Source of the DNA: Escherichia phage LHE287
Sequence record: PP761450.1
DNA: 64,000 nucleotides
Reading direction: 5' to 3' (one strand)
The notes below the pieces were generated by a model. The model was not told the origin of the DNA, did no database searches, and was given only the letters and a program-made list of their open reading frames with translations. Numbering within the stretch: the first letter of the stretch is position 1; each line of letters opens with the position of its first letter. Both the position numbers and the translations under genes were made by a program. Positions 1 through 64,000 of the stretch are shown in pieces.

Positions 1-224
1 CAGCGTTTAAGGCTGGCGGCGAGTCCATTAACGTCGGTCACGGTCTGGTCAGCGAGGACGATTACAGGCATCGACACGCGCGGCTTACCCGTCAACTGCT
101 GAAGTTCTTCCAGCCGGTAATCTTTGTCCAGCTTGAGGATCTTGTGTTCCAGCCCTTTCATTTTGCACAGATTTTCGGCTGTTACACACTGAGCGCAACC
201 TTGTTTGGAATAGATTGTAATCAT
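1..224 (-). CDS. nrdC: glutaredoxin/thioredoxin-like redoxin, C-terminal end cut by window edge
   Basis: ATG at 224-222 preceded by AGGTGA; own translation MITIYSKQGCAQCVTAENLCK... carries a CxxC redox motif; lies immediately upstream of nrdB; partial, not in ORF track. Confidence 0.55.
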   Translation of the reverse strand, partial: MITIYSKQGCAQCVTAENLCKMKGLEHKILKLDKDYRLEELQQLTGKPRVSMPVIVLADQTVTDVNGLAASLKR

Positions 225-233
225 TTCTCACCT

Positions 234-1337
234 TTAAGCGAATTTGAGGCCATCGGATACCGAACCAGTCAGTACACCCATCAGATAATCAGGAGCTTCC
301 GCTTCCTGCAACGCGTACTGCATTGCCTTATTATCTAGCCAGTCATTAATCCATGGGACTGGGTTCTCCTTGCGAGGTTCACCGGGATATGGATGCCCGA
401 TAGCGCCCATCCGGTGGGTTGCCAGCCAGTCTACCATCTGATGAAGGATCTTGGCGTTCAGCCCCAGGATGGAACCGTCTTTGAATAGGTAGTTCGCCCA
501 CTCCTTCTCTTGATGAACTACGTCCAGGAACATCTGGGTCATCTCACCACGCAGTTCCTCACGGATGATTGCAAAGTCGGGGTCCATGCCAGGCAGGCGG
601 TTTAGCAGCGTCTGGGTCAGGATCAGGTGATCCTGCTCATCACGGGCGATCTGTCGAATGATTTTGGCATTGCCTTCCATCTTCTTCTGGAACTGTGTGA
701 ATGCCCAAGAGCATGCAAAGGACACGTAGAAGCGGATGCCTTCCAGTGTGTTGGCAGCAAACAGAGCACGCCAGAATGCGCGTTTGGCATTCATCAGATC
801 TTCTCGGGTGAAGATGCGTCCGGCCATACGCATGCCACTGTACTGTACCATGTCATCGTAGTACACACTGATCTGGTGAGCACAGTCCACGATCTCCACA
901 ACATCCAGTACGTGGTCAAACACGATACCTGGATCGTTCACAGTATTGCGCAAAATGTGGGTGTACGATAAAGAGTGAATGGCTTCCTGGCGCGTCCATT
1001 CAAGGACAGCAAACTGCATTTCAGGGGTAGACGCCCATGGACCAAACGCCTCGAACGGAGCCGCACCCTGGATAGAGTCCAGCATGGTCTGGCGCTTCAG
1101 GTTGCTGAAGTAGACATGTTTCTCTGCTTCGTTCAGGGTAGCAAAGTCGGCCTTGTCCTTGGTGATGTCCACCTCTTCAGGACGCCAGAACTGGCTGAGA
1201 CCTTTCTCATACCACTTCTGTACGAATGGCCAGGCCACGACATCGTAACGCTGGATGCTCACTGGGTCACCGAAGAACGGTAGACCAGTGTTGTCCGAGC
1301 TTGGGTCGAATACGGAGAATTGTTTCTGTTCGCTCAT
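234..1337 (-). CDS. nrdB: ribonucleotide reductase small (beta) subunit
   Basis: 367 aa; ferritin-like diiron RNR motifs (EAIHSLSYTHIL, EGIRFYVSFA); AGGAAA SD; adjacent to nrdA. Confidence 0.9.
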   Translation of the reverse strand: MSEQKQFSVFDPSSDNTGLPFFGDPVSIQRYDVVAWPFVQKWYEKGLSQFWRPEEVDITKDKADFATLNEAEKHVYFSNLKRQTMLDSIQGAAPFEAFGPWASTPEMQFAVLEWTRQEAIHSLSYTHILRNTVNDPGIVFDHVLDVVEIVDCAHQISVYYDDMVQYSGMRMAGRIFTREDLMNAKRAFWRALFAANTLEGIRFYVSFACSWAFTQFQKKMEGNAKIIRQIARDEQDHLILTQTLLNRLPGMDPDFAIIREELRGEMTQMFLDVVHQEKEWANYLFKDGSILGLNAKILHQMVDWLATHRMGAIGHPYPGEPRKENPVPWINDWLDNKAMQYALQEAEAPDYLMGVLTGSVSDGLKFA

Positions 1338-1407
1338 GTTTCTTTCCTGATTAATAAGGGGTGATCTCTCACCCCTGATGATATAACGGTAGTAGGTTTA
1401 GACCAAC

Positions 1408-3690
1408 TCAGACGATACAACTCTCACAATCAGGTTCCTCAGCCTGTTTCAGCTCTTCGTCTTCCTTGGCGTCTTTGTTTGTGTTGTAATACAGAGTCTT
1501 GCCACCCCACATATAGAACGACAGGATATCCTGCATCATCTTGGCGCGAGGGATCTTGCTGTCAGGGTACTTCTCTGGGTCATACCACGTGTTGGTACTG
1601 ATGGACTGGTCAACCCAGCGCTGGATGACAGCAGCGGTCTTCAGGTACTCAATACAGTCCAGGTCCCACTTGAGGTCATACATCGGCCCAAGGGTCTCAA
1701 CTTCCGGGACGACCTGCTTATAAGTGCCGTCCTTGCTACCCTTGATGCTCACCAAGCCCTTCGGTGGCTCAATGCCGTTCGTTGCGTTGAGGACCTGTGA
1801 GGAGCTTTCGGTAGGGGCTACTGCCAGCAGGGTGGCGTTGCGGATACCATAGGTCTTCAGATTATCCTTCAACTCATCCCAATCCAGCCCATATGCCATC
1901 CCTTCTGGCTTCTTGCCATTTGGTAGGATATCAAGTGGAAGCGGCTGAAGGTCGGCGGTGACCTGCCCATTATTGTGGATGGTTCCGCGTTTACACGCCC
2001 CGAACTTCATAGCCAGACGGTTGGACGCCTTGACCAGATAGAAGTGCAGGTGTGCCATCCACGCATCCAGCATTTCAAGACCAGCTGGTGAGCCATAGCC
2101 CGTGAAGTTCTTGGCCAGGAAGTGAGCCACGTTCACGATACCAACACCCAGAGGACGATAGTCTTCAACAGCTTTACGAGCCTGAATCGCTGGATAGTCC
2201 TGATATTCCAACAGCATGTCCAGCGCAGACACCAACACGAACGCCACGTCTTCCATTTCGGTCGGGTCTTCGAATGCTGTCAGGTTGAAGGAAGCCAGGG
2301 TGCACAGAGCCACGCGCCCGTTTTCATCGTTGTACTGCTCAAACTCACGGGTCGGCAGGGCGATTTCTAAACAAAGATTTGAAGAATAAATCGTGTCTAG
2401 GTTGAATGGACTGTATTCATTCATGTGATCGACAAATGCGATGTAGATGCGGCCTGTGTCCGAACGCTGGTCTAACAGCATCTGGAACACCTCTTCTGCC
2501 TGCAACTTCTTAGCACGAACCAAACCGGCATCGGCGGCCTTGATCATGTTCTCATACAGATTACGGAACTTGTCAACGTCAGCGAAGTATGCTTCATACA
2601 TTTCGCGGTTGTCTTTCGGGTCGAACAGATACAGAGGCTGCTTGGCAACAAGGCGCTCAAACATCACGCGGTTGATCTGAATGCCATAGTCGATACGGCG
2701 TTCGCGGTTTTCTTCAGTACCACGGTTGTTCTTCAGAACAACGACGTCATCGAACTGGTAATGCCACAGAGGGATGTACGCTGTTGCTGCACCACCACGA
2801 ATGCCGCCCTGAGAGCAAGATTTGAGTGCCCCAGTGAGATACTTGATGAATGGGATCAGGCCTGTGTGAACCATCTCTCCGCCGCGAATAGGACTACCAA
2901 TCCCACGGATTGCCCCGACATCGAAGCCGATACCCGCACGTTTGGACACATAGTCAACGATGGTCTTGGCTGTTGCGTTGATAGAGTTCAGGGTGTCATC
3001 AGTCTTGATTAACACACAGGAACTGAACTGACGGGTAGGAGTACGAACACCTGCCATAATCGGGGTGGGAAGACTGAACTTGCCTGTGCTGGCATATTCA
3101 TAGAACTTTTTCACCATCTCCAGGCGGCTGTCTTTGTCCCAGTTAGAGAACAACGCCATGGCGATGCCCATGTACATGACCTGAGGGGTTTCGTAGAAGA
3201 TCTTGCTGTCTTTCTTGGAACGGTCGCACAACAGGTACTTCTCAGTCAGCTGACCCATGGCCGCCCACGTGAAGTTCTTATCGCGTTTGTGATTGATGAC
3301 ATCGTTCAGCTCGTTGAACTCTTCGGTCGTGTAGAGATCAAGGAACTCACGATCATACACGCGCTGTTTGATGTTCTTGACGAAGATGTCCAGCAGGTGA
3401 GGCGGCTTGTACTGACCGTAGACAGCCTTGCGCAGATCATACGACTTCAGACGAGCAGCCACATACTGGTAATTGGGTTTGTCTACAGAGATCAGCGAAG
3501 CCGCAGCCTGGATGAGGATATCCTGAATGCGATCTGTTCTCATGTTGTCGGTGAACTGAATCTTAGATGCAGCGATCACCTCTGACATTGACACACCAGA
3601 CAGGCCATCACATGCGCGGTCTACGACTGCGTGTAGTTTCTCAATATCAAATGGGACAGAAGATCCGTCACGTTTTATAACGTTAATCAT
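1408..3690 (-). CDS. nrdA: class Ia ribonucleotide reductase large (alpha) subunit
   Basis: 760 aa; ATP-cone N-terminus (VIKRDGSSVPFD), active-site NxCxE (SNLCLEIALP), C-terminal CESC redox tail. Confidence 0.9.
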   Translation of the reverse strand: MINVIKRDGSSVPFDIEKLHAVVDRACDGLSGVSMSEVIAASKIQFTDNMRTDRIQDILIQAAASLISVDKPNYQYVAARLKSYDLRKAVYGQYKPPHLLDIFVKNIKQRVYDREFLDLYTTEEFNELNDVINHKRDKNFTWAAMGQLTEKYLLCDRSKKDSKIFYETPQVMYMGIAMALFSNWDKDSRLEMVKKFYEYASTGKFSLPTPIMAGVRTPTRQFSSCVLIKTDDTLNSINATAKTIVDYVSKRAGIGFDVGAIRGIGSPIRGGEMVHTGLIPFIKYLTGALKSCSQGGIRGGAATAYIPLWHYQFDDVVVLKNNRGTEENRERRIDYGIQINRVMFERLVAKQPLYLFDPKDNREMYEAYFADVDKFRNLYENMIKAADAGLVRAKKLQAEEVFQMLLDQRSDTGRIYIAFVDHMNEYSPFNLDTIYSSNLCLEIALPTREFEQYNDENGRVALCTLASFNLTAFEDPTEMEDVAFVLVSALDMLLEYQDYPAIQARKAVEDYRPLGVGIVNVAHFLAKNFTGYGSPAGLEMLDAWMAHLHFYLVKASNRLAMKFGACKRGTIHNNGQVTADLQPLPLDILPNGKKPEGMAYGLDWDELKDNLKTYGIRNATLLAVAPTESSSQVLNATNGIEPPKGLVSIKGSKDGTYKQVVPEVETLGPMYDLKWDLDCIEYLKTAAVIQRWVDQSISTNTWYDPEKYPDSKIPRAKMMQDILSFYMWGGKTLYYNTNKDAKEDEELKQAEEPDCESCIV

Positions 3691-3773
3691 GGTGTTCCTC
3701 GGGTTTGTTTACGCAGGTTTTATTATACGCCGCCCTCGTAGATTGAAGGCGGCAGGGAGGGTTGGTGAGTTAC

Positions 3774-4616
3774 TTAAATGTCGTACAGATCGTTGACTTC
3801 CAGCATCAGGCGGGTGAAGTCGCCGCGCCCGTTGCGGTCAGACTTGTCGAACTCGATGATACTGAACGGCTGAACCCATTCAGGGTACTCATCACCGACG
3901 CCAACACCATCGATCTTCAGGGTTCCGGCCTCCAGCTTGGCGTTGAAGTCGCGGAAGGAACTGACGTACTTTTCAAGGGCGCTGTCGCGCAGGCGCTTGT
4001 TGGACTGTTTGATGTCACCGTTGACAAAGATGTAAGTCGAGTCAGATGCGCGGGTCAGTAGGTTCTTCAGCTGCTCCATATCACATTCCTGCGCTTCTTC
4101 AATGATCAGGAAGGTGTCGTCGAAGGTCATCCCCTTGATGGTCTCCAGATCCTGGATCTCAATAATCCGCTTCTCCCACAGATAGTTGAAGAAACCGTCG
4201 CTACCTGTGTCAGTCTTCAGCACCTTCTTCAGCGTCTGAATCAGGGGCATCAGATATGGCATCAGTTTTTCGTATGTGTCGCCAGGGCGGAAGCCTGCAG
4301 TCTGGCCTGTTGGCAGCGGAGAGCGCGTGATGACGATCTTGCTGACCACTTTATCGATCAGGAGCTTGGCGGCGGCTGAGGCACCACAATACGATTTACC
4401 TGTGCCTGCCGGACCGATTGCGATGGTGAGGTTTTCTTCAAGAGCAGATTGATACGCGAGGTTCTGATTTTCTGAGAGGCCATTGAACGGAGCGATTCTG
4501 AAGTCACCTTTAGAGAACTTCATCCAGTCATCTTCTTTCTGGATTGTCTCTTTCTTACGTGCTGACTTGGTCTTGCCCGCTGGCTTCTTACTTACAACTT
4601 TGGTGGCAGATTGCAT
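3774..4616 (-). CDS. phoH: PhoH-like ATPase
   Basis: 280 aa; Walker A AIGPAGTGKSY; GGAAGG SD. Confidence 0.8.
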   Translation of the reverse strand: MQSATKVVSKKPAGKTKSARKKETIQKEDDWMKFSKGDFRIAPFNGLSENQNLAYQSALEENLTIAIGPAGTGKSYCGASAAAKLLIDKVVSKIVITRSPLPTGQTAGFRPGDTYEKLMPYLMPLIQTLKKVLKTDTGSDGFFNYLWEKRIIEIQDLETIKGMTFDDTFLIIEEAQECDMEQLKNLLTRASDSTYIFVNGDIKQSNKRLRDSALEKYVSSFRDFNAKLEAGTLKIDGVGVGDEYPEWVQPFSIIEFDKSDRNGRGDFTRLMLEVNDLYDI

Positions 4617-4687
4617 GGGAACCTTCCTATATCTCAGGGTGTCATCACCTCTAATTAAGGTGACAACCCCAGCATACCTGAGGATTG

Positions 4688-4713
4688 GATAAAGAAAAGG
4701 CCGTTTCCGGCCT
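4688..4713 (-). terminator. rho-independent terminator after endolysin gene
   Basis: hairpin AGGCCG-TTTC-CGGCCT followed on minus strand by TTTCTTTATC. Confidence 0.65.
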
Positions 4714-4718
4714 TTGAG

Positions 4719-5513
4719 TTAACTGAAACTCTTGTATGCTGCTGCGAGCTTCTTGTCGTACTGGTTCTTGGCATACGCCGGACCATTATAGCGCCGTGCA
4801 AATTCAGACCAGTTCTTGTCCTTCAGAGCCTGCCAGAGCTTGGCGTCAGCCTTGATGAACTTCACGAATGCCATCAAATGAGCACGTTCTCCTGTCAGGA
4901 AGTCGTTGAACATCTCCTTGGCGTTGGCATATCCACAGACCTGGCAGTTGAATCCCATGATCTGGAAGAGACCGTAAGAGGCGCTCTCGTACGCACAATC
5001 CTCATCGATGTTGATGGCCGCATGAAGTCGATCCAACTCCGCGTCGCCTCCCGTGTACCCGCCTGCGGAAGGACTGACCAACGTCGGGTACATATGTCCC
5101 ATGGCATTCGCCCGAGCCTGTCCGAACTTCGCCATCAGCTTCTTATACATGATGTGGCGCTCAAATAATGTCTTGATCTTACCTGACTTGGTGAAGCCCG
5201 TACCGCGCGACTCAACCTGATTCACCGCCTTGACAGAGGCAAGGTCAACACCCAGATCATTAGCAGCATCAATCAGGTCTGACTCAGTTAGATGATCCTG
5301 ATGGGCGTCTCCGGCGTTGCGAATAGCATAGGAGGTCTTTGGACCTACGATACCATCAATGACAAGCCCCGCACCCGCCTGAACAGTCTTGACGGCGTTC
5401 TCTGTTGCCTTGCCAAAGATACCATCAGCGACGAGGGTGAAGCCGATTTTGTTGAGGCTATTCTGAAGTGCCTTCACTTCAGTGCCACGGTTGCCAAGTT
5501 TTAGAATGGCCAT
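4719..5513 (-). CDS. endolysin: peptidoglycan-binding repeats plus muramidase-like C-terminal domain
   Basis: start refined to ATG 5513 (GGAGG SD; track start 5531 is TTG); two PG-binding-like repeats then YGLFQIMGFN...NWSEFARRYNGP region. Confidence 0.7.
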   Translation of the reverse strand: MAILKLGNRGTEVKALQNSLNKIGFTLVADGIFGKATENAVKTVQAGAGLVIDGIVGPKTSYAIRNAGDAHQDHLTESDLIDAANDLGVDLASVKAVNQVESRGTGFTKSGKIKTLFERHIMYKKLMAKFGQARANAMGHMYPTLVSPSAGGYTGGDAELDRLHAAINIDEDCAYESASYGLFQIMGFNCQVCGYANAKEMFNDFLTGERAHLMAFVKFIKADAKLWQALKDKNWSEFARRYNGPAYAKNQYDKKLAAAYKSFS

Positions 5514-5661
5514 AAGAAAATACCTCCACAATGAATGCAGAGGTATTTAAAGTGAAAGTGAACTACTCGAGGAGCTGGGGGAAGACTTTGTTCGAATGTG
5601 TCGGCAACCCAGAGAGTGCCAAAGAGGATTGAATGACTGCGATCTCCTCCCAAGACCTGAT

Positions 5662-5680
5662 AGGGGGAGTTGCCTCCCCT
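5662..5680. other. hairpin sharing sequence with the prs-nampt terminator
   Basis: AGGGGGAG-TTGC-CTCCCCT. Confidence 0.4.
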
Positions 5681-5696
5681 ATGTTACACGTCTGGA

Positions 5697-6185
5697 TTAG
5701 GCCAGTTTGCTCACCAGAGCTTCAACTGCGTCGGCGCTCAGTTTACCCATTTTGACGTACTGAGCTTTTGCTTCGCCACCAACAGCTTTCACGATGTCGG
5801 TGTTGTCATACCCCTTCTTAGGGAAGACCATCACAGAGAAGGAACCGTTGTTCAGCGGGTTCAGCTGGATGCGACCTTTACCGACTACGATGGTGCCGTA
5901 AGTTTCGGTGTTGGCTTCGACAATGTGGATGTCGTGACCCAGGTTTTTCAGCATACCAACTTTGTCGGCAGTCTTAGCAACCACAGCTTTGTCAACCACA
6001 ACCTGCTCTACCAGGGTGAAGCCGTTTGTCGATTTCACTTTACCGTTCAGCAGGTTCATGAAGGAAGTTTTACCACCAGTGAATCCAGCTGCCTGAGCGA
6101 TGCGGAACATTTCAACTTTAGCAACTTCGGTGTTCAGTTCGAAAGAGATGGTGCCGTTGGTGATCAGAGTTTTGGTAGTAGCCAT
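5697..6185 (-). CDS. hypothetical protein (162 aa)
   Basis: ATG 6185 with GAGGA SD (track start is GTG 6221); downstream of an early-type promoter; no recognisable motif. Confidence 0.55.
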   Translation of the reverse strand: MATTKTLITNGTISFELNTEVAKVEMFRIAQAAGFTGGKTSFMNLLNGKVKSTNGFTLVEQVVVDKAVVAKTADKVGMLKNLGHDIHIVEANTETYGTIVVGKGRIQLNPLNNGSFSVMVFPKKGYDNTDIVKAVGGEAKAQYVKMGKLSADAVEALVSKLA

Positions 6186-6258
6186 GATGTAATTCCTCAT
6201 AATGTAGTTGGTGCGTTTCACTTTTCATTCGGCGGTGTGTTGTCGCCCTATGTGAACT

Positions 6259-6288
6259 ATAATAGTGCATCATTATTGAAGAGTAAAG
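6259..6288 (-). promoter_or_regulatory. early-type promoter (-35 CTTTAC, 18 bp, -10 TATTAT) upstream of 5697..6185
   Basis: minus strand reads CTTTACtcttcaataatgatgcacTATTAT; same architecture as repeated cassettes. Confidence 0.5.
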
Positions 6289-6296
6289 TCTTTTTC

Positions 6297-6316
6297 AATA
6301 ATTTTTAAAAATTATT
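6297..6316. repeat. perfect 20-bp A/T palindrome
   Basis: AATAATTTTTAAAAATTATT equals its own reverse complement; between terminator and early promoter. Confidence 0.85.
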
Positions 6317-6319
6317 TTT

Positions 6320-6353
6320 GAAGTATTTTAAAAGGCCTCGTCGAATGAGGCCT
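6320..6353 (-). terminator. rho-independent terminator
   Basis: hairpin AGGCCTC-GTCGAAT-GAGGCCT followed on minus strand by TTTTAAAATAC. Confidence 0.6.
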
Positions 6354-6381
6354 GGAGGGAAGTAATGTGAAGTAAAAAGTT

Positions 6382-6588
6382 TTAGTTCGGGCGAAATCTT
6401 ACAAACTCGCGAGCCAATTCGGCCTGCTCATCACTGATGGGAACCCCATGGAAGTCCGCCTGACCATTCTTCCAGCCGTGGATGAAACTCAGAGACTCTT
6501 CCCCAGATAAGACATACCCCTCACGAGATTTCAAGTACCCCCGCACGATCTCTCCGTCGTCCAGTTTGTTCAGTTCTTCTAACGTCAT
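6382..6588 (-). CDS. hypothetical small protein (68 aa)
   Basis: ATG overlaps the primase stop (ATGA), suggesting translational coupling. Confidence 0.45.
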   Translation of the reverse strand: MTLEELNKLDDGEIVRGYLKSREGYVLSGEESLSFIHGWKNGQADFHGVPISDEQAELAREFVRFRPN

Positions 6589-7643
6589 CGCACTTTCCTC
6601 AGTTCAGCAAATTGTAATGATGCGGCCATACCTTGGTAAACGTTCTTGGCGATTAGCTTCAGGAGGTCTTGTATGGACATGTTGCCCTTTGATGGCATAA
6701 CCATGTCGTTGATATCCTTCCAAGGAACGTCTGGTGGGAACAGTACAACCTTGACACCTTTATCTATCATCTTCTGAATACCGTCACACACCTGCGGGTT
6801 CCGGTACTGATTATCAGGGATATAAATGTCACCCTTCACGCTCAGTAGATCAGCGTCGGCCGATGCAAGACAGTTGGGTAGGAACAGGCTGTCAATCGGA
6901 CCTTCCACAACCAGCTTGGTCTTGTGAATGTTCACCCGGTCTTCACCATACACCTTAGTGTCTTCATCCTTGGGCTTGACTGTTGCGTAGCGCAGTGTCG
7001 CATTCTTGTCGAATGCACGCCCCTGAACGATCTTCATGCGACCATCCTGAGTCCAGAACGGAATCACCAGGCGCTCGTCATCGGGGATTTTCAGCTGCTT
7101 CTCAGGGTTCGTTTCGAACTGGAGTAGATCCTGGCGGAAGTGCTGTGTGTAATACAGGAGGGACAAAGTGCTCTCCGGCAGTCCACGCCACTGTACGTAC
7201 TGTCGAGCCTTATGGTCAGGCGGTAGCAGATCAAGCCGTAGCATATTGCCGAGGAGGCTCTCGTCGCGTTTCGCCGCCACCGAGCCAATACGGGCGGTCT
7301 GTGTCAGCTTTGGTAACGGCTTCAGGGAAGGAAGTGGTCTGCCCGACGTATCACCCAGCAGACGGAACTTCTCCATGTTGTATTCTGTTGAGAGGCGCTC
7401 ATCGAACTTCTTCAACCAGAACTCAAATGACCAGCCATTCATCTGGTTGCAGTTGTGGCACTTGAACCGGAAGCAGTCATGATCCCGATCATAGAAGAAG
7501 TATCCACGGCGCTTGTTAGCAGACTTCGTGGAGTCACCGCACAGAGGGCAACGGAAGTTCGCAACAGAACCCACGCGCTCCCACTTGAACTTGTCAAGGC
7601 GAGGTGACACGTTGTTGATAAATTGCTCGTCAAGAAATTTCAT
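6585..7643 (-). CDS. gp61: DNA primase (T4 gp61-like)
   Basis: zinc ribbon CPLCGDSTKSANKRRGYF...CHNCN resembles T4 gp61 N-terminus; TOPRIM-like VVEGPIDSL; start set to ATG 7643 (track start 7721 is TTG). Confidence 0.8.
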   Translation of the reverse strand: MKFLDEQFINNVSPRLDKFKWERVGSVANFRCPLCGDSTKSANKRRGYFFYDRDHDCFRFKCHNCNQMNGWSFEFWLKKFDERLSTEYNMEKFRLLGDTSGRPLPSLKPLPKLTQTARIGSVAAKRDESLLGNMLRLDLLPPDHKARQYVQWRGLPESTLSLLYYTQHFRQDLLQFETNPEKQLKIPDDERLVIPFWTQDGRMKIVQGRAFDKNATLRYATVKPKDEDTKVYGEDRVNIHKTKLVVEGPIDSLFLPNCLASADADLLSVKGDIYIPDNQYRNPQVCDGIQKMIDKGVKVVLFPPDVPWKDINDMVMPSKGNMSIQDLLKLIAKNVYQGMAASLQFAELRKVR

Positions 7644-7817
7644 TAGATCTTCTGCCTCTGGAACACTTCGGTCACAGTATAGTCTACACCACGACTTTGA
7701 GCTATACACAGTTGTTGCCAAGCCCTATACAAAATATTTGTTTACCAGCCGTGTAGTGTTCGAAGTGGGCGAAGCTGTCCAAGAGATTCATGTAGCTTTG
7801 TATGTGTCGGGGTAAAG

Positions 7818-7861
7818 ATTTTGCTCATTGTCCTTTCCTTTTGGTGAATAATGAGCAAAAT
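7818..7861. repeat. 12-bp inverted repeat with 20-nt spacer
   Basis: ATTTTGCTCATT ... AATGAGCAAAAT. Confidence 0.8.
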
Positions 7862-7885
7862 TATATGCCTTTATTTCGTATTGAC

Positions 7886-8239
7886 TTACGACAGCTGTTT
7901 CAGTTTGTAGATCGTCTGGTAACACAGCGTCTTGATTTCATCAAGAGTGTTCTGAAGGTGGGAGTCACACTGCTTGTAGATGCCATCGACGTCTATCACC
8001 ACACTGTTAATATAGGAGATAGGGTCTGGGTTGTACAATTTGATATTCTCGAATGATGGAACATACTGACCACCCGCACCGATGTATGCTTCGGTAAACG
8101 TGTCCAGCAAGTCCTCTAGATCCCCGTAGAACTCCCCGAGTGCCTTGTGCTTGGCATAGGATGTTGTAACGAAGTGTAAGGCATGAGAGTGGGCTATAGC
8201 AAGCAGTCCACGGTTGATGAAAATACTCGCATTGACCAT
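7886..8239 (-). CDS. hypothetical protein (117 aa)
   Basis: ATG 8239 with GAGGA SD; followed by 12-bp inverted repeat. Confidence 0.5.
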   Translation of the reverse strand: MVNASIFINRGLLAIAHSHALHFVTTSYAKHKALGEFYGDLEDLLDTFTEAYIGAGGQYVPSFENIKLYNPDPISYINSVVIDVDGIYKQCDSHLQNTLDEIKTLCYQTIYKLKQLS

Positions 8240-8250
8240 GATGTTGTCCT

Positions 8251-8285
8251 CAGAAAAAGAAATCCCCCTGTATTTAAGGGGGATT
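8251..8285 (-). terminator. rho-independent terminator after 8325..8630
   Basis: 9-bp stem AATCCCCCT/AGGGGGATT, then TCTTTTTCTG on minus strand. Confidence 0.7.
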
Positions 8286-8324
8286 GTAATCACTGCTTGA
8301 CAAGAACCATCTTGATGGTTTCAC

Positions 8325-8630
8325 TTAGTCTTTGTCGGCAGACTTGCCAAAGAAGAATTCGAAGCCGTCATGGACAGCAACGACTTCCTGACCTTGGGAG
8401 ATACCGTGAGTCTGATCCGGAGTCAGCTTCACCTTGATGGTGTTGCCGTTGGTTAACTCCAGGTTGTAGACATCCGCCTGATTGTCAGGAGTGATCTGGG
8501 TCACGGTAGCGCCGGAACACCACTGGGTGCCGTCAGCTTGCTTGGTGATGGATACGGTCTTACCCTGAACACCAGCATGGGTCTGGGGTTGAGCGGCTTG
8601 TTCTTTAAAATATTCGATAAACGGTTTCAT
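8325..8630 (-). CDS. hypothetical protein (101 aa), probable late gene
   Basis: GAGGAG SD; exact TATAAATA box 24 nt upstream; terminator hairpin downstream. Confidence 0.6.
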   Translation of the reverse strand: MKPFIEYFKEQAAQPQTHAGVQGKTVSITKQADGTQWCSGATVTQITPDNQADVYNLELTNGNTIKVKLTPDQTHGISQGQEVVAVHDGFEFFFGKSADKD

Positions 8631-8654
8631 CTTAATCTCCTCGGGGATTTAAGT

Positions 8655-8662
8655 TATTTATA
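8655..8662 (-). promoter_or_regulatory. T4-type late promoter box TATAAATA
   Basis: exact TATAAATA on minus strand 24 nt upstream of ATG 8630. Confidence 0.55.
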
Positions 8663-8678
8663 AGCCCCCGAAGGGGCT
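8663..8678 (-). terminator. hairpin after the 1124-aa gene (terminator-like)
   Basis: AGCCCC-CGAA-GGGGCT; abuts TATAAATA box. Confidence 0.4.
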
Positions 8679-8686
8679 TTTGATGA

Positions 8687-11600
8687 TCAGATCTTAATCT
8701 GCATGTTGCCACCCAGGGACTGCTCGTACTCGCTGTATGCGCCTTCCCCGTAGTCTCGTGCCCACTGGTCAGACTGCTGGGCGCTATCCAGAGTCATCAG
8801 GTTTGGTTCAGTCGGGTTGTAACCCTTGGACTTCGCATCCCGGTACAGAGTCTGCAGGTACTGGTTGGCGCGGTCAATCTGAGCTTTGAACTCGCGATAT
8901 GCCCCTTCAGTTGTGTTGCGGCGGAAGGTGATATCCCAGTCCACGTTCAGAGTCTGACCATCACGGCTTACATAGATCTGCCAATCCAGGTCGCGACCTT
9001 TTGGTGCGTTGTCGCGGATGGAGTCGGCGTATGCCGCAAGGTCGTCCTTCGGATTGTGCGACGTGCTTTTCAGAAGTAGTGCATGACCCATACCACCGTT
9101 TGGCTGAAGAGACCATTTTCCTGTTTCTCTTCCCAGGCGTTCTATGTTGTTGAGTTGGTTTATCGACAATTCAGAAGAGTCAAATAATACCACATCACGT
9201 TTTTTGGGGGTTCTCACATAATGGGTGAGATCAATGTCGATCATCCGGTTTATAAATTCTACCACTTCAGCTTGTTTCTTTGGCAATGTGGTATTGATAT
9301 CCGGCTTGTTTGCCACTTTCTCTAGGCGTTTGTTTTCTGCGCTTATCATGGACAGCATAATTTGTGTAACTTTGCCGTCAGACAAGTTGTAATCATTCCA
9401 AATCACTTCACCTTTATCCGTGATGGTTATATCGTTCAAGAACACCTGGTTTGGGTTGTATGACTGACTTTTCAACTGTTGGAGGTTTCTGGAAAGATAT
9501 TCCATTCTTGATGATATTTCATCAATCATACTCTGGACCACATCTTTGTTCAAAGTAAGTTCATATGTCTTCGGATTGTTCAGGGTACGCCCTTTCTGAG
9601 AGACAATTGGGGTGAATGCAACTTTACCTTTGTCGTAGTAATAGGTCACGTTGGTTATCATAGAAGTACCGGCGTATTTTCCCGTTTCGGGGAAATTGAC
9701 ATCCCACCGAATGGACATACCGTTGACAGTCTCACCAAACACCATGGCGTTGCGCGGTATCTTCAAATTATCCAAAACGGATTGTTCCCCAGAATCAGTG
9801 TTCGGTGGGGTGATATTTTTCTGTTTCCACCAGGCAGTCGCCGCCTTCGTAAACTCTTTAGCCACACCAGACGGAATCGGTGGGAGTTTCAAGGTTTTGG
9901 CCAGGACACCCAAGTCTGAGCCGGACACTTCTGCAAAGGATCTTAATTTTGAGGAAGCACCGTAATACACACCATATACTGGAGTGCCAGAACTTGGTAT
10001 CACATTGATACCACCACCATACATACCTGATTTCTCACGGAACTCCAATACTGGTTGTCCATCAGGTGCCGTTTTGTTATACCAACCAACGACGACGTTC
10101 TCCAAGTTCTTTTCAACGTAGTCCGTTGCTGTTTGAACAAAATCATCAATAATCTTGGGGAATCGTTTTGGATCGCTGATGTCAACATTTTCTAACACAC
10201 CCACAGATGGCGGGAATGCTACCCATTTTTCTGCTGTTGCGTTCCAGGCATTAACAGACATCTGGACTGATTGATTACGTCGCGCAATTGACAGAGTCAG
10301 TTTGTAACGGTCTTTCACAAAGTTCTTGATGTATTCATCATCACCAAATAATTTGCCGCCAGCTGCCTTACTGTAGCCAATGTAATTCAGTAAATTGAGC
10401 CACTTGGATTTGGTAAGTTCACCGCTGTTGTCATTGCCGGTGTCATTGCTGGTGTCAACGTCCACCACCAGAATTATTTGAGAACCTTTCTTGAAAGTGT
10501 ACTGATCGTACATGCCTTTCTTCTGTTTGGTCATGGACGCACCGACCAAGTCTTGGTTGGTGAAGCCGCGCTTCATATTCCAAGATACCTCAGTCCCGTC
10601 TGGATATTTGTCAAAATTATAACCATAGAATACGGCTACTTCTTTCGAACCGCTTATCAGGCGGACGTAGTTTCCACGAATCGGGTCGCGCCCGCTCTTC
10701 AACTCCAGACCAGTGTCCGAGCTGTTGTACCACTCGCGGTTGACTTCGATTTCAGAAGAACCAGCCCCGGTTCCCACACCCCGAGCACCAATAGTGGTGT
10801 TGGAGTCAGCTGGCGCGGACTTCTGCTGAGAACCTTTCCAAAATTTTGTGGACGCCATGGTGAAATCATTCAGGATACTGATAGGGACTTGCGGTAATTT
10901 CAACTGACGAGCAATGAAATCAGCACTTTGCCCACGCACAGGTTTCTCATTCATGTATGCGCCAACATACACGCCCGGCTCATTGTAGTGGGGAGCGATA
11001 TTTGCCGTGTTCATGCGGCCTCTCTCCTTACCAGCCCATAACAACATGGGCTGATCCCCGTTTGAAGTTAATTTCCATCCGTTGGAATTATCAACAGAAG
11101 ATGAAGAACCAGCCCCGGTTCCCAAGTTTGTTTTTCTGGAATCTTCTACGTTTAGATTGAACAATTGTTTCCCAGATGAGTCGGAAGCAATAAATTCATA
11201 TTTCTTGCCACTGCGGGTACTCGTGCTGTTAACTTTGATGTTTCCAGTGTATCTTCCTGGATTCGTTTTTTGCATGAAATTGGTAATTGCAGCAGAAGGG
11301 GTTTTCATCCCAGAAATGATCCTAGCTGTCTCGGGATCAGTGAAAGACACTACGAGTTTGCGCCCATCCATCACTGTGATATCATTTCCAGACACCGAAA
11401 TATCCAAGTCTTCCATTTCAGAACGGAAATCAACACCAACAACAATGGTTTGACCAGTTCCACCCACAACGCCATCAACGCTGTTCTGAACCGGAACGTC
11501 ACCGACCTTGTCTGGATCATCCCAGGTGATACCCTGCATCTTCGGACCGTCAAATACCTGAGCCGGATCTTTACCCTTGCGCACAAGCCACACATAACCA

Positions 11601-12061
11601 CGGTCAGGGACAGGCGCGTAGGTCAGGTCCATGACATTCAGTTTCTGTTTCAGGCCGGACTGGCGGATGATCTTAGGAATCAGGGTCATACCGCGATCCA
11701 GCGCTTTCTTAGAGAAGTTGACAGCAAAGCCATCGATGGTCTTGCCCAGAGGAGTCGCCATGAATTGTTTGGTCGCTTCGATCATGGAAGCGATAACGCG
11801 CATTGGGTTCTTGAAGCGAGCGATGGCGTCAGGATAGACGGAGCCGCGCTTCTGGCCGATGAAAACCTGACGAACGCTCTTACCCAGCCCCTGAGGAGTA
11901 TAGAACTGAATGCGGTATTCCTTATCATCTTCGTCGACGAAGGTAAAGAACACATCGCCTGCGTTCTTCTTACCCATGGTCAGCTCATACGGAGCGGAGT
12001 TGAACGCTTCGTCTAACTGATCTCTTTCCTGCATGAACTGGAGGAAACTTAGCTTTGACAT
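8687..12061 (-). CDS. large repeat-containing protein, possibly a fibre/adhesin-type virion protein
   Basis: 1124 aa, G/S/T/N-rich; internal duplication (...LKLPQVPISILNDFTMASTKFWKG... vs ...LKLPPIPSGVAKEFTKAATAWWKQ...; two GTGAGSS segments); CAGGAG SD; function is inference. Confidence 0.6.
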   Translation of the reverse strand: MSKLSFLQFMQERDQLDEAFNSAPYELTMGKKNAGDVFFTFVDEDDKEYRIQFYTPQGLGKSVRQVFIGQKRGSVYPDAIARFKNPMRVIASMIEATKQFMATPLGKTIDGFAVNFSKKALDRGMTLIPKIIRQSGLKQKLNVMDLTYAPVPDRGYVWLVRKGKDPAQVFDGPKMQGITWDDPDKVGDVPVQNSVDGVVGGTGQTIVVGVDFRSEMEDLDISVSGNDITVMDGRKLVVSFTDPETARIISGMKTPSAAITNFMQKTNPGRYTGNIKVNSTSTRSGKKYEFIASDSSGKQLFNLNVEDSRKTNLGTGAGSSSSVDNSNGWKLTSNGDQPMLLWAGKERGRMNTANIAPHYNEPGVYVGAYMNEKPVRGQSADFIARQLKLPQVPISILNDFTMASTKFWKGSQQKSAPADSNTTIGARGVGTGAGSSEIEVNREWYNSSDTGLELKSGRDPIRGNYVRLISGSKEVAVFYGYNFDKYPDGTEVSWNMKRGFTNQDLVGASMTKQKKGMYDQYTFKKGSQIILVVDVDTSNDTGNDNSGELTKSKWLNLLNYIGYSKAAGGKLFGDDEYIKNFVKDRYKLTLSIARRNQSVQMSVNAWNATAEKWVAFPPSVGVLENVDISDPKRFPKIIDDFVQTATDYVEKNLENVVVGWYNKTAPDGQPVLEFREKSGMYGGGINVIPSSGTPVYGVYYGASSKLRSFAEVSGSDLGVLAKTLKLPPIPSGVAKEFTKAATAWWKQKNITPPNTDSGEQSVLDNLKIPRNAMVFGETVNGMSIRWDVNFPETGKYAGTSMITNVTYYYDKGKVAFTPIVSQKGRTLNNPKTYELTLNKDVVQSMIDEISSRMEYLSRNLQQLKSQSYNPNQVFLNDITITDKGEVIWNDYNLSDGKVTQIMLSMISAENKRLEKVANKPDINTTLPKKQAEVVEFINRMIDIDLTHYVRTPKKRDVVLFDSSELSINQLNNIERLGRETGKWSLQPNGGMGHALLLKSTSHNPKDDLAAYADSIRDNAPKGRDLDWQIYVSRDGQTLNVDWDITFRRNTTEGAYREFKAQIDRANQYLQTLYRDAKSKGYNPTEPNLMTLDSAQQSDQWARDYGEGAYSEYEQSLGGNMQIKI

Positions 12062-12136
12062 TTTATATCTCCTGATTGAATTAATGGCGGTTTCTTCTAA
12101 TTAGCGAAACCAAAAGGGAGCGTCAGCCCCCTTATC

Positions 12137-12472
12137 TTATTTTTGAACTTGGGCTACAGACATCGCCCAGAGCGGGAGGGTGTGGGGGTCCAGGGCTTCC
12201 AGTAGATATTCGACGCGCTCTGACATGATACCTTCAGGGAAGTTTACTTCTTCTGGTTCGTTGTTGGCCGTCCAGCCCAGAGATAACCCTTCAGCGTGAT
12301 GAATGATATAAACGAAGTCGCCTGGTTCGTAGTCCTTTTCCATCAGGGCGAAGAAATCTTCCATTTCTTCGTCGGAGAAGTAGTAGATGCGAGGTACGGA
12401 GCCGTCAGCAAAGTGCTCAGCACCCTGGAAGGCAAACATGTCATCGGCGGTGAAGTTCTTGAGTTGTGTCAT
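12137..12472 (-). CDS. hypothetical protein (112 aa), moron-like
   Basis: ATG 12472 inside conserved leader ...AGGAACTATATCATG shared with loci at 57.2 and 47.9 kb; own promoter and terminator. Confidence 0.55.
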   Translation of the reverse strand: MTQLKNFTADDMFAFQGAEHFADGSVPRIYYFSDEEMEDFFALMEKDYEPGDFVYIIHHAEGLSLGWTANNEPEEVNFPEGIMSERVEYLLEALDPHTLPLWAMSVAQVQK

Positions 12473-12514
12473 GATATAGTTCCTGCTTTTCAAGTTGGTG
12501 TTGTACTGCTTATG
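12473..12514 (-). repeat. conserved 5' leader, cassette copy A
   Basis: minus strand ATAAGCAGTACAACACCAACTTGAAAAGCAGGAACTATATC-ATG; near-identical at 57179-57220, related at 47921-47963. Confidence 0.8.
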
Positions 12515-12520
12515 GAATGA

Positions 12521-12550
12521 AGTATAGGGAAGGATATTGAAGAAGTAAAG
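12521..12550 (-). promoter_or_regulatory. early-type promoter, cassette copy A (-35 CTTTAC, -10 TATACT)
   Basis: minus strand CTTTACttcttcaatatccttcccTATACT followed by conserved 45-nt leader to ATG 12472. Confidence 0.55.
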
Positions 12551-12564
12551 GGGCAAAAGCCCCT
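12539..12564 (-). terminator. terminator hairpin upstream of cassette A promoter
   Basis: AGGGGC-AAAA-GCCCCT flanked by T/A runs. Confidence 0.5.
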
Positions 12565-12578
12565 TTTATTGAATTATT

Positions 12579-13217
12579 TTACGGCGTCAGATTCACAACC
12601 GGAATGTGGGATCGAATACCTGCGATGATGTCCTTCAGCCGAGGATTCCATCCATCCACCAAACGGGGGAGAGCGATAGCGCCAGGCTGGACCAAAATGA
12701 TGTCGCTGCCTGTGATATTGTGCTGAGGGAACTGGGCAAGGTACTGCTCCATGGTGACACCCTCATCAATCAGAACTGCACCGACGTCAGACGATGCGTA
12801 GGTTGCACCCAGGCCGTCAACACCCCATGCCAAGATACCCCAGTCAGGGATGTTAGCTTCAGATGTGATGGTGAATCCAAACACGGTGTTCAGCGAAGTA
12901 AAGGAGTAGACATCGTGGGTGATGTCATACACCAGATACCCCTTGGCCAGCATATCGGCAAAGATCGCGTCCGTATCGCCAGCAGCCGGAGTCGGTACAG
13001 TAAACAACAGCTCGCCATCAGGAGGAGCAGGATACGTGCCGAGGGCATAGAGGCACCATGCGTCAATACACTTCTTGATAAATGCCTCTGGCGCGACATA
13101 ATCAGCAAGGCGAACCGTACCTGAGTACTCTGATACGATAATGCCTTCCTTCGCACCCTGTAGAGCAATGAAGACCAAGATATGTTCATATCCGGCCTGA
13201 GATGGAGTGATGTTCAT
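12579..13217 (-). CDS. hypothetical protein (212 aa)
   Basis: ATG 13217 overlaps upstream stop (TAATG); AAGAGGA SD. Confidence 0.55.
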   Translation of the reverse strand: MNITPSQAGYEHILVFIALQGAKEGIIVSEYSGTVRLADYVAPEAFIKKCIDAWCLYALGTYPAPPDGELLFTVPTPAAGDTDAIFADMLAKGYLVYDITHDVYSFTSLNTVFGFTITSEANIPDWGILAWGVDGLGATYASSDVGAVLIDEGVTMEQYLAQFPQHNITGSDIILVQPGAIALPRLVDGWNPRLKDIIAGIRSHIPVVNLTP

Positions 13218-13831
13218 TATCTTGTCCTCTTCAGTTTCTCTATTGTGTGCTTGTTCATGGCGATCACCTGAGGATCTACCTCGGAGATGGTCCGGCCTTC
13301 GAAAGACACACATTTCTGAAGATATTTAGCTTTCTTCACGACGTCGGCAGCATAAGCGTTCGATGCGGGATTACGGGCGAAGCCAGCATTGTAAGAGGAG
13401 AGGGATTTGCGGATATTCTGATTGTGATAGGTCAGCCAGAACTGCATCTCATCGAGGGCGGCTTGCGCGGCATATTCTTGGTCGGTCAGCAACTTTATGG
13501 CGACATTGGCATAACACTTGCGATTCTTACAACCTTCGCGATCACCAACTGTCTTCACCTTGTTCTGAAAGGCTCCCATGTTGGCCGCCTTGAGGCCGTA
13601 TCGCATTGACACTACATCTTCGCCAGCGCGGCTCTCTCGCCAAGATATGGCGGCCAGCGTGTAGCCAAGATCTTGTGTCTTGCCTACGTGATAGGCGGTT
13701 GCCATCGTATTAAGTTGTTGCTCGGAGAAATTATAAACACATTGACTTGTATTTTGGGAAGCGTGCACATTCCCGCTGGCAATGGTAAAGGTCACGGACA
13801 AGGCCATGGCCTTCAACGTTGTCATCGTCAT
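13217..13831 (-). CDS. secreted protein, possibly lytic-transglycosylase-like
   Basis: N-terminal signal-peptide-like segment MTMTTLKAMALSVTFTIASGNVHAS; ISWRESRAG...MGAFQ loosely resembles SLT ES...GxMQ pattern; AAGGAA SD. Confidence 0.45.
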   Translation of the reverse strand: MTMTTLKAMALSVTFTIASGNVHASQNTSQCVYNFSEQQLNTMATAYHVGKTQDLGYTLAAISWRESRAGEDVVSMRYGLKAANMGAFQNKVKTVGDREGCKNRKCYANVAIKLLTDQEYAAQAALDEMQFWLTYHNQNIRKSLSSYNAGFARNPASNAYAADVVKKAKYLQKCVSFEGRTISEVDPQVIAMNKHTIEKLKRTR

Positions 13832-13886
13832 GATGGCGTTCCTTATGTTTTGTCGACTTGCAGCTCGCTTGAGCCTCCTGACAGGG

Positions 13887-13923
13887 GTTAAAAGATAAAG
13901 GGCACGTGGTATTTAGTGCCCTT
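13887..13923 (-). terminator. rho-independent terminator after 13929..14213
   Basis: 8-bp stem AAGGGCAC/GTGCCCTT then TATCTTTTAAC on minus strand. Confidence 0.65.
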
Positions 13924-13928
13924 CAGCC

Positions 13929-14213
13929 TCATTCGTAGATGAGGTGGTAGGATTCCTCGATACACTCCAGCCAGCCATAGACGAACTGTAGAGGGTCATC
14001 CCATGCCGTCTTGGTCGCGACGGTAAAGTTGCCGTCCAGGATCTGCATATCTTGGTACTTGTTGAAAGCGAGTACAGCATCAACCACAATCAGGCCGCCC
14101 TGCTCAAGATAACGATTCGGAGTGACGGTCACTTGGTAATGAGGATTCCTGCGATTCCATATCTCCACAGCAATGTCACAGGATTCCTGAATTTCATCTT
14201 TGTTTTCTGACAT
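13929..14213 (-). CDS. hypothetical protein (94 aa)
   Basis: ORF followed by strong terminator hairpin. Confidence 0.45.
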   Translation of the reverse strand: MSENKDEIQESCDIAVEIWNRRNPHYQVTVTPNRYLEQGGLIVVDAVLAFNKYQDMQILDGNFTVATKTAWDDPLQFVYGWLECIEESYHLIYE

Positions 14214-14523
14214 ACGTTTGTCTCAGATGTTCAGTAAAGGATTTACCCAGCTTGCGGAATAGTTTAATACGCCCGACGACTTTGACGTAAACATCTCCGT
14301 GGCAGGGGCGCGGCTTACACCAGCACCCCAATACCTTCCCGTCAAGATCAAGGAGTTCATCCTCAGTGATATCCCCTTCAATCAGGCGCACATACAGGTC
14401 GTCCTCAAACAGTTCGATACAGACGCCTCGTCCATGGTCTTTGACCTCAAACGGGTTCCCCCATTTACCAGGCCGACCAATGTAGACGTCATATGGCTCC
14501 TTCTTGAAGTGGACGACTTTCAT
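14194..14523 (-). CDS. small conserved protein with YIGRP..WGNPF and CWCKPRPCHGDV motifs (DUF4326-like)
   Basis: 109 aa; motif pattern recalled from a widespread uncharacterised family; start ATG overlaps stop of upstream small ORF. Confidence 0.5.
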   Translation of the reverse strand: MKVVHFKKEPYDVYIGRPGKWGNPFEVKDHGRGVCIELFEDDLYVRLIEGDITEDELLDLDGKVLGCWCKPRPCHGDVYVKVVGRIKLFRKLGKSFTEHLRQTYVRKQR

Positions 14524-14684
14524 TTCAGGATTTGACCTGCAAGTAGATAACAGAACCAGACAGAGAACCCGAGATACCCCAGTGATTTCAGGTAGTTTTT
14601 CCTTTCGACTTCACGAGAAAATGCAACGATGTCAATGATGCATGCAAAGATCAGTATTGCGAGTTTAATTTGTTCGTAGTTCAT
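14520..14684 (-). CDS. small hydrophobic membrane protein (54 aa), not in ORF track
   Basis: own translation MNYEQIKLAILIFACIIDIVAFSREVERKNYLKSLGYLGFSVWFCYLLAGQILK; AAGGA SD 7 nt upstream; start 2 nt after gp46 stop, stop overlaps next start. Confidence 0.4.
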   Translation of the reverse strand: MNYEQIKLAILIFACIIDIVAFSREVERKNYLKSLGYLGFSVWFCYLLAGQILK

Positions 14685-14686
14685 GA

Positions 14687-17032
14687 TCAATCCTTCTTGA
14701 TAACTTCAGTCAGGCCGTTTCGCAGGCCGTAGCGAATATTGTGTTGGAAGTATTCCTGGAACTCCTGCTCACGCTGGCTGATGACAAACAGGTTGTTCCC
14801 ACCGAACTTATGCTTCAACATCTCAACCGATTCCTGCACCCCGCGCTCGCTCATGTTCTCAAGGATCTCGTCCAGAACGAACAGGTTACATTGTACAGAC
14901 GCCTTGAGGTTAGCCACATCGCGCAGAGCTAATGTCACCGCCAGATTCAGGCGGCTCCGCTGGCCAGTAGACAGGGAGAAGATACTCTGTCCTTTGCGGC
15001 CTGCTGCGCTCATGGTGATCTCAAAGGTATCGTCAACAACGATGTCCAAGAACATGTTGAGGGCTTCAAGATACTCGTTGATCTTGCTATTGAGGAATGG
15101 CAGATACAGGGCGATGATACGCGCCTTGGTCTGGTCATCTTTCAAGAAGAACAGCAGGTGCTGTAAGTCCTGGAGTTCCTCATCTGCATCTTCACGGAGT
15201 TCATACAGAGACTCCAGTTCACCTTCCAACGCAGCGATAGAGTTCTCTAGGTCGGTGGTAGGTGTTGGCTGTACAGCCAGTTTACGCTCCAGATCGGCAA
15301 TAGACGCCACGAGAGGAGCACGACGGGCTTTCAGCTCGGCGATCTTATCATCGACGGCTTTAATCCCGCTGACGGCGTTCTCTCGCGTCTGTTGCAGCGA
15401 CGCAGTGATGTCTTCAAAACGAACGTTCAGTGCCTTACGGATGTCAAGGATCTTCTGTTGGCATTCACGGTTCAGCGAATTACACTCAATCGTGGCGGCA
15501 TCATGAAAACCTTGAATATCACGGCGCAGCTGCTTGATGTTGTCAACGATTTCGTCGGCCTGCTTGCGCATTGCATCCAGTTCAGCATCTAACACAGCAA
15601 TGTCAGCAACCAACTTATCGTCCTGAGCCTTGTGATCATCGATCAGCACAGTGACTTCAGCGGTGACTTTGTCCAGTTGATCTAACTTCGACTGTAGTTC
15701 CTGGATCTGAGGATTGTACTCGCTTTCAATACGCGCCTTGGTATCGTCGGACACCAGTTGGGTACATGTTGGGCAAGTCCCCATATCGTGGAAGCGCTTG
15801 ATGGCCGACTGGTGGCCATCCATTTCGGTCTGGAACTTGATGCGGAAGTTCTCACCCTGTTGGCGACGCTGGATAGCAGCGTTCAGGGCGTCCAGATTTG
15901 TGTTGCGCTCGGTGAGCAGGGTGTTCTTGCGTTCGGCCACTGTAAAGGCGCGGTCACGCAAGACCTGAAGATCATGCTCCGCAGTAGACACTTCGATGCG
16001 CTCATAATCGTCAGCCTTGTCCTGCGCGGCGTCCTTCACCGCCTGGATCTTGGTATCAAAGTCTTTCTTGACAGCCTCGATCTCTACCATGGATTCATCA
16101 TGCAGGCGGCTTTCCACCGTCTTCATTTCCTGGGTGGCTTCAAACTCCACAGCCGTGAGGCGGGTGCGCTCTTCATTCTGGGCGGCGATGTCAGCGTCTA
16201 GGGAAGTCAGGGCTTCCTGTTGCTGTAGAAGGATATCGGCCGATTGCTGTCGGATCAGGGCGTTGGATTGCTCGATCTGCTGAAGCTGCGTCTTCTTGTT
16301 GGTGTGGTCAACAACCTTCAGTGCGCATTCGTTAGATATAGAGTCCAGAGTTGCATTTGTCCTTTTGATGGCGACCTTGACATCTTCGTTCATCAGGCTG
16401 AAGAAGCCCAAGTCCCAGATAGTCTCCACCATCGCGCGGCGGTCGGCTGTGTACATCTCCGTGAACGGAATGAACTTCTCTTTACCTAACACCAGAGAGT
16501 TCTCAAACATCTTCTGGTCCACGCCGATGAGGTTCACGATGTACTTGTTCATGTCGGCTTTGGCTGCTTCGTTATCGATCTGCAACCACTTGCCGTCCAC
16601 CATCTGGTAGACTTCAACAAAGTCGGGCTTGATACCCCGGCGAACCTTCCATTCGCTACCACGGCAGGCAAACTCCACCTCACCCACACATTCCTTGCGG
16701 CTCTGTGAGTTAACCAGGCCTGCCTTCTTCTCCTTCTTGCTGTATGTGTCGTTGTACAGTACGAAAAACAGCAGCCATACCAGCATCGTGGATTTACCCG
16801 CGCCGTTGTCATCAGACGTGACAAGGGTGGCCGGGTTGCGCTGATAATCAATCTCCATGAACTGATTGCCGATGGAGCGGAAGTTCTTGGCGCGGCCTTT
16901 GCGGAAGGTTAGTTTGTGTGTAACAACGTTACGCACTTCAAATGGGACTTCAACCTCGACCGGGGCGTCGGCTTCCTTCAAAAGATTACCAAATTTGGTC
17001 AAGATATCTGTGCTCTGAGTCATGTTATGCAT
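14687..17032 (-). CDS. gp46: recombination/repair ATPase, SbcC/Rad50-like (T4 gp46-like)
   Basis: 781 aa; Walker A DDNGAGKST, zinc-hook CPTC, ABC signature LSTGQRS, Walker B LFVLDE; long coiled-coil middle. Confidence 0.9.
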   Translation of the reverse strand: MHNMTQSTDILTKFGNLLKEADAPVEVEVPFEVRNVVTHKLTFRKGRAKNFRSIGNQFMEIDYQRNPATLVTSDDNGAGKSTMLVWLLFFVLYNDTYSKKEKKAGLVNSQSRKECVGEVEFACRGSEWKVRRGIKPDFVEVYQMVDGKWLQIDNEAAKADMNKYIVNLIGVDQKMFENSLVLGKEKFIPFTEMYTADRRAMVETIWDLGFFSLMNEDVKVAIKRTNATLDSISNECALKVVDHTNKKTQLQQIEQSNALIRQQSADILLQQQEALTSLDADIAAQNEERTRLTAVEFEATQEMKTVESRLHDESMVEIEAVKKDFDTKIQAVKDAAQDKADDYERIEVSTAEHDLQVLRDRAFTVAERKNTLLTERNTNLDALNAAIQRRQQGENFRIKFQTEMDGHQSAIKRFHDMGTCPTCTQLVSDDTKARIESEYNPQIQELQSKLDQLDKVTAEVTVLIDDHKAQDDKLVADIAVLDAELDAMRKQADEIVDNIKQLRRDIQGFHDAATIECNSLNRECQQKILDIRKALNVRFEDITASLQQTRENAVSGIKAVDDKIAELKARRAPLVASIADLERKLAVQPTPTTDLENSIAALEGELESLYELREDADEELQDLQHLLFFLKDDQTKARIIALYLPFLNSKINEYLEALNMFLDIVVDDTFEITMSAAGRKGQSIFSLSTGQRSRLNLAVTLALRDVANLKASVQCNLFVLDEILENMSERGVQESVEMLKHKFGGNNLFVISQREQEFQEYFQHNIRYGLRNGLTEVIKKD

Positions 17033-18140
17033 CCAGTTTGTTCAGGCGTTGTTGGGCAGCATTATAGAAGTGCTCTGCCAGTTTACAGACATTGTCGGGG
17101 CGCTGAATGTTGTTCCCGGCGCGGATATCCTTCTTCAGGACTTCCACCGCATCGGTCGCCACCATCTCTTCTGTGACCTCAACCTTCTCGGCAGCAACAG
17201 TAATCGTCCGGTCGATGAAGTTGTAGTCAATACACTTGCATCGCTTCATGGCATCACAGAACTTTTCATAATGCTTAGCATTGTCACGGTTCTGTACAAT
17301 AACCTTAACGATTTGCCCTTCAATACCCAAGCCTGTGTTCAACCATTCCGGGTCGATCCAATTACCTTCTTCATCAGAGGACAACTTGGTGTAATCATAT
17401 TCCACATAGCGGAACAGCGTCTGGTGCTCGGCGTTCGGGATAAAGATCTCACCACCACGCATGTCGTCCACATAGAAGCCACGGTTAGTGCCGTCTTTGT
17501 AGTCTTCCCAGTTCAGGTGATATGGAGTCCCAATATATTGAATGTTACCTTCCATCGAACGGGTATGGAAATGACCCGTGTCGACTCTGGTAAACTTGGA
17601 AAGCAGAGCAACGTCGATCTGACCGTGATCACAAGTAGAAGACTGGTACATTTTGAACCCCGCCAGCTCCAGATGCGCAAAACAGTACTCGGCGTCTGTA
17701 TCTTGTATCGCTTTAATAGACGCATCATAGTTCTCCTTGTTGATCCAAGGCAGCAGTAGAGTCTTGACACCCTCGATCATCACTTCGGTCGGTTCGCTGT
17801 AATAGCAGTACACATCCGGGTCGAGTTCGTTCAGGTAGGATGGCCAGTTGATGCGGTTGGACTCTTCCAGGGTGATGTCATGGTTGCCCACGATACCATT
17901 CCACTTGATACCAGCCGCTTTCAACGCAGGGGTGAGTTCATCCTTCAGCCAGTCTTTGTCACGACCGTACATGAATTTGCGGACATCAAACGTATCACCG
18001 AACTGCCAGACCTCTTTGATATCAGAGTCGGCAAGTTCAGGAATGAAATAATTGATGAGATAGTTCTTGATGAAGTCGCGAACGTATCGAGAACCATTAC
18101 GGCTCCCGATATGCAGATCACCAATTTTAGCAATCGCCAT
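17025..18140 (-). CDS. gp47: recombination nuclease, SbcD/Mre11-like (T4 gp47-like)
   Basis: 371 aa; phosphoesterase motifs IGDLHIG and GNHD; overlaps gp46 start. Confidence 0.9.
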   Translation of the reverse strand: MAIAKIGDLHIGSRNGSRYVRDFIKNYLINYFIPELADSDIKEVWQFGDTFDVRKFMYGRDKDWLKDELTPALKAAGIKWNGIVGNHDITLEESNRINWPSYLNELDPDVYCYYSEPTEVMIEGVKTLLLPWINKENYDASIKAIQDTDAEYCFAHLELAGFKMYQSSTCDHGQIDVALLSKFTRVDTGHFHTRSMEGNIQYIGTPYHLNWEDYKDGTNRGFYVDDMRGGEIFIPNAEHQTLFRYVEYDYTKLSSDEEGNWIDPEWLNTGLGIEGQIVKVIVQNRDNAKHYEKFCDAMKRCKCIDYNFIDRTITVAAEKVEVTEEMVATDAVEVLKKDIRAGNNIQRPDNVCKLAEHFYNAAQQRLNKLDA

Positions 18141-18868
18141 TATTCTGTTTCTCCTTCGGTTTCGTCTAGGCCGAATTGGGTATTGCCGAAGTCCTGATCT
18201 AAATTTTCTTCGACCTGCGCTGGTGTCGTATTCTTAGCCTGCGCCATGTATTGAAGTATGCCTTTCGCAATCTTTTTATTCGATTCTGCGAGACGAGCTG
18301 CTTCCACCTTCTCTCGTTCCTTCTGCCTTTGAGCGTCCTTTTTGTTCTCAAAGTTACCGATACGTTCACGGAAGTCCATGCCAATTCCTGTAGCATCAAC
18401 AAAGATCTCTTGTTGGAAGTCGGGATCGTCTGCCAGGCCTGAGAACCCACCCGCCTCTTCAAATGAGCGCAATTTAATGTACGTGTGCTCTTCTTCGATG
18501 TTCAGTTTACGGGCAAATGAGCGATCAGCACACATGGTCACCCAAGAGAAGAAGTTGATCTTCCCTTTCTTTCCAATGTGTTCGACGTCAAATGTGTGGA
18601 GGTAGCGCAGGATGTTGACTATTGCTTCAGAGACCATGTCTTCACGGAAGGGATAGTCGCGATAGTTGTAGCGGGTACTCATCTTGGTGATGATGCGCTG
18701 GACCTGCAGAGCAACATAGTTGGGGATCTTTGGAAGCCTGGTGCCTTCAGCCAGAGCCTTCTTACGAGCAGGGATCCAATCACGAAGGATACTGATGACA
18801 CGCTCGTTATCTTCGTCTGTGAAATATTTGACGACATTCTCCCCTCTGTCCACGAAGTTCATTCCCAT
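18140..18868 (-). CDS. gp55: late-transcription sigma factor (T4 gp55-like)
   Basis: position 5' of gp47 as in T4; segment IPNYVALQVQRIITKMSTRYNYRDYP...AIVNILRYLHTFD resembles T4 gp55 core; longer than T4 gp55. Confidence 0.6.
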   Translation of the reverse strand: MGMNFVDRGENVVKYFTDEDNERVISILRDWIPARKKALAEGTRLPKIPNYVALQVQRIITKMSTRYNYRDYPFREDMVSEAIVNILRYLHTFDVEHIGKKGKINFFSWVTMCADRSFARKLNIEEEHTYIKLRSFEEAGGFSGLADDPDFQQEIFVDATGIGMDFRERIGNFENKKDAQRQKEREKVEAARLAESNKKIAKGILQYMAQAKNTTPAQVEENLDQDFGNTQFGLDETEGETE

Positions 18869-18879
18869 TGTGATAGCCC

Positions 18880-19407
18880 TCAGATACCGATAAATTCATC
18901 AAAAGATCCAACAACCTTCTTCACCGAGATCTTGTCATTCTCAATCAGGAAGTTGCTGTCGTTTTTGGCTGCTGTAGCCCAGTCATCGGCAAGTTCGTTG
19001 CCTTCGTGTCCCGCATGACCCTTAACCCATTTTAGTTCAACATCACAAATTGAACAAACGAGATCATAGATTCTGAACAGATCTTTGATGAGTTCAACGT
19101 TCTTTTCTGGGAAACCCTGATACTCCCACTTCGTTCGCCATTCGGTGACACTCTTGATGGCATATTGGCTGTCAGACCAAATTGTTGCCTTTGGTATTCT
19201 GCGCTCACCCTTTCCTGAGAATGCCCACAGTAGCTTCAATGCGTTGGTCACACCCAACAACTCGGCGATATTGTTAGTGGAAGGGGGAGGTAGATGGCCG
19301 AAGAACACCTTCCATTGCATACCAGTTATTGGCCTGATGACAAATGCCCAGCCTGCGGCCTGGTTGGTCTTCGGGTTAGAACCCCCGTCAGAATAAATTT
19401 CTATCAT
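18880..19407 (-). CDS. rnhA: ribonuclease HI
   Basis: start set at MIEIYSDGG by analogy with E. coli RNase HI N-terminus; catalytic motifs SDGG, AELLGV, WSDSQY, GHAGHEGNELADDWA. Confidence 0.8.
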   Translation of the reverse strand: MIEIYSDGGSNPKTNQAAGWAFVIRPITGMQWKVFFGHLPPPSTNNIAELLGVTNALKLLWAFSGKGERRIPKATIWSDSQYAIKSVTEWRTKWEYQGFPEKNVELIKDLFRIYDLVCSICDVELKWVKGHAGHEGNELADDWATAAKNDSNFLIENDKISVKKVVGSFDEFIGI

Positions 19408-19409
19408 GA

Positions 19410-19417
19410 TATAAATA
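19410..19417 (+). promoter_or_regulatory. T4-type late promoter box TATAAATA (plus strand)
   Basis: exact TATAAATA 35 nt upstream of plus-strand ATG 19453; overlaps RNase H start region. Confidence 0.5.
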
Positions 19418-19452
19418 TCCCAAACTGGTTTTATAGAAAGAGGAATGAAACT

Positions 19453-20220
19453 ATGGCACCCCGCGCATATCGTTTCAGTCTCACCGCCCCGCAGATTGAG
19501 CAATTGCTCCTCTCTATCTATGATGCTATCAAGTCAGAAGATATCATCTATGATTATGCTGCAGGTGGGACTGCTGGACAAGTCGCAGCAGCGTCTGCTG
19601 TCAAGAACATGTGGTTGAAGCTCAACGAGATGGTGACAGGCCAAGGTCTCAAAGATGCCATCAACGATGCAGAAGACAGCAACGTGTTCACCGACTATTA
19701 TAAGTCTTTACTGGATCGCGAAGGTTGGAAATTTATTGGATCTCCAGCAGATGAACTTCAGCGAGGCGACATCGATACCTCGAACTTCACAGGTGGTGAG
19801 GTCATTCTACTTCAGAAGAACGCTTCAGGCAACCCGGAATTCCAATACTGGAAGCGAACCCCTGTTGCTGGGGGTGATCCTACCTTTGCATGGGCTTCGG
19901 TCTATGAAGGGAACTCCAATGATTCCAGCATAGAGATTCCCGTGGTTGGTACCAGCGTACTCAAGGACATCCCCAAGGCACTCTTCCATATGATCGAGTT
20001 CAGAGTGCATGTCTACGACGAGACACTGGGTCATTGGCAAGACACAGACGGGAAGGTAGGGTATCGTGGCGAGGATTTGATCTACAGTGTCTACAACCAT
20101 ATTCAGACCAAACCTCTCGCCACCATTGACTTCAGCCAAGATACGGACAATATGACGGTTTCTGTGACGTCGTTGGAACCGAATGTCAAGTGCCATCTGT
20201 CCTTCGTTGCGGGTTACTAA
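19453..20220 (+). CDS. hypothetical late protein (255 aa), plus strand
   Basis: ATG 19453 with GAGGAA SD; exact TATAAATA box at 19410-19417; stop abuts DinG stop. Confidence 0.55.
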   Translation: MAPRAYRFSLTAPQIEQLLLSIYDAIKSEDIIYDYAAGGTAGQVAAASAVKNMWLKLNEMVTGQGLKDAINDAEDSNVFTDYYKSLLDREGWKFIGSPADELQRGDIDTSNFTGGEVILLQKNASGNPEFQYWKRTPVAGGDPTFAWASVYEGNSNDSSIEIPVVGTSVLKDIPKALFHMIEFRVHVYDETLGHWQDTDGKVGYRGEDLIYSVYNHIQTKPLATIDFSQDTDNMTVSVTSLEPNVKCHLSFVAGY

Positions 20221-21935
20221 ACCTCAAACACGGCATCAGTGAACCAAGCGGGGAAGAACTCTGGGTTGCGCATCATCAGTGATTCAAAAGAAGAATCAAG
20301 GATGTACGTCGCAGCCCAGTCATTCACGCCCCTGACCGAACGCCCACACATCTGAACGATACGCAGTACCGCCATCCTGAAGTACGCCGATGGGTCCACA
20401 CTGTTGACGTGGGCCACCAGAGGATCACCAAGGTAATCGTATGGCACCTTGATCAAGATCTGAAATCGACTATAATCGCCTTTGAAGTCATACCCCTCTT
20501 CCATGGCCGGACTGGCGATGACACAAGGCGTCTTCGTCCTGAACGCGTGTTCCATGATGTCCATCAGAGCCTTACGAGTACGAGGAACGTGAATCATATT
20601 CCGGTACTTACTGAACTTTTGTAGAGCCAGGGCGCGGTCATAACTGACTGTGTGAATGATGCCAGACTGCCCAGGGTGGAACGCGATAATTTCATCCACG
20701 TATTCAGCCAGCTTCTTCATCTCGTAGTCGCCCATGTTCGCTGTCATCTTCATGATGGGCATGTAGTTGACTTTCCGGTTCTCAATCGGGATAGGGTTGC
20801 CGATCTGTATCTTGTGGTACTCACCCTCGCGGATACCCAGTGACCGGGCGTACGAGTCAATCCCACAAATGGTAGCCGACATGTGGACGTGGTAGTCACC
20901 CTTGCGGAACAGGCCGAACTGGGATACATCAGAGGCGATGACAGGCTTGAACTGAATCATACCCTTGTCCTTCTCCTGTACGATGAAAGTGCTGGCGTTG
21001 GTCTGCCCCATGATACCACAGTAGTCGCTGAGGTTGTGAAGATTATCAATAATATCAGACAGCTTCATCACCTGGGCTTCAGTCAGGCGCTCATCCTCTA
21101 CCAGTTCCTCAAGAGTTTCCAACAGGGCTTCAACCTTGCCGTGTAGTTCATCAAATATCGCATGCATCTCACCAGACAGGGAATACAGCTTGCCCAATTC
21201 ATAGTTCTCTGTGCGGGTGATGATATCCTTGATGGTCTCCACGATAGGCACTCCCTCGGGGATCGTAAGCAACCCTTCCACAGCCTTTATGTTGTATTCC
21301 ATGATCGTGTGCTCTAGGAGCGTAGAGGGCATTTTATGACACTCGTCAAGGATCAGCATATCGGCACGGTTTTCCGGCTTCATACAAATCGTCGTACACA
21401 TCTCCACCATCATGGCGGCGTTGGTGCAGCGCAGGGAGGAGACGTCGGTCCACTGTCGACGCGCCTGAACATATGGGCAACGATTCTTACTACAGTGGCC
21501 ATCACGGCATGCCATACGGCACTGAATGGCGTTGTAGTATAGGTCGGGACTGATGTGGCAACGGTAGTTCTTCTTGCCCTTCAGGATGTCTATCGCCACG
21601 GCTTTCTCTGCTGCATACTGATCCTGTAAACCTTTGGTCGGCGTCGTGATAGACGTGCGGAACTGACCATACGGGTTGTGCTCAAGAACCAAATGGCGAA
21701 GCACGTTATGGATGGTAGTGCCGATGAGGGATTTACCTACACCAGTCGGAGCCTCGATGATCACGTGTTTGAATTTCTTATTCACAAGGGCATCAATGGC
21801 TTCAACGATGCATTCCATCTGGCCGGGGTTGGCGGTGTCATACGGGAAGAACTCAGTGGCAAGAGACTTGATGCGGTCTATGCTGACTGGTCCGACGCCG
21901 TCAAGCGCCTTGGTATATTGGTTGAATGCTGTCAC
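20217..21935 (-). CDS. dinG: DinG/Rad3-family ATP-dependent helicase
   Basis: 572 aa; Walker A APTGVGKS, DECH box (ILDECHKM), Cys cluster CRMACRDGHCSKNRC; GTG start with AGGAGGAAG SD. Confidence 0.8.
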   Translation of the reverse strand: MTAFNQYTKALDGVGPVSIDRIKSLATEFFPYDTANPGQMECIVEAIDALVNKKFKHVIIEAPTGVGKSLIGTTIHNVLRHLVLEHNPYGQFRTSITTPTKGLQDQYAAEKAVAIDILKGKKNYRCHISPDLYYNAIQCRMACRDGHCSKNRCPYVQARRQWTDVSSLRCTNAAMMVEMCTTICMKPENRADMLILDECHKMPSTLLEHTIMEYNIKAVEGLLTIPEGVPIVETIKDIITRTENYELGKLYSLSGEMHAIFDELHGKVEALLETLEELVEDERLTEAQVMKLSDIIDNLHNLSDYCGIMGQTNASTFIVQEKDKGMIQFKPVIASDVSQFGLFRKGDYHVHMSATICGIDSYARSLGIREGEYHKIQIGNPIPIENRKVNYMPIMKMTANMGDYEMKKLAEYVDEIIAFHPGQSGIIHTVSYDRALALQKFSKYRNMIHVPRTRKALMDIMEHAFRTKTPCVIASPAMEEGYDFKGDYSRFQILIKVPYDYLGDPLVAHVNSVDPSAYFRMAVLRIVQMCGRSVRGVNDWAATYILDSSFESLMMRNPEFFPAWFTDAVFEV

Positions 21936-21981
21936 TTTCTTCCTCCTATGGGATTCGCCTATAGTTTACCCGATCCCCAAG

Positions 21982-22012
21982 AACGAAAAAGCCGGAGTAC
22001 AATGCTCCGGCT
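21982..22012 (-). terminator. rho-independent terminator after HU gene
   Basis: 8-bp stem AGCCGGAG/CTCCGGCT with T-rich flanks on both strands. Confidence 0.7.
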
Positions 22013-22063
22013 TTCTCTTTGCCATGCCCTGTAATGCAGAGCCTGGCCGCGCGTCAGATAGAA

Positions 22064-22342
22064 TTACTTGCCGTTGGCAGCGTTCTTCAGACCTTCGCCC
22101 ACTTTGAATTTCACAACGTTTTTCGCCGCGATCTGAATGGTCTGGCCGTTCAGAGGGTTGCGACCTTCACGCGCTTCTTGGTGTTTAACTTCGAACGCAC
22201 CGAAGCCAACCAGCTGTACAGATGCGCCTGCAGCAACTGCAGTTTTAACACCGTCGATAAAGGATGCCACTACTTTCTCCGCTTCGCCTTTGGTGATATT
22301 CTGGGTCGAAGCAATGTGGGCAACAAATTCAGTACGATTCAT
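22064..22342 (-). CDS. HU/IHF-family DNA-binding protein
   Basis: 92 aa; GFGAFEVKHQEAREGRNPLNGQTIQIAAKNVVKFK matches bacterial histone-like arm; GGAG SD. Confidence 0.85.
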   Translation of the reverse strand: MNRTEFVAHIASTQNITKGEAEKVVASFIDGVKTAVAAGASVQLVGFGAFEVKHQEAREGRNPLNGQTIQIAAKNVVKFKVGEGLKNAANGK

Positions 22343-22432
22343 CTGGATTTCTCCGTTGGATTAATGTTTACTTTCATGTTCACTACAAGAGGACTACATC
22401 TTACCTAACAAAACATATTGAATAAAGCGAAA

Positions 22433-22717
22433 TTATTGGGTGTTTCCTTTAGAGATGAATGATTCCATGTCTGTCCGGGAAATAATCGTTTCTACACGAT
22501 CTTCATCGATCAACATTTCGTTCAGAAGATCGTACCCCAGGACTTGTACATCACGCACACCACAAGATCGTTTGTTCAGTTCTGCCTCAACATTGAGAAC
22601 CCGCTGAACCGTCAGGCCACCAGAGGAGAACGGTACTGGATAGAAAGCAGAACACACTTGCGTGCTCCCATTTACGCTGTAACGAACCAGCAAGACATCA
22701 CACCATACACCAGCCAT
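22433..22717 (-). CDS. hypothetical protein (94 aa)
   Basis: ORF only. Confidence 0.45.
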   Translation of the reverse strand: MAGVWCDVLLVRYSVNGSTQVCSAFYPVPFSSGGLTVQRVLNVEAELNKRSCGVRDVQVLGYDLLNEMLIDEDRVETIISRTDMESFISKGNTQ

Positions 22718-22718
22718 A

Positions 22719-23381
22719 TTACACCTCCACCGCGTGAGACTTCAGGAGTTCATCAATCTCTTTCTGTCCCATGTATGAGAACGGGGTGCGCTGGTAGAAC
22801 GCCCAGAGTACTAACTGGACAACAGCACGGGAACGGGTTTCGGCCGTCATCACCAGGCCACTGAAATGAGGAGACTCAGCTGTCCATTGTATCTCTTCGC
22901 CCAGGTCTTGATTACAGGTCACCGAGATGCGGAACTTGTTGCACAGATTGTCGACTTCTTTGTACGCATCGGTAGACACACGAAGTTGTTCCGCATGCGC
23001 CCACGGAGTTGTGACGATTCTTTCACCCATCACTTTATCAGAGATAAACCAATCAATACATTCGGTAAACTCACTAAAATGGTCGATACGATAAATGCAG
23101 TCTCCCCCTTCCATAGAACGCATGGCATGATAGCGAGCGTCGATTTCGTTGTTGTGCATCGCGTTGAAGTCGATGAACACGCGACGCGCCAGCACAACAT
23201 CTTCTGGTTGAAGTGCCAAGAAATCGTTCAGGCGGCTATAATGGAGGATATTGGAACCGTCGTGGCCACGTGTGCAATATGCGTAATAGCTACCGATACG
23301 GGCGTGGGCAATATAAGACAACGGGGCGAAGAATAATCCGTCAGGATCAGGACCGACGATAATAGAATAAAGTTTTTCCAT
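22719..23381 (-). CDS. hypothetical protein (220 aa)
   Basis: ATG 23381 in ...GACTATATCATG leader-type context. Confidence 0.5.
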   Translation of the reverse strand: MEKLYSIIVGPDPDGLFFAPLSYIAHARIGSYYAYCTRGHDGSNILHYSRLNDFLALQPEDVVLARRVFIDFNAMHNNEIDARYHAMRSMEGGDCIYRIDHFSEFTECIDWFISDKVMGERIVTTPWAHAEQLRVSTDAYKEVDNLCNKFRISVTCNQDLGEEIQWTAESPHFSGLVMTAETRSRAVVQLVLWAFYQRTPFSYMGQKEIDELLKSHAVEV

Positions 23382-23437
23382 GATATAGTCACTCAAATGA
23401 AAGGGCAGCTTTATGATAAGCCGCCCGAGGTTATTGA

Positions 23438-24292
23438 TTATTGGAAATCGCCAACATACATGTTCAGCTTGTCGTCCCAGTTCAGAACGACACGGATCGT
23501 TCCGGTATCTTCTGGGAAGGTCAGTCTGTCACACATGGCGCGATTAACATAAGTCCCGCTCTGGTTGACGTTGTAGTCCTTGCCTTGCATGATACCAAAA
23601 CGCTTGAAGTCGCGAGTGACCATCATGTTCAGAGTTGTCCAAGGGATTGCATCGCGCAGGGCTTTGCACAGGATGATCTTACCATCCGACCTGAACGACA
23701 CAAACAGCTCGTTGGCGATACGACGGCGAGTAGGCGGTTCAAGTTCACGCAGGGAAATGAATTGTGAATTCTTTACCTTTTCTGCCAGCGTCTGTACTTC
23801 TGCTGGATCCGGCTTGAACGACTCCACTGAAGAGTCAGACTTCATCACAACGTCACCCTTGCGCTTCTCAACCAATTGCTCCACAGCCTTTTGACTGTAT
23901 TTGGACTTAGGAACAACCGCTGGCTTGATGACAGGGCTTGCATCTGGTTTCGCCTTTGGGGTACTCCGAGCCGCACGCAGCTTTTCCTGGGCTTCCAGAA
24001 TGCGCTCTTGACGAGAAAGCGGAGCCTTTGGGGTGATCTTCGTACTGAAGTCAGAAACGCCGACCCAGTCACCCTGGTCATTACGCTTGGCGACCAGAGT
24101 CAGTTTGTGGATGATACCCTGAAGTTTGCTCTCACGTAAGTTGTCGGCATACCAGAACTTCGCGCCCATCTCGAACTTCTCGGCGAAGATCACGCGAGCG
24201 TCTTCGTGTACCAACATAACTTTGGCTGCGTTGGGGGCAAAAGCCTTATTCTTTTCGATAATCGCCGCAGCGATTGTTTTGGTCAGGAGCAT
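23438..24292 (-). CDS. hypothetical protein (284 aa)
   Basis: ATG 24292 with GAAGGAA SD. Confidence 0.5.
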   Translation of the reverse strand: MLLTKTIAAAIIEKNKAFAPNAAKVMLVHEDARVIFAEKFEMGAKFWYADNLRESKLQGIIHKLTLVAKRNDQGDWVGVSDFSTKITPKAPLSRQERILEAQEKLRAARSTPKAKPDASPVIKPAVVPKSKYSQKAVEQLVEKRKGDVVMKSDSSVESFKPDPAEVQTLAEKVKNSQFISLRELEPPTRRRIANELFVSFRSDGKIILCKALRDAIPWTTLNMMVTRDFKRFGIMQGKDYNVNQSGTYVNRAMCDRLTFPEDTGTIRVVLNWDDKLNMYVGDFQ

Positions 24293-24332
24293 CACAGTGT
24301 ATTCCTTCAGTTCACAATGTAGGGCTAAAATT

Positions 24333-24662
24333 TTAACCCGAAACTTTATTTTGAAATCCGACAAAGTCCTGGGCAATCCCCCGGCAATACATCAGGTCTT
24401 TCTTCGTTTGTGGACTGTTATCAGCCGCAGTCAGCATCATGGGAAGATCCAGCGCATTCTCTATCTGATCAACACTGAACAGATCAAGGCGCTTCAGCTC
24501 TCCCTCGAAGTCAGACAGTAGGATAGATGTGTCTTTGTCATCTGGGTGGAACTGCTGATACGTCTCCATCCATGCCACACATGTGTTCAGTTTGGACGGT
24601 GGTGCGGCGTTTACACACCCGGCTATCAGTACCAACAAGAGCAGGATTTTACATTTCATCAC
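24333..24662 (-). CDS. putative lipoprotein (109 aa)
   Basis: signal peptide with lipobox MKCKILLLLVLIAGC; start overlaps upstream gene end. Confidence 0.55.
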   Translation of the reverse strand: MMKCKILLLLVLIAGCVNAAPPSKLNTCVAWMETYQQFHPDDKDTSILLSDFEGELKRLDLFSVDQIENALDLPMMLTAADNSPQTKKDLMYCRGIAQDFVGFQNKVSG

Positions 24663-25345
24663 TCGTTCTCCTTCATCATATTGTCACAGTCAACACGAGT
24701 CTGCTGGAGTTCGCGCGACATGCGAGGATCATCAAGGTTCACGCTCAGATTCGTGGCCAGGTCTTTCAGACCGTTCTGAACCCTGTCTTCAAAGTAATAA
24801 TCGTTCTCAACCAGCCAGGCTCTGAGACCAAGAGCGCGGGTGCGCCATTCCTTCTTCAGGATGCGATCAGAGGTCTGCGTGGCGCTGTATTCGAATACTT
24901 TGACGCACTGGTTGCCATCGTTGATGAGGTTCAGGTGACGGCGGCCTATCTGCACACCCTTCTGTAATGCCGGAGAAGGGAGCGAACGGCACTGTCTTAC
25001 GGTCATTCGGCCTTGGGTGCCCATACGCCCAGTCATGATCAAATCGCCAGCCTCCATGCCTCCACGGTTAAATTCGTCGTCATTGAGGTAGCCTTTGAGG
25101 TTATAGGCTCCCTGTTTGTAACGGTTGAACTCAATTCCGGCATTGACGACAGCGGTGGAGACGTTGCCTGTGTTCCAGAGTTCAGCGAAGTTCTCTATGG
25201 AACCAGACTTGTCGATGGCAACCGCCTGGGAGAACCCAGCACAATAGGAAAGGTCGGACCACAGTTTATCACCTGTGGAGTTCAGCTTGGCAGCGGCGGG
25301 TAATGCCAGACCAGCCAGCACAACCCCGAGGATTAAACGTTTCAT
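24659..25345 (-). CDS. secreted or membrane-anchored protein (228 aa)
   Basis: ATG 25345 with AAGGAGAA SD; N-terminal MKRLILGVVLAGLALPAAA. Confidence 0.5.
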   Translation of the reverse strand: MKRLILGVVLAGLALPAAAKLNSTGDKLWSDLSYCAGFSQAVAIDKSGSIENFAELWNTGNVSTAVVNAGIEFNRYKQGAYNLKGYLNDDEFNRGGMEAGDLIMTGRMGTQGRMTVRQCRSLPSPALQKGVQIGRRHLNLINDGNQCVKVFEYSATQTSDRILKKEWRTRALGLRAWLVENDYYFEDRVQNGLKDLATNLSVNLDDPRMSRELQQTRVDCDNMMKENE

Positions 25346-25424
25346 GGCGATTCTCCTTATTTCATTGGATGAAATGATAGGCGGCTCACCATGATGAGTA
25401 AAGGGATTCAATAAACTATCGTAT

Positions 25425-25874
25425 TCAGAAACGGGTATCGCTGACCGTTCTGTATCGCACACCCTGAAACTGTTTAGCGAGTTTAACAAATTCCATCGCT
25501 GGCAAATCAACTTTGTAGACCTTCATGCGCTGTTTGCCGTCCATGTTCAACGCAGCGACAAATCGGTGAGAACCGTCAACAACGTAATTGTCAGAAGATA
25601 CCCAAACTCGACCCATAGGTTTCTTATTTCTGATCTGCTTCATAATCTTCCAGACCTTCATTTTATTGATTTCGTTCTGGGTAAGACGAAGCGTTTTGAT
25701 GGGCACTTGCGCAGCATCTATGGACACGCCGTTGTCTTCAAGATATTTGTGAAAATCTTCTTGTTTGTCGGCATCGATTTGCGGCATAGAAGAACGAGAA
25801 AGCCCGAGGTTCCCAACAGGAATCCTCAGGCCGTTAATGATGTTCAACCAGTCAATAAAAGATGTAAGGAACAT
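25425..25874 (-). CDS. ParB/sulfiredoxin-like nuclease-domain protein
   Basis: 149 aa; DGSHRF motif resembling ParB-type DGxHR; GAGGTG SD. Confidence 0.4.
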   Translation of the reverse strand: MFLTSFIDWLNIINGLRIPVGNLGLSRSSMPQIDADKQEDFHKYLEDNGVSIDAAQVPIKTLRLTQNEINKMKVWKIMKQIRNKKPMGRVWVSSDNYVVDGSHRFVAALNMDGKQRMKVYKVDLPAMEFVKLAKQFQGVRYRTVSDTRF

Positions 25875-25906
25875 GACACACCTCGGGATATAGGGTTATC
25901 CCTTAG

Positions 25907-26107
25907 TTAGCGCATCCATCGATCCTTTCTCTCTTTCTCCTTGCGTTCGCGACGTTTCTGGTCGGATCGGAATAACCAATAGAAGAAGTTCCCACCCAAG
26001 ATGAAAACCACCGCGATTATTACTAGGACACCCTTCACAATTTCCCAAACCAATTCTTTATCCAAATTATACCTCTTCTTCTTCTTCTTCTTCAGGTCCA
26101 CCGTCAA
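25907..26107 (-). CDS. doubtful small membrane ORF (poly-Lys then TM helix)
   Basis: no ATG start (TTG/GTG only), no SD; overlaps upstream gene across (AAG)6 repeat. Confidence 0.25.
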   Translation of the reverse strand: MTVDLKKKKKKRYNLDKELVWEIVKGVLVIIAVVFILGGNFFYWLFRSDQKRRERKEKERKDRWMR

Positions 26108-26363
26108 TCAGGATACGAGCGGCGTCGAAAGTTTCCCCGCCCGTGTTCAGCAGCTTGGTCAGATCGTCAAGATATCGGACCGTGCCAAGATCAGATGACC
26201 GCGATATGAACTCCAGCATACCATACAACGCTGTTTGGAATCGGCTGTTATCGATATCGTTCTTTATTACCATCAGGCGCAAGATGTTCTCTGACTGAGT
26301 ATGGCCAACACACGCCTTGTCTCTGATCATCTCCTTGATAGAACTTCTCTCTGATGGTGTCAT
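26067..26363 (-). CDS. hypothetical protein (98 aa) with poly-Glu C-terminus
   Basis: ends ...GGPEEEEEEEV encoded by (GAA)6 repeat. Confidence 0.45.
   Translation of the reverse strand: MTPSERSSIKEMIRDKACVGHTQSENILRLMVIKNDIDNSRFQTALYGMLEFISRSSDLGTVRYLDDLTKLLNTGGETFDAARILIDGGPEEEEEEEV
26075..26092. repeat. (CTT)6 trinucleotide repeat, (AAG)6/(GAA)6 on coding strand
   Basis: reads as EEEEEE in one ORF and KKKKKK in the overlapping frame. Confidence 0.85.
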
Positions 26364-26734
26364 AACGTACCCCCGACAGAGATCAAGAACTCTTCTTGCA
26401 TGGTCTTGACCGGGTGGTGGTTGCGGGTTTCGAACATGAAGCCCCAGCCACCGTCGGCGACGTTGCCAAAGGTCTTGACGCCAAAGGACTTCGTCCCGTT
26501 GGAGCAGGAATAGATGTCCAGGACGTATGGGCTACCCTGATTGTCGATCCCACGATTCACGTCGTCTGATACGCAGCGCTCAATCATCTTCCCGTTCTTA
26601 TACAGAACGAGGTCTTGGCCATACGCCTTGAAAGCATAAACACCGTTGGTAGACACTCCGGTGATGACAGGAGGGGCGGAAACAGCAGCAAAGGAAGCGC
26701 CCAGCAGGGCAACAGCGAGGATTAACTTTTTCAT
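26360..26734 (-). CDS. secreted protein (124 aa)
   Basis: ATG 26734; signal peptide MKKLILAVALLGASFAAVSA. Confidence 0.55.
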   Translation of the reverse strand: MKKLILAVALLGASFAAVSAPPVITGVSTNGVYAFKAYGQDLVLYKNGKMIERCVSDDVNRGIDNQGSPYVLDIYSCSNGTKSFGVKTFGNVADGGWGFMFETRNHHPVKTMQEEFLISVGGTL

Positions 26735-26749
26735 GATATAGTCTCTTGG

Positions 26750-26778
26750 TTTCAAATAGACGGGGTAATCATACCCCG
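26750..26778 (-). terminator. rho-independent terminator after 26794..27033
   Basis: CGGGGTA-ATCA-TACCCCG then TCTATTTG on minus strand. Confidence 0.65.
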
Positions 26779-26793
26779 CCCAAAGTTATAGAA

Positions 26794-27033
26794 TTAACTG
26801 ATGTGCTTCAGAAGAGCGAAGAGGATCGCGGCCTTGGCCTTTACCTTTCCTACGATGCCTGTTTCGACATCAACTTCTTCAGCAACCCACTCTTTTCCCT
26901 TCTTGCTGATGATAACGTCACGACGCTGTGCGTAGACTTCTTTGGTCGCATACACACGGCGGAACCCTTTAGCGCGGAGCAATCCCCAATTGCGATCAAT
27001 TTCTACTGAGGTTTCTACCATTTTGTTCTTCAT
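26794..27033 (-). CDS. hypothetical small basic protein (79 aa)
   Basis: own promoter-terminator cassette (copy 1 of 57-bp repeat). Confidence 0.5.
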   Translation of the reverse strand: MKNKMVETSVEIDRNWGLLRAKGFRRVYATKEVYAQRRDVIISKKGKEWVAEEVDVETGIVGKVKAKAAILFALLKHIS

Positions 27034-27084
27034 GATATAATCTTACCTTTCAACCCGGTGAACCCATCGTTCGCCAGTTATTGA

Positions 27085-27114
27085 ATAATACGCATTTACC
27101 TTATAGAAGTAAAC
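27085..27114 (-). promoter_or_regulatory. early-type promoter in 57-bp repeat copy 1 (-35 GTTTAC, -10 TATTAT)
   Basis: minus strand GTTTACttctataaggtaaatgcgTATTAT upstream of 26794..27033. Confidence 0.55.
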
Positions 27115-27118
27115 CCCT

Positions 27119-27149
27119 AAAAGTAAAAATCCCCAACAAACGTTGGGGA
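27119..27149 (-). terminator. rho-independent terminator (repeat copy 1)
   Basis: CCCCAAC-AAAC-GTTGGGG then ATTTTTAC on minus strand. Confidence 0.7.
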
Positions 27150-27166
27150 TTTAATAAAAGTTATGC

Positions 27167-27391
27167 CTATTTAATTTCTCGGCTTGAATTTTCTAGTTCT
27201 AATTTTCTTATAGCGGAAATTCTGCCTTCATCAGTTGCGGGAAACTCCCAAACAGCACGACGCCCATTGTTGGTATCACAACTTGCCAGCCAGCAGAAAT
27301 TAGAGGGGTCCTTAAACAAGACCAACTTCGGATTTCCTAAATTGATGAGGTTAAACGGGGTGAGGTCAACAACACATGATATAGCAGACAT
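27167..27391 (-). CDS. hypothetical small protein (74 aa)
   Basis: flanked by both copies of 57-bp promoter/terminator repeat; GAAGG SD. Confidence 0.5.
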   Translation of the reverse strand: MSAISCVVDLTPFNLINLGNPKLVLFKDPSNFCWLASCDTNNGRRAVWEFPATDEGRISAIRKLELENSSREIK

Positions 27392-27440
27392 AACATATAC
27401 CTTCTTTCAATGAACGGGAACGCCCCGATCTATGAATTCA

Positions 27441-27470
27441 ATAATACGCATTTACCTTATAGAAGTAAAC
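27441..27470 (-). promoter_or_regulatory. early-type promoter in 57-bp repeat copy 2 (-35 GTTTAC, -10 TATTAT)
   Basis: identical to copy 1; upstream of 27167..27391. Confidence 0.55.
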
Positions 27471-27474
27471 CCCT

Positions 27475-27505
27475 AAAAGTAAAAATCCCCAACGTTTGTT
27501 GGGGA
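27475..27505 (-). terminator. rho-independent terminator after ACP-like gene (repeat copy 2)
   Basis: CCCCAAC-GTTT-GTTGGGG then ATTTTTAC on minus strand. Confidence 0.7.
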
Positions 27506-27511
27506 CTTCTG

Positions 27512-27835
27512 TTATTTGCGCAGGGCAACCACGAGTTCAGCGAGTTCACCCATGGTCGGGTCGTCGCCTTTACTACCTAGCCACCCGTCGTCGATTTCGA
27601 CCTGAAACTCTTCTTCGAGGTCCATTACAATTTCGATAGCGTCCAGTTCATCACCGCCGAGGTCTTTCTTGGTACGGAGGCCAGCCAGCTTGTCCAGGGC
27701 GTCCTCGTTCTGAGATGCCACGTCGTCCAGCAATTTGCGCTTGTCATCGTCACGCCACAGATCCATATTCAGATTGTCAGTGGCGTACTGAGCCAGATGA
27801 CGCATGACTTCAACATATGTTGGCTTACTGCTCAT
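27512..27835 (-). CDS. acyl-carrier-protein-like protein with Glu at the phosphopantetheine-site position
   Basis: 107 aa; DLGGDELDAIEIVMDLEEEFQVEID aligns with E. coli AcpP [26 protein letters not shown], with Ser replaced by Glu; GGGAGAAG SD. Confidence 0.7.
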   Translation of the reverse strand: MSSKPTYVEVMRHLAQYATDNLNMDLWRDDDKRKLLDDVASQNEDALDKLAGLRTKKDLGGDELDAIEIVMDLEEEFQVEIDDGWLGSKGDDPTMGELAELVVALRK

Positions 27836-27840
27836 GCTAC

Positions 27841-27870
27841 TTCTCCCAAAGAAAGGCGGGTTGCCCCGCC
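27841..27870 (-). terminator. hairpin between vWA gene and ACP-like gene (attenuator-like)
   Basis: GGCGGG-TTGC-CCCGCC then TTTCTTTGGG on minus strand; only about 20 nt before ACP start, so read-through must occur. Confidence 0.45.
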
Positions 27871-27877
27871 CGTTGGA

Positions 27878-30079
27878 TTAGATTTTGATTTCTTTCTCTG
27901 TCAGTTCGGCAGTGACCTTGTACTTCACGCCATCCACTTCAACTTCCATGGTGGACTCTTCCAGGTCGAGGTCGGTGAACCAGCCGTGGCCAGCAACGAT
28001 ACCATACACCACTTTAGACAGTGTCTTGTTCAGGGCACGGACTTCGGTGATGGCCGCCTTGGCAGCAGCGTCGATCCAGTTTTCGATCAGCTGTTTCTGT
28101 AAGGCTTCAGGCACGGCAGTGATCATAGGAGACTTCACGAATGCTTCGTACTCTTTCAGAGCATTGGCGATGAACAAGTCACCAGCATTGAGTTTCTTGT
28201 TCTCTGCGATCTTCTTCTGTACTGCCGCGATGCTCGGTAGTGAAGACGCCCCGGCGATCTTCACGTTCAGCTCACGGCTCATGTAGAAGTCGGTAGACTC
28301 TTTGGTCTCAGTCTTCGGTGAGAAGCCGTAATCGCGGATGCCGTAGGAGGACAGGAACTCGGCCGCCTCAGCGCCGTACTGTACTGCCAGGCCTTTGGCG
28401 TTACCCTTACCAACCAGGGCGTCTCGATAGAACTTCAGCACCTTCTGCTTGCCTTTCAGGGCTTCCAGACGGACATTATCCGCAAAGAACTGAGCAGCAC
28501 TGATGTTCTTGACCATGGCGCGGTTGACCAGCGGTACGCTTTCCAGGTTCAGGACAAACACTTCCGGGCCACCAAACACGTGGACGCCCATTTCGATCAG
28601 CTTCTGTACAACTTCGATATCAGCCTTGAACGGCAGAGTCTTCACGTTAATGATACCGTCTTTGACGATGGTGTAGTTGCGCCACTGGAAAGTATCCAGT
28701 TCTTCAGGCAGGCCAAACTTCTTCTGTGCGAATTCAGGCACAGCCACAGTACCGTGTTGAATTGTACGCACACTGATGTTCGGGCGCTCGGAGTTATAGA
28801 CCAAATCACTGATTGGCACAACACCCAGATCGTTGGTAGGTTCGAACGTCGGGTTCCACTCTTCGTGTTCTGCCAGCTTGAGAGCCAGGGCTTTACGCTC
28901 TTCTTTGGACTGAGCATTCGCGATCTGTTCTGCCAGCTTGTCTTCGGTGTCGTCGGTTTTCTGCACAGTACCGCGCCCGATACTCTTATAGGAGAACATC
29001 GGATGCTTGGTAGCAACAGGTACACCAGCTTCAGCCAGGTACGTCAGCACATCAACGACGGTGGTCGCATCTTCAGCCGGAACCAGGTCATAGTCAATAC
29101 CGTCAACGCCGCGCAGCTGGTCGTCAACAATCGCCTGAACCAGATCGTTCTTGATGTTGGAGTAGTCCTGCTTGGTGAAGCAGTTGCTGTACTGTTTGAT
29201 GAAGCGAACGTCGCCCGTCTTCTTCAGCGCAGCCCAAACCAGATCTGCGTCCATAGTGTGTACACCGTAGAACGCCAGCACGTATGCCGCCTGGATGTCC
29301 GTCAGGCTATCCATCTGGTCGATCATGTTAGGGTTTACAACCCACAGCTTGGTGACGCTCTCAGGGATGCTCACATAGCCGACCGGGTGAGAGTCATCGT
29401 CCTGCACCGCCAGTACTGTTGCCACACCGTTTTCGACGTAGATGGCATGGGTGTAGATGACTGGGACATCAACTTTCACCTTCGGCACTGATGACTTCAG
29501 CACGTTTTCCAGTTCGGTCTGGTATTCGGTCTGACCTTCGGCAAACACATGAGTCGCGCCAGAGCGCTCGGACATCAGAGCCAGCAGTTCGCGGTTACAG
29601 TGCCAGCCGTATTCGATGAAAGTAATGTTATCGAACGCAGAAGGCAAGGTTTCGGCGACGGCCAGGATTTCGTTTGAGCGCCAGCAGTTGTCATAACCAT
29701 CGGTCATGAATGCCAGGTTGTTGACGTAACCAGGTTTCTTCAGGTCACGCGCAGTATCCATCGCCAGTTTCAACGGCTCAACGAAGCCAGTACATCCGGA
29801 CGGTTGCAGGAAGCGATCGATCAGTTTGTTCAGCTCGCTCAGGTCAGACGCAGCACTAACCTGGCGGCCAGCGAACACAGTACCAAAGTCGCCTTTGGAG
29901 GAGAAATACAGAACGCTCACAGTGTCTTCCGGTTTCACCAGGGAAGGCAGGTTCTCCTTCAGATGCTTACGGACTTCAGGGAGCGCACGGTACATAGAGC
30001 CGGAAATGTCTACAACGATTACATGGTTGGACGGGGTAGCAGTCGCAACCGCATTCTTAAATTCTAATGATTCAATCAT
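27878..30079 (-). CDS. large protein with N-terminal von Willebrand factor A domain
   Basis: 733 aa from ATG 30079; MIDAS motif VVDISGSM plus downstream T and D (FMTDGYDN); rest unassigned. Confidence 0.7.
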   Translation of the reverse strand: MIESLEFKNAVATATPSNHVIVVDISGSMYRALPEVRKHLKENLPSLVKPEDTVSVLYFSSKGDFGTVFAGRQVSAASDLSELNKLIDRFLQPSGCTGFVEPLKLAMDTARDLKKPGYVNNLAFMTDGYDNCWRSNEILAVAETLPSAFDNITFIEYGWHCNRELLALMSERSGATHVFAEGQTEYQTELENVLKSSVPKVKVDVPVIYTHAIYVENGVATVLAVQDDDSHPVGYVSIPESVTKLWVVNPNMIDQMDSLTDIQAAYVLAFYGVHTMDADLVWAALKKTGDVRFIKQYSNCFTKQDYSNIKNDLVQAIVDDQLRGVDGIDYDLVPAEDATTVVDVLTYLAEAGVPVATKHPMFSYKSIGRGTVQKTDDTEDKLAEQIANAQSKEERKALALKLAEHEEWNPTFEPTNDLGVVPISDLVYNSERPNISVRTIQHGTVAVPEFAQKKFGLPEELDTFQWRNYTIVKDGIINVKTLPFKADIEVVQKLIEMGVHVFGGPEVFVLNLESVPLVNRAMVKNISAAQFFADNVRLEALKGKQKVLKFYRDALVGKGNAKGLAVQYGAEAAEFLSSYGIRDYGFSPKTETKESTDFYMSRELNVKIAGASSLPSIAAVQKKIAENKKLNAGDLFIANALKEYEAFVKSPMITAVPEALQKQLIENWIDAAAKAAITEVRALNKTLSKVVYGIVAGHGWFTDLDLEESTMEVEVDGVKYKVTAELTEKEIKI

Positions 30080-30287
30080 TGTTCTCTTCGCCTTGTGCGT
30101 AAGGGTTAAGTTCAGACTCATCAGCGGCTTCGATGCGCGTCTTTACAGAGTCCAGCATATTGTTGATAAATTCACGAGACTGCTCCAGCTGAGCCAAGAG
30201 CACATCCTTTGGAGCATAGTTCTGAATGCAAGCCGGAATACTTTCAGACGTCGCCTTCAGGTCGGTAAAACATTCTTTCAGTATCAT
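30072..30287 (-). CDS. hypothetical small acidic protein (71 aa)
   Basis: stop 5 nt before vWA ATG; weak SD. Confidence 0.4.
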   Translation of the reverse strand: MILKECFTDLKATSESIPACIQNYAPKDVLLAQLEQSREFINNMLDSVKTRIEAADESELNPYAQGEENND

Positions 30288-30354
30288 TTGATCTCACTTA
30301 ACAGAGACGACGCCCTGTTGGGATTTAATAGCGGTCTTCACAGGCATCAGGTTT

Positions 30355-30382
30355 CCCTCAAAACAGGGGAGTTGCCTCCCCT
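30355..30382 (-). terminator. rho-independent terminator after prs-nampt operon
   Basis: AGGGGAG-TTGC-CTCCCCT then TGTTTTGAGG on minus strand; same hairpin sequence recurs at 5662-5680. Confidence 0.65.
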
Positions 30383-30389
30383 TCGGTTA

Positions 30390-32054
30390 TCAGATTTGTG
30401 AGGCCAGTTCTGTCACCAGAGGAGCGGCACGAACACGCGCATCTTCCAGTGTTTGAGTATTGAAGAACTCGCCATCACGATACACCAGCTGGTGCTGGTT
30501 GTCGGCGTCTTGCACCTGATCAAAGGTGATACCGTCAACCAACACTAGTTTACCCTGAGAGTCTTTAATGACTTTAAGGAAACCACGCGCAGACTTTTTA
30601 GTCCCGCCTTTATCGGTCTTCGGCTCTTTGAAGATCTCACGGAATTCACCGTTCACTTTACCAGCCGTGGCTTTCACTGCTGTGCCAGTACTGTCACGGG
30701 TGTTCATCTGGTAGGTGTAGGAACCGATACCGAACACCACGTTGATGGAAGCGAAGTTCCGGTCAGCCAGACGGCTAAAGATCTGGTCTTCACGCGCCAG
30801 GGTGATAGAATCACCGTAGATCAGGCCGATGTGCTCATCCAACAGGAAGTGCCCAGTTTCAGTCTGGGTGCCACCAAAGATCTCCCACAGGCGCTGGATA
30901 GAGCCGACCGCTTCTGAACGGCTGATGATATTACGGTCATCTACCATCAGAGAGTTGATCGTGCCTTCGCCTGTGATCAGGTGATAGGTGTTCGTCTCTT
31001 CGATGTGGATAACTTCGGTGCTGCTAGACACGCCGCTGATGTTCAGCGTAGCGCGGTCTTTGAACCCCTCGATGCGGTAGCCGCCAACGATGTGTACAGG
31101 GTCGCCCGAGTCGGGGCGAATCACGACTTTACCATTGCGCGCCATGATAATGTCTTTCAGGCGAGGCAGATAGTCGTCGATGACCTGCCAGTAATCCCAC
31201 GCATCAGACACGATGCTGACGATGCCATCAGGATACACGTCCTGCACCAGGCGGCGGAAGGTTTCGAATTCGCCATCCTTCGTGCCCATACACATCACCG
31301 CATGTTCCGTTGCGGCAACCGACCCAGCAACGACATAGTCTTCGTCGATGTCTGCGCCATAATACTCTTCTACGAAGTCCAGGGCAGGGTTGGTATCGGT
31401 GCCTTTGAAGAACACCAGATGACCGGAACCGGAAGACGCGGCATCATGCCACCCGCTCATACCACGAAAGGAGAAGTCGTGGCCTTGGTAGTCGATGAAC
31501 CAATGGTCCGGTGATACTCCCGTAGCGAGGGCAGCTTTCACCATCAGTGCCTTGTAATGCAAAGCTATGGTGGCGTTCGTCATCGGCTTCCAGATCTCAG
31601 AGCTGAACACAGTCTCCAGATAGTTGGTCAGCCAGTAGAACTCCGGCAGGGTATTGAACATCACATACACCGGAACGCCATACGGGCACATGGTACCTTC
31701 AGGCAGCGCGCGGACTTCGATAGGCAGGTAGCCGAGGTCATGCAGGGCTTCAATATGCTCTGTGCCGACGCGGCCTGGACCCAGGACTTTGTTCATGCGA
31801 CGGGCATACTTCTTCAGCACCTTGGCCTTCGGGCGCTGGAAGAATGCTTCGTCAAACAGTTCGTGGAACCAGGTCATGAAGCCCTGGATGCCCCAGACCA
31901 CCACGCCGTTCTTCGGCAGGTGAGAGTTGAACAGTTTGTTAGAGCGCGGAGTTCCGTTGGAGAACACCAGCTCACTGCCTTCAGGGAACTGATAGATGTG
32001 CCCCGATTTGTAGAAGTCGATCGCATGGATTGGGTCTAAGTGGCGCATGCTCAT
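30390..32054 (-). CDS. nadV: nicotinamide phosphoribosyltransferase family protein (NAMPT/NadV-like; possibly Namat)
   Basis: 554 aa; start ATG overlaps Prs-like stop (ATGA); family call by recognition of length and N-terminal region typical of NAMPT-type enzymes. Confidence 0.8.
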   Translation of the reverse strand: MSMRHLDPIHAIDFYKSGHIYQFPEGSELVFSNGTPRSNKLFNSHLPKNGVVVWGIQGFMTWFHELFDEAFFQRPKAKVLKKYARRMNKVLGPGRVGTEHIEALHDLGYLPIEVRALPEGTMCPYGVPVYVMFNTLPEFYWLTNYLETVFSSEIWKPMTNATIALHYKALMVKAALATGVSPDHWFIDYQGHDFSFRGMSGWHDAASSGSGHLVFFKGTDTNPALDFVEEYYGADIDEDYVVAGSVAATEHAVMCMGTKDGEFETFRRLVQDVYPDGIVSIVSDAWDYWQVIDDYLPRLKDIIMARNGKVVIRPDSGDPVHIVGGYRIEGFKDRATLNISGVSSSTEVIHIEETNTYHLITGEGTINSLMVDDRNIISRSEAVGSIQRLWEIFGGTQTETGHFLLDEHIGLIYGDSITLAREDQIFSRLADRNFASINVVFGIGSYTYQMNTRDSTGTAVKATAGKVNGEFREIFKEPKTDKGGTKKSARGFLKVIKDSQGKLVLVDGITFDQVQDADNQHQLVYRDGEFFNTQTLEDARVRAAPLVTELASQI

Positions 32055-32905
32055 TTTACACGTCCTGTATTTTCAGTTTTGAAAGGGAGCCCGTCGGCGG
32101 TGATGTTCTCCCACCAGACGGTGTCGGCATACACAGCATCATAGATCCCGTCGAAAACAGAGAGACCTTTGCTGAAGATGCCATGGGTAACGAAGAGCGT
32201 CATGTGCTTAGGCTTGTGCTTCTGAAGCTCTTTGCCTAACTCAACGAACGTGCGCCCACCGTCGCAGATATCATCGACCACCACCAGATAGCGGTCTTTG
32301 ATCAGTTCAGGGTTTGTAACACTCACCCCAATGATCTCACCAGTCTTGGTGTCACGGTTCTTGTGACCGTAGACAACAGGAACACCGTCCAACGACAGGC
32401 TGAGGGCTTCGGTCTTCTTAGCCGCGCCGCCGTCAGGGGCTACCAACACAGCGTTGTTCCCACGGATGAACCAGCCCAGATACTGACGCACGATGTAATC
32501 TTGCGGGACAACATGGACGTTGTTGATCAGAGAAGACACAACATGGCTGTGAGGATCTTTGATCGCCACGCGGTCAAAGTTCATGCTATTGATGAACTCA
32601 GCTGCCCACTTCACAGACAGAGGCTCACCGAAGTCACAATGGCGGTCCTGGCGAGCATACGGGAAGTAAGGGATATACGCATGGAATGTCGTCAGACGGT
32701 CCACGTTACCCAGACCACGAACGGCGTTTACCAGAAGCGCCAGCTCAATGAAGTCAGCCGATGATTTGATGTGAGCATCAATCGCCACGTTCTGAACGTG
32801 GCCGATAGGGATACCAGACTTTTGAATCTTGATATGTTCCTCACCACCTGGGAAGGTGAAGTGTTTGTAGAACACATCTTGGTCGTTCAATTTCAAACGA
32901 AACAT
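32051..32905 (-). CDS. prs: ribose-phosphate pyrophosphokinase family protein (Prs-like; possibly ADPR-PP synthetase)
   Basis: 284 aa; PYFPYARQDRH, KDPHSHVV, VAPDGGAAKK and PRTase loop VVVDDICDGGRT align with E. coli Prs; GAGG SD. Confidence 0.85.
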   Translation of the reverse strand: MFRLKLNDQDVFYKHFTFPGGEEHIKIQKSGIPIGHVQNVAIDAHIKSSADFIELALLVNAVRGLGNVDRLTTFHAYIPYFPYARQDRHCDFGEPLSVKWAAEFINSMNFDRVAIKDPHSHVVSSLINNVHVVPQDYIVRQYLGWFIRGNNAVLVAPDGGAAKKTEALSLSLDGVPVVYGHKNRDTKTGEIIGVSVTNPELIKDRYLVVVDDICDGGRTFVELGKELQKHKPKHMTLFVTHGIFSKGLSVFDGIYDAVYADTVWWENITADGLPFKTENTGRVK

Positions 32906-33013
32906 AATGTAGCCTCATGGTGTATTGTACAGCCGTATTATACTGTGATGCACAAATTGAAACGCCCAGCATTTACGCTGGACGTTATTGATATTGAAAA
33001 GGTTTTGACAAAC

Positions 33014-33247
33014 TCAGGATTTGGAGGAAGCGCCCTTCCATGTCTGACGTTTGTAGTAGGAAGCCATGGCCATCGACCCGGCGTATTGCGTTTCACCCCT
33101 GACTACCACAGCCACAACCAGCTTATGTCGCAACAGGAAGTCCAGACCTGACTTAGACGGGATATCGCCAATGCTCAGTGGACCACGATTGTACAGGGCA
33201 TACATGGTGTCAAGCGCCGCCCCGGTAAAGATAATCTCTTTAGACAT
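33014..33247 (-). CDS. hypothetical small protein (78 aa)
   Basis: start at MSKEIIFTG; same MSKEI N-terminus as neighbouring gene. Confidence 0.4.
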   Translation of the reverse strand: MSKEIIFTGAALDTMYALYNRGPLSIGDIPSKSGLDFLLRHKLVVAVVVRGETQYAGSMAMASYYKRQTWKGASSKS

Positions 33248-33254
33248 GGCGGTC

Positions 33255-33560
33255 TCACTTAAACGAGTCAACGATGGATGTAAGAATTTCGGGGGTGGGT
33301 TTGGCGTCTTGTGGTTCACGGAAACCCACCTTTGCGATGCGACCCAATACATTGTACACTTCGCGCGGAAGGGTGTCTACGACCGTGTCCGACATGAACA
33401 CCACGTCTTCTTGGATGGCGTTGTATTCGGCCAGTTTAGCCAGTTCTGATTCTACCAGGGACTTCAGCTTTTGCAATGGGTCGTTGCAATAGTTGAGACG
33501 GTTACAGTTGGTGAGCGCCTGAGTTAGATTCTCAAACGCTTCTTGTATTTCCTTTGACAT
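33255..33560 (-). CDS. hypothetical small protein (101 aa)
   Basis: ATG 33560 with GAGG SD (track start 33593 is TTG). Confidence 0.4.
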   Translation of the reverse strand: MSKEIQEAFENLTQALTNCNRLNYCNDPLQKLKSLVESELAKLAEYNAIQEDVVFMSDTVVDTLPREVYNVLGRIAKVGFREPQDAKPTPEILTSIVDSFK

Positions 33561-33942
33561 TGATATGTGCCTCGTATTGTTGACAGACAACAACTACTTT
33601 ACGGCACATGTCGATATCGAACAAGCCAATATGACACTCACGCTTCTTTATCCCCAGCTTATGCGCCAGCCAACTGTAAGCGTCGCTCCTGCTCCTCTCT
33701 CCGCTTTTCCACAATGGGTCAAACGATCTATGGGCTTCCTGCTTAGCAGCACGGAGAGCGGCATTCGCCATCCTTCCCAAAGGTTGTCTGCCGTCGCCAT
33801 GGGCATGGCAACCGACACGGGCATCACATGGAGTGCACACCCAGAACTTCAGATTGCGGAGGTCAGGGCGATGAGGGTAGAGAACATCACCACCGACGAA
33901 TTCGGCTGGGAGGCCACAGTAATCACATATAACAGGTTTCAT
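33532..33942 (-). CDS. zinc-ribbon protein (CxxC...CxxC, HIGLFD motif)
   Basis: start at MKPVICDYCG; Cys pairs CDYC, CTPC. Confidence 0.45.
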   Translation of the reverse strand: MKPVICDYCGLPAEFVGGDVLYPHRPDLRNLKFWVCTPCDARVGCHAHGDGRQPLGRMANAALRAAKQEAHRSFDPLWKSGERSRSDAYSWLAHKLGIKKRECHIGLFDIDMCRKVVVVCQQYEAHINVKGNTRSV

Positions 33943-34002
33943 ATTCTTTGTCCAAAAGAAACCCCGCACATGGCGGGGTTGCTCAGGCTGAGGTCAGACA
34001 GA

Positions 34003-34374
34003 TTATTTCAGGAGTGCTTCCAGTTCTTCAACAGATTTGCTTTCCAGCTCTTGCTGTTTCTTACGCTGGATCAGCTCCAGGATAATCTGGTTGTTCGCCT
34101 TACGCTCTGCCGCGTCTCTGCTGTCGTCACGTTCTTTCAGCTTAACACCGATGATGTGCTTGACAACGTCGAAGCGCAGCTGCAGTTCGGAGTCAACGTT
34201 GCTTTTGGTGCCAATGAAATCTTCTTCATCGGTTTCTGCTGCTTTCACCTGACGGCTCAGACCTTTCGCCATTTCGTTCAGGGCAGTCAGGCTCAGGTCC
34301 CAGACCTGCTCAACAGACAGCAGACCTTTGTTAGACTCGAAGCGCAGTTTCATACGGGTTGCTTTATCAAACAT
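34003..34374 (-). CDS. hypothetical protein (123 aa), charged helical
   Basis: ORF only. Confidence 0.5.
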   Translation of the reverse strand: MFDKATRMKLRFESNKGLLSVEQVWDLSLTALNEMAKGLSRQVKAAETDEEDFIGTKSNVDSELQLRFDVVKHIIGVKLKERDDSRDAAERKANNQIILELIQRKKQQELESKSVEELEALLK

Positions 34375-34418
34375 TTTACTATCCTCAATGATGAATGGGT
34401 TACAATTTCAAATCAGGT

Positions 34419-36437
34419 TTAGAACACAACTTTCACAGTGCGGTTGAACGAACCGCTCACCTTCACGAACACGTGGTTGCGTTGGGTGGTAGAGAAGCCC
34501 AGACCGGACAGCTGCTCAGTGCTTGGCTGTACTTTAATCTTACCACCTAACATTTCAAAAACCTTGCGGTGTTTATCAAGTTCCGGCTTCAGATATTCGT
34601 TATAGAAACCACGGGTGCCGACAGGGTTAGCACAACCTTCCAGGATGAAGAACACGTGCTTGTTGCCAGTCTGCTCGCCGTCCCAATGGTTTGGTGAGTT
34701 CAGAACCAGCTGTACCTTCTGGAAGACGGAGGTCTTGATGCCCCAGATTTCCTGAGAGCGAGCGTCGTCTTTCAGGGTAGAACTGATGTCAACCACCTGA
34801 CCAGCGCGAACCTGAACCACAACAGCCAACGTGCGATCTTTGTTACCCAGGCCAGGGTGTGAGAAGCGCTTAGTCTGACCTTTGTATTCAACTTCGATTT
34901 CGAAACCAACGTCACAGGTTTCACGCTTGTTGAAGTTGGTGACATAGAACTCATAATTCCCGTCACGCAACTTGCGTTCATCGCTAAAGAAGATGTTCTC
35001 CACCGGACGGCGGTTTGGATCAATGCCGTCCATACCGTTCATGTCGATGTCCAGAGTTGCGCCAGTTGTCGAACGACGGTTGCGAAAATATACGTGGTTG
35101 TGAAGAGGATCGTTCATGCTCAGATCCAGGTCGTCGTTGTTATGCCAAGCCAGTGACACGCGGAGGAAGCTGTCGACATTGCCGCCTGCGGTCTTCACGC
35201 GCTCTTTGATGGAGTCGGCCACTTCGCCATTGTACGACCAGCTGAAGCCGTTGTTCCACTTGAACAGGTTAGGAGCGCCTGCGGTAGCCGGAGCGATCAG
35301 GGACATCAGGTTGCCAATGTGAGAGTTTTCGACCAGCACTTCCAGGGAATGCGCCTTTGGCAACACGTTGGTCAGGAAGTCGTCGATCGTGATCTCTTCA
35401 ACCTTGTCCAGGGACTTGGTCGGAGTCTTCACTTCAGACGCCAGCTGAGCAAACGGGTCCATCTTCTTCTGAGCTGCCAGATCGGCGAACAGAACGTTGT
35501 TGATGGTCAGATCGTCATACACGGCATAACGGCGACCCAGTGAATCGGTCAGACCCAGCGCTTCGACTTCTTTCTGCGCGTTTTCAATCATCGACTTCGT
35601 GACCAGCGCGGTTGGGCGCTTGTAGTTCGTCGGAGCGACTTTGGCTTCAAAGGACTTCACGGCGGTTTCCAGATCCCGGCCTTCATTGAGGTCTACCAGC
35701 AGAGAGCCAATCACGGTATTACGAATGCCGTGAGGGGTATGACCGTTTGCACGGTAGCCAGTGCGCCAAGCCCACAGAGCGCGTTTCTCTTCTGCAGTTT
35801 GTTCGTACAGGGTCTTGTTCACCACGAACGCCTGCACTGCCGCTTTGTGCTCTTCACCGCGATACAGAGAATTCTGGTCAATCAATTCCAGAACGATTTC
35901 AGCCGATTCCAGAGACAGTTCACGCAGGCCGCGCTCAAACACTTCAATCGCCTGGCGGATTTCACCCTTCTTAGAAGCGATGGTATCTGCCCGCAGAACA
36001 TAGCTGCCCAGCAGGTCGGTGTGGAAGTGGTTGTAGGTACGGACAATACCATCTTTCATTTCGTGATTCGACTCAACACCAACTTTCTTGGTGTCGTTGA
36101 AGTACACGTCGACGATTGCGTGCTGCTTAACATATGCTGACAGCGCCGCAGCGACAACGTCGTATTCGTTACCCAGCTGAATGTTATCCCAGATAGAGAT
36201 CACGTTCAGATCGGAGTCGATGGTGACTACACCGCCGATGTTACGGATGAATTGTTTGCAGCAGGTGCAGTCGTGCTCGGTACGCTCACGATAAAGCGGG
36301 TTAGTGCCAGCAGGGAAAGAAGACAGATACAGATCCCACAGAGCATCTTTATCGATGTTGGTCATGAACAGACCAGTTGCTGACATGGCCAGCACGTTAT
36401 TGTTGACAGCTACTGCGAAGGGCTTAAAATCTGACAT
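34419..36437 (-). CDS. large hypothetical protein (672 aa)
   Basis: no P-loop or polymerase motif; CTCC and His-rich segments; function unknown. Confidence 0.6.
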   Translation of the reverse strand: MSDFKPFAVAVNNNVLAMSATGLFMTNIDKDALWDLYLSSFPAGTNPLYRERTEHDCTCCKQFIRNIGGVVTIDSDLNVISIWDNIQLGNEYDVVAAALSAYVKQHAIVDVYFNDTKKVGVESNHEMKDGIVRTYNHFHTDLLGSYVLRADTIASKKGEIRQAIEVFERGLRELSLESAEIVLELIDQNSLYRGEEHKAAVQAFVVNKTLYEQTAEEKRALWAWRTGYRANGHTPHGIRNTVIGSLLVDLNEGRDLETAVKSFEAKVAPTNYKRPTALVTKSMIENAQKEVEALGLTDSLGRRYAVYDDLTINNVLFADLAAQKKMDPFAQLASEVKTPTKSLDKVEEITIDDFLTNVLPKAHSLEVLVENSHIGNLMSLIAPATAGAPNLFKWNNGFSWSYNGEVADSIKERVKTAGGNVDSFLRVSLAWHNNDDLDLSMNDPLHNHVYFRNRRSTTGATLDIDMNGMDGIDPNRRPVENIFFSDERKLRDGNYEFYVTNFNKRETCDVGFEIEVEYKGQTKRFSHPGLGNKDRTLAVVVQVRAGQVVDISSTLKDDARSQEIWGIKTSVFQKVQLVLNSPNHWDGEQTGNKHVFFILEGCANPVGTRGFYNEYLKPELDKHRKVFEMLGGKIKVQPSTEQLSGLGFSTTQRNHVFVKVSGSFNRTVKVVF

Positions 36438-36551
36438 GATGTAATCTTCCTGTTTCAGTTCAAATGTGCGCCCCGTTTGCTAGGGCGCTTCGTTTAAGTG
36501 AGGTCAATATACGCTGGATTGAGTTATTGAAGAACGAAGTAAAGGAAATCT

Positions 36552-37775
36552 TTATTCAGGTTTCTTCAAACGGTCCAGCAAATTGACGGAACCACGTTTG
36601 AGAACGACTTCATCACAGCGCTTTTTGTATTCCCCACCGCCGTCATAGCTGACCTTGCCCCGAGGTTTTTCACCGCGCCCAACCGCCTCAACACAGCGAG
36701 TGTACTTGCTCAGTTCACAGAACATGTTCTCCAGCTGCATAACGTTCATGCACTGATCTACAGGCTCTTCAGCCGACCAGAATTGCTCACGAACATACCC
36801 ATATTGGGAATACACCGCGTCCTGATTGTCCCGCAACCAGAAGATGCATTCTTCATGCGTCATGCCATCTTTGTCCTGGAACATCAGATCAATCCCTGCG
36901 CGACAGCCTGGTCCAGCAACCGTGAAGTGGTTCTCACTGAAAGGATATCCAGGAATGTACGTGAAATCAACCCAGATCTGGTAGGCCAGGAATGGACCAA
37001 GCCCTTCGATGTCGTCATACATGCGCTGGTATACTTCCAGAGGAGTACCAAGGCGCAGCAAGTCATGGAAATAGTTTGGATACTTGTTGACGAATGCCTT
37101 CAGGGAGCGGATGACACGCATTGGCATGTACGGTTCCCATCCCTCGATGGTATATTCACCAGGATTCTCTTCGACCAGCTTCTTGGCGACCTTGTAGTCC
37201 ATCTCTTCCACAATACCCTGGCCAACACGATACACTTTCACCATCATCCCACCGAAGCGCTGCTCCTTGTGGTTGACAACCATCTCAGGGAAAGCCAGGC
37301 ATTGTTTCAGGCCGCCCGTGTTGAAGGCATTGGTGAATACCTTACCACCGTCGGCCTCGAACTTCTGAAGTCGTTCGCGGGTTGCATCGAGGTTGATCTC
37401 GGCGAATTCTTTGATCGTCATCGCGCCGCCGATAGCCTGGATTGGATCCCAGAGGTTGAACATGCGGAACAACACGCAGTTGAACATCTTGTCGGCCATA
37501 CCCAGAGCATCATTCTTGGCGATGTTGTTGATCAGGTTGAGAGACTGCCTGTCGTGCTCTCTCCGGACGTTACAGAATTTAACCTGGCGTAATATGGGAT
37601 TATCAGTCCAAGGAGCAGGAAGGCGCTGGACGTCCTTCTTGACGTGGATCTGATAACGATCGCGCATCCATTCGTAAGACAGGCAGGTATGGGTCGGACT
37701 GAGAACCGGTTTGGCCGACTTTATCTTTTCTTCACGGACACCGCAGTACGGGACGTCCAGGGCTTTATCTTTCAT
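36552..37775 (-). CDS. hypothetical protein (407 aa)
   Basis: no nucleotide-binding motif recognised. Confidence 0.6.
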   Translation of the reverse strand: MKDKALDVPYCGVREEKIKSAKPVLSPTHTCLSYEWMRDRYQIHVKKDVQRLPAPWTDNPILRQVKFCNVRREHDRQSLNLINNIAKNDALGMADKMFNCVLFRMFNLWDPIQAIGGAMTIKEFAEINLDATRERLQKFEADGGKVFTNAFNTGGLKQCLAFPEMVVNHKEQRFGGMMVKVYRVGQGIVEEMDYKVAKKLVEENPGEYTIEGWEPYMPMRVIRSLKAFVNKYPNYFHDLLRLGTPLEVYQRMYDDIEGLGPFLAYQIWVDFTYIPGYPFSENHFTVAGPGCRAGIDLMFQDKDGMTHEECIFWLRDNQDAVYSQYGYVREQFWSAEEPVDQCMNVMQLENMFCELSKYTRCVEAVGRGEKPRGKVSYDGGGEYKKRCDEVVLKRGSVNLLDRLKKPE

Positions 37776-37843
37776 GGTATCCTCTTAGAATACGAAAACA
37801 GAGGCCATTATAGCCTCTGTTGTTTAGTGAATAACTGTATATC

Positions 37844-38716
37844 TTAATCGATACGGGTCAGTTGGGTGATAGATGATTGCACTGGGCTGGCCACATAGAT
37901 ACGGACGTTGGCTTTCCATTCACCCCAGATCAACGGCAGAGTTGGGAAGTTGTCTTCATTGAAAACAAACACGGGAATGTAGCTCTCGACTGTTTCGCCA
38001 GAGAACGCCTGAAAGCCCATCTTGGTGTATCCCATGATCTCGTCAATAAAATCGAACGGAGCGAAGGCAACACCAGCGTGTTCGTTGCATCCGAGCTGGC
38101 CTGGAGTGGCCGTACCTGTCAGAATGATTTCGGTGATCTGGCGCTTAGGCTCGGCGGTCAACATATCAGAGAAGTCAGGCTCTTTGAAGGTTGCCATGTT
38201 CTTCAGGAACTTGCCAGCCGGGTACTCTTTGCCGTCGACAGTGATGGTGTCTACCACTTTGATGCACGCCTGAGGGAATTCCCCTTCGATGCGCAGACTT
38301 TCGCGTGGGAAGCCTTTGTTGTAGTAGTAATCCAGTGCTGGCACAACTTCACCTTCATTACGGATGAACTTGCTCATGTTAGAGGCATACACGCGCTGTA
38401 GACATTCGTCACCGTCGAAACCAGCAATATGAGCCACACCGTCGTTGACTGTTGTGATGTCGCCCTGGGCATCCATGATCTGGCGCATAATGTCTTTGAT
38501 GTCGACAACAACGGGTTCTTTCAGGACTCGCGGAGATGCGGTGAACTCAATTTTCACCTCGTGGTCGAAATACGCCGCTTCCAGCAGTTCACGGGTTTCT
38601 TCCAGCACCAGTTTCGCCTGATTGCGGATCTTACCAAAGTCGGGCGATGTGACGTCGCCCTTTGCATTACCGAAAGCCAGATTCAGATTCACGTTCTTGG
38701 AAAATGTAGTTGTCAT
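37844..38716 (-). CDS. hypothetical protein (290 aa), possibly all-alpha NTP pyrophosphohydrolase-like
   Basis: N-terminal acidic helical pattern (KLVLEETRELLEAAYFDHE ... DIKDIMRQIMDAQGD) loosely MazG/dCTPase-like; weak. Confidence 0.5.
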   Translation of the reverse strand: MTTTFSKNVNLNLAFGNAKGDVTSPDFGKIRNQAKLVLEETRELLEAAYFDHEVKIEFTASPRVLKEPVVVDIKDIMRQIMDAQGDITTVNDGVAHIAGFDGDECLQRVYASNMSKFIRNEGEVVPALDYYYNKGFPRESLRIEGEFPQACIKVVDTITVDGKEYPAGKFLKNMATFKEPDFSDMLTAEPKRQITEIILTGTATPGQLGCNEHAGVAFAPFDFIDEIMGYTKMGFQAFSGETVESYIPVFVFNEDNFPTLPLIWGEWKANVRIYVASPVQSSITQLTRID

Positions 38717-38732
38717 GATTTAGCGACTCCAG

Positions 38733-39197
38733 TTATTCGCTTTTTGCCTTCGTAGGCCGGATGATGTATTTTGGAACCAGTTTCCATTCAGGAACCTGAT
38801 CGTGTTTAACCACTTTAATGCGAGACATATCGGCTGCTTCAGTGACCTGCTCAGGATGAATGACCTTCACCATGTTCCACTGCTCCAGCAGCTTGATGAT
38901 TCGGTTCATCCTCAGGACATCTTCGCGGTTAAATCCGTTGTAATGCCCGTCCAGCATAAATAGATGCTTAAAGTGGACGATATAATACTTGCCACACTTA
39001 TGAAGAATATGGCAAGTCTGATACAGAGTATTCGGCTCTTGGCGCGTGTTTACCCCAATTCGACTCAGTGTTTCCTTGATCCCCAGGAATATACCTGGCC
39101 GATCTTGGTTCAATTGAACTTCAACCATACAATCAACGATGCTGGCCTCATCGTTGACTGCTGAAATATTCAATATGTCTAGCGTATTACGCGCCAT
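38733..39197 (-). CDS. regA: translational repressor RegA
   Basis: YQTCHILHKCGKYYIVHFKHLF and EWKLVPKYIIRP resemble T4 RegA (YQSCHILQKKGLYYIVHFKEM, EWKLVPKYTIGN); first ATG has AAGGGGA SD, internal start at 39128 is alternative. Confidence 0.75.
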   Translation of the reverse strand: MARNTLDILNISAVNDEASIVDCMVEVQLNQDRPGIFLGIKETLSRIGVNTRQEPNTLYQTCHILHKCGKYYIVHFKHLFMLDGHYNGFNREDVLRMNRIIKLLEQWNMVKVIHPEQVTEAADMSRIKVVKHDQVPEWKLVPKYIIRPTKAKSE

Positions 39198-39226
39198 GAC
39201 TCATTCCCCTTTTACAATAGTTTGAA

Positions 39227-39649
39227 CTATTTAGCCTTGCGCGGTTTCGCTTTGGCGTTCAGCTCAGTGCGTCTCATCTTCTCGCGTATCTCGGCCAGGA
39301 CTTCCTTCGGCAAGAAACGGACGTACTCCGATGCCTTCTCCATGCTGATGTAGAAGTACTCGGAGAGTAACTTCACGTCAGGATCAATCGGACCTTTCTT
39401 AGACCATTTGTCGTAGCGTTTCCGAGCCGGAATGGTGTAAAAGGCATATGACCATTGCATCCATGGAGTGATAGCATGTAGCTTATTCATCTGTTGTGCA
39501 GCCACTAGTGTGTCTTTGCTCTGAGCTAAACCACGCCGCGTCATAAACGGGTCGAATCCTTTCAACACTTCTGGGTCATCAGACCGCAAAAGGTTTTCTT
39601 TGCTGCTGTTCAGAGCAGCCAGGTAATCGAACAATCCAAGGGCGGCCAT
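39227..39649 (-). CDS. gp62: clamp-loader small subunit (T4 gp62-like)
   Basis: AFYTIPARKRYDKWSKK vs T4 gp62 AVPRGKRYGKWAK; follows gp44 as in T4. Confidence 0.65.
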   Translation of the reverse strand: MAALGLFDYLAALNSSKENLLRSDDPEVLKGFDPFMTRRGLAQSKDTLVAAQQMNKLHAITPWMQWSYAFYTIPARKRYDKWSKKGPIDPDVKLLSEYFYISMEKASEYVRFLPKEVLAEIREKMRRTELNAKAKPRKAK

Positions 39650-39653
39650 AATA

Positions 39654-40643
39654 TCACTTCCACTTGATGTTGAGCATGACATTGGTCAGGAAAAACACAG
39701 CATGCAGCCAGACATCGCCGACTTGACGGTGTTCAATCTGAGACTGACCACACACGCATACCAGATCAGGGATAGACTCATTCTGAACCAACATTTGCTT
39801 CTCTTTATCCTGTGGTACACAGAACTGGAAGAAGCGGGAATAGAAGTCTTCAGTGATATAGTTCTGGTTGTCGGTCACCCACTGCTTCATCCCAGCCCAG
39901 TCATTATCCTTCAACATATTCACCAACATGCCCATATCGGCCGATTTTAACACAGCCAGTGCACGTTCGTCGATCTTGCCGTAAGTGGTGACGTTATCCT
40001 GTAGAACACCCATGATGCGGCGGTTATCAGGGAAATGGCGCTTGACAATAGCAGCCAACACAGGAGGGTCATACTCAACACCTTCGCAGCGAAGGATTTC
40101 AGCACAGCGGCGCATGAACTGAAGTTTTACCTCATCAGCCTCAGCCTCATTCCAGATAAAGTCGATTTCACGGCAACGAGAGCGCAGAGGTTCGTTCACA
40201 CGTTGCTTGGCGTTGGTGGTCAAGATGAATGAACAGTTCTTGGAGACCTTCTCCACAATACCCTTCAGCGACTCCTGTGCCGCCATAGACAGACGCTCTA
40301 CTTCGTCGAGGATAACGACTTTGCGGCCACCGAATACGCTCACACCAGTAGAGTACTGAATCACGCGGTCACGGATAACGTCAATGCTGTTGTCCAGGGA
40401 TGCGTTGATCATCAGTGGTTGCTTACAACCGATTTCATTACACACGGCCAGGGCAGAGGTAGTCTTGCCAGTACCAGGCTGAGGAGAGTAGAACAGCATA
40501 GACGGGATGTTGCCGTTGCCGCTGGTGATGTAGCCATGGATTTTAGCGCGGACGTCTTGAGGGATGATAATCTCGTCCAGGTTGTCAGGGCGATACTTGT
40601 TTTCCCATGCGTACTGGTCGGAAACGATAGTGATATTAGACAT
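39654..40643 (-). CDS. gp44: clamp-loader ATPase (T4 gp44-like)
   Basis: ENKYRPDNLDEIIIPQ, P-loop YSPQPGTGKTT, SRC motif; C-terminus IKWK vs T4 MQWK; start ATG 40643 with GAGG SD. Confidence 0.85.
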   Translation of the reverse strand: MSNITIVSDQYAWENKYRPDNLDEIIIPQDVRAKIHGYITSGNGNIPSMLFYSPQPGTGKTTSALAVCNEIGCKQPLMINASLDNSIDVIRDRVIQYSTGVSVFGGRKVVILDEVERLSMAAQESLKGIVEKVSKNCSFILTTNAKQRVNEPLRSRCREIDFIWNEAEADEVKLQFMRRCAEILRCEGVEYDPPVLAAIVKRHFPDNRRIMGVLQDNVTTYGKIDERALAVLKSADMGMLVNMLKDNDWAGMKQWVTDNQNYITEDFYSRFFQFCVPQDKEKQMLVQNESIPDLVCVCGQSQIEHRQVGDVWLHAVFFLTNVMLNIKWK

Positions 40644-40723
40644 TTCAGCCTCGTGTAGAAGAATCATTTCAAATAGGCGGGGAACGCCCCGCCCACACAT
40701 TATAGCATCAGGCTGGAGATTGA

Positions 40724-41392
40724 TTACTCAATCTGTGCGCCGACGAAGTAATTGATCGTCGCGTCGGATGATTGGAAGTTCACCATCTGTAGATCAGCAC
40801 AGGCACGCAGAGTGTAGTTGCCTTCGATCATTTTCAGGTTGGCAACATCCAGTGGCATTACGAAGTCCGGCAGCGCGGTTTCGCCCAGCTCAACAGTGTA
40901 GTTGTTGGAGTTGTCTAGGGTAGTGGTGGTTGCAACCAGGCGTGTTTTGCCACCCTGAGCAACCAGACGCACAGTCTTGTGTCCGAGGGTAGAGCAGGCG
41001 CGGGTCAGTTCTTTCATCTTCTCTGGAGTGATGATCGCTTCAAAGTCAACAGACGGCAGTTCAATAGTATCAGCCGGAACAACAGTGAGTTCTTTAGCAG
41101 AACGCCAGAATTGCAGCTGAGAGCTTTCGCCTTTCAACAGGATGTAGTCCTGATGAAATTCGGCTTTGGCACCTTTGAAGGAAGGTAGGCGCTGGATGGC
41201 CAGAAGTTTGGTCAGGTCCAGAATCGGGAACTCAAACGGGAAGTCTTCTTCGATCTGCGCCACGGCGATCACAGTAGAAGAATCATTAATACTGCGCAGC
41301 ATCTTGCCTGGTGTCAGAACGATAGATGGGTTGATGGTCTCAAAGTTGGCCAGCAACTGAAGTGTACGTTCGGAGAGAGTGATCTCTTGCAT
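40724..41392 (-). CDS. gp45: sliding clamp (T4 gp45-like)
   Basis: 222 aa; LQLLANFETINPSIVL vs T4 gp45 TALLKNFATINSGIML; GAGGA SD. Confidence 0.85.
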   Translation of the reverse strand: MQEITLSERTLQLLANFETINPSIVLTPGKMLRSINDSSTVIAVAQIEEDFPFEFPILDLTKLLAIQRLPSFKGAKAEFHQDYILLKGESSQLQFWRSAKELTVVPADTIELPSVDFEAIITPEKMKELTRACSTLGHKTVRLVAQGGKTRLVATTTTLDNSNNYTVELGETALPDFVMPLDVANLKMIEGNYTLRACADLQMVNFQSSDATINYFVGAQIE

Positions 41393-41502
41393 TTGTATGT
41401 ATCCTCAAAATATAGTGGGGGTTCAAGTCATGTTTGACGCAATCTAGTATCGCTGTGTTTTGCTTATAGAACAAGTGGCAAATTGCGCTACGCGTTATTA
41501 AT

Positions 41503-41519
41503 AAATGCCTTCGGCATTT
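41503..41519. other. AT-flanked hairpin AAATGCC-TTC-GGCATTT in divergent intergenic region
   Basis: 7-bp stem, A/T flanks on both sides. Confidence 0.5.
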
Positions 41520-41524
41520 ATGGA

Positions 41525-41571
41525 CTTTATTAAAGATAATAACCTTTATTAAAGATAATAACCTTTATTAA
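41525..41571. repeat. 19-bp tandem repeat, 2.5 copies
   Basis: CTTTATTAAAGATAATAAC x2 plus CTTTATTAA. Confidence 0.85.
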
Positions 41572-41753
41572 TCCTATTCGCTTCGCTCATAAAACAAATA
41601 CTCGTTGTTCGCTAACGCTCACAACTCGTATAATACCACGCCATTGTTCAACAAGAAAGCAGTTTTTATTCAACAGCAAAAATAATTTATTTGGTCTAAA
41701 CATGCACGCGAAATAATATGTATGTCATGTTAACCAACACACGAGAGTAATAT

Positions 41754-42125
41754 ATGAAACAGTTCGTAGGATTATACGCAGTCGGGTGTAGTAAGCCAGA
41801 CGCCAACCTCACCACAGGTCAATTTATCACAGGCACCCCAGTTTATCTGACACAGCTGGCGTCAGACAAGAACTTACCATCGGAGCCGCGATTTGTCCCT
41901 CTGGGTTTGATGACAGGCCTGAAAGTTGGTCTGTATGTCGGTGCGGTGACGTTTGAAAACGGCATCGAAGCGAAGGTTCTGCCATTCAAATTGGGTAGCG
42001 AACAAATGCTGAAGGATACGATCAGTGAACACCTGAACTCACAATGTCTGGCTTCTCTGGACAAATTGTTCGGTGTAGTAACTGATGAAGGCGAGGCCAC
42101 CCCCGCCTATGTGAATCAAGATTAA
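41754..42125 (+). CDS. hypothetical protein (123 aa), plus strand
   Basis: ATG 41754; follows 360-bp divergent intergenic region containing TATAAT. Confidence 0.5.
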   Translation: MKQFVGLYAVGCSKPDANLTTGQFITGTPVYLTQLASDKNLPSEPRFVPLGLMTGLKVGLYVGAVTFENGIEAKVLPFKLGSEQMLKDTISEHLNSQCLASLDKLFGVVTDEGEATPAYVNQD

Positions 42126-43630
42126 TCGTGATTACCCAGCGCCACCTTCATGAATTCCACAGGGTGGCGCTCTGCCAGGTAAAACTTGTAACGCTCGTGA
42201 GAGTGCCTAAGAGCGTGGTTCGTGCTGGCGTTGTACGATGCATCATCCACTAAGTCCCATATCCACGCGACGTCCTTAGAGGAGTGCTGACGCATCAGAC
42301 GACCCAATGTCTGTATGACGCGGATATATGACTTGCTCGGGTGTGCAAGTACAAGGTGGTGTAGTTTCTTGATCGACACACCCTGCTGCATTGTCCCGTA
42401 TGATGCCAACAGGGTGATGTCCTCTCCATCCTCCATCGCTTTCTGTATGCGGCGGCGGTCTTCGATCTTCACTTCCCCGTTGATGACAAACACGTTGGGC
42501 TTGACTGCGCTCAGCATATCATACACGACCATCATGTGACCATCAATACGCTCGAACATGATGGCCACGTTTCCTTTCAGATTCAGTGCCATCTTGGCGA
42601 TCAGTTCGTTGCGGGACTGGTGTGTGATAAGGTATTCTATTTCCTTGGAATAATCCCCGTCCAGACCAACAGCATCCGCCGGAGTGTGCTTCAGCTGAAT
42701 CATCTTCACTTTGATGTCAGTGGCGTACCCGAGATTGATAAGATCGCGAGCTGTGATGATCTTATGGTACGCCCCGAAGTGAGCCACCACCTGAAGCCCG
42801 GCAACTTTGGTGTTCGCCAGCGTACCTGTAACCCCCAGGCGCTGGTCGGCATAGATGCAGTTGTTTAGGATGTAAGACAGTTTCTCAGACTTGGAGGTGT
42901 GCACTTCATCCACCACGATATCACCGAACTGGTGGAACCATTCCTTCGGTTGATCTTGAATGCCTTGCCATGTACTGATGACGATTGGTTTGCTGATCTC
43001 CTTTGTCGCGCCCTCAAAAATCAGCTGGGTGTTAACAACGGGCTTCCAATCACTGCCATGCGCATACTCTTCGAAGTTGTCGTACAGCTGAGTGACTAAG
43101 TGGATTGACGGCACCACGATAAGCGTCTTCAGAGGACTTTCGAGAGCTTCTCTGCGTCGCCTGTAGTACCGCGCCATGACATACAGAATAAAGGACTTAC
43201 CGGCACTCGTAGCCAGTTCACAGACGCATCTGGTTTGACGCATAGCCTTGGCGATGGTGTCGTACTGGTAGTCACGAGTCTCGGCATCGATATATTCGTG
43301 ATTTTCGGTACGGATCTTTGGATGCAGACTGTCGATGAATTCACGGATTTCTTCATCTGGGATGTCCTGAATGTACTTCAGCGCCGGATCCAGTTCAATG
43401 GTGTATCCGTTGTTCTTACAGAACTTAAATACCTCAAACAGCAGACCGATATCGATTAGACCAGATGACTTGGTAAATAGGCGGACAACCCCGTCCCATT
43501 TAGAGAAGGGGTTGGGAACGAAGTTCGGGTCTTCGAATTTGAAGTAGTCATTAAGTTCTTCCCTGATAGAAAGATCTGCGATGCAACGCATGCGGACTTC
43601 GTTAACCTTAACAATCTGAATGTCTGCCAT
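42122..43630 (-). CDS. uvsW: UvsW-like SF2 DNA helicase
   Basis: start ATG 43630 (GGGAG SD); FKFCKNNGY and ELATSAGKSFILYVMARYY match T4 UvsW; DEVH box, QTLGRLMR motif VI. Confidence 0.85.
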   Translation of the reverse strand: MADIQIVKVNEVRMRCIADLSIREELNDYFKFEDPNFVPNPFSKWDGVVRLFTKSSGLIDIGLLFEVFKFCKNNGYTIELDPALKYIQDIPDEEIREFIDSLHPKIRTENHEYIDAETRDYQYDTIAKAMRQTRCVCELATSAGKSFILYVMARYYRRRREALESPLKTLIVVPSIHLVTQLYDNFEEYAHGSDWKPVVNTQLIFEGATKEISKPIVISTWQGIQDQPKEWFHQFGDIVVDEVHTSKSEKLSYILNNCIYADQRLGVTGTLANTKVAGLQVVAHFGAYHKIITARDLINLGYATDIKVKMIQLKHTPADAVGLDGDYSKEIEYLITHQSRNELIAKMALNLKGNVAIMFERIDGHMMVVYDMLSAVKPNVFVINGEVKIEDRRRIQKAMEDGEDITLLASYGTMQQGVSIKKLHHLVLAHPSKSYIRVIQTLGRLMRQHSSKDVAWIWDLVDDASYNASTNHALRHSHERYKFYLAERHPVEFMKVALGNHD

Positions 43631-43658
43631 ACAAAATCTCCCAAGGATTATGGGGTAT

Positions 43659-44405
43659 TTAGTGATCCGGCCAGACTCCGTTTTGTTCTTTATCCATGCG
43701 ATGATACAGACGAACACGCTCAAACATCTTTGTCAGAATGTCATCACGGTTGAACTCAATGACGGTTGGTAGAGGGGAAGACTCGTTGGCAATCACGTTG
43801 ATGAGGCGGGTGATCTTGACGCCGAACATCTGCTGGAACATGACCGAATATAAGCACAGCTGGATACTGTAATCCTCGATCATGCCCCGCGTCTTCATGG
43901 TGTTCGATGTCTTGAAGTCGATGACAGCAGGTTTACCCTCATAAACCCCGATAAGGTCTACACGGCCTGCAAGACCAAGCACCTCGCTATATAATGGGAT
44001 CTCCTGAGCATAGATCTTTGTCATCTTGTTCAGGTAAGGGAACAGCTGCTTGAACATGAACATGTATTCACCAGCCGCTTCCAACACTTCTTTCATTGGG
44101 CGGTTCTTTAGATACAGTTCACAAGCAAGGTGCAGCTTCTCCCCTCGGTCAGCACAGCGCATGGTCTCAAGATCAGCGGCCTCTGCGCCCAGCTTCTTCC
44201 TCCAAGACTCAAGCCATTCATGATCTCCAGTGCGTCCCAGCATAGTCGTGACGGATGTCAGTTTAACACCAGACGGTGAAACGTAATGACGACCATTCTC
44301 CGTCGTAACACACTCCAGTTCCTTATGAGGAAGTTCGTATTGCTGGAATGTGTAATGACGGTTTTCGAAGTCATTCAGCTTGCGTAGATCCTGGAGAGAT
44401 GCCAT
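43659..44405 (-). CDS. PD-(D/E)XK family nuclease (Cas4/RecB-like)
   Basis: 248 aa; GRVDLIGVY...AVIDFKTS and YSIQLCLY (QxxxY) motifs. Confidence 0.55.
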   Translation of the reverse strand: MASLQDLRKLNDFENRHYTFQQYELPHKELECVTTENGRHYVSPSGVKLTSVTTMLGRTGDHEWLESWRKKLGAEAADLETMRCADRGEKLHLACELYLKNRPMKEVLEAAGEYMFMFKQLFPYLNKMTKIYAQEIPLYSEVLGLAGRVDLIGVYEGKPAVIDFKTSNTMKTRGMIEDYSIQLCLYSVMFQQMFGVKITRLINVIANESSPLPTVIEFNRDDILTKMFERVRLYHRMDKEQNGVWPDH

Positions 44406-44420
44406 TATGTGTGATCCTCG

Positions 44421-44873
44421 TTATACACCATCAATATATTTTCTCCACTCAATAGCATTTTTCACTTCGTATCCCAGTTTGTTCAGGCGATCCAAACAAG
44501 TCTCTATGAACTTGACTTTTGCTTTTTGTTCTTGTAACAGAACAGACAACTCCACATAGTCATCGTCTGCTTTGACCCATGTATCTAGGTCAGACTTCAG
44601 GGGGCGAACCTTCAGGGGGCGATCTGCGTAGATGTTAGGGGGTAACTCCCCTGCATAGTAGCGGCGCAGATAGAGATCGATTTGGCGGAAGCGCCCGTTG
44701 AGAAATTCAAGATAACGTCCCTCGCGCAGATAATGCCGCTGTACAGCCATCCAAGAGCGCCCGATTTTCAGTGAGATCTGGTCAAGGTTCATGTCTTCTG
44801 GGTCCACTGTGATCAGCGGCTCCAGTTCGTTCATGATGTCCTCGGTAGCCATTGTCTGTAGTTGTTCTTTCAT
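44421..44873 (-). CDS. uvsY: UvsY-like recombination mediator
   Basis: 150 aa; weak but consistent similarity to T4 UvsY (YYAGE..., C-terminal LDRLNKLGYEVKNAIEWR vs LDAIKSRGFAIKHIQDMR); sits next to uvsW. Confidence 0.55.
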   Translation of the reverse strand: MKEQLQTMATEDIMNELEPLITVDPEDMNLDQISLKIGRSWMAVQRHYLREGRYLEFLNGRFRQIDLYLRRYYAGELPPNIYADRPLKVRPLKSDLDTWVKADDDYVELSVLLQEQKAKVKFIETCLDRLNKLGYEVKNAIEWRKYIDGV

Positions 44874-44915
44874 AAAATATCCCAGCTTGTCAATGTCATA
44901 GAATTATACCGCATT

Positions 44916-45719
44916 TCATGGATTAGAATCAATCGCCTTCCCACCAGATAGTGGAACCAGCTGTTGGAACTTGAAGGTCACTGTTGTCACCAGCTGAGGT
45001 ACAGCCGCGTCTACGTCCACCAGTACGTTGTCCAAAGCAGTCGGGCGGGCTTCCTCCAGCACGAGAGTGAGGCCAATCGGTCGGTTGAGGTTATCCAGCA
45101 ATTCAATGGTAATGTCCTTGCTGACAGGCAAATCCTTGCCGACGTTGCTGGTAATCCATTGGTGGATCTGTAACCATGATTTCCAGTCCTCGTCTATAAC
45201 GAAAGTAAATACGACGGGATCATAGGTTAAACGCTCTGAAGGTATAGAAACCAACACGTCACCAGGAGACGGACCATCGATGCCTTCGGAGTACACCCCT
45301 GGTATACTGAAGTCGTGGATGTTACGGGTTAGGAGTACAAGGTCTCCGATAGTCAGACGCCACTTATCGGACGCCGCGAAATTAGGGTTTTCGTTCTTGA
45401 ATTGTACGTTGGACATAATAGCACCTTTGCTGTGGAGATATTTTGTGACCCTGATGCGCGGGATCAGTAGATTGTTGTTGGCATGCTCGATGCTCTTGTT
45501 TACGAGCTGTCGCATCTTTGTCACGCCAATAATTTCTGTTTCCGAACTCTGGAACCCAGAAGTGCGCACTGTACCTGTGACGTTGTCGGCCAGCGTTCCC
45601 ACTTGTAACAAGGGTATGCTGGACATCATCGTGCAAGAGTTCCAGCCCTTCCAGAAGCTCGTACCTTTAGGTTGCTTTGATGAGAACATGAGCACCCTCA
45701 AGCCATACTGGAAGACCAC
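44916..45719 (-). CDS. hypothetical protein (267 aa)
   Basis: GTG start 45719 with strong AGGAGAGGAA SD; internal ATG 45417 alternative. Confidence 0.5.
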   Translation of the reverse strand: MVFQYGLRVLMFSSKQPKGTSFWKGWNSCTMMSSIPLLQVGTLADNVTGTVRTSGFQSSETEIIGVTKMRQLVNKSIEHANNNLLIPRIRVTKYLHSKGAIMSNVQFKNENPNFAASDKWRLTIGDLVLLTRNIHDFSIPGVYSEGIDGPSPGDVLVSIPSERLTYDPVVFTFVIDEDWKSWLQIHQWITSNVGKDLPVSKDITIELLDNLNRPIGLTLVLEEARPTALDNVLVDVDAAVPQLVTTVTFKFQQLVPLSGGKAIDSNP

Positions 45720-46095
45720 AATTCCTCTCCTGCGGCATGGCGATGAAGGGAAGATTCCATACCTATCAGCAAGTATTTATTACTCTCAGAACAACAGCAT
45801 CATTATCACCTTTAATCCATCATTCTACGCCAAGCTGAAGCAACAAATGGTTGGACGACTGGGTACAACATCAGATATAATCGTGACGTTCAAGATCATG
45901 AATGACTCAGATAAACCAGTACGAATCGCAACTCAGGGTGTGTTCGTTAACAACGAAGCGGTTGGAAATGGGATGAGTATCTTTGAAGTTAACCCAGGGG
46001 GAACGATCTTGATCAGACTGAGTAATGTGGGTGTGAACTCCCTGCTGTTGGATGGCATCGAACCAGTGGGAGTTCTTCCGGCGCGGGAGCACTGA
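45688..46095 (+). CDS. hypothetical protein (about 135 aa), plus strand
   Basis: C-terminal half of track ORF 45280..46095 looks protein-like and ends abutting next minus-strand stop; start uncertain. Confidence 0.35.
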   Translation: MSTLKPYWKTTIPLLRHGDEGKIPYLSASIYYSQNNSIIITFNPSFYAKLKQQMVGRLGTTSDIIVTFKIMNDSDKPVRIATQGVFVNNEAVGNGMSIFEVNPGGTILIRLSNVGVNSLLLDGIEPVGVLPAREH

Positions 46096-46824
46096 TTACT
46101 TCAGCGCGTTCTTCAGATTATCGGAACCGATGCTGTTGATGACACCTCCGGCGCAGATATCTTTCGCCCACTCTGATATCACGTTGGCAAAAGAGAAGTT
46201 AAGACACTTACCAACCATGTCTTGGATATGGGCTAACTCTGCTGCAATACCGTTCGTGATGTCTTGAGCAATAGAGGCTACTGATGCGACAGCAGTGTCG
46301 ATGGCTTGAGTAACTTCAGCAGCCAGTGCCCGAATAGCATCAAGACCAGCACTGACACCCTGAGCTACCAACTCAGCCAGCTCATTCATCTTGTTTGTGA
46401 TAGTTGTGAGAACACTTTGCATGGTGTTGATCCACTGTTTGCCGAGGTTCTGAATAACCCCAAATGCATTATTGATCAGATCACAGTTGTTCGGTTCTCG
46501 ACCTATAGACTTCAGGGCGGACTTATACGACACAGATGTACCGATGCGGGAATATGCCTCGTTCACTGACTGGTCGCCATAGTTGTTCAAAGTAGTGATG
46601 CTGTTGTTGGCTGAGTTGAACATTGCTGTAGATTCGTTGAGTTTGGCTGTAGTCAACCCACCTGCCGTCAGCGCTTCCTGAATCTGCGCATTTCCGGTGT
46701 TAGCCAGTGACGCTGCAGTCGCCTTACCACTGGTGATTAACCCCTGTGAGGCGCTGCTGAGGGACGGGAGAGGATTGGTAAAGGCGTTGCCCTGTGATAG
46801 GGCGTCATAGATCTGTGCGTTCAT
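46096..46824 (-). CDS. hypothetical A/S/T/N-rich protein (243 aa), possibly structural
   Basis: ATG 46824 immediately after 10-bp-stem terminator hairpin. Confidence 0.55.
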   Translation of the reverse strand: MNAQIYDALSQGNAFTNPLPSLSSASQGLITSGKATAASLANTGNAQIQEALTAGGLTTAKLNESTAMFNSANNSITTLNNYGDQSVNEAYSRIGTSVSYKSALKSIGREPNNCDLINNAFGVIQNLGKQWINTMQSVLTTITNKMNELAELVAQGVSAGLDAIRALAAEVTQAIDTAVASVASIAQDITNGIAAELAHIQDMVGKCLNFSFANVISEWAKDICAGGVINSIGSDNLKNALK

Positions 46825-46856
46825 AAGAAAATACCCCCATGGATGATGGGGGTATT
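46821..46856 (-). terminator. rho-independent terminator
   Basis: 10-bp stem AATACCCCCA/TGGGGGTATT then TTTTCTT on minus strand. Confidence 0.6.
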
Positions 46857-46862
46857 TAGGGA

Positions 46863-47033
46863 TCATGGTAGTTTGTAAACGAAGTTGGACCAGAACTTAC
46901 GAACAAACTTCTTGACATAAACCATTCGGTTGGCGTATTCCCCATCCTTCAGGTCATTGTAGGTCTCGATCCCTACCGCGCCCAAGAAGTACGCCGTGAA
47001 GATATAGCAGAACAGATTGATGACGACAAACAT
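46863..47033 (-). CDS. small membrane protein (57 aa)
   Basis: ATG 47033 with GGAG SD; hydrophobic helix FVVINLFCYIFTAYFLGAVGI. Confidence 0.4.
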   Translation of the reverse strand: MFVVINLFCYIFTAYFLGAVGIETYNDLKDGEYANRMVYVKKFVRKFWSNFVYKLP

Positions 47034-47072
47034 GATGTATCTCCGCTGTGTGCTCAAATTATTTATGATATG

Positions 47073-47495
47073 TTACAAAAGGCGCTTGGTCTTCGGCTTA
47101 CCCATTAGAGTGATATCCACAGGGAGGCCAGCTTTCTTGCAACGGTTGATCATGTCCAGGGTGCCAGTGGACGAACCATCCCACATCGCAATCGGATACA
47201 CTTCCAGCTTGGTCTGTCTGACGAGATCCAATGCCTTGTCTAACATGTCCTGATTGCGTTTGTTGCCCATCCCTTTCCCATACTTTTCATAATAGCTCGG
47301 AGGTATTGGCATAGGAGTGATATGAACATAATTGATTTCAGCCCAATCACGGCAAATCTTGTCCACACCAGAGGCTTCACCCTCAATCAGTGTATAGACC
47401 TCACGAGGATCCAAGAGTTCGTCCAGCTTGGCGAATACCTTATCCCGCTCGGTGATTGAGCGGGAACCCGTAATGAGAACGATATACTTCTTCAT
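47073..47495 (-). CDS. Rossmann-like SLOG/YpsA-family protein
   Basis: start at MKKYIVLITGSRS; motifs IVLITGSRS ... LIEGEASGVDK. Confidence 0.45.
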   Translation of the reverse strand: MKKYIVLITGSRSITERDKVFAKLDELLDPREVYTLIEGEASGVDKICRDWAEINYVHITPMPIPPSYYEKYGKGMGNKRNQDMLDKALDLVRQTKLEVYPIAMWDGSSTGTLDMINRCKKAGLPVDITLMGKPKTKRLL

Positions 47496-47500
47496 AGAAC

Positions 47501-47821
47501 TCACAGCGCCCCAAGATTGCCGATTACGTACAGGGAGCACAGAGGAGTGCCTGACGAACGCGGTTCGATCGTCATCCCGCTCAGGCGGATCAGTTCCAGT
47601 AAGCCGTCAGTGGTCTGATACGCGCGTGTCGAACCGTTCGGTCGATATAGCTCCAGCTCAGTTCGCCCTTCCTTTATTGCATTTCGAATGCGAGTGAACA
47701 CGCTGTGGTCGCCGAACTTCTGTTTCAGAAGATCCAGCTTGGTGGTCAGGCGGCGACGTGGTTTGCGCGCACGAGGGTTCTCTTTTACGACCGCTTCTAA
47801 AATCGGGATGCTGTTAGCCAT
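47501..47821 (-). CDS. hypothetical basic protein (106 aa)
   Basis: GAGGA SD; downstream of cassette copy C and 8-bp-stem leader hairpin. Confidence 0.5.
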   Translation of the reverse strand: MANSIPILEAVVKENPRARKPRRRLTTKLDLLKQKFGDHSVFTRIRNAIKEGRTELELYRPNGSTRAYQTTDGLLELIRLSGMTIEPRSSGTPLCSLYVIGNLGAL

Positions 47822-47920
47822 GATAAAGTCCTCTATTTGTAGGGGATAGGGTATGCGGTTAACATACCCTGTTCAAAGGTTTAGAACAAATTGCTGCAAT
47901 GTTACTTTGTAACGAGAGTG

Positions 47921-47963
47921 GTGATAGTTCCTTCATTTCAGAGTCAGTGTTGTGCTGCTTATG
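47921..47963 (-). repeat. conserved 5' leader, cassette copy C (start codon lost)
   Basis: ATAAGCAGCACAACACTGACTCTGAAATGAAGGAACTATCACC, no ATG at the homologous position. Confidence 0.7.
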
Positions 47964-47969
47964 GAATGA

Positions 47970-47998
47970 AGTATACGGGGTTTATTGAAGAATTAAAC
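47970..47998 (-). promoter_or_regulatory. early-type promoter, cassette copy C (-35 GTTTAA, -10 TATACT)
   Basis: minus strand GTTTAAttcttcaataaaccccgTATACT; -35 sits inside a 10-bp-stem hairpin (47975-48003). Confidence 0.5.
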
Positions 47999-48023
47999 CC
48001 CGTATATTGAATAAATTTAAAAT

Positions 48024-48260
48024 TTATTTGAAGCGATCAGGAAGGGTGTCGTGAACCTCGGCGCTCAGCACCAGAAACTTACCATCCGTCGTTGGGAAGC
48101 AATAGTCTTTCTTGATGTGACGCAAGTGTTCAGCTACAGCTGCTACGCAGTCATCTGTCACGTCGGTCTTCTCACCAACCCACATGCTGGTTTTGGTGTT
48201 CAACCTGCCCTGGAATATAGTACCAGTGAGAGGACTTGCGCCGATCTTTTTGATAATCAT
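48024..48260 (-). CDS. hypothetical protein (78 aa)
   Basis: ORF only. Confidence 0.45.
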   Translation of the reverse strand: MIIKKIGASPLTGTIFQGRLNTKTSMWVGEKTDVTDDCVAAVAEHLRHIKKDYCFPTTDGKFLVLSAEVHDTLPDRFK

Positions 48261-48268
48261 GTTTAACC

Positions 48269-48712
48269 TCAGTTGTTAACGCGGAATGCCGCCGGATACC
48301 CACCTGGATGCCCTTCTCCGGTCACGAAGACCTCGTACCGGGCACCTTTAACCAAACCAGGCAAATTGCCTGAGTCAAGCAGATAGCGGATTTTATCCAT
48401 AGTCTCCATCCAGGACTTAGCAGGTTCGGCCTCGGCCTCCCCACGGTTGATTTTGATCACACCCTCTGAATAATACTTCCCATTGTCCTTCATGTAGTAC
48501 AGCTTGACATCGATAAACTGTGGGGATGGAACTTCTGTCCAACCCTCATCGTTCAAATCCTGGCGATCATTGTCGAAACTCTGAAAATCAACATCACCGC
48601 ATGCCAGGCGATAATCTTTGAATTTACGGAAACCTTCCACCTTGTCCCCAACGGAGCTACGGAAGAACTGTTTCTTGGCGGGACTAATGAAAATGAAATT
48701 CTTGTTACACAT
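48269..48712 (-). CDS. hypothetical protein (147 aa)
   Basis: ATG 48712 with AGGAAGGA SD and ...CTATATCATG context. Confidence 0.5.
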   Translation of the reverse strand: MCNKNFIFISPAKKQFFRSSVGDKVEGFRKFKDYRLACGDVDFQSFDNDRQDLNDEGWTEVPSPQFIDVKLYYMKDNGKYYSEGVIKINRGEAEAEPAKSWMETMDKIRYLLDSGNLPGLVKGARYEVFVTGEGHPGGYPAAFRVNN

Positions 48713-48812
48713 GATATAGATCCTTCCTTTCAAAGAATGTTGTGTTCGTCGATATCGGACTGCGTTGCAATCTCCCAGCGGACGATGTTCTCGGTTGTGA
48801 CGAAATCACGGT

Positions 48813-48956
48813 TCAGGTGAGAGGCTGGCACATACACCATCGTGTCTCGACCATGAAGTAACACTGCTCATTGTTACAAGAATCAACGTAAACCTCGATG
48901 AGGCACACCTCGGCAACACCGGCTTTCGGCTTCTTCACAGTCTTTTTCAAGTACAT
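48813..48956 (-). CDS. small Cys-rich ORF (47 aa), not in ORF track
   Basis: own translation MYLKKTVKKPKAGVAEVCLIEVYVDSCNNEQCYFMVETRWCMCQPLT; GAGGG SD. Confidence 0.3.
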   Translation of the reverse strand: MYLKKTVKKPKAGVAEVCLIEVYVDSCNNEQCYFMVETRWCMCQPLT

Positions 48957-49019
48957 GGTACAACCCTCGGATAGTAGACGGGGCAATAATACCTCTCACC
49001 CCGTTATTGAAATGTTCTT

Positions 49020-50492
49020 TTAGTTCAAGACATATTTGATCAGTCCACAATTCCAAATCCTGACCAGCCCGGCTTCGGTTGCTAACTGGCTTTCTGTTTT
49101 GCCTTCTACGTCATACCCCATGCGAGCAAATGAACCTTTTCTGAAACCGAATTTGTGCTCACGCATAAATGTGCCAGGCTTGTGGTATTTGTAGTCTGGC
49201 TTCTGTACTTCCTCTTCTACGAATCCGTGGGATAGGTAAATGTTGGACAACCTGCTTACAACACACCTATCCCCAAAGGAATAGATTTTGGTGTCGGTAA
49301 ATTTTCTTCTGAAGTGTGAAAGAAGTTTACTGAATGCCCCGTGGCAATCATTAGAGGCAAATCTGACTAATTCCAGGCCATCTTTCCTTTTAGTGAATAG
49401 CATCACGGCTTGTATGACCCCACTCTTGTCAATTAACGACAAATGGTGGGTGGAAGAAACGGAACCTTGTATGTGGTGGTTGTCTAAAAACTCCCTCAAG
49501 CCGCTTATATTCCCCCAAACGACTTTGTGTTGGCGAGCATATGACGCGGGTGTTTTAATGCCAAGTTTAGCTTTCAGAAGAGATTTGACCACTTCCTGTT
49601 TCTCAACCCATTCATCTTCCCAGATGTGGATCAACTGGATACCCTGAGTTTCACATATTTCAGTCTTTTCCAGGTGATAATGTTTCTCTTTAAAAACTTC
49701 TGAATGCCAGTACAGGCCATTAAATTCGATCGCCAATTTGTGTTCAGGGCAATAGATATCCAGTTGTTTACCGGATAATATACTGTAATCAGAAACAGTG
49801 TTTACAACTCCCATTGAGGTGAGAAACTCGGATATTTCCTTTTCATAAGAAGATTTCTTGTTCCTGATAGAACCATTGCTGAACAACGCACGTTTTAGTA
49901 TGTTCGAGTTTTTCATAGGGTTGTCAACACCATAACGTTCTTGTAACGTTGCCAACGCCTTCTCCCTCACACCAGGTAATTGTAGTGTGGAGCAGCTTCC
50001 GTATTTGGATATATTCGAATTCTCTATGGCTTTCCGACCAATCCCACCTTTACACATAGAAACCTGATAACATTCTTCAGAACAATATGTTCTGTAATCT
50101 TTATTATTGATATAAAAGTTGGTTTCCTTGGAACACACCGGGCATATTTTCACGGTTCTATTGTACAGCCAAGCTGTGACTTTACAAGCCAAATCTTGTA
50201 GGGTGTTGTGGGTATTGGCGAACACTAAAAGGTCTACATTGATGTGCTTCATAAGCAGTTCAGATTTGCATTTTTGGATATCCAATTTGTTGTTCTTGGT
50301 AAACATATATTTGTAGAAAAATTGGCGATATGATTCCTCGTCAGACAATTCATTCACTGCTTCAAGGAAACCTTCCGGGAGGTTCTTTAGGGTGTTCGAT
50401 GCGAAGGTCTTGCAAGCATCTGAACAAAATTTCTTATCTTTCCTGGATGCTTTGAACTGTTCATGGCAGACACTACAGATTACCTGATACAT
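49020..50492 (-). CDS. nuclease-like protein with N-terminal zinc ribbons; candidate free-standing homing endonuclease
   Basis: ATG 50492 with GGAGGA SD; CxxC pairs (CSVCHEQ, CSDAC, CPVCSKE, CSEEC); IEFNGLYWHSE block; AT-rich codon usage versus neighbours. Confidence 0.55.
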   Translation of the reverse strand: MYQVICSVCHEQFKASRKDKKFCSDACKTFASNTLKNLPEGFLEAVNELSDEESYRQFFYKYMFTKNNKLDIQKCKSELLMKHINVDLLVFANTHNTLQDLACKVTAWLYNRTVKICPVCSKETNFYINNKDYRTYCSEECYQVSMCKGGIGRKAIENSNISKYGSCSTLQLPGVREKALATLQERYGVDNPMKNSNILKRALFSNGSIRNKKSSYEKEISEFLTSMGVVNTVSDYSILSGKQLDIYCPEHKLAIEFNGLYWHSEVFKEKHYHLEKTEICETQGIQLIHIWEDEWVEKQEVVKSLLKAKLGIKTPASYARQHKVVWGNISGLREFLDNHHIQGSVSSTHHLSLIDKSGVIQAVMLFTKRKDGLELVRFASNDCHGAFSKLLSHFRRKFTDTKIYSFGDRCVVSRLSNIYLSHGFVEEEVQKPDYKYHKPGTFMREHKFGFRKGSFARMGYDVEGKTESQLATEAGLVRIWNCGLIKYVLN

Positions 50493-50540
50493 AATTATTC
50501 TCCTCCATATGGTATCTAGTATAACCTGTTCGATAATATG

Positions 50541-50568
50541 AACAAATAAAAACCCCGCCGAAGCGGGG
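50541..50568 (-). terminator. strong rho-independent terminator after major capsid gene
   Basis: CCCCGC-CGAA-GCGGGG then TTTTTATTTGTT on minus strand. Confidence 0.8.
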
Positions 50569-50596
50569 TTTGTCAGGGTTAAGGACAACTATTCGA

Positions 50597-51919
50597 TTAG
50601 AAAAGTCCCTTAATTAACCCTTTGCGGAAATACACGTTGGTGTCCTTGGCGATACCATCCGCAGTCACATAGACCTGTGGATCCTGGTTCGCTGGGATCT
50701 GAACGAATGGGTTAGCACAAATCCCGTAGCGGGTCTTGAACGCCATACGTGGTGCGAAGGTGGTTTCACCCTGGGTGCGGTACATTTCCAGCGGTACATA
50801 CGGTGCGAAGAAGATACCAGCGTCCAGCGCAGTTGCGCCTTTGTATGCCAGGGTGATGTATTCTGCTACTGCATACGGGTCGATGTAGACACGCATACCG
50901 TTAGACAGCACACCAGCGAAGGTCTGACCAGTCGGATCAATCGCCAGCTTGGTGTTTTCCTGCAGCGCCGGAGCATAATCCAGCATACCGGACATCGCCA
51001 GGGCAGACGCTACGTTCGGGGAGCACAGAACACGGTTGCCTTTACCACGACGGGTGTCAACACCGATGCCGTTCGCTTCAACTTCCAGCATGAAAGTCAT
51101 GTACTTCCATTTTTCCAGCGCCCAACGACCGGAGATGTCAGTGGAGATGTCTACGATACCGTTGGTGCCGAATTTTTTGAAGCGTACTGCGCTGAAGTTC
51201 ATGGTGCGGATAAACTCACGGTTCATCTCTGCCTGAATTTCAGTTACCATCACGTCGGACAGGATGCTGTCAACGTCTTCGCCGTGGATCGCCATCATGT
51301 CCTGGCGCAGTTCATGGCTGTAGTCAGCGTACAGGCCGCGAGACTTCGCAGTCACGGTTGCTTTCTGAACGGTGATACCGACACGTGCCCATGGGTTGGT
51401 GGTGGTGCCCAGCAGTTCAGCGTCGGAAGTTGACATACCTTTACCGATGGTGGTGGTAGCAGCGCCGGAACCTTCGATCTCAGTCTGGGAGAAGCCAGAT
51501 GGGTCGCCAGCCTGTGCAGTGTCGTCACCAGAGTAGCCAGAATCAGCTTCCTGCATGAACAGTTCTTTACGGGACTGTGCGGTGTTGGAACCGTCTGCAA
51601 CACCTTGGCGAGCACGCAGTGCGAAGATCTGACCGTCAGGACCAGACAGCGGTTGAACACCGAAGAAGTCCATCGCGATGTTGACCGGAGCCAGACGTTT
51701 GGCCATGTCGATCAGGACTGGCTGCCATTTACCCACAGAGGTGTTCACGGAGCCAGGAGCGTCGGATTCGCCCAGGTTTTTGGCGTTCCACTCAGCCTGG
51801 TTTTGCAGCAGACGGACGGCAACGTTTTCGGCAGAAAGCGGCTGGATGCTTTCAGATTCTTTCTGAAGAACTGGCAGCCACTGCTCGCGCATTTGTTCAG
51901 TAACAAGTTTCTTAGCCAT
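50597..51919 (-). CDS. gp23: major capsid protein (T4 gp23-like)
   Basis: AQPLSGPDGQIFALRA and C-terminal MAFKTRYGICANPF...YFRKGLIKG match T4 gp23; start at second ATG (AAGGA SD). Confidence 0.9.
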   Translation of the reverse strand: MAKKLVTEQMREQWLPVLQKESESIQPLSAENVAVRLLQNQAEWNAKNLGESDAPGSVNTSVGKWQPVLIDMAKRLAPVNIAMDFFGVQPLSGPDGQIFALRARQGVADGSNTAQSRKELFMQEADSGYSGDDTAQAGDPSGFSQTEIEGSGAATTTIGKGMSTSDAELLGTTTNPWARVGITVQKATVTAKSRGLYADYSHELRQDMMAIHGEDVDSILSDVMVTEIQAEMNREFIRTMNFSAVRFKKFGTNGIVDISTDISGRWALEKWKYMTFMLEVEANGIGVDTRRGKGNRVLCSPNVASALAMSGMLDYAPALQENTKLAIDPTGQTFAGVLSNGMRVYIDPYAVAEYITLAYKGATALDAGIFFAPYVPLEMYRTQGETTFAPRMAFKTRYGICANPFVQIPANQDPQVYVTADGIAKDTNVYFRKGLIKGLF

Positions 51920-52011
51920 GATGGTCATTCCTTACATTGATATTCAGTTAAGTTGAAATTACTTAGTAGTTCAAAATCAAGCCCCCTTTTCGAGGGCTGT
52001 GGCTGCTAAAA

Positions 52012-52863
52012 TTAGCCGTTGATGCCGAAGCGACGATTATAGTCGGCCAACTGACGCTTGATAGATTCTTTCAGCTCTTTGTCTGTTTCATCTTCATCGT
52101 CATCTTCATCGCCTTCTTTCTTAGGCTTTTTGCCTTCGGCTTTAACATCTTTGTTGTCGTCATCGCCGTCTTTACCGCCGACTTTGTCCTGGAAGTCATC
52201 GTCATCGTCATCGCCTTCTTTCTTCACGGACTTACCTTCTACCAGGTTGCGGAAGGTGTGTACGCGGGAAGCGAATTCGCTTTCGGTGGTGAACTGCACA
52301 GCTTCCAGCAGATTGACAACCGTTGCTTTCTTGGTGTCGACCATACCTTCACAGATACGGGCGATCACAGAGTCACGCAGAGTCGCATTCGCGGCTTCTT
52401 TGATTTGACGGTTTTCGCTTTCGGCAATCGCAGCACGTCGTTCTGCTTCGGTCAGGCGGGCAGTCAGCGCAGCGATCTGGCCGTTTTCGTCGGTGGCAAA
52501 GTTGATACCAGCTTCTTTCAGAACACCAGTCAGGCCAGTCAGCAGATTTTCAGCCGCTTCACGTTTGATCTGAGCATCGATTGCAGGAGCGTTCTTGTTA
52601 GCCCACTCTTCTACAACAGCATTCAGGAAGCCATCGACTTTGGTCGCGATTTCCATCAAGTGAGACTCTTTCAGCTGAGCAATCTCAGCCTGATGAGCTT
52701 CAACCAGACGCAGGCGCTCAATATTGGCAGCGTTTTCGGTTTCTTGAATAGCGGTCAGGCGAGCGGCTTCTACTTTAGATTCCAGCAGACCAGACACTTT
52801 ATCCAGGAAGTCGGTGCTGAGGCCGTTAACACCCTCAAACAGTTTTTGCAATTCAGGTTTCAT
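52012..52863 (-). CDS. gp22: prohead core scaffold protein (T4 gp22-like)
   Basis: 283 aa, coiled-coil with acidic D/E/K-rich C-terminus; position between gp21 and gp23. Confidence 0.8.
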   Translation of the reverse strand: MKPELQKLFEGVNGLSTDFLDKVSGLLESKVEAARLTAIQETENAANIERLRLVEAHQAEIAQLKESHLMEIATKVDGFLNAVVEEWANKNAPAIDAQIKREAAENLLTGLTGVLKEAGINFATDENGQIAALTARLTEAERRAAIAESENRQIKEAANATLRDSVIARICEGMVDTKKATVVNLLEAVQFTTESEFASRVHTFRNLVEGKSVKKEGDDDDDDFQDKVGGKDGDDDNKDVKAEGKKPKKEGDEDDDEDETDKELKESIKRQLADYNRRFGING

Positions 52864-52908
52864 GATTGTTTCCTTCTGAACGATTTTCAGTATTTAGTGA
52901 GGCTGAAT

Positions 52909-53577
52909 TCAGCCCAGATGTTTCAATGCGATATCGAGGCGGCGCAGGAAGTCGTCTTCTAACTGAATATTGGTTTTTACCAATGAATCGACCACATGCC
53001 CCTTAATGTCCTTAGGAACCCAAATTCCTGAAGATTCATCAAGCTGCCATTCCACAGATTCGCTCACAGCCTTTACATAACAAACTTGTCCAGAAGGACG
53101 GTCGACTGCATCAACAGCAGTGAGCATAAAGCCGGGTTGAACGTCATCATAGCCGTTCACTGACTTGGTCTCACCAAGGCCACGTGTAGACACTGCCAGG
53201 TTGAAGTCTGCTTCAGCCAGAGCACGAATGATCTGACCTTTCGGTGTATTCAGGATCCGCGCTCGACCGATAGCGTTGGTGCCTTCCCAGCGCAAAGATT
53301 CGGTTTTGAGTGCAGCGTGTTCGATATCGGGGAAAGGATAATCCGGATGCTTGAGTTCACCGATTGCACGACGATCCTGGATATACTCTTTGTCGTATGC
53401 TTCGACAGCAGGGATACCCACTTTTTGGAGATCGTAGTTGCGACCATTACGGTTCACCTGGTTACACATCACGAATGGACCTTCGATGTACATGGCTTTG
53501 CCGCCAGTAGCCGTGGCCGCTTCACCAATCTGAAGGTCTTTCCCTATCGCAGTGATCTCACGCAACAGTTTCATCAT
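52909..53577 (-). CDS. gp21: prohead protease (T4 gp21-like)
   Basis: MYIEGPF..NRNGRNY, AIGELKHP, IGRARI, STRGLG match T4 gp21. Confidence 0.85.
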   Translation of the reverse strand: MMKLLREITAIGKDLQIGEAATATGGKAMYIEGPFVMCNQVNRNGRNYDLQKVGIPAVEAYDKEYIQDRRAIGELKHPDYPFPDIEHAALKTESLRWEGTNAIGRARILNTPKGQIIRALAEADFNLAVSTRGLGETKSVNGYDDVQPGFMLTAVDAVDRPSGQVCYVKAVSESVEWQLDESSGIWVPKDIKGHVVDSLVKTNIQLEDDFLRRLDIALKHLG

Positions 53578-53584
53578 TCGCTCC

Positions 53585-53890
53585 TTAACTCAGTCCCATC
53601 ATACGACGGAACTTCATTGCTTTTTTCTTACGACGCTCGATTTTGCGTTGGTATCCCATACCCATGCGTTTCTTGGCTCGGATCGCCTTGCGGTTGCCCA
53701 GCTTGCGGGTACGGCGCTCACTGGCGACCATCACCTCACAACGGGAACCATCCGCAGACAGTTTGAAACCAGGAGCACACTGCAGACGGCGACGGCGTTT
53801 GCCTTTTGCGTTCACCTTGTCAATGACTTTCTGCTCATCCATGCGGGAAGCCAGGAAATCAGCGAACGTTGCAACTTCTTCGATTTCCAT
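53585..53890 (-). CDS. gp68: prohead core protein (gp68-like)
   Basis: 101 aa, highly basic; position between gp67 and gp21. Confidence 0.6.
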   Translation of the reverse strand: MEIEEVATFADFLASRMDEQKVIDKVNAKGKRRRRLQCAPGFKLSADGSRCEVMVASERRTRKLGNRKAIRAKKRMGMGYQRKIERRKKKAMKFRRMMGLS

Positions 53891-53902
53891 GATACATTCC
53901 TC

Positions 53903-54124
53903 TTACTGGTCGTCGCCGAAAGGACCCATGTCTTGGCTCAGGGAGTTCAAGACATATTCAGTACCCTGCTGGACCAGTTCTTGGGCGCGAGCGGATAGCT
54001 CCATTTCGCATTCAGCAGCAGCGGCATCAGTATCACCGGCGATGATTGCTTTTACCAGATCGATAGCAGCCATGTTCATATCCTCTAAATGTTTTCTATA
54101 CTTAGTCGAATTATTCTTCACCAC
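53903..54124 (-). CDS. gp67: prohead core protein (gp67-like)
   Basis: small acidic ORF between portal and gp68; start uncertain. Confidence 0.5.
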   Translation of the reverse strand: MVKNNSTKYRKHLEDMNMAAIDLVKAIIAGDTDAAAAECEMELSARAQELVQQGTEYVLNSLSQDMGPFGDDQ

Positions 54125-55805
54125 CAGGAGGGTTAGTCGCTGGGATGACGTTAGGTCTGAATTTCAGTGGACTGACTTCCCCGCTGCCGAAGCCGCCGGA
54201 CTCATCTGCCTGCACTTCAGGGTATTTGCCTTCTTTCTTCTCTTTCGCGATCTTCTCTTGCTGGTCTTTGATGTCTTCATCGGACATACGCAGCAAATTT
54301 CGTTGAGCAAAATCGATAGAGAAGAGAGTGCCGATATATGGTTCGATCTGACCGAGAGCCGCCATACGCTGTGACAAGATTTCGTTCTCTTGTTGTTCAC
54401 GGATGAAGCTGTCAGAAGTGAATTCGAACTTGACGAACGGCTTGATCTTCTCATTCCAGTCAGCCTGATCTGTAATGCCTTTCAATATCAGTTGACGGCG
54501 CAGAAGTTCCAGGAAGATACCAGAAGAATAACGACGGCGCAGGCTCGCACAGAACTTGTTGAAGCGCAGTTCTTCCTGTGTGATTTCAGCAAGATTGGAA
54601 CCACCGATGTTGATGGAACCTTCCTCTTGCAGGCGGCTCTTAGGGATCATCAGAGCCTCGTAGAGCTTCTCGCGGAAGTATACCACATGATCCATTTGAC
54701 CCAGTTGATCGCCACCGCCTACGTTGGAGATCTCGGTTGCGTTCTGCCCTTCGCGACGTGGTAGCCAGTAGTCCTCAGCGATACCCATCAAATGAGTGTT
54801 ACCAGCCACCTTACCAGTGGTGCGATCATACGCCAGACGGTTCTTGAATTTGCCCATCATGGCTTGCATGTATTCTTCGGCCGACTTCTTACCCAGCGTA
54901 CCCACGTCGAGATAGAACGCTCGCTTCTCAGGAGCACGTGTGATCGCATAGATCACCGTTGCATCTTCAGTTGTAACAAGGTTGTTCAGGGGACGGATAG
55001 CTGGGTTCAGCAGGCTTGGTACAACCCCATTTGCCAGAGGCTCTTCACCACTGTCCAGATACACTATGCTCTCATCATCAAACACCAGCTCTTGCTGTGA
55101 CGGTTGGAAGTTCTGAGACGTACCGGACTGGCCAGTGAATTGGTTGCGGTTGTAGTTCGGGTTGTAGTAGTATTGAAGTTTTACGTCATTGATGACTTCG
55201 ATACCGTCGCGCATCGCCTTTTGAACGATGTACACTGGGCGGATACAGCGTGAGTCCATCATGATGAGTTTGGCGATACCCGCTTTCTTGTTCTTCGGGT
55301 CCACCACAACGTGGAATGCCTGACGGCCTTCAATATACCATTTGCGGATCTTCTGATACGCTGTGTTGTCAAAGTCAAGGAGATGCATGATCTCTTTGAA
55401 TGCGTCAGTGATCTTCTCTTTGACTTCGTCTGTGATGCCATCTACCTTTTCCAGGTTGATGGTTACAGGAGTCTCTTCCTCTTCACAAGTGACGACGTCG
55501 TTGACAATGATATCCACAGCCTTACGAATCTCAGGCTGCTGAGCCATAGACTGGTACTCTTCGACCAGCTGTTTGACGTTGAGCAACTCATTCTCAACAC
55601 CAACGAAATTGAATGTGTTCGCGCCGCCCTGGAGGATGATGGAACCATCCTGAGAATCGTCCAGCGCAACAACAGTCGCTTTTGAAAGCAACTTCTCTTC
55701 TTGGTTCGTGACCATCTTGTCGGTATCAATCGGCGCTTCTACTTTGCCGCCTCTGCCGAACAAGCCGAAGAACCCATTTCCGAATGCACCATTACCGAAT
55801 GCCAT
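54111..55805 (-). CDS. gp20: portal vertex protein (T4 gp20-like)
   Basis: PEKRAFYLDVGTLGKKSAEEYMQAMMGKFKNRLAYDRTTGKV ... EDYWLPRREGQNATE matches T4 gp20. Confidence 0.9.
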   Translation of the reverse strand: MAFGNGAFGNGFFGLFGRGGKVEAPIDTDKMVTNQEEKLLSKATVVALDDSQDGSIILQGGANTFNFVGVENELLNVKQLVEEYQSMAQQPEIRKAVDIIVNDVVTCEEEETPVTINLEKVDGITDEVKEKITDAFKEIMHLLDFDNTAYQKIRKWYIEGRQAFHVVVDPKNKKAGIAKLIMMDSRCIRPVYIVQKAMRDGIEVINDVKLQYYYNPNYNRNQFTGQSGTSQNFQPSQQELVFDDESIVYLDSGEEPLANGVVPSLLNPAIRPLNNLVTTEDATVIYAITRAPEKRAFYLDVGTLGKKSAEEYMQAMMGKFKNRLAYDRTTGKVAGNTHLMGIAEDYWLPRREGQNATEISNVGGGDQLGQMDHVVYFREKLYEALMIPKSRLQEEGSINIGGSNLAEITQEELRFNKFCASLRRRYSSGIFLELLRRQLILKGITDQADWNEKIKPFVKFEFTSDSFIREQQENEILSQRMAALGQIEPYIGTLFSIDFAQRNLLRMSDEDIKDQQEKIAKEKKEGKYPEVQADESGGFGSGEVSPLKFRPNVIPATNPPGGEE

Positions 55806-55871
55806 GATTAAGTCCTCAACATTTTCTTGTAATTAGTGAGGGGGAATAAAGATCCCCCAGCACTGAGGACA

Positions 55872-56405
55872 TTAGAGAGACTTGTCTGAAATGGCCTGGA
55901 AGTAACGCAGGTCAACAGTGAACTGAGTATAAGAGTCCATTGCAGACATGTCCAGTTCCAGCTGACCGAGGTTCTGAGGCCAGGTGCCCTGAAGGGTCCA
56001 GGTCTTGGTGACGTTGTCATTCGCATCCAGCAGTTCCATGATTACATCACGGAAATAATCATCTGGGTTAGCAGACGCACGGTTGTTGTTGCTGCCGTTG
56101 ATATACTGCTGCCAGACTTCGAATGCGTTGTACGGGGCGTTGTCCACGACGTTGATGAACGTCACAGGCAGAGCCTCGAAACGACGGTCGCCTGGGAATG
56201 GAAGTTCACGACCACCCCATGGGACGAGTATTTCCCCGAGCTGGCCTGTTGGGGTATTTGTGGTCACCGCTAACAGCGAAACATCACGGATGGTATCGCT
56301 TCCAGCCACGAAGGAAGGGAAGTTAACAGTCACACGCCAACGGTGTTGGCGCTGAACGCCGCCCCCGCGTGACATAGCTGCTCTGAATTCATTAACTGTA
56401 GCCAT
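55872..56405 (-). CDS. gp19: tail tube protein (T4 gp19-like)
   Basis: C-terminal TWPQNLGQLELDMSAMDSYTQFTVDLRYF vs T4 gp19 LWPTNVGELQLDWDSNNEIQTFEVTLALDYWE. Confidence 0.85.
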   Translation of the reverse strand: MATVNEFRAAMSRGGGVQRQHRWRVTVNFPSFVAGSDTIRDVSLLAVTTNTPTGQLGEILVPWGGRELPFPGDRRFEALPVTFINVVDNAPYNAFEVWQQYINGSNNNRASANPDDYFRDVIMELLDANDNVTKTWTLQGTWPQNLGQLELDMSAMDSYTQFTVDLRYFQAISDKSL

Positions 56406-56430
56406 GGTCGTTCTCCTCTGAATAGTGTAA

Positions 56431-56438
56431 ATATTTAG
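56431..56438 (-). promoter_or_regulatory. candidate late promoter variant CTAAATAT upstream of tail tube gene
   Basis: minus strand aaCTAAATATt 25 nt upstream of gp19 ATG. Confidence 0.35.
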
Positions 56439-56821
56439 TTTTGAAATAAATGGGGGTTAAAATACCCCAAAGTGAGGATATTTATTATGTCATTCCCCCG
56501 ATAAAATTGTTCATGCTACCACAAACCGTTCACCCCAACCAGGAAGGCTGCGTTGTATTGTAGTGACGAATGTAAATCATTCATGCTGGGAACGATGAAA
56601 CGCAACTCAGATTTATTGGTCAATCTTCCGGCGACCGAAACTGAATGCCGCTCTTGGGTTGATAGTAAACTCAGGAAGAAAGATGGTTCGTTGAACTTGG
56701 ATACGATACAGAAGGAAAACAGAGGATATGCTGGCGATAGAAGCCGGGTTGGGTGTATCTGGGGTGTGGTCTTATCCGGTATGAACTGGAAACTAAAACC
56801 CCGCCTCAGCGGGGTAAACTA

Positions 56822-57178
56822 CTATTTGCGAATGCTAACCTGAGCATAATACACATGATAATCACCATGGGCACGGAAGCTGGTGAGGTGGAATGTGACG
56901 AGGTGGCTCCCGAAAGCTACAACTTTGGTATCTGGGGAGCATAAATCATTAGCCAGTTCACCCAGAACCTTACCACAAAACTCCTCAACGATAGCGTTAA
57001 ATCTGTCAATGTGTGGACTGGTCACCGTCATTGGACCAACATCTGCACAGTAGATCCCTTTTATCATCTTTCCCTGGCTGTCGCGTACTGGCTTTGCAGG
57101 CTGGTAAGGATTGATGCGGCGTTTCAGGTTACAGAGGCCGATTTCTTTCAGGATAGCGTTAATTTCAGTCTTGGTCAT
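56822..57178 (-). CDS. hypothetical protein (118 aa), moron between tube and sheath genes
   Basis: ATG 57178 inside conserved leader ...GAAGGAACTATATCATG (cassette copy B). Confidence 0.5.
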   Translation of the reverse strand: MTKTEINAILKEIGLCNLKRRINPYQPAKPVRDSQGKMIKGIYCADVGPMTVTSPHIDRFNAIVEEFCGKVLGELANDLCSPDTKVVAFGSHLVTFHLTSFRAHGDYHVYYAQVSIRK

Positions 57179-57220
57179 GATATAGTTCCTTCGTTTCAAG
57201 TTGGTGTCGTACTGCTTATG
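57179..57220 (-). repeat. conserved 5' leader, cassette copy B
   Basis: ATAAGCAGTACGACACCAACTTGAAACGAAGGAACTATATC-ATG. Confidence 0.8.
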
Positions 57221-57226
57221 TTTAGA

Positions 57227-57255
57227 ATTATACGTGAGTTATTGAAGAAGTAAAG
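57227..57255 (-). promoter_or_regulatory. early-type promoter, cassette copy B (-35 CTTTAC, 17 bp, -10 TATAAT)
   Basis: minus strand CTTTACttcttcaataactcacgTATAAT followed by conserved leader to ATG 57178. Confidence 0.6.
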
Positions 57256-57278
57256 TAATTCAATAAAATAATCTGGGA

Positions 57279-57305
57279 AAAATTTAAAACCCCGCCGAAG
57301 CGGGG
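57279..57305 (-). terminator. rho-independent terminator, same hairpin as after gp23
   Basis: CCCCGC-CGAA-GCGGGG then TTTTAAATTTTT on minus strand. Confidence 0.8.
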
Positions 57306-57310
57306 TCTTG

Positions 57311-57613
57311 TTACACTTTGCTGTATTTCTTAAACAATTTACCGAGTTCACCTGGGGCTTCTCGAGTTCCAGCAGCTTTGCTAACAACCTGTTTATCTTT
57401 CTTCAGGTCGAATACTTTGATCTCTTTGCCATTATATGTATATTCAAAATCATCAATGGTTATGCGGAAGAAATCTCCAAATACTCCATTTTCGATATCA
57501 CCCTTTTTGAGCCTTACATCTTGGTCTTCCAACCATTCAATCACGGAGTCTTTAACTTTCTGAAGGTCACCTTTTAGGCCTGCTTCTGCTAAAAATTGAG
57601 AAAAACTTTTCAT
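57311..57613 (-). CDS. hypothetical protein (100 aa), moron between tube and sheath genes
   Basis: GAGGT SD; followed by terminator identical to the one after gp23. Confidence 0.5.
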   Translation of the reverse strand: MKSFSQFLAEAGLKGDLQKVKDSVIEWLEDQDVRLKKGDIENGVFGDFFRITIDDFEYTYNGKEIKVFDLKKDKQVVSKAAGTREAPGELGKLFKKYSKV

Positions 57614-57628
57614 AACAATACCTCAATG

Positions 57629-57646
57629 TGCCCTCCGAAGAGGGCA
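57629..57646 (-). terminator. hairpin after tail sheath gene
   Basis: TGCCCTC-CGAA-GAGGGCA; weak U-tract. Confidence 0.45.
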
Positions 57647-57655
57647 TGGAGTAAA

Positions 57656-59551
57656 TTAAGAAACGGCTACGATACCACCACCAGTTTCGATCTCGCTGAA
57701 CTCCATGTCCGGACGTACCGCAGCAAAGTCCAGATACACCCAGTTGATGGAGTATTCTGGTTTCAGCCAGATACCCGCGACCATCTGGTTCGCAGCGATA
57801 ACATCAGCGGTGTTGTTGTCCTCGTCACACTTCACCATCCCGTCATAGATCGCGCCCATGTTGGCCAACTGGCGGATATATGGGCGGACAGCGTTGCTGA
57901 ACAACCCACGAGTGAATGCATCGTTGTTCTCACCAAGGTAGTATTTGGCGATGGCTGCGATGTTCTGCTCTGCCATAATGAACAGACCACGAACGTTGAT
58001 GCGGTCGAACGCAGATGGGCGGGTCAGGCCAGTCTTGTCGCCGTACAACACGATGCCTTCGTTGGAGAAGGTGACGATGCTGTTGATCTGGTTGCGATAC
58101 AGCACAGCACGCTCATCAGAAGACGCAGACCACGCCATTCGATTATAGTTGTTGTATTTACCACGGTTGTGGAACGCTGGAGACTTGTAGATACCCGCGA
58201 TTTCAATGCTTCGCGCCCAAACACCTGCGGTGCCGCCACAAGCCGGAATCCAACGCATTTTGTCGTTGTACTTGTCGTACACATACGCCCAGTTGTCATC
58301 CATGAAGAAGTAGGAGGAGTCGCGAACAAGGCTTTCACGCCAGGCCACAACATCATCCATCTCACGGCCACGGTTTCCGACGACCGTATCGCGAAGAGGA
58401 GACACGAAGGACACTGTGTCTTTACGCTCAGTGGACAGGTCGATCAGCGCCTGCTGCTCAATCAGTTCTTCACAGAAACCGAACACTGGCTTGGCATCAT
58501 ACGCTTCGGCGTTGTTCAGTGCCTGGATAGCCGCAACACGGTTCCCAGTGTAATCGTCTACACCACCTTCGAGTTCAATGACACCAGCAGCCAGGGTATT
58601 GGCGAAGGCGTACACCCAATTTGAGGTGCCGTTGATCACGTCTTTGAAGTACGCATTGGATCCATCAGATTTCTTAGAACCCTGAGCGGTCTGCACCAGT
58701 TCATACTTCTCGATGATCGTACCGGAAGCACCAACAGTGGTGACGGCAGCGGTAGCAGTCAGACCATTCGCGTCTGGAACAATCGCAGTCGCAGCCTGAG
58801 GACCGATTGCTTTGTGAGTGACGGTGACGGTGTTGGACTTCACGACAACAGAAGAATACACTTCAGACAGGGACGTCAGCGCAGTTCCGATCTTTGTCGC
58901 CAAGGTCGCCGGGGTGTCAGCGTCAGTGTACGCCACGGCTTCACCAGCAACAGAGATGGAACCAGCAGCGGTGGCAGTACCGGATACAGAGATACGATCA
59001 ACCTGACTAACAGCGCCAGAAGAGTCGGTGATGCGACCTACTTTGTCAACGATGGCGATATGGTACTCGCCATCCTGCGGAGCATATGCGAAGTTGTTAC
59101 GGAATTCCCAGGTCGGGAACAGCGCAGCGTCACAGATGTTCACAGCAATGTCGTTACCCAGAGAGCCAGCATAGCGGCCTGTCCAGGTAATAGACGCAGA
59201 TGGAGACGCAGTTTCGAAGTCTAGTTTGTTGCGGATAAGGATTGCAGTCTGACCTTTGGTTACAGCGTTGCGTGCCGCCGGACCGACCACACGGGTCACC
59301 CATGCAACAGAGCTGTAAGACAGGAAGTCAGCAATCACCAAGAAGTCGGTGGCAGTTGCATCGTTTGGCTTGAAGAATTTCTTCACCAGACCAGTTTCGC
59401 CACCAGTGACCAACACAGGGAGTTCTGCTTCACCCCATTGGAATTTGCCGACAGTCGCACCCTGAACAACAACGGATGGAGACGTCTGAAGCGTGGCATC
59501 ACGCTCAGTCCACTGTACGGACGGCGCAACGCTGAAGCTTTGAGTTGCCAT
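57656..59551 (-). CDS. gp18: tail sheath protein (T4 gp18-like)
   Basis: start ATG 59551 (AAGGA SD); YDKYNDKMRWIPACGGTAGVWAR, DRINVRGLF match T4 gp18. Confidence 0.9.
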   Translation of the reverse strand: MATQSFSVAPSVQWTERDATLQTSPSVVVQGATVGKFQWGEAELPVLVTGGETGLVKKFFKPNDATATDFLVIADFLSYSSVAWVTRVVGPAARNAVTKGQTAILIRNKLDFETASPSASITWTGRYAGSLGNDIAVNICDAALFPTWEFRNNFAYAPQDGEYHIAIVDKVGRITDSSGAVSQVDRISVSGTATAAGSISVAGEAVAYTDADTPATLATKIGTALTSLSEVYSSVVVKSNTVTVTHKAIGPQAATAIVPDANGLTATAAVTTVGASGTIIEKYELVQTAQGSKKSDGSNAYFKDVINGTSNWVYAFANTLAAGVIELEGGVDDYTGNRVAAIQALNNAEAYDAKPVFGFCEELIEQQALIDLSTERKDTVSFVSPLRDTVVGNRGREMDDVVAWRESLVRDSSYFFMDDNWAYVYDKYNDKMRWIPACGGTAGVWARSIEIAGIYKSPAFHNRGKYNNYNRMAWSASSDERAVLYRNQINSIVTFSNEGIVLYGDKTGLTRPSAFDRINVRGLFIMAEQNIAAIAKYYLGENNDAFTRGLFSNAVRPYIRQLANMGAIYDGMVKCDEDNNTADVIAANQMVAGIWLKPEYSINWVYLDFAAVRPDMEFSEIETGGGIVAVS

Positions 59552-59592
59552 AATCTTATTCCTTCTCTGTAGAGTTTCGCTCAATTTGAAAG

Positions 59593-59600
59593 ATATTTAG
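59593..59600 (-). promoter_or_regulatory. candidate late promoter variant CTAAATAT upstream of tail sheath gene
   Basis: minus strand CTAAATAT about 42 nt upstream of gp18 ATG. Confidence 0.35.
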
Positions 59601-59603
59601 TGA

Positions 59604-61814
59604 TCACCGTCTCAGCCATTCTTCCATAGACACACCAGAGCGTTCATCATAAACCTGAATTCCACCGAACCCTGGGATGTTCTCCACAGAGTGAGGATCT
59701 GGTGTCGACATCATACCCCCAAATGGTAGCATCTGAGATTCTTCCATCGCAGACAACCGTCCTCTCATGTCCACAGAGATATTTGAATTGGTGAGATCAC
59801 TAAACCATTCTTGTTTCACCGCCCATGCATACAACACGAGGGGCATTACACAGTCATCATGACAACCATCATCGGCTTCATACCTTGTTCCAGTCCATAC
59901 GAATGTACTGAGTTCATCTATCGTGTCCTGGTCATCTATCACCAGCATTTCACGTTCAATCAGGGCTTTCAGGTTGGCACAGCCGTTTGTGCGCACCTTC
60001 TTGTTGGTATTGATACCAGGCTCAGGGCGGCGACCACCGATTCTCTTGCCTGTACCCTTGGTATCTGTTGTAGTGAAGATGATCTCGGGATATTCAATTT
60101 CCTGGTATAGAATTGTGATTACCTGACCACCCACGTCGTTGTTGGTCTCGACTAGCATCGGGCACGTTCCATACTTCTCACCCATATCGGCGATTGTGTA
60201 CGCGTACATCATTGGAGGTATCGTGTTATTTCGATACTTGGCTGCGATCTTGTGAGGATAGTCTGTGATGTCGATAATGGTCAGCACAGAATAATCCCCT
60301 TCGACACCCTTGCCTGTATCTGCGATACCCATATAGATGCGCTTAGGATCGTAGTCGTGATAAATCTTGGTGAACTCGTTCGGCTCCTGATACAGCTTCG
60401 AGGTCATCTTGTCCAGACACTTGGCAGGTATCAGTGATCCCACAGAACCACGGAACTTAATGCCAAATTCTTGATCGAAACGTGCATCACCCAGCTTCGC
60501 CCTTTGTTTGGATTCCCAGTCTGGATCTTTGGTGTACGTTGGAACACGATACCATGGGACCTCTGTGAGTTTGAAGTCGTTGTATTGTGGATGTTCTGGG
60601 TTCGCCTTGGTGACGATGTCGTAGAACAACCCGCGCTGACCTTTCGGCGTACTGGTCAGAATACAACGTGAAGTCTCTGCAGATGCAATCGCCGGGAATG
60701 TAGACTCCCAGAATTCAAAGTCGTTTTCAATGAACGCCACTTCGTCCACATACAGGAGCGATACAGATCGACCACGGATGGAGTCGGAAGATGTCGCATA
60801 GGCGTAGATCTTTGATCCGTTTTCGAACTCTATCAGCGTGGAACCGAACTTCTCACAACCCTGTTGGAGGAAGAATGGCAAATCTTGATATGCTTTGCGA
60901 ATACGATCTAGGATTTCAATCGCCTGCTTCTCTTTGTTCGCCAGTACTGCGATCTCTTTGTCGGAGTGGAACATCGCATACCAGAGCAGGAACGCTGCCA
61001 CGACAGTCGTGTTGTGGCTGAGGAAGCCGTTGGTGTAGTAGCGCTGATCACTAGATTTCACCTGTAGGTCATACATGTGATGCGTCTCACCAGTCTGCCA
61101 AACCTCACGGATTTCTTCTGGACCTTCTGACGTCATGATGTATGACCCAGCATTCAGGTCTTTGGCAAATATCTCCTTCATTTCCGGAGTGAAGAATATA
61201 TGTTCGTCGGCCACGTTAATTCGCCGCCCAGTAACAGTCACAATAACGAATTCCGCATATTTCTTCGTCTTATGCGCTGCGATAACCGGAACCCAGCCAC
61301 TATCGGATTGCACAAAGTAACGCTTGCCGAAGCGGCTGTCCACGAACTTGTCATGGTTGCCAATGGTATTCAGCGGCACAGCGTGGTTGACGTCCTCGAA
61401 GCGGCTGTGAAGCTCCCCTATGGTCAGGAGCAACTGCTCTTGGCTGAGAGTATCGTAAACTGTGACAAGCGTGTCACCTTTTACACATTTCCCAGACTGA
61501 CGAGCCTGGACGACCGCATTGAATCGATAGTCCTGGAAGTCATGGAACAACTGCTTCTGGTAATCGTGCATGTCAAAGAGGATGAAGCCTTTATCGATGG
61601 TCGTGATCTTGTAGTAGTTGGCGGCGAAGTAATGGGCGTCCATCGCACACTCGACGAACTCCGATTCTTGTTCGTCGGTTAGCATCAACTCCACACGAGG
61701 TGCACGCACAGACGGCTTGCGCATGAACGTTTGGTCCATACGCAGTCTGACGTCTTCTGTCTTAAACCCCGTCTTGAGCGGGGCGTATTCTACATCACGC
61801 TTCTGATACGCCAT
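59604..61814 (-). CDS. gp17: terminase large subunit (T4 gp17-like) interrupted by an in-frame mini-intein
   Basis: YYKITTIDKGFILFDMHDYQ and RQSGK/TTVVAAFLLW match T4 gp17 Walker A SRQLGKTTVVAIFLAH once residues 116-274 (track numbering) are removed; start at ATG 61814 (GGAGAAGGTG SD). Confidence 0.9.
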   Translation of the reverse strand: MAYQKRDVEYAPLKTGFKTEDVRLRMDQTFMRKPSVRAPRVELMLTDEQESEFVECAMDAHYFAANYYKITTIDKGFILFDMHDYQKQLFHDFQDYRFNAVVQARQSGKCVKGDTLVTVYDTLSQEQLLLTIGELHSRFEDVNHAVPLNTIGNHDKFVDSRFGKRYFVQSDSGWVPVIAAHKTKKYAEFVIVTVTGRRINVADEHIFFTPEMKEIFAKDLNAGSYIMTSEGPEEIREVWQTGETHHMYDLQVKSSDQRYYTNGFLSHNTTVVAAFLLWYAMFHSDKEIAVLANKEKQAIEILDRIRKAYQDLPFFLQQGCEKFGSTLIEFENGSKIYAYATSSDSIRGRSVSLLYVDEVAFIENDFEFWESTFPAIASAETSRCILTSTPKGQRGLFYDIVTKANPEHPQYNDFKLTEVPWYRVPTYTKDPDWESKQRAKLGDARFDQEFGIKFRGSVGSLIPAKCLDKMTSKLYQEPNEFTKIYHDYDPKRIYMGIADTGKGVEGDYSVLTIIDITDYPHKIAAKYRNNTIPPMMYAYTIADMGEKYGTCPMLVETNNDVGGQVITILYQEIEYPEIIFTTTDTKGTGKRIGGRRPEPGINTNKKVRTNGCANLKALIEREMLVIDDQDTIDELSTFVWTGTRYEADDGCHDDCVMPLVLYAWAVKQEWFSDLTNSNISVDMRGRLSAMEESQMLPFGGMMSTPDPHSVENIPGFGGIQVYDERSGVSMEEWLRR
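61011..61487 (-). mobile_element. mini-intein (159 aa) within terminase large-subunit P-loop
   Basis: begins CVKGDTLVTV, ends YTNGFLSHN followed by Thr +1; excision restores RQSGKTTVVAAF; length implies no homing-endonuclease domain. Confidence 0.7.
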
Positions 61815-62496
61815 TGTCTTCACCTTCTCCATTCGGCTCTGCCTGAACGTCGATTACATCTTCTTCGGGATCAGGTCCTTTGGACGCAGCTTTCGCTGCA
61901 GCACGTTCTTCAGCACGTTTACGGGCGTCTTCGATGGTCTTCAGTAGATCACGGGAAGACCTGGCCTGTTTACCGACGTTGACCGTGGTTGTGCCATCAG
62001 GGGACGTGGTGACCTCGACGGTTGTTTCGTCTCCAGGAGGTGGCTCTCTGTCGCCCGTGACCGCCTTGATAGTTTTCTGGTTCTCCATCAGGTCTTTGTT
62101 CAGACCGCGCATGAGTTCACCCAACTCTTTGAAGACTGTGAAAGCACGGGGTGCTTCAGTCGTCGTCGCAAGTTTGGCTGCCTGTCCCATCATGAACATC
62201 GTGGCTTCCTGCATGGCATAAGTCGTGTCACGGATGCGTTTGTAGTCGGTGGTGGCATCAGTATCTTCGAAGTCTGGAACCTTAGACTCCTTGGGCTTCA
62301 GCTCTTCTGGGTCCAATGAAGGAGGAAACACCACAGGCTCATACCCCGCAGGCTTTTCACCCAACCATTCGCCTGTATCCGGATCGTAATCTTTTCCGGC
62401 CATAGGCGAGGTCTTCTCCATGACTTCTTGAGCGACCTCATCCCGCGCTTGGATAGCACTGAGGGTGGATAATAGGCGTTCTGACATAGCACTCAT
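61795..62496 (-). CDS. gp16: terminase small subunit (T4 gp16-like)
   Basis: TTDYKRIRDTTYAMQEATMFMMGQAAK...FTVFKELGELMRG resembles T4 gp16; ATG 62496 with GGAG SD. Confidence 0.7.
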   Translation of the reverse strand: MSAMSERLLSTLSAIQARDEVAQEVMEKTSPMAGKDYDPDTGEWLGEKPAGYEPVVFPPSLDPEELKPKESKVPDFEDTDATTDYKRIRDTTYAMQEATMFMMGQAAKLATTTEAPRAFTVFKELGELMRGLNKDLMENQKTIKAVTGDREPPPGDETTVEVTTSPDGTTTVNVGKQARSSRDLLKTIEDARKRAEERAAAKAASKGPDPEEDVIDVQAEPNGEGEDNGVSEA

Positions 62497-62498
62497 AA

Positions 62499-63194
62499 TC
62501 AATCTCCAGGATGATGTACACCGTCTTTATCAACACGGAACCACTCCGGCAGTTCCGTCCACGGTGTTTTCAAATCATTAGACATTTCGATAATTATCTC
62601 TTTGATCCCGTTAGGATCCCCGCCTCCCTCGTTGTCCACCCAATAGTCATACCCGTAGATGAAGCCGCTCAGCTGGAACATGAAGGAGCAGTCGACGTGT
62701 GGTGAATCAGAAGCATCCCCTTCCCAGTTATCGGACATCTGGTGGCTGATCAGTTGGATCTTGATCTTCTGGTCTTGCTGTAGTGTATCGTTGTCCTTGA
62801 TACCACAGTCTAGAGAGGGAGTGAATACCGAATAAACCTGCTCTAGCACCTGTAACATCTCAACCAATTTCTTGGTTCGGATATTGTACTCAAAATCGAT
62901 AATCAGGGGGATTCGCTGCTTCGCCCCTGCTGTTGGTGTCGATTGTCGATTGTGGTACGTCTTCGTCACCTGTTTGTTGATCTCAAACTGACCAAAAGAG
63001 AAGGTCGCAAATGGAAGCATGTTGGACGGCACGTTCCTGTTGAGGTCATTGCGTCTCCCGATGGCCATGTGTAATGGGACTTCCATAAGACCACGCTCTG
63101 TGTTCACCTTCAGATCAGACATAATGGTGGCAAACAGATTGATGTATTTCATCAATGAATCATGGTAGAAGTAATTTTCAAATGGTCTGGCCAT
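62499..63194 (-). CDS. gp15: tail sheath stabiliser/terminator (T4 gp15-like)
   Basis: N-terminus MARPFENYFYHDSLMKYINLFATIMSDLKVNTERGLMEVPL vs T4 gp15 MFGYFYNSSFRRYATLMGDLFSNIQIKRQLESGDKFIRVPI. Confidence 0.75.
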   Translation of the reverse strand: MARPFENYFYHDSLMKYINLFATIMSDLKVNTERGLMEVPLHMAIGRRNDLNRNVPSNMLPFATFSFGQFEINKQVTKTYHNRQSTPTAGAKQRIPLIIDFEYNIRTKKLVEMLQVLEQVYSVFTPSLDCGIKDNDTLQQDQKIKIQLISHQMSDNWEGDASDSPHVDCSFMFQLSGFIYGYDYWVDNEGGGDPNGIKEIIIEMSNDLKTPWTELPEWFRVDKDGVHHPGD

Positions 63195-63196
63195 GA

Positions 63197-63847
63197 TTAT
63201 TCTCCAAAGTCGATCTTCATCTTGTCTGTTGCAAGCCCCTTCTCAAGATCATCTGCTAAAGCATTGTCGGTCTGCAGAGAAGAATCCTTGTACACGTCCG
63301 GTTCGTTCTCTTCGTCCAAGATGGACAGACGTTTGTCGATATCGTCGATCTCCGGAACGCCCGTATCGAAGTTTTCGTTGCCGTACTGGAACAACGTACA
63401 CGGCAGAGAGAACGTATACCATTTGCCAAATTGCATGAAGTCTTCATCGTTGTTCGGGTTGTTGACCTTGAAGATCTTGTTCGCCAGTGGTAGATAGATC
63501 AGGTCACCTTCCTGAGGTTGTTGTTCAAACCCAACACCGTTGCCTATCACCTCGGCAAATCGGCGGCGCGAGATAGAGAACGTCACTTCGTCTTGCAATT
63601 GGATACCCCCAAACTTCTCCCACATCTGGGTGTTGAAGCCCTGATAATCCTGCATGTATGCTTCGATGTCGAACGCCTGATCGAATCTGTGGTTAGCATC
63701 GTTGGTGATAGGAAATTTTTCAACGATGGAACGGGGTATATACTTGATGTCTATCCCGCGCAACTCAATCATTTCCTGTACCAAATCTTCAATCAGCTTC
63801 TGTGTGCCTTGGTGATTGGTGGCGTTGAAATATTTAGAAGTGGCCAT
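63197..63847 (-). CDS. gp14: neck protein (gp14-like, by position)
   Basis: 216 aa directly 5' of gp15; GAGGG SD; CTAAATA-type box 23 nt upstream. Confidence 0.55.
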   Translation of the reverse strand: MATSKYFNATNHQGTQKLIEDLVQEMIELRGIDIKYIPRSIVEKFPITNDANHRFDQAFDIEAYMQDYQGFNTQMWEKFGGIQLQDEVTFSISRRRFAEVIGNGVGFEQQPQEGDLIYLPLANKIFKVNNPNNDEDFMQFGKWYTFSLPCTLFQYGNENFDTGVPEIDDIDKRLSILDEENEPDVYKDSSLQTDNALADDLEKGLATDKMKIDFGE

Positions 63848-63869
63848 ATCGATACCCTCAATTTTGAAG

Positions 63870-63877
63870 GTATTTAG
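63870..63877 (-). promoter_or_regulatory. candidate late promoter variant CTAAATAC upstream of gp14
   Basis: minus strand CTAAATAC 23 nt upstream of ATG 63847. Confidence 0.35.
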
Positions 63878-63906
63878 TCGAAGTTTATTCTTTTGAGGAA
63901 TAGCTC

Positions 63907-64000
63907 ATGCAAGTGGAAGACATCAAAGAAGTTCGCAGCGGTCGTCGCGTCCGAATCATCTGTGTGGACGCCAAGATTGGAGGTGGTGATTACGACATCG
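63907..64000 (+). CDS. hypothetical protein, 5' part only (continues past window end)
   Basis: ATG 63907 with GAGGAA SD; translation MQVEDIKEVRSGRRVRIICVDAKIGGGDYDI... Confidence 0.4.
   Translation, partial: MQVEDIKEVRSGRRVRIICVDAKIGGGDYDI

What the first reader, a model, noticed from the sequence alone, without database searches (positions are those of the whole stretch)
6297..6316. Perfect 20-bp A/T palindrome between a terminator and an early promoter
AATAATTTTTAAAAATTATT is its own reverse complement and sits directly upstream of a CTTTAC-18-TATTAT promoter. This is either a dimeric-protein operator or a strongly bent UP-like element.
Basis: seen in the sequence. Interest (0 to 1): 0.35.

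Follow-up and report, generated by a model that had tools for sequence, protein, structure and literature searches.

The report
A/T-tract upstream element of phage promoter
The perfect 20-bp A/T palindrome is real, but it is most likely one short-lived spelling of an A/T-only block that helps the host RNA polymerase bind a strong T4-style phage promoter, which is an ordinary kind of element and not a repressor site.

Summary
AATAATTTTTAAAAATTATT is at 6297-6316, as reported. The window comes from an Ackermannviridae phage that is 98% identical to Escherichia phage A221. The genes here lie on the minus strand. Reading that strand, the palindrome follows a hairpin terminator and lies 8 nt upstream of CTTTAC-N18-TATTAT.

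That promoter belongs to a family: 7 copies in the window and 8 in the A221 genome, against about 1 expected by chance. The family has the same layout as T4 early promoters.

- **Not conserved:** only 4 of 36 orthologous loci, all near-identical strains, carry the palindrome. The other loci have palindromes of 8-14 bp. The block is 18-22 nt long and has 10 alleles.
- **Always A/T:** all 36 blocks contain only A and T, whereas in the neighbouring gene most changes at A/T sites (81%) go to G/C.
- **Best UP match:** the block is the only match to the UP-element consensus (13 of 14 specified positions) in the window, on the promoter's strand.
- **Unique:** no second copy exists in the genome, even allowing 3 mismatches.
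- **Weak structure:** predicted curvature and hairpin stability are unremarkable.

Verdict: this is an UP-type A/T-tract element. The perfect symmetry is probably incidental, because T5A5 is its own reverse complement. The operator reading is not supported. Interest is low.

The parts
6382..6588 (-). Upstream 68-aa ORF (phrog_4460, unknown function), overlapping the 3' end of the DNA primase gene by a few bases. Its stop codon precedes the terminator.
6330..6354 (-). Hairpin AGGCCUC-AUUCGAC-GAGGCCU followed by UUUU. It is a probable, weak-tailed intrinsic terminator for the primase/68-aa transcript.
   Evidence: RNA fold. The GGCCTC/GAGGCC stem is constant and the loop varies across genera. 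The LIMEstone1 ortholog is annotated as a putative terminator. The consensus scan did not call it.
6297..6319 (-). A/T-only block of 23 nt (minus strand: AAAAATAATTTTTAAAAATTATT), proposed to be the distal and far-distal UP-type element. It contains the 17-mers at 6319-6303 and 6318-6302, each matching the UP consensus at 13 of 14 specified positions.
   Evidence: It is A/T-only in all 36 orthologs.
6297..6316 (.). The reported perfect 20-bp palindrome AATAATTTTTAAAAATTATT, at about -65 to -46 from the predicted start site. It is a lineage-specific allele of the A/T block.
   Evidence: Present in 4 of 36 orthologous loci.
6290..6298 (-). TTGAAAAAG. Its A5 tract (6295-6291, about -44 to -40) is the proposed proximal alpha-subunit subsite. 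TTGAAA is also an alternative -35 hexamer, placed canonically 4 nt after the UP match, but its candidate -10 (AATGAT) is not conserved.
6273..6301 (-). Inverted repeat TTATTGAA-N13-TTCAATAA bracketing the -35 hexamer. Its left arm overlaps the last 5 nt of the palindrome. Its function is unexplained.
6282..6288 (-). The -35 element CTTTACT (TTTACT at 6287-6282), of the T4-early type (G/C)TTTAC.
6259..6264 (-). The -10 hexamer TATTAT.
   Evidence: Annotated as minus_10_signal in LIMEstone1.
6250..6252 (-). CAT, the predicted transcription start (A at 6251). This is inferred from its distance to the -10 hexamer and from the CATA(A/G)G motif shared by family members. It has not been measured.
   Evidence: inference
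6231..6247 (-). 5'-UTR hairpin GGCG-loop-CGCC, which is GGCGG/CCGCC in relatives. The stem is constant and the loop varies between genera.
5697..6198 (-). Shine-Dalgarno GAGGA (6198-6194), ATG (6185-6183) and the 162-aa gene that the promoter drives. The family is restricted to Ackermannviridae-like phages and its function is unknown.

Best explanation
The palindrome is one allele of an A/T-only block of alternating A and T tracts. This block serves as the upstream (UP-type) element of a strong sigma-70-dependent phage promoter with the T4-early layout: (C/G)TTTAC, 18 nt, TAnnAT.

Proposed mechanism, which is inferred and not measured:
[quoted passage not shown] These centre near -42 (GAAAAAG) and -53 (T5A5), and possibly near -63 to -66.
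- This raises polymerase recruitment to the core promoter, which drives a conserved 162-aa gene of unknown function placed directly after the upstream terminator.

What selection preserves is A/T-only composition and tract structure, not a particular sequence. The perfect dyad symmetry in this strain is a by-product, for two reasons: T5A5 is inherently self-complementary, and tract-length changes and A/T swaps happen to complete the symmetry in this lineage.
For: **Shown here**
1. The core promoter is real and belongs to a family. TTTAMT-N16/17-TATNNT occurs 7 times in the window and 8 times in the A221 genome, always on the coding strand and mostly straight after a hairpin. Shuffles give about 1.
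2. The promoter core is nearly invariant across four genera (Agtrevirus-like, Limestonevirus, Kuttervirus, Taipeivirus), and its -35 and -10 hexamers recur in the more distant relatives.
3. The block is the only match to AAAWWTWTTTTNNNAAA with 1 mismatch or fewer in the 64-kb window, and it lies on the promoter's strand. It is one of only 3 such places in the A221 genome. The commonest relatives' allele, AAAAATATTTTAAAAAT, also scores 13 of 14 (my hand count against the consensus).
4. All 36 orthologs have an A/T-only block of 18-22 nt, with 10 alleles that differ only by A/T swaps and tract length. In the adjacent gene, only 36 of 190 changes at A/T sites stay A/T.
5. The palindrome occurs in only 4 of 36 loci, all with at least 98% gene identity to the window. 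Relatives just as close (PC3, RPN242, fGh-Ecl02, AV101 and the metagenome contig CYGL01000298) lack it.
6. T4 early promoters in the 140-169 kb region have the same layout. For example, PmotA reads hairpin-TTTTTTATTTTAAAAATTTTTT-CACAAAACG-GTTTAC-N18-TACTAT.

**From the literature**
- The UP consensus, and subsites near -42 and -52: PMC2412878.
- UP elements are alternating A and T tracts. Alpha-subunit sites lie at -43, -53 and -63. Tract counts predict strength better than position matrices do: PMC3326320.
- T4 early promoters combine UP, -35, TGn and -10 elements: PMC2988021.
Against: - No expression, start-site or binding data exist for this phage family. A literature search for transcription start sites in Ackermannviridae found nothing.
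- Relative to the conserved TTTACT hexamer, the 13-of-14 UP match lies about one helical turn further upstream than the canonical -57 to -41. Only the GAAAAAG tract sits at the canonical proximal position. The match is canonical only relative to TTGAAA, whose candidate -10 is not conserved.
- Other members of the promoter family have quite different upstream sequences.
- A paralogous promoter at 47997 carries another A/T block with 9+1+9 dyad symmetry. The symmetry is kept in three genera, so dyad symmetry may not be wholly accidental.
Confidence: 0.68

Rival explanations
1. Operator for a dimeric DNA-binding protein, phage-encoded or host, that recognises the dyad AATAATTTTT/AAAAATTATT and represses or activates the adjacent promoter.
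For: - Perfect 10+10 symmetry in the window.
- A second A/T block upstream of the paralogous promoter at 47997 has 9+1+9 symmetry (AATAAATTT-T-AAATTTATT) with similar outer bases. The symmetry is kept in LIMEstone1, moki and GG32.
- The promoter-proximal end of the palindrome overlaps the conserved 8-mer TTATTGAA.
Against: - The symmetry is absent in 32 of 36 orthologs, including strains with 97-99% identity in the neighbouring gene. In those loci the longest palindrome in the scanned stretch is 8-14 bp, and 8-12 bp within the A/T block.
- The block length varies from 18 to 22 nt, which would break any half-site spacing.
- No second site exists in the window or in the A221 genome with 3 or fewer mismatches.
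- In IMG/VR the exact 20-mer occurs in 9 contigs, of which only one was also recovered in the ortholog scan.
- No candidate binding protein was identified.
Confidence: 0.08
2. Architectural element: intrinsically curved DNA, or a site for a host nucleoid protein that prefers A/T-rich DNA (Fis, IHF, H-NS). It would act through DNA shape, not through direct contact with the alpha C-terminal domain.
For: - A tracts recur at roughly helical spacing: centres near -42, -53 and -66, plus AAAA near -76 (read directly from the sequence).
- Composition is strictly A/T-only.
Against: - Predicted wedge-model curvature at the block is about 16 degrees, roughly the 95th percentile of the window, against a window maximum of 34. 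The parameters were recalled from memory and the implementation is rough.
- T5A5 junctions are known to cancel bending (established knowledge on A4T4 versus T4A4 repeats).
- By eye, no good IHF core is present (my inspection, not a formal scan).
- Length changes of 18-22 nt would alter the phasing.
Confidence: 0.1
3. No specific function. The block would be a spacer between terminator and promoter, with its composition set by mutation bias and homopolymer slippage. The palindrome would be pure chance or the product of a template-switch 'quasipalindrome correction'.
For: - Many alleles exist among very close strains.
- A palindrome of this length arises in about 6% of shuffled windows.
- The two differences from the SW16-7 allele both lie in one arm and both restore pairing with the other arm. 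A single templated event would produce exactly this pattern (inference).
Against: - There is no G or C in any of the 36 orthologous blocks across four genera, while 81% of changes at A/T sites in the neighbouring gene go to G/C.
- It is the best UP-consensus match in the window, on the correct strand.
- The same layout is found at T4 early promoters.
Confidence: 0.1
4. DNA-unwinding element or replication origin next to the primase gene.
For: An A/T-only 23-mer lies beside a promoter and close to the primase gene. T4 origins combine a promoter with an unwinding element (established knowledge).
Against: - The block is short and lies upstream of the promoter, not downstream.
- There are no iterons or repeats here.
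- Cumulative GC skew shows no inflection in this region.
- The single-strand hairpin is weak: -3.7 kcal/mol, z = -1.2.
Confidence: 0.02

Closest known systems
T4 early promoters (Pe), e.g. PmotA and the promoters at T4 146875, 161211, 166807 and 167086
   Same: - The -35 is (G/C)TTTAC, followed by 18 nt and a TAnnAT -10.
- The promoter often sits immediately after a hairpin terminator.
- Upstream lies a block of about 20 nt of alternating T and A tracts (TTTTTTATTTTAAAAATTTTTT in PmotA), then a short A-tract segment (CACAAAACG in T4, GAAAAAGA here) just before the -35.
- T4 early promoters are described as UP/-35/TGn/-10 promoters (PMC2988021).
   Different: - The phage family is different (Ackermannviridae, not Straboviridae).
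- There is no TGn extended -10 here.
- The spacer carries a family-specific TCTTCAATAA motif.
- Timing (early or middle) has not been measured.
- Whether an Alt/ModA-type modification of the alpha subunit occurs in these phages is unknown.
E. coli UP element (rrnB P1 type; consensus AAAWWTWTTTTNNNAAA)
   Same: - A match of 13 of 14 specified positions, on the promoter's strand.
- Alternating A and T tracts.
- Tract centres close to the alpha-subunit subsites at -43, -53 and -63.
   Different: - The full consensus match sits about 10 bp further upstream of the conserved -35 than in rrnB P1.
- It is canonical only relative to the alternative hexamer TTGAAA.
- No alpha C-terminal domain dependence has been tested.
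Tract-length 'rheostat' promoters (e.g. the Helicobacter pylori sabA T-tract, PMC4081817)
   Same: Homopolymer tracts upstream of the -35 change length between very close strains, here 18-22 nt.
   Different: There is no evidence here that length changes alter expression or are selected. PMC4081817 appeared only in a search listing and I did not read it.
Palindromic repressor operators (lambda/434/P22 type)
   Same: Dyad symmetry next to a promoter.
   Different: The symmetry is not conserved, the spacing is not conserved, there is only one site in the genome, and no cognate protein is known.

Membership tests
UP element of a sigma-70 promoter | An A/T-rich sequence between about -40 and -60 (far-distal to -65), upstream of a functional -35/-10 core. 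| tested here: met
   The block and the GAAAAAG tract span about -68 to -40 from the predicted start site at 6251. The core TTTACT-17-TATTAT is conserved and belongs to a family. The start site is inferred, not measured.
UP element of a sigma-70 promoter | Match to the consensus AAAWWTWTTTTNNNAAA at -57 to -41, in the promoter's orientation. | tested here: inconclusive
   The match is 13 of 14, unique in the window and correctly oriented. It lies at about -68 to -52 relative to the conserved core, one helical turn upstream of the canonical position. It is canonical only relative to TTGAAA.
UP element of a sigma-70 promoter | Stimulation of transcription that depends on the alpha C-terminal domain (R265). 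| not testable with these tools
   This needs in vitro transcription or footprinting with wild-type and alpha-CTD-deleted RNA polymerase.
UP element of a sigma-70 promoter | Selection acts on A/T tracts, not on the exact sequence. | tested here: met
   36 of 36 orthologs are A/T-only, with 10 alleles. The neighbouring gene shows 81% of changes at A/T sites going to G/C. Tract models outperform position matrices (PMC3326320).
T4-type early promoter | (G)TTTAC -35, about 17-18 nt of spacer, a TAnnAT -10, and upstream A/T tracts. | tested here: met
   CTTTAC-18-TATTAT with a T5A5 block upstream. Compared directly with T4 promoters. The paralog at 47997 is annotated as a putative early promoter in LIMEstone1.
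T4-type early promoter | Activity immediately after infection, without phage protein synthesis. | not testable with these tools
   No transcriptome or start-site data were found for Ackermannviridae.
T4-type middle promoter (MotA/AsiA dependent), as annotated for the LIMEstone1 ortholog | A MotA box (a/t)(a/t)(a/t)TGCTT(t/c)A centred at -30, 11-13 bp upstream of the -10. | tested here: not met
   The sequence at that position is CTCTTCAATAA. The annotators matched only 'CTT'. The CTTTA that resembles the MotA-box core lies 19 nt from the -10. No MotA or AsiA is annotated in A221, although missing annotation is weak evidence.
Dimeric-protein operator | Dyad symmetry and half-site spacing conserved among relatives. 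| tested here: not met
   The palindrome is present in 4 of 36 loci, and the block length varies from 18 to 22 nt.
Dimeric-protein operator | Further copies of the site, or a cognate regulator, in the genome. | tested here: not met
   The site is unique with 3 or fewer mismatches in the window and in the 153-kb A221 genome. No regulator was identified.
Intrinsically curved (phased A-tract) DNA | High predicted or measured curvature. | tested here: inconclusive
   A rough wedge model gives about 16 degrees, roughly the 95th percentile of the window. The parameters were recalled from memory, and no gel data exist.

The most novel reading that the evidence does not exclude
The symmetry may not be wholly accidental. 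A phage or host factor could recognise A/T dyads such as AATAAWTTT...AAAWTTATT upstream of a subset of these promoters: this one, and the block at 48011-48029. It might act together with the conserved TTATTGAA/TTCAATAA 8-mers that bracket the -35. Alternatively, the tract-length polymorphism (18-22 nt among strains with at least 97% gene identity) could act as an evolutionary 'rheostat' that tunes expression of the conserved 162-aa early gene by changing the phasing of the upstream subsites.
Probability: 0.1. Interest if true: 0.45.

Novelty: new member of a known kind. Interest (0 to 1): 0.15.

Why it matters
If the reading is right, Ackermannviridae phages (the ViI/CBA120/LIMEstone group, used in biocontrol) recruit host RNA polymerase with the same UP-plus-(G/C)TTTAC promoter design as T4 early promoters. 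This helps promoter annotation in the group. The LIMEstone1 record labels the ortholog a 'middle' promoter on the strength of a 3-nt match. It also marks the 162-aa protein of unknown function as a probable strongly expressed early product. It does not reveal a new regulatory mechanism. The case is a reminder that A/T-tract elements generate perfect palindromes easily.

Tried and rejected
- **Other copies:** I searched for copies of the palindrome in the window, the A221 genome, IMG/VR and one metagenome scan. No related sites turned up apart from orthologs.
- **Cruciform or hairpin:** the DNA fold is -3.7 kcal/mol with z = -1.2, so it is not special.
- **Intrinsic curvature:** the wedge model gives an unremarkable value.
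- **Known RNA families:** none in 5600-6700.
- **TTGAAA-18-AATGAT as the real core:** rejected as the main promoter because the -10 decays in other lineages: AAAGCT in Taipeivirus, AACTGG in 2050H1 and AATGAC in one Kuttervirus.
- **MotA-box middle promoter:** rejected on sequence and spacing.
- **Literature:** searches for experimentally mapped Ackermannviridae promoters or start sites found only in-silico predictions.

Full report
**Observation.** The + strand at 6297-6316 reads AATAATTTTTAAAAATTATT, a perfect 20-bp palindrome. The window comes from an Ackermannviridae phage that is 98% identical to Escherichia phage A221 across the 1.4 kb around the finding. All genes in this region lie on the minus strand.

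Reading the minus strand, the order of features is:
- the stop codon of a 68-aa ORF that follows the primase gene
- a 7-bp hairpin AGGCCUC/GAGGCCU followed by UUUU, whose LIMEstone1 ortholog is annotated as a putative terminator
- an A/T-only 23-mer that contains the palindrome
- GAAAAAGA
- CTTTAC, 18 nt, TATTAT, which is the same as TTTACT-17-TATTAT
- a small 5'-UTR hairpin, GAGGA, and the ATG at 6185 of a 162-aa gene

**Chance.** A perfect palindrome of 20 bp or more appears in 2 of 30 mononucleotide shuffles of the window. Given a 23-nt A/T-only block, the chance is about 0.004. The palindrome's length is therefore only marginally surprising. The rare feature is the A/T-only block itself, which is the longest such run in the window and in the 153-kb A221 genome.

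**The promoter is real and belongs to a family.**
- TTTAMT-N16/17-TATNNT occurs 7 times in the window (-35 starts at 6287, 12549, 25402, 27113, 27469, 47997 and 57254) and 8 times in A221.
- Every copy is on the coding strand, and most follow a hairpin directly. Shuffles give about 1.
- Members often share TCTTCAATAA in the spacer and CATA(A/G)G at the predicted start site.
- The layout matches that of T4 early promoters. In T4's 140-169 kb region, GTTTAC-N18-TAnnAT promoters carry alternating T and A tract blocks upstream. PmotA, for example, reads hairpin-TTTTTTATTTTAAAAATTTTTT-CACAAAACG-GTTTAC.
- Hinton's review describes T4 early promoters as combined UP/-35/TGn/-10 promoters (PMC2988021).
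- The LIMEstone1 GenBank record annotates the paralog at 47997 as a putative early promoter (GTTTAC/TATACT). It annotates our ortholog as a putative 'middle' promoter on the basis of TATTAT plus a 3-nt 'CTT'. No MotA box with the required spacing is present.

**Comparative evidence.** I collected 36 orthologous loci from GenBank phages, IMG/VR and one metagenome contig. They cover Agtrevirus-like phages, Limestonevirus, Kuttervirus and Taipeivirus.
- The core, from TTATTGAAAAAG through TATTATAGTTCACATAGGGCGG, is almost invariant.
- The block between the terminator and TTGAAAAAG has 10 alleles, 18-22 nt long. They differ only by A/T swaps and tract-length changes, and none contains a G or C.
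- In the neighbouring gene, only 36 of 190 changes at A/T positions stay A/T. Composition is therefore under selection.
- The 20-bp palindrome occurs in 4 of the 36 loci: the window, A221, ZQ1 and one IMG/VR contig, all with at least 98% gene identity to the window.
- Strains just as close lack it. PC3 has T6, which breaks the symmetry. RPN242 and fGh-Ecl02 have AAAAATATTTTAAAAAATTA. AV101 and CYGL01000298 have shorter blocks.
- In the loci without it, the longest perfect palindrome is 8-14 bp in the scanned stretch and 8-12 bp within the A/T block.
- More distant homolog loci (2050H1, L028-L030) have A/T-rich but interrupted upstream regions with no palindrome.

**Match to the UP element.**
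- The consensus AAAWWTWTTTTNNNAAA (PMC2412878) is matched at 13 of 14 specified positions only at 6302-6319, on the promoter's strand. This is the only match with 1 mismatch or fewer in the window, and one of 3 places in A221.
- I take the A of the conserved CAT at 6251 as +1, which is an inference. The A5 tracts then centre at about -42 and -53, and a third lies near -66. These are close to the alpha-subunit subsites at -43, -53 and -63.
- Rhodius et al. describe UP elements as alternating A and T tracts whose strength is predicted better by tract counts than by position matrices (PMC3326320). That explains both the tolerance of A/T swaps and the tendency towards self-complementarity, since AnTn and TnAn are palindromes.
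- Caveat: relative to the conserved TTTACT hexamer, the full consensus match lies about one helical turn upstream of the canonical position. It is canonical only relative to TTGAAA, whose -10 (AATGAT) is not conserved.

**Tests of the other readings.**
- Operator: no second site with 3 or fewer mismatches exists in the window or in A221. In IMG/VR the exact 20-mer occurs in 9 contigs, of which only one was also recovered in the ortholog scan. Neither the symmetry nor the spacing is conserved.
- Bend: a rough wedge-model calculation gives about 16 degrees, the 95th percentile of the window. This fits the known cancellation of bending at T-tract/A-tract junctions.
- Cruciform: -3.7 kcal/mol, z = -1.2.
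- Known RNA families: none.
- Origin: no skew inflection and no iterons.

**What remains open.**
- A paralogous promoter at 47997 has an A/T block with 9+1+9 symmetry (AATAAATTT-T-AAATTTATT). The symmetry is kept in LIMEstone1, moki and GG32, and is 7 of 9 in T751.
- The 8-mers TTATTGAA and TTCAATAA bracket the -35 and are conserved even in distant relatives. In one relative (L028) the two arms are swapped.
- TTCAATAA occurs 31 times in A221, against 5.2 ± 2.5 in shuffles.

These points leave a small probability that a sequence-specific factor acts here.

**Verdict.** The UP-like reading is supported, while the operator and strong-bend readings are not. This is a new member of a known kind, the UP-type element of a T4-early-style promoter, and its perfect symmetry is most likely incidental. 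Interest is low.

Noticed in passing
window, -35 starts at 6287, 12549, 25402, 27113, 27469, 47997 and 57254 (all minus strand): A family of T4-early-style promoters, TTTAMT-N16/17-TATNNT. Most follow a terminator hairpin, often carry TCTTCAATAA in the spacer, and have CATA(A/G)GCAG at the predicted start site. A221 has 8 copies, against about 1 expected by chance.
   Followed up: partly
window 6273-6301 (minus strand); also L006, L028, L029 and L030: The inverted repeat TTATTGAA-N13-TTCAATAA brackets the -35 hexamer. Both 8-mers are conserved in distant relatives while the DNA between them changes. In L028 the two arms are swapped (TTCAATAA-N16-TTATTGAA). TTCAATAA occurs 31 times in A221, against 5.2 ± 2.5 in shuffles. 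Unexplained.
   Followed up: partly
window 48011-48029: A second A/T-only block, AATAAATTT-T-AAATTTATT (9+1+9 dyad), lies upstream of the family promoter at 47997. It is conserved in LIMEstone1, moki and GG32, with only the central base varying.
   Followed up: partly
window 47970-48007 (minus strand): The promoter at 47997 is embedded in an inverted repeat, ACGGGGTTTA...TAAACCCCGT, that spans the -35 through the -10. The same GGGGTTTA/TAAACCCC arrangement appears in the distant ortholog of our promoter in L030.
   Followed up: no
window 6231-6247 (minus strand): A 5'-UTR hairpin GGCG(G)-loop-(C)CGCC lies just after the predicted start site. The stem is constant across genera, while the loop differs in length and sequence. 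It may be an mRNA stabiliser or a regulatory hairpin.
   Followed up: no
window 41524-41570: A 19-bp tandem direct repeat, TAATAAAGGTTATTATCTT, of about 2.5 copies (read on the minus strand). It lies in the intergenic region between the divergent ORFs ending at 41392 and starting at 41754.
   Followed up: no
window about 27050-27170 and 27410-27520: Two nearly identical terminator-plus-promoter modules, CCCCAAC...GTTGGGGATTTTTACTTTTAGGGG-TTTACT-N17-TATTAT, lie 356 bp apart.
   Followed up: no
[not shown]
   Followed up: partly
L045 1429-1498 (LIMEstone1, HE600015 55428-55497): The public LIMEstone1 annotation labels the orthologous promoter 'putative middle promoter', using a 3-nt 'minus_35_signal' (CTT). 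The sequence fits the T4-early pattern better.
   Followed up: yes

Follow-up and report, generated by a model that had tools for sequence, protein, structure and literature searches.

Introduction

A perfect 12-bp inverted repeat lies in the gap ahead of the DNA primase gene of Escherichia phage LHE287 (sequence record PP761450.1), raising the question of what such a structure does there and whether it acts as DNA or as RNA. The whole stretch analysed, called the window below, comprises 64,000 nucleotides, and all positions are counted from its first letter. A sequence-only reading had placed the repeat between a 117-aa gene and the primase start, had found it unlike a normal terminator, and had proposed an operator or an RNA processing structure. 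That reading overlooked the minus-strand orientation of the genes at this place, the position of the repeat on a Shine-Dalgarno (SD) sequence and an ATG, and the deletion of the gene that the hairpin served.

Genomic context and structure of the inverted repeat

Identity of the window with Escherichia phages vB_EcoM-ZQ1 and RPN242 is 95–96%, and with Shigella phage Ag3 it is about 91%, so that the window belongs to an Ackermannviridae phage of the Aglimvirinae (Ag3/ZQ1-like). Nearly all genes in the window, and all of those around the repeat, are carried on the minus strand. The upstream neighbour is a 117-aa DUF5856 gene (7886..8239, minus; Pfam DUF5856, E = 6.6e-30), while the downstream gene of the transcription unit is a gp61-like DNA primase gene (6585..7643, minus; phrog_47 DNA primase, E = 5.6e-80), which is also annotated as primase in relatives. 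The repeat was therefore placed correctly between the stop codon of the former at 7886 and the primase ATG at 7643, both on the minus strand. In the LIMEstone1 record, the DUF5856 gene carries the labels 'confirmed structural protein' and 'putative late promoter', and a late-type motif was also observed upstream of the DUF5856 gene of the window. This gene is the likely source of read-through transcripts into the hairpin, which lies 24 nt past its stop codon. No terminator was predicted between 7886 and 7643 in the window, and none is listed at the junction of the DUF5856 gene and the next gene, orf00103, in the papers or records of Ag3 and LIMEstone1. Several other lineages and Serratia phages do have a terminator upstream of the hairpin, so read-through would be limited there. 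Upstream of the DUF5856 gene itself, the terminator scan and the motif context revealed a terminator hairpin whose loop contains the late-promoter core TAAATA (8261..8285, minus), which is listed as Torf105 in Table S2 of the Ag3 paper.

The arms of the repeat, ATTTTGCTCATT (7818-7829) and AATGAGCAAAAT (7850-7861), were confirmed by reading the sequence and with a repeat finder to be complementary at 12 of 12 positions around a 20-nt spacer, exactly as first described. A distance of 175 nt separates them from the primase ATG, and the repeat sits directly on an SD sequence and an ATG (7828-7826, minus) that opens an ORF of only 28 codons. First-order Markov simulation gave an expectation of 0.18 perfect 12-bp inverted repeats with 3–60 nt spacers per 64-kb window, with at least one in 10 of 60 simulations; three distinct ones were observed in the window. 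Taken alone, the repeat is therefore only mildly improbable, and it is its conservation with compensatory change, described below, that makes it clearly non-random. The RNA fold of the repeat, by contrast, is a clear outlier: its predicted energy is −15.9 kcal/mol (z = −5.5), a value that no shuffle out of 200 reached.

Read along the minus strand, the order of elements is TAA-G-TCAAT-N14-TATAAT, the hexamer overlapping the 5′ arm (ATTTTGCTCATT), followed by the 20-nt loop with AGGA and by A-ATG-AGCAAAAT (3′ arm). The 5′ arm, AUUUUGCUCAUU (7850..7861, minus; sequence, repeat finder and fold), is the strand that pairs with the AUG. The loop (7830..7849, minus; fold) holds the SD sequence AGGA at 7839..7836, 7 nt before the ATG, and in the predicted fold it is partly paired as a short inner helix that takes in part of the SD. 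The 3′ arm, AAUGAGCAAAAU (7818..7829, minus), contains the start codon (7828..7826) and codons 2–3 of orf00103, as indicated by the Ag3 annotation and by pairing conservation. When the gene starts of the window were scanned for long start-codon stems, a comparable perfect stem was found at no other real start.

Like a rho-independent terminator, the structure is an intergenic hairpin just past a stop codon. Unlike one, it has only 3 G-C pairs out of 12 and is thus AU-rich, its loop is 20 nt long (20–27 nt among the phages compared), the sense strand after the stem reads CUUUACCCCG with no U-tract on either strand, and the terminator scan of the window did not report the site. With the G+C-rich stem, the short loop and the U-tract all absent, this candidate was rejected, and the earlier view that the repeat is not a normal terminator holds.

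The deleted gene orf00103 and its product

The identical sequence is present in Ag3, where orf00103, a gene of 203 aa whose stop codon overlaps the primase start (TAATG), is annotated as starting at the ATG of the 3′ arm. An intact gene of 203–205 aa was found at the same place in Ag3, LIMEstone1, SKML-39, RPN242, Vi01, CBA120, Det7 and the Klebsiella Taipeivirus phages. When aligned against its intact counterparts in RPN242 and SKML-39, orf00103 of the window proved to have lost about 425 nt internally, and ZQ1 carries the same deletion. The junction lies within a 13–14-nt direct repeat, with TTACCCCGACACAT (7815..7802) near the 5′ end of the gene and TTACCCGGCATAT further 3′, and as judged from the aligned sequences, orf00103 has been lost from this genome by deletion between these two direct repeats. 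The same alignment shows what is left of its beginning, a frameshifted stub of 28 codons (MSKIFTPTHTKLHESLGQLRPLRTLHGW, then a stop codon; 7742..7828, minus).

The surviving parts differ substantially in divergence from the intact orthologues, which amounts to 24–25% in the leftover middle segment of orf00103, 1–7% in the promoter/hairpin block described below, and 1.3% in the last 68–76 nt before the primase. The latter form the primase leader (7644..7711, minus; 1.3% divergence), which is the end of the former orf00103 coding region, with GAGG 11 nt before the ATG and the former TAATG overlap. From these values, the orf00103 remnant appears to be decaying, with the promoter/hairpin block and the primase leader apparently kept. 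The hairpin in the window now covers only the start of the 28-codon stub and may perhaps have no present function; it may be a relic kept through its overlap with the promoter and through the short time since the deletion. The putative promoter presumably still drives the primase.

None of the Pfam and NCBIfam models matched the orf00103 protein, and a PDB sequence search with it returned only a hit of E = 0.23. Its AlphaFold model has a pLDDT of 92.8, and the best Foldseek match of the model was 3dnx (probability 1.00), followed by PaqCI, NucS/EndoMS, BamHI and Card1. Across 35 homologues, D43, E57 and K59 are invariant, so that the predicted structure and the invariant residues together show the alpha/beta core and the D...(D/E)xK motif that define PD-(D/E)xK enzymes. 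On this modelled structure, the orf00103 protein is most likely a PD-(D/E)xK nuclease with a restriction-endonuclease-like fold.

Conservation of the hairpin across phages

The hairpin was recovered in three genera or groups. Aglimvirinae have the stem AUUUUGCUCAUU / AAUGAGCAAAAU with a loop of 20 nt and AGC as codon 2, Kuttervirus has AUUUUGCCCAUU / AAUGGGCAAAAU with a loop of 24 nt and codon 2 GGC, and Taipeivirus has UUGCCCAUU / GAUGGGCAA with a loop of about 27 nt and codon 2 GGC. The arms are thus kept while the loop length varies by genus (20, 24 and about 27 nt), and the AGG in the loop is conserved in all genera compared. Among 13 distinct sequences, pairing was kept in 96% of the cells of the alignment, against 39–47% when the register was slid. 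In this alignment a double-sided change was seen at only one pair, while one U-A had become U·G, and the count of one double-sided change was matched by 321 of 500 shuffles. The lineages with GCC as codon 2 (L063 and L068) were recovered through protein homologues. With these, two stem positions are changed on both sides, following codon 2 through AGC, GGC and GCC, and the upstream strand tracks the codon: AGC occurs with UUGCUCAU, GGC with UUGCCCAU, and GCC with UUGGCC (L068) or UUGGUUAU (L063). The covariation rests on few events, because the sequences compared represent perhaps eight independent solutions.

Insertions at this locus show with which of the two neighbouring genes the structure is associated. 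In Taipeivirus-like phages, an unrelated ORF is inserted between the DUF5856 gene and orf00103; the orf00103 behind the insert no longer has the hairpin, and a TAATG couples it to the insert. The FKP14-type insert has a 13-bp stem of its own over its own AUG, unrelated in sequence, with a G·U/G-C variant, and located right after TATAAAT. A second, different insert, found in lineage L065, has TCTAT-N14-TATCAT and a stem burying its SD. Since the inserts bring their own hairpins, the structure travels with the translation start and not with the 3′ end of the upstream gene.

An Rfam search at a permissive threshold gave the potC RNA motif (RF01751), but its 25.2 bits fall below the gathering score of 44 and the match is to the plus strand, antisense to the genes; being sub-threshold and on the wrong strand, this candidate was rejected.

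A promoter-like motif overlapping the 5′ arm

Two short elements precede the loop on the minus strand: the TCAAT box at 7880..7884, approximately −31 to −27 from the transcript start we infer and detected by motif enrichment, and the −10 hexamer TATAAT at 7860..7865, recognized by its invariance and its intergenic enrichment, the last two bases of which are the first two of the 5′ arm. No Aglimvirinae, Kuttervirus or Taipeivirus sequence departs from this hexamer, with the flanking intergenic DNA fully diverged. A −10-like hexamer (TATAAT, TATCAT, TATTAT or TATAAAT) is present in every lineage, directly beside or overlapping the strand that pairs with the start region, within intergenic DNA that is unalignable between genera. 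TATAAT is about 5-fold enriched in the intergenic DNA of the window, which holds 9 of the 25 copies in 7% of the sequence.

The full arrangement TCAAT-N14-TATAAT was observed three times in the window against 0.01 expected, and the relaxed form TCAAT-N14-TAnnnT seven times against 1.8 expected, all of them on the minus (sense) strand and at gene boundaries; the same sites are conserved in LIMEstone1, with a count of 6 against 1.46 expected. Downstream of them lie nrdA, the primase unit, the gene for the late sigma factor gp55, the clamp-loader gene and three genes of unknown function, and a variant with N13 spacing precedes a PRPP/NAD-salvage gene. Elsewhere, the box is found at N16 spacing in Kuttervirus and as TCTAT-N15 in Taipeivirus. 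One site of the TCAAT class is visible in Table S2 of the Ag3 paper, inside 'Torf095'. In the genome papers and records of Ag3 and LIMEstone1, no promoter is given at the orf00103 junction and the TCAAT class is not described; the 'middle promoter' at the LIMEstone1 clamp loader is a different element from the TCAAT-N14-TATAAT site. The literature searched contained no mapped transcript ends, promoters or expression data for Ackermannviridae or Kuttervirus.

Two known promoter types were considered and rejected for this site. A canonical sigma-70 promoter fits its perfect −10, but the best −35 candidate is AAGTCA, which matches TTGACA at 3 of 6 positions over a 16-nt spacer, and the TCAAT box at N14 stands in its place; a consensus sigma-70 promoter scan of the window did not report the TATAAT site. 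A late promoter, with TATAAT followed by TTT, was rejected since the late core of this phage is cTAAATA(c/t) and lies before structural and lysis genes: all ten CTAAATA copies are on the sense strand of the window, and the core precedes the scaffold, tail tube, sheath, head-closure and endolysin genes. The sequence evidence thus points to TATAAT as the −10 of a putative non-late promoter for the orf00103-primase unit. The class as a whole is probably of early or middle timing, because its members lie upstream of replication and nucleotide-metabolism genes.

T4 middle promoters offer an analogy, and only an analogy, as they also combine a good −10 with no usable −35, a short conserved box near −30 and replication genes downstream. 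The T4 box is the MotA box, (a/t)(a/t)(a/t)TGCTT(t/c)A, whereas the box here is TCAAT. A replication origin of the T4 oriF/oriG kind, made up of a middle promoter and an AT-rich unwinding element, was also considered for the locus, and nothing points to it.

Predicted accessibility of the ribosome-binding site

The predicted energy cost of opening positions −15 to +12 was compared between read-through RNA, modelled as starting 80 nt further upstream, and promoter-started RNA, starting 6–8 nt after the hexamer. An RNA that starts 6–8 nt after TATAAT keeps only the last 3–5 nt of the 5′ arm. The predicted opening cost was 13–19 kcal/mol on the read-through RNA and 3–9 kcal/mol on the short RNA for the window, Ag3, CBA120, Vi01, the Klebsiella phage and the FKP14 insert, and it falls by 8–12 kcal/mol when the RNA starts from the embedded hexamer.

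Because the gate pattern was being looked for, a blind control was run with the same calculation on 47 ordinary gene starts of the window at a fixed truncation at −24. The difference at these starts had a mean of 1.4 kcal/mol (sd 2.0), its 95th percentile being 3.9 and its largest value 8.8 kcal/mol. Under the uniform truncation, the twelve target starts gave 9.5, 9.9, 15.3, 13.7, 7.2, 10.6, 11.7, 6.2, 10.1, 2.2, 3.3 and 8.9 kcal/mol, of which ten exceed the control 95th percentile; the effect is weak in lineages L067 and L068 (2.2 and 3.3 kcal/mol, respectively). The control outliers were only two, both with the layout of a promoter in a hairpin and both weaker than the case at 7818-7861. At the endolysin gene (start 5513), the 5′ arm contains the late core TAAATA and the 3′ arm the SD GGAGG; at a gene starting at 25345, the anti-AUG strand lies within the spacer of TTTACT-N17-TATCAT.

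Proposed mechanism

The reading that we favour, and hold with moderate confidence, is that an RNA hairpin hides the start of the nuclease gene on read-through RNA, and that a promoter built into the first arm gives unblocked transcripts. Late transcripts of the DUF5856 gene would run on, with no terminator predicted between, and would carry both arms. Folding of such RNA would sequester the AUG together with part of the SD, so that the nuclease gene would go untranslated, and the primase, coupled to the nuclease gene by the TAATG overlap, would probably be silenced on it too. Transcripts from TCAAT-N14-TATAAT would start inside the 5′ arm and would be translated because the stem cannot form. 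We infer the promoter activity of TATAAT, the transcript start, the timing and the effect on translation. Weighing against this reading are the poor −35 and the promoter scan that passed over the site, a TCAAT-box spacing that differs by genus (14, 15 or 16 nt), the small number of covariation events, the two lineages with weak effects, and the terminators upstream of the hairpin in some lineages.

More tentatively, at somewhat less than an even chance, the gate would have reversed polarity, in that only the early or middle RNA from the operon's own promoter would allow translation of the nuclease and primase genes, which would be silenced on late read-through from the virion-protein gene just upstream. 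This polarity is predicted because a late gene lies upstream and the embedded element is of the class that precedes replication genes.

The suggestion of an RNA processing structure is thus supported as to the level, which is RNA, and probably fails as to the function, since the SD in the loop, the ATG in the 3′ arm and the −10 overlapping the 5′ arm argue for a translational gate rather than a cleavage site.

Alternative explanations

The alternative that survives best, although we regard it as rather unlikely, is a constitutive translational damper, in which the hairpin is present on every orf00103 transcript and keeps a potentially toxic nuclease at a low level, with TATAAT either no promoter at all or one giving transcripts that begin ahead of the arm. 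This explanation accounts equally well for the hairpin and the compensatory changes in it, and the poor −35, the promoter scan without a call at the site, and the searched Ackermannviridae literature, in which no mapped transcript start was found, all count in its favour. It leaves unexplained, however, why an invariant −10 hexamer lies beside the anti-AUG strand across differing stem sequences and registers, why TCAAT-N14-TATAAT is enriched upstream of replication genes, and why the block was conserved after the gene was lost.

An element at the 3′ end of the late DUF5856 mRNA, which would terminate weakly, hold up 3′ exonucleases or be cut by an RNase, is improbable. Stable hairpins at 3′ ends can protect mRNA, and this one lies 24 nt past the DUF5856 stop codon at a place where a canonical terminator is absent. 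Against this stand the missing U-tract and the stem itself, since 12 AU-rich base pairs are too short for RNase III. The 3′ arm is, moreover, tied to the downstream start codon and co-varies with codon 2, and where an ORF has been inserted after the DUF5856 gene, the orf00103 hairpin is gone and a new one lies over the new start.

Less probable still is a DNA operator, whose half-sites would be bound by a dimeric protein of the phage or its host, perhaps the nuclease as autorepressor, so as to block the overlapping promoter. The repeat does overlap the −10 and the start-site region, and T4 I-TevI represses its own promoter through an overlapping operator (PMC2988022). However, the half-site search that the sequence-only reading had proposed found no copies in the window beyond the two arms (five matches at ≤2 mismatches against 6.8 expected), and the centre-to-centre distance of the arms varies between genera from 32 to about 36 bp. 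The U·G and G·U wobble substitutions hold the pairing in the sense RNA only, since they do not pair in the antisense strand and break the DNA symmetry; other lineages have arms of different register and sequence; and the repeat persists in phages that lack the nuclease gene. The earlier suggestion of an operator is therefore not borne out by the missing half-sites, the genus-variable arm spacing and the wobbles that pair only in sense RNA.

A chance palindrome without function, of which a perfect 12-bp example would arise in about one 64-kb window of six, is effectively refuted by conservation in three genera with compensatory changes amid diverged flanks and by the z score of the fold (−5.5).

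Relation to known gates and significance

The gate that we favour has precedents in T4. In T4 gene e, a stem buries the SD and/or the AUG on the long read-through RNA, and a promoter in the DNA of the 5′ strand gives the gene its own transcripts, which are translated (PMC3014915). Gates of this type, with an inhibitory stem only on read-through RNA, are established for genes e, soc and 49 (PMC3014915, PMC2988022). In T4 I-TevI, I-TevII, I-TevIII and segB and in Aeh1 mobE, a start hairpin silences the nuclease gene on transcripts of the host gene, and a promoter bypasses it (PMC2988022). The T4 gate cases share a late (gp55, TATAAATA-type) embedded promoter and a late gated gene (PMC2988022).

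The locus studied here has the start hairpin of the T4-type gates, with the AUG and codons 2–3 in the 3′ arm and the SD partly paired, but the late promoter and late gene of those cases were not found at 7818-7861. Compared with gene e, the hexamer here is TATAAT with a TCAAT box at N14 instead of a gp55-type late promoter, the AUG is paired where in gene e it is mainly the SD, and late read-through is predicted to be silent and the RNA of the own promoter active. The endolysin gene of the window (start 5513) shows the same layout as gene e and is its straightforward counterpart.

Likenesses to the homing-endonuclease gates of T4 and Aeh1 were also observed, as a nuclease gene lies before an essential replication or nucleotide-metabolism gene and the locus is a hotspot of mobile inserts, such as the HNH gene F-LimV in LIMEstone1 and the extra ORFs in Taipeivirus. 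In contrast to those gates, orf00103 has a predicted PD-(D/E)xK fold and not a GIY-YIG or HNH one, it has no known homing role and is conserved in most Ackermannviridae rather than sporadic, and the promoter class is non-late. By analogy, the repeat at 7818-7861 would work like the T4 gates, as a variant and not a plain member.

For the window alone the finding has small practical weight, because the gated gene is gone. It does explain the 240-nt 'intergenic' gap as a deleted nuclease gene with its surviving control region, and some hairpins that are listed as terminators in Ackermannviridae genomes overlap promoters and ribosome sites. If the proposed gate is true, phages well outside the T4 group use the design of a promoter inside an inhibitory hairpin to choose which transcripts are translated, and the temporal direction would be opposite to that of every documented T4 case. 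It would also mean that translation of replication genes can be shut off late without a repressor protein, and it would give a first handle on a non-late promoter class in the Ackermannviridae, a family widely used for biocontrol and therapy.

Start-site hairpins with putative embedded promoters

The endolysin gene (4719-5513, minus strand) is preceded by a hairpin at 5513-5560 on the same strand, AAAUACCUC...GGAGGUAUUU, the 5′ arm of which carries the late-promoter core TAAATA, while its 3′ arm constitutes the endolysin Shine-Dalgarno sequence and is followed by UCUUAUG. The predicted cost of opening the endolysin start was 10.9 kcal/mol in the 5′-truncated RNA versus 19.8 kcal/mol in the read-through RNA. 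This hairpin is a close counterpart of the gate of T4 lysozyme (gene e), although the endolysin of the window is an unrelated enzyme. In the Ag3 paper, its orthologue was entered simply as a terminator, Torf098.

The same promoter-in-hairpin design is shared by the start of the minus-strand gene ending at 24659 (25345-25420), with a promoter that is more canonical and sigma-70-like. There, TTTACT-N17-TATCAT was observed, the spacer strand TCATGGTGA pairs with TCGCCATGA, and the AUG is covered by TCGCCATGA; the difference in opening cost, 7.8 kcal/mol, was the second highest among the 47 ordinary gene starts used as controls. The gene with its start at 46824 is preceded, at 46829-46857 on the minus strand, by a perfect 12-bp repeat with a 5-nt loop, and from its sequence this repeat is a further hairpin with a putative late promoter inside. 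The arms are AAATACCCCCAT and ATGGGGGTATTT, with the 5′ arm containing the late core cTAAATAcccc and the G-rich 3′ arm, a possible Shine-Dalgarno sequence, being followed by UCUUAUG. A cTAAATA motif was also found upstream of the gene for a RegA-type translational repressor homologue (38733-39197, minus strand; phrog_242, E = 3.3e-53).

The orf00103 protein and its loss

The orf00103 gene of Ag3 (2852-3463 of the Ag3 sequence), compared here with 7742-7828 of the window, is a conserved Ackermannviridae gene without a family assignment in Pfam or NCBIfam. Its product is confidently predicted to adopt a PD-(D/E)xK nuclease-like fold, with 3dnx as the top match and D43, E57 and K59 invariant, and homologues of its N-terminal part also occur in Stx-converting phages and Vibrio phages. 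The gene is dispensable, since it is deleted in LHE287 and in ZQ1, the only other phage for which the deletion was confirmed by sequence, and probably also in PC3, PH4 and A221, as judged from single-piece full-length matches.

The junction between the DUF5856 gene (encoding 117 aa) and the primase gene is a hotspot of gene gain and loss in relatives (L003, L010, L061, L062, L065 and L066). In LIMEstone1, the HNH endonuclease F-LimV separates orf00103 from the primase gene; Taipeivirus-like phages carry ORFs of 159-169 aa (phrog_30076) of unknown function inserted ahead of orf00103, and L066 has a 91-aa ORF downstream of it.

Hairpin-associated −10 elements and the TCAAT-N14 motif

At four minus-strand loci, −10 elements were observed within or adjoining terminator-like hairpins: TAAATA within the terminator loop ahead of the DUF5856 gene (8261-8285), TATAAT in the loop of AACAGAGGC...GCCTCTGTT (37797-37821), TATAAT adjoining the stem of the nrdA hairpin, the loop of which holds TCAAT (3722-3760), and TATAAT 4 nt upstream of the terminator stem at the clamp loader gene (40660-40723). 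This placement suggests compact terminator/promoter units, from which new transcripts escape the hairpin. Separately, a perfect 13-bp inverted repeat with a 9-nt loop, TATACGGGGTTTA / TAAACCCCGTATA (47972-48006), lies directly past a minus-strand stop codon without a U-tract, with one TTCAAT directly ahead of the stem and a second in the loop.

A previously undescribed bipartite motif, TCAAT-N14-TA(TAA/nnn)T, is significantly enriched in the window and confined to the minus strand (3722-3746, 7860-7884, 19029-19053, 23413-23437, 36506-36530, 40699-40723 and 48986-49010), with an N13 variant at 32937-32960 on that strand. Downstream of these sites lie nrdA, primase, gp55, clamp loader and other genes, and the motif is kept in LIMEstone1. 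The spacing of the TCAAT box seems to differ elsewhere, with N16 in Kuttervirus and TCTAT-N15 in Taipeivirus sequences. TCAAT-N14 possibly represents the middle or early promoter class of the Aglimvirinae.

What the first reader, a model, noticed from the sequence alone, without database searches (positions are those of the whole stretch)
8646..8670. Two late-promoter box types: exact TATAAATA and a CTAAATA variant
Exact T4-type TATAAATA occurs 24 nt upstream of ATG 8630 and 35 nt upstream of the plus-strand ATG 19453 (19410-19417). The structural genes gp19, gp18 and gp14 instead have CTAAATA(T/C) at comparable distance (56431-56438, 59593-59600, 63870-63877), and the endolysin has TTTAAATAC. 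The gp55-like sigma here may therefore recognise a relaxed NTAAATA core.
Basis: partly seen in the sequence, partly recalled or inferred. Interest (0 to 1): 0.4.

Follow-up and report, generated by a model that had tools for sequence, protein, structure and literature searches.

The report
Late-gene promoter boxes of a ViI-like phage
The short TATAAATA and CTAAATA boxes are real and are almost certainly one class of late-gene promoters read by this ViI-like (Ackermannviridae) phage's T4-type gp55 sigma factor, but the motif has already been described for this phage family, so the finding is ordinary.

Summary
The window comes from an Agtrevirus-like Ackermannviridae phage, about 98% identical to phages ZQ1 and AV101. 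It encodes a gp55 late-sigma homologue and the gp45 clamp.

TAAATA is the most enriched hexamer upstream of genes: 11 of 24 copies lie 15-50 nt before a start codon. All 10 CTAAATA copies lie on the gene-sense strand, against 3.7 expected.

Comparison across six genera shows one promoter class, not two. The consensus is aCTAAATA. Position -12 is C, less often A or T, and never G. Position -8 is A, less often T or G. No -35 element is present.

The window's TATAAATA at 8655-8662 is orthologous to CTAAATA in CBA120 and CTAATTA in T765.

At the endolysin and one other gene, the box lies in the 5' arm of a conserved hairpin that buries the ribosome-binding site. T4 gene e is arranged the same way.

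The motif is already published for this family as CTAAATAcCcc. Orthologous boxes are annotated as putative late promoters in the phage LIMEstone1 record, and Aeromonas phage Aeh1 uses CTAAATA. No 5'-end mapping was found. Interest is low.

The parts
8655..8662 (-). TATAAATA box, 24 nt before ATG 8630 of a 101-aa gene (phrog_4048). It directly follows the hairpin GCCCCTTCGGGGGC.
   Evidence: The orthologous position holds TATAAATA in AV101 and Kamild, CTAAATA in CBA120 and CTAATTA in T765. No sigma-70-type promoter overlaps it.
19410..19417 (+). TATAAATA box, 35 nt before ATG 19453 of a 255-aa plus-strand gene (phrog_3833). It is the only promoter candidate in the 45-nt divergent gap shared with the RNase H gene.
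   Evidence: TATAA(A/G)TA is kept in all six genera compared. No sigma-70-type promoter overlaps it. Caveat: its complement also lies in the TATATC-ATG initiation region of RNase H.
5544..5551 (-). TTTAAATA box, 30 nt before the endolysin ATG 5513.
   Evidence: TAAATACC is conserved in six genera, preceded by T or A.
5518..5548 (-). Endolysin leader hairpin. The 5' arm AAATACCTC overlaps the box. The 3' arm GAGGTATTT holds the Shine-Dalgarno sequence.
   Evidence: The read-through RNA folds at -17.9 kcal/mol (z = -3.3). RNA starting at the predicted +1 shows no such fold (-4.6 kcal/mol, z = 0.25). 13 pairs are predicted and 4 show compensatory changes across genera.
8271..8278 (-). CTTAAATA box in the loop of terminator hairpin 8261-8285, 31 nt before ATG 8239 (DUF5856 / MobD.6-like gene).
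   Evidence: The box is CTAAATA in AV101, CBA120 and Kamild. T765 keeps the box without the hairpin.
12098..12105 (-). GCTAATTA variant box, 36 nt before ATG 12061 of the 1124-aa gene.
   Evidence: CGCTAATTA is found in five genomes. CTAAATA occupies the same place in KNP4 and phiEa2809.
13910..13917 (-). ACTAAATA box in the loop of a terminator-like hairpin, 78 nt before the probable start ATG 13831 of a Vs.1-like secreted protein. Candidate site.
   Evidence: Conserved in five genomes, with CTAATTA in T765.
39228..39235 (-). GCTAAATA box, 30 nt before regA ATG 39197. It overlaps the last codons and stop of gp62. Candidate site.
   Evidence: Relatives have CTAAGTA. Conservation is confounded by coding sequence.
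43656..43663 (-). ACTAAATA(CCCC) box, 25 nt before uvsW ATG 43630. It matches the published CTAAATAcCcc in full.
   Evidence: Conserved in all six genera.
46853..46860 (-). CCTAAATA(CCCC) box, 28 nt before the conserved ATG 46824 of a 242-aa gene. AV101 annotates this gene 14 codons longer, starting at the position equivalent to 46866.
   Evidence: TAAATACCC is conserved in six genera, preceded by C, T or A.
46829..46857 (-). Leader hairpin AAATACCCCC/GGGGGTATTT that buries the Shine-Dalgarno sequence of the gene starting at 46824.
   Evidence: Folds at -19.5 kcal/mol (z = -3.2). The fold is lost in RNA starting at the predicted +1. 12 pairs are predicted and 3 show compensatory changes.
47060..47067 (-). 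CATAAATA box, 26 nt before ATG 47033 of a 56-aa gene.
   Evidence: Present in AV101, CBA120 (as TATAAATA) and Kamild. Absent in T765.
51960..51967 (-). ACTAAGTA variant box, 40 nt before the major capsid gp23 ATG 51919. It follows a terminator hairpin.
   Evidence: The same variant is found in five genomes. ACTAAATA occupies the same place in KNP4 and phiEa2809.
52891..52898 (-). ACTAAATA box, 27 nt before the gp22 scaffold ATG 52863.
   Evidence: Identical in all seven genomes. LIMEstone1 annotates the ortholog as a putative late promoter.
54099..54106 (-). ACTAAGTA variant box, 25 nt before ATG 54073 of a 56-aa head-module gene.
   Evidence: The box is ACTAAATA in CBA120, T765 and phiEa2809.
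55830..55837 (-). ACTAATTA variant box, 24 nt before the portal gp20 ATG 55805.
   Evidence: The box is CACTAAATA in KNP4 and phiEa2809.
56432..56439 (-). ACTAAATA box, 26 nt before the tail tube gp19 ATG 56405. A TAAATA on the plus strand (56428-56433) overlaps it.
   Evidence: The same box and ribosome-binding site are annotated as a late promoter in LIMEstone1, but lie about 250 nt further upstream there.
59594..59601 (-). ACTAAATA box, 42 nt before the tail sheath gp18 ATG 59551.
   Evidence: Conserved in all genera. Annotated in LIMEstone1.
63871..63878 (-). ACTAAATA box, 23 nt before the neck gp14 ATG 63847.
   Evidence: Conserved in all genera, with CTAAGTA in KNP4.
18140..18868 (-). 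gp55 homologue, the late sigma factor (242 aa). This is the presumed reader of the boxes.
   Evidence: phrog_234 'late sigma transcription factor', E = 5.7e-52. A family profile hits only T4 gp55 (7d7c_F) in the PDB, E = 3.9e-7. hhalign gives 84% probability.
40724..41392 (-). gp45 sliding clamp homologue, the presumed activator of late transcription.
   Evidence: 100% identical to the AV101 protein annotated as the sliding clamp.

Best explanation
The boxes are the -10-like elements of gp55-dependent late promoters of an Ackermannviridae phage. They form one class with consensus aCTAAATA at -13 to -6. The bases T-11, A-10, A-9, T-7 and A-6 were fixed in the search pattern, so only -13, -12 and -8 were free to vary; few orthologs lack a box. 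Position -12 is C, less often A or T, and not G. Position -8 is A, less often T or G. There is no -35 element.

Shown here: the sequence pattern, its placement, its conservation, and the presence of gp55 and gp45 homologues. Inferred from the T4 paradigm: host core RNA polymerase carrying the phage gp55 homologue (18868-18140) melts the box and reads the non-template strand. It is helped by a gp33 homologue encoded outside the window and by the gp45 clamp (41392-40724) loaded on replicating DNA. Transcription then starts about 6 nt downstream, giving 5' leaders of roughly 17-36 nt.

The two exact TATAAATA boxes are simply the members with T and A at -13 and -12.

At the endolysin and the gene starting at 46824, the promoter lies in the 5' arm of a hairpin that pairs with the ribosome-binding site. 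Read-through early RNA would therefore be untranslatable, while RNA started at the late promoter would be translated.
For: Enrichment. TAAATA is the top upstream hexamer and ACTAAATA the top 8-mer. Single-substitution control hexamers are not enriched, except TAAGTA and TAATTA. All 10 CTAAATA copies are on the gene-sense strand, against 3.7 expected.

Genome-wide in AV101. 28 of 58 TAAATA copies lie 15-50 nt before a start. The downstream genes include gp48, gp4, gp54, gp2, gp5, gp22, gp18, gp14, VriC, three tailspike genes, gp6, the endolysin and uvsW. Back-to-back boxes sit in the short divergent gaps gp48/gp4 and gp54/gp2, where promoters must exist.

Anatomy. Information content is below 0.21 bit at every position from -41 to -12, so there is no -35 element. 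No sigma-70-type promoter overlaps either TATAAATA.

Conservation. The boxes persist in six genera while their flanks diverge. A, C and T interchange at -12, and A, G and T at -8, at orthologous sites.

The reader protein. The gp55 homologue is supported. Four T4 pocket residues whose alanine substitution impairs open-complex formation are kept: N13, R57, F86 and T99. Y97 becomes Trp and H95 becomes Phe.

Leader hairpins. The hairpins show covariation and match the documented T4 gene e logic.

Prior annotation. The same boxes are annotated in LIMEstone1 and the motif is cited for the family.
Against: There is no experimental 5'-end or gp55-dependence data for any Ackermannviridae phage in the searchable literature.

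The expected A at +1 is frequent (17 of 28) but not significantly more so than at non-promoter TAAATA copies (p = 0.14).

The conservation table was built with the pattern TAA[AGT]TA, so invariance of the other five positions is partly by construction.

The regA box overlaps coding sequence. The complement of the hyp255 box lies in the RNase H translation-initiation region.

A few box-preceded genes in AV101, such as the DNA polymerase gene, are not expected to be late.

gp33 is not in the window.
Confidence: 0.85

Rival explanations
1. There are two distinct promoter classes. TATAAATA boxes and CTAAATA boxes would be read with different efficiency, at different times, or by different factors, giving two late sub-programmes.
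For: The virion genes gp23, gp22, gp20, gp19, gp18 and gp14 all carry AC at -13/-12. A or T at -12 is seen only before small or non-structural genes and the endolysin. The hyp255 box keeps TA at -13/-12 in all six genera.
Against: At the hyp101, MobD.6, endolysin and 46824 sites the -12 base switches between A, C and T among genera. Only one gp55 homologue was noticed, although the other ORFs were not screened. In AV101, ATAAATA, CTAAATA and TTAAATA are each strongly enriched in the promoter zone (p = 2e-9, 4e-18 and 6e-7).
Confidence: 0.08
2. The two exact TATAAATA copies are incidental AT-rich sequence with no promoter role. One would be the tail of the hairpin at 8663-8677. The other would be the spacer of the RNase H ribosome-binding region on the opposite strand.
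For: The count is not above chance. The 8662 box abuts a hairpin. The complement of the 19410 box fits the recurrent TATATC-ATG pattern.
Against: Both sit at promoter distance in the sense orientation. The chance of that is about 2% each. hyp255 has no other promoter candidate in its 45-nt divergent gap. At the 8662 site, related genera keep a box (CTAAATA or CTAATTA) rather than a T-tract.
Confidence: 0.05
3. The boxes are -10 elements for host sigma-70 polymerase, or they are RNA-level signs such as a nuclease or RegA site rather than promoters.
For: TATAAA resembles TATAAT. The elements are strand-specific and close to ribosome-binding sites.
Against: There is no -35 or TG extension. The window has a separate, enriched sigma-70-like motif, TTCAAT-N14-TATAAT. 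CTAAATA matches TATAAT poorly. Boxes occur in divergent gaps where no upstream RNA on that strand is expected. The downstream genes are mostly virion genes.
Confidence: 0.02

Closest known systems
Conserved 'CTAAATAcCcc' regulatory motif and putative late promoters of ViI-like phages (Viunalikevirus, now Ackermannviridae)
   Same: The sequence, the orthologous positions and the downstream genes are the same. PMC7283392 lists CTAAATAcCcc as one of two unique regulatory motifs found in the Agtrevirus-like phage EspM4VN. The LIMEstone1 record HE600015 marks the orthologous TAAATA boxes before gp22, gp18 and gp14, and the one beside a homing endonuclease, as 'minus_10_signal, putative late promoter'. 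From my own memory, the motif stems from Adriaenssens et al. 2012, Arch Virol, which could not be fetched.
   Different: Nothing essential differs. This analysis adds the degeneracy at -12 and -8, shown by orthologous replacement, and the variants CTAAGTA and CTAATTA before gp23 and gp20. The earlier Ag3 paper searched with TATAAATA plus one mismatch and found only 17 sites. The CBA120 paper called the signal unidentified.
Phage T4 late promoter TATAAATA read by gp55, gp33 and gp45
   Same: Both are an 8-bp -10-like element at -13 to -6 with no -35 element, placed just upstream of virion and lysis genes. Homologues of gp55 and gp45 are present here, and gp33 is present in the close relative AV101. 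Two sites here are exact TATAAATA.
   Different: The preferred base at -12 is C rather than the A that T4 gp55 flips into a pocket against Y97. Position -8, which is flipped into a pocket with T99 in T4, tolerates G and T here. The gp55 here shares only about 21% identity with T4 gp55. It has Trp for Y97, Phe for H95, a 5-residue loop insertion and a C-terminal extension after the putative clamp-binding motif.
Aeromonas phage Aeh1 late promoter CTAAATA (Nolan et al. 2006)
   Same: Both have the same 7-mer starting at -12, with C as a strong determinant, in a T4-superfamily phage with a diverged gp55.
   Different: Aeh1 gp55 keeps His95 and Tyr97 as in T4. The C preference is therefore not explained by the Tyr-to-Trp change seen here. 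The two phages belong to different families, Straboviridae and Ackermannviridae.
T4 gene e (also soc, 49, I-TevI) translational gating by a leader hairpin with an internal late promoter
   Same: The late promoter lies in the DNA encoding the 5' strand of a hairpin that sequesters the Shine-Dalgarno sequence. Late transcripts lack that strand. The same layout is seen at the endolysin and at the 46824 gene.
   Different: The endolysin here is an unrelated enzyme, a PF11860 muramidase with a PG_binding_1 domain. The arrangement is inferred from sequence and covariation only.

Membership tests
T4-type gp55-dependent late promoter | Short -10-like element TATAAATA at -13 to -6 | tested here: inconclusive
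   The core TAAATA is present at 12 sites and TAA(G/T)TA at 5 more. An exact TATAAATA is present at only 2 of the 17 sites. The majority carry C at -12.
T4-type gp55-dependent late promoter | No -35 element | tested here: met
   Information content is at most 0.21 bit at all positions from -41 to -12 across 41 AV101 sites. No sigma-70-type match lies at the two TATAAATA sites.
T4-type gp55-dependent late promoter | Placed immediately upstream of late (virion, lysis) genes in the sense orientation | tested here: met
   In the window the boxes precede gp23, gp22, gp20, gp19, gp18, gp14, the endolysin and uvsW. In AV101 they also precede baseplate and tailspike genes. Distances are 23-42 nt.
T4-type gp55-dependent late promoter | The phage encodes gp55, gp33 and gp45 homologues | tested here: met
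   gp55 is at 18868-18140. gp45 is at 41392-40724. gp33 is annotated in the 98%-identical AV101 outside the window; it is not present in the window itself.
T4-type gp55-dependent late promoter | Primary transcript 5' ends about 6 nt downstream; dependence on gp55 and on DNA replication | not testable with these tools
   No transcript data were found for the family.
Ackermannviridae CTAAATAcCcc motif | Sequence match to CTAAATAcCcc | tested here: met
   CTAAATACCCC occurs at 43662-43652 and 46859-46849. CTAAATA occurs 10 times against 3.7 expected.
Ackermannviridae CTAAATAcCcc motif | Conserved at orthologous sites across the family | tested here: met
   Six genera were compared. The boxes are annotated in LIMEstone1.
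Sigma-70 (host) promoter | TTGACA-like -35 hexamer 16-18 nt upstream of a TATAAT-like -10 hexamer ending in T | tested here: not met
   A separate motif of this type, TTCAAT-N14-TATAAT, exists elsewhere in the window.
T4 gene e-type leader hairpin gating | Shine-Dalgarno sequence paired in a hairpin whose 5' strand contains the late promoter, so that late RNA lacks that strand | tested here: met
   Endolysin hairpin 5518-5548 and hairpin 46829-46857 have z about -3.2. The fold is lost in RNA starting at the predicted +1. Compensatory pairs are seen.
T4 gene e-type leader hairpin gating | Early read-through RNA is untranslated and late RNA is translated | not testable with these tools
   This needs expression data.

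The most novel reading that the evidence does not exclude
The Ackermannviridae gp55 may be a natural specificity variant of the T4 late sigma. Its -12 pocket, with Trp109 in place of T4 Tyr97, would prefer a flipped cytosine while still accepting A or T and excluding G. Its -8 pocket would be permissive. If so, the 17 or more graded boxes per 64 kb could set promoter strength, with AC-type boxes driving virion genes and A/T-type boxes driving accessory genes. This would give a tractable system to learn how a minimal sigma-R2 domain reads flipped bases.
Probability: 0.3. Interest if true: 0.35.

Novelty: already known. Interest (0 to 1): 0.15.

Why it matters
The practical value is small. The motif lets late transcription units in this and related therapeutic or biocontrol phages be annotated correctly. 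The boxes before gp23 and gp20 escape a TATAAATA or CTAAATA search, and one gene start (46824) is probably mis-annotated in relatives. The results also suggest that endolysin synthesis is held back until late by an RNA hairpin, as in T4. The degeneracy at -12 and -8, together with the Tyr-to-Trp change in gp55, offers a modest lead for structure-function work on gp55-type sigmas. Nothing here challenges current understanding.

Tried and rejected
- **Direct gp55 comparison failed.** BLASTP of the window gp55 against T4 gp55, phmmer against PDB sequences and Pfam gave nothing. Only a family profile and PHROGs linked the two proteins.
- **A simple -12 code was rejected.** I tested whether the Tyr97-to-Trp change explains the C preference by looking at Aeh1, which also uses CTAAATA. 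Aeh1 keeps Tyr97 and His95.
- **A at +1 was not significant.** I tested for an enriched initiating A at +1. It is frequent, but not significantly more so than at control copies (p = 0.14).
- **The PhoH site was left out.** I considered the conserved CTTAATTA before PhoH (4652-4657). It sits in a palindrome next to a TATGCT -10-like box, so I did not include it.
- **Other weak sites were left out.** These are the CACAAAATA-like sequence before gp3, the CTAAATA copies inside coding sequence at 13323-13329 and 63831-63837, and the TAAATA at 27168-27173. None has clear support.
- **Literature searches were limited.** The original 2012 Viunalikevirus paper is not held. The 2024 family review does not mention promoters. 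No Ackermannviridae transcriptome paper was found.
- **The first gene map was replaced.** A greedy ORF map was too crude, so I mapped AV101 proteins onto the window instead.

Full report
**What the window is.** The 64-kb window is about 98% identical to Escherichia phages vB_EcoM-ZQ1 and AV101, which are Ackermannviridae of subfamily Aglimvirinae and Agtrevirus-like. GC content is about 49%. I mapped the AV101 proteins onto the window to build a map of 74 genes. Nearly all lie on the minus strand. They include RNR, PhoH, the endolysin, primase, gp46/47, a gp55 homologue (18868-18140), gp45/44/62, regA, uvsW, uvsY and the head-tail module gp23 to gp14.

**Checking the observation.** Every coordinate is right. 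TATAAATA occurs exactly twice, at 8662-8655 (minus strand) and 19410-19417 (plus strand). These lie 24 and 35 nt before ATG 8630 and ATG 19453. CTAAATA(T/C) lies 26, 42 and 23 nt before gp19, gp18 and gp14. TTTAAATAC lies 30 nt before a PF11860 muramidase with a PG_binding_1 domain, which is the endolysin.

Two copies of TATAAATA are not by themselves above chance: 0.65 are expected, and 13% of shuffles reach 2. The wider pattern is. In an unbiased k-mer test on the 70 nt upstream of the 74 genes, TAAATA is the most enriched hexamer (11 of 24 copies, p = 7e-10). It beats the Shine-Dalgarno words and TATAAT. ACTAAATA is the top 8-mer, with 5 of 6 copies upstream. CTAAATA occurs 10 times against 3.7 expected, no shuffle reaches 10, and all copies are on the gene-sense strand. 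Among 20 single-substitution control hexamers, only TAAGTA and TAATTA share the placement.

**Genome-wide test in a close relative.** I assembled the whole AV101 genome with its 199 annotated genes. Of 58 TAAATA copies, 28 lie 15-50 nt upstream of a start codon in the sense orientation. That zone covers 2.3% of positions (p = 2e-30). The downstream genes are largely the late set: gp48, gp4, gp54, gp2, gp5, gp22, gp18, gp14, VriC, three tailspike genes, gp6, the endolysin and uvsW. In the short divergent gaps gp48/gp4 and gp54/gp2, two boxes stand back to back, exactly where two promoters must exist.

I aligned 41 sites, including the TAAGTA and TAATTA variants. No position from -41 to -12 carries more than 0.21 bit, so there is no -35 element. 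The base before TAAATA is C in 13, A in 7, T in 6 and G in 2 of the near-start sites. Elsewhere the counts are C 5, A 5, T 9 and G 11. C is enriched (p = 0.015) and G is depleted (p = 0.007). ATAAATA, CTAAATA and TTAAATA are each strongly enriched in the promoter zone.

**Phylogenetic footprinting.** I fetched the homologous ~64 kb from five further genera: CBA120 (Kuttervirus), Kamild (Limestonevirus), T765 (Taipeivirus), KNP4 (Miltonvirus) and phiEa2809 (Nezavisimistyvirus). I then compared the regions upstream of orthologous starts.
- The boxes before gp22, gp18, gp14, uvsW, the endolysin and hyp255 persist in all genera while their flanks diverge.
- gp23, gp20, a 56-aa head-module gene and the 1124-aa gene seemed to lack a box here. 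They carry ACTAAGTA or (A/G)CTAATTA at the right distance. At the same positions Miltonvirus and Nezavisimistyvirus have ACTAAATA.
- The window's exact TATAAATA at 8662-8655 corresponds to CTAAATA in CBA120 and CTAATTA in T765.

The 'T4-type' and 'CTAAATA-type' boxes therefore interconvert at one orthologous site. They belong to one class, and position -8 is also relaxed.

Over 110 orthologous instances, -12 is C in 83, A in 18, T in 9 and G in 0. Position -8 is A in 79, T in 16 and G in 15. That table was compiled with the pattern TAA[AGT]TA, so invariance of the other five positions is partly by construction. In all I count 17 sites in the window. The regA and Vs.1-like sites are the weaker candidates.

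**The reader protein.** ORF 18868-18140 matches PHROG 234, 'late sigma transcription factor', at E = 5.7e-52. A profile of 18 family members hits a single PDB sequence, T4 gp55 in 7D7C/7D7D, at E = 3.9e-7. hhalign agrees at 84% probability. Plain BLASTP, phmmer and Pfam see nothing.

In the T4 open complex, gp55 flips A-12 into a deep pocket against Y97. A-9 lies against N13 and H95. A-8 enters a pocket and bonds with T99. In the alignment, N13, R57, F86 and T99 are conserved here as N21, R66, F93 and T111, and all four are invariant in the family. Y97 is Trp109, H95 is Phe107 and L54 is Met63. A 5-residue insertion precedes this segment.

That fits an altered -12 preference but does not prove it. 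Aeh1, whose late promoter is also CTAAATA, keeps Tyr97 and His95. No simple residue code follows.

**Independent architectural support.** At the endolysin, the box's 3' half plus the downstream bases (AAATACCTC...) pair with GAGGTATTT, which contains the Shine-Dalgarno sequence. The same holds for the gene whose conserved start is ATG 46824, with arms AAATACCCCC and GGGGGTATTT. AV101 annotates that gene 14 codons too long.

Read-through RNAs fold at -17.9 and -19.5 kcal/mol (z about -3.2). RNAs beginning at the predicted +1 do not fold this way. Six-genus alignments show compensatory changes in 4 and 3 pairs. This is the documented logic of T4 genes e, soc, 49 and I-TevI. It only makes sense if transcription starts just downstream of the box.

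Two further boxes, before the MobD.6-like and Vs.1-like genes, sit in the loops of terminator hairpins. Several others directly follow a terminator hairpin.

**What is already known.**
- The 2011 Ag3 paper searched with TATAAATA plus one mismatch and found 17 sites.
- The CBA120 paper stated that the late signal was unidentified.
- The LIMEstone paper reported 33 late promoters. Its GenBank record marks the orthologous TAAATA boxes before gp22, gp18 and gp14, and beside a homing endonuclease, as putative late promoters.
- A 2020 paper lists CTAAATAcCcc and TTCAAT[N14]TATAAT as the two unique regulatory motifs. From memory, these derive from the 2012 Viunalikevirus paper, which I could not fetch. 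The second motif is also in this window: one exact copy at 3747-3722, and 6 copies with at most 1 mismatch against 0.14 expected.
- Aeh1 provides an older precedent for C at -12.
- I found no transcript mapping for the family.

**Verdict.** The two-type framing is artificial, the degeneracy is H rather than N at -12, and the -8 variants were missed.

The mechanism is inferred from the T4 paradigm plus strong comparative evidence. I put it at about 0.85. It is an already-described family feature and therefore of low interest. The modest additions are the orthologous-replacement evidence for -12 and -8 tolerance, the Tyr-to-Trp pocket change, and the T4-e-like gating of an unrelated endolysin.

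Noticed in passing
window 5518-5548 and 46829-46857 (minus strand): Conserved leader hairpins pair the Shine-Dalgarno sequence with a 5' arm that contains the late box. This matches T4 gene e-type translational gating. One hairpin precedes the endolysin and the other precedes a 242-aa gene of unknown function.
   Followed up: yes
window 46824 vs 46866 (minus strand): The start codon conserved in six genera is ATG 46824, preceded by GGGGGTATTTTCTT. AV101 annotates its ortholog from the ATG that corresponds to window 46866, 14 codons upstream, which would place the promoter box inside the gene. This is probably a mis-annotated start.
   Followed up: partly
window 8261-8285 and about 13900-13925 (minus strand): Late boxes lie in the loops of terminator-type hairpins, so a terminator and the next promoter share about 25 bp. 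In T765 the box before the MobD.6-like gene persists without the hairpin.
   Followed up: partly
window 3722-3747 (exact); 7860-7885, 19029-19054, 36506-36531, 40699-40724, 48986-49011 (1 mismatch), all minus strand: The second published family motif, TTCAAT-N14-TATAAT, is a sigma-70-like and presumably early promoter. It is strongly enriched: 6 copies against 0.14 expected.
   Followed up: partly
window about 37790-37815, 26760-26785, 23400-23425 (minus strand): TATAAT- or TATGAT-like -10 boxes lie inside the loops of GC-rich hairpins, for example CAGAGGC-TATAATG-GCCTCTG followed by TTTTCG. This is the same terminator-promoter overlap, but for the early promoter type.
   Followed up: no
window 1396-1402, 34417-34423, 41695-41701 (+), 47879-47885, 57220-57226: A recurrent (G/T)TCTAAAC word lies upstream of several non-late genes, about where a -35 element would be. 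It may be part of another promoter class.
   Followed up: no
window, e.g. 12470-12478, 19405-19413, 23379-23387, 26732-26740, 27031-27039, 48710-48718, 57176-57184: Eight genes have the identical spacer TATATC directly before ATG, usually as CTATATC-ATG. This is an unusually uniform translation-initiation region.
   Followed up: no
window 8325-8630 (minus strand): The gene behind the TATAAATA box encodes 101 aa. These match only residues 1-100 of the 192-aa orthologs in AV101 and of phrog_4048. A deletion of about 280 nt appears to have truncated it.
   Followed up: partly
window 56405-57655: The region upstream of gp19 is rearranged relative to AV101 and LIMEstone1. An ACTAAATA box and ribosome-binding site that lie about 250 nt further upstream in LIMEstone1 are fused directly to gp19 here. 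The usual CTAATTA promoter is lost, and the second codon changes from Ser to Ala. The 1.25-kb gap holds different small ORFs, in a zone that carries homing endonucleases in relatives.
   Followed up: partly
window 18140-18868 (minus strand): gp55 of this clade is 242 aa, shared with 7 near-identical database proteins. Other Ackermannviridae have 256-263 aa, so the last ~20 residues are missing here. The putative clamp-binding motif GILQYM is internal rather than C-terminal as in T4.
   Followed up: no
window 13217-13831 (minus strand): The Vs.1-like gene probably starts at 13831 and encodes 204 aa. The product has a signal-peptide-like N-terminus. AV101 annotates a shorter form, and Kamild labels the ortholog as RegB family, which looks doubtful.
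   Followed up: no
window 8687-12061 (minus strand): A 1124-aa protein shares only its N-terminal ~200 aa at high identity with the 906-aa AV101 ortholog. It also has a short segment resembling an internal head protein (phrog_7673). The gene is modular and variable and has a late-type box.
   Followed up: no
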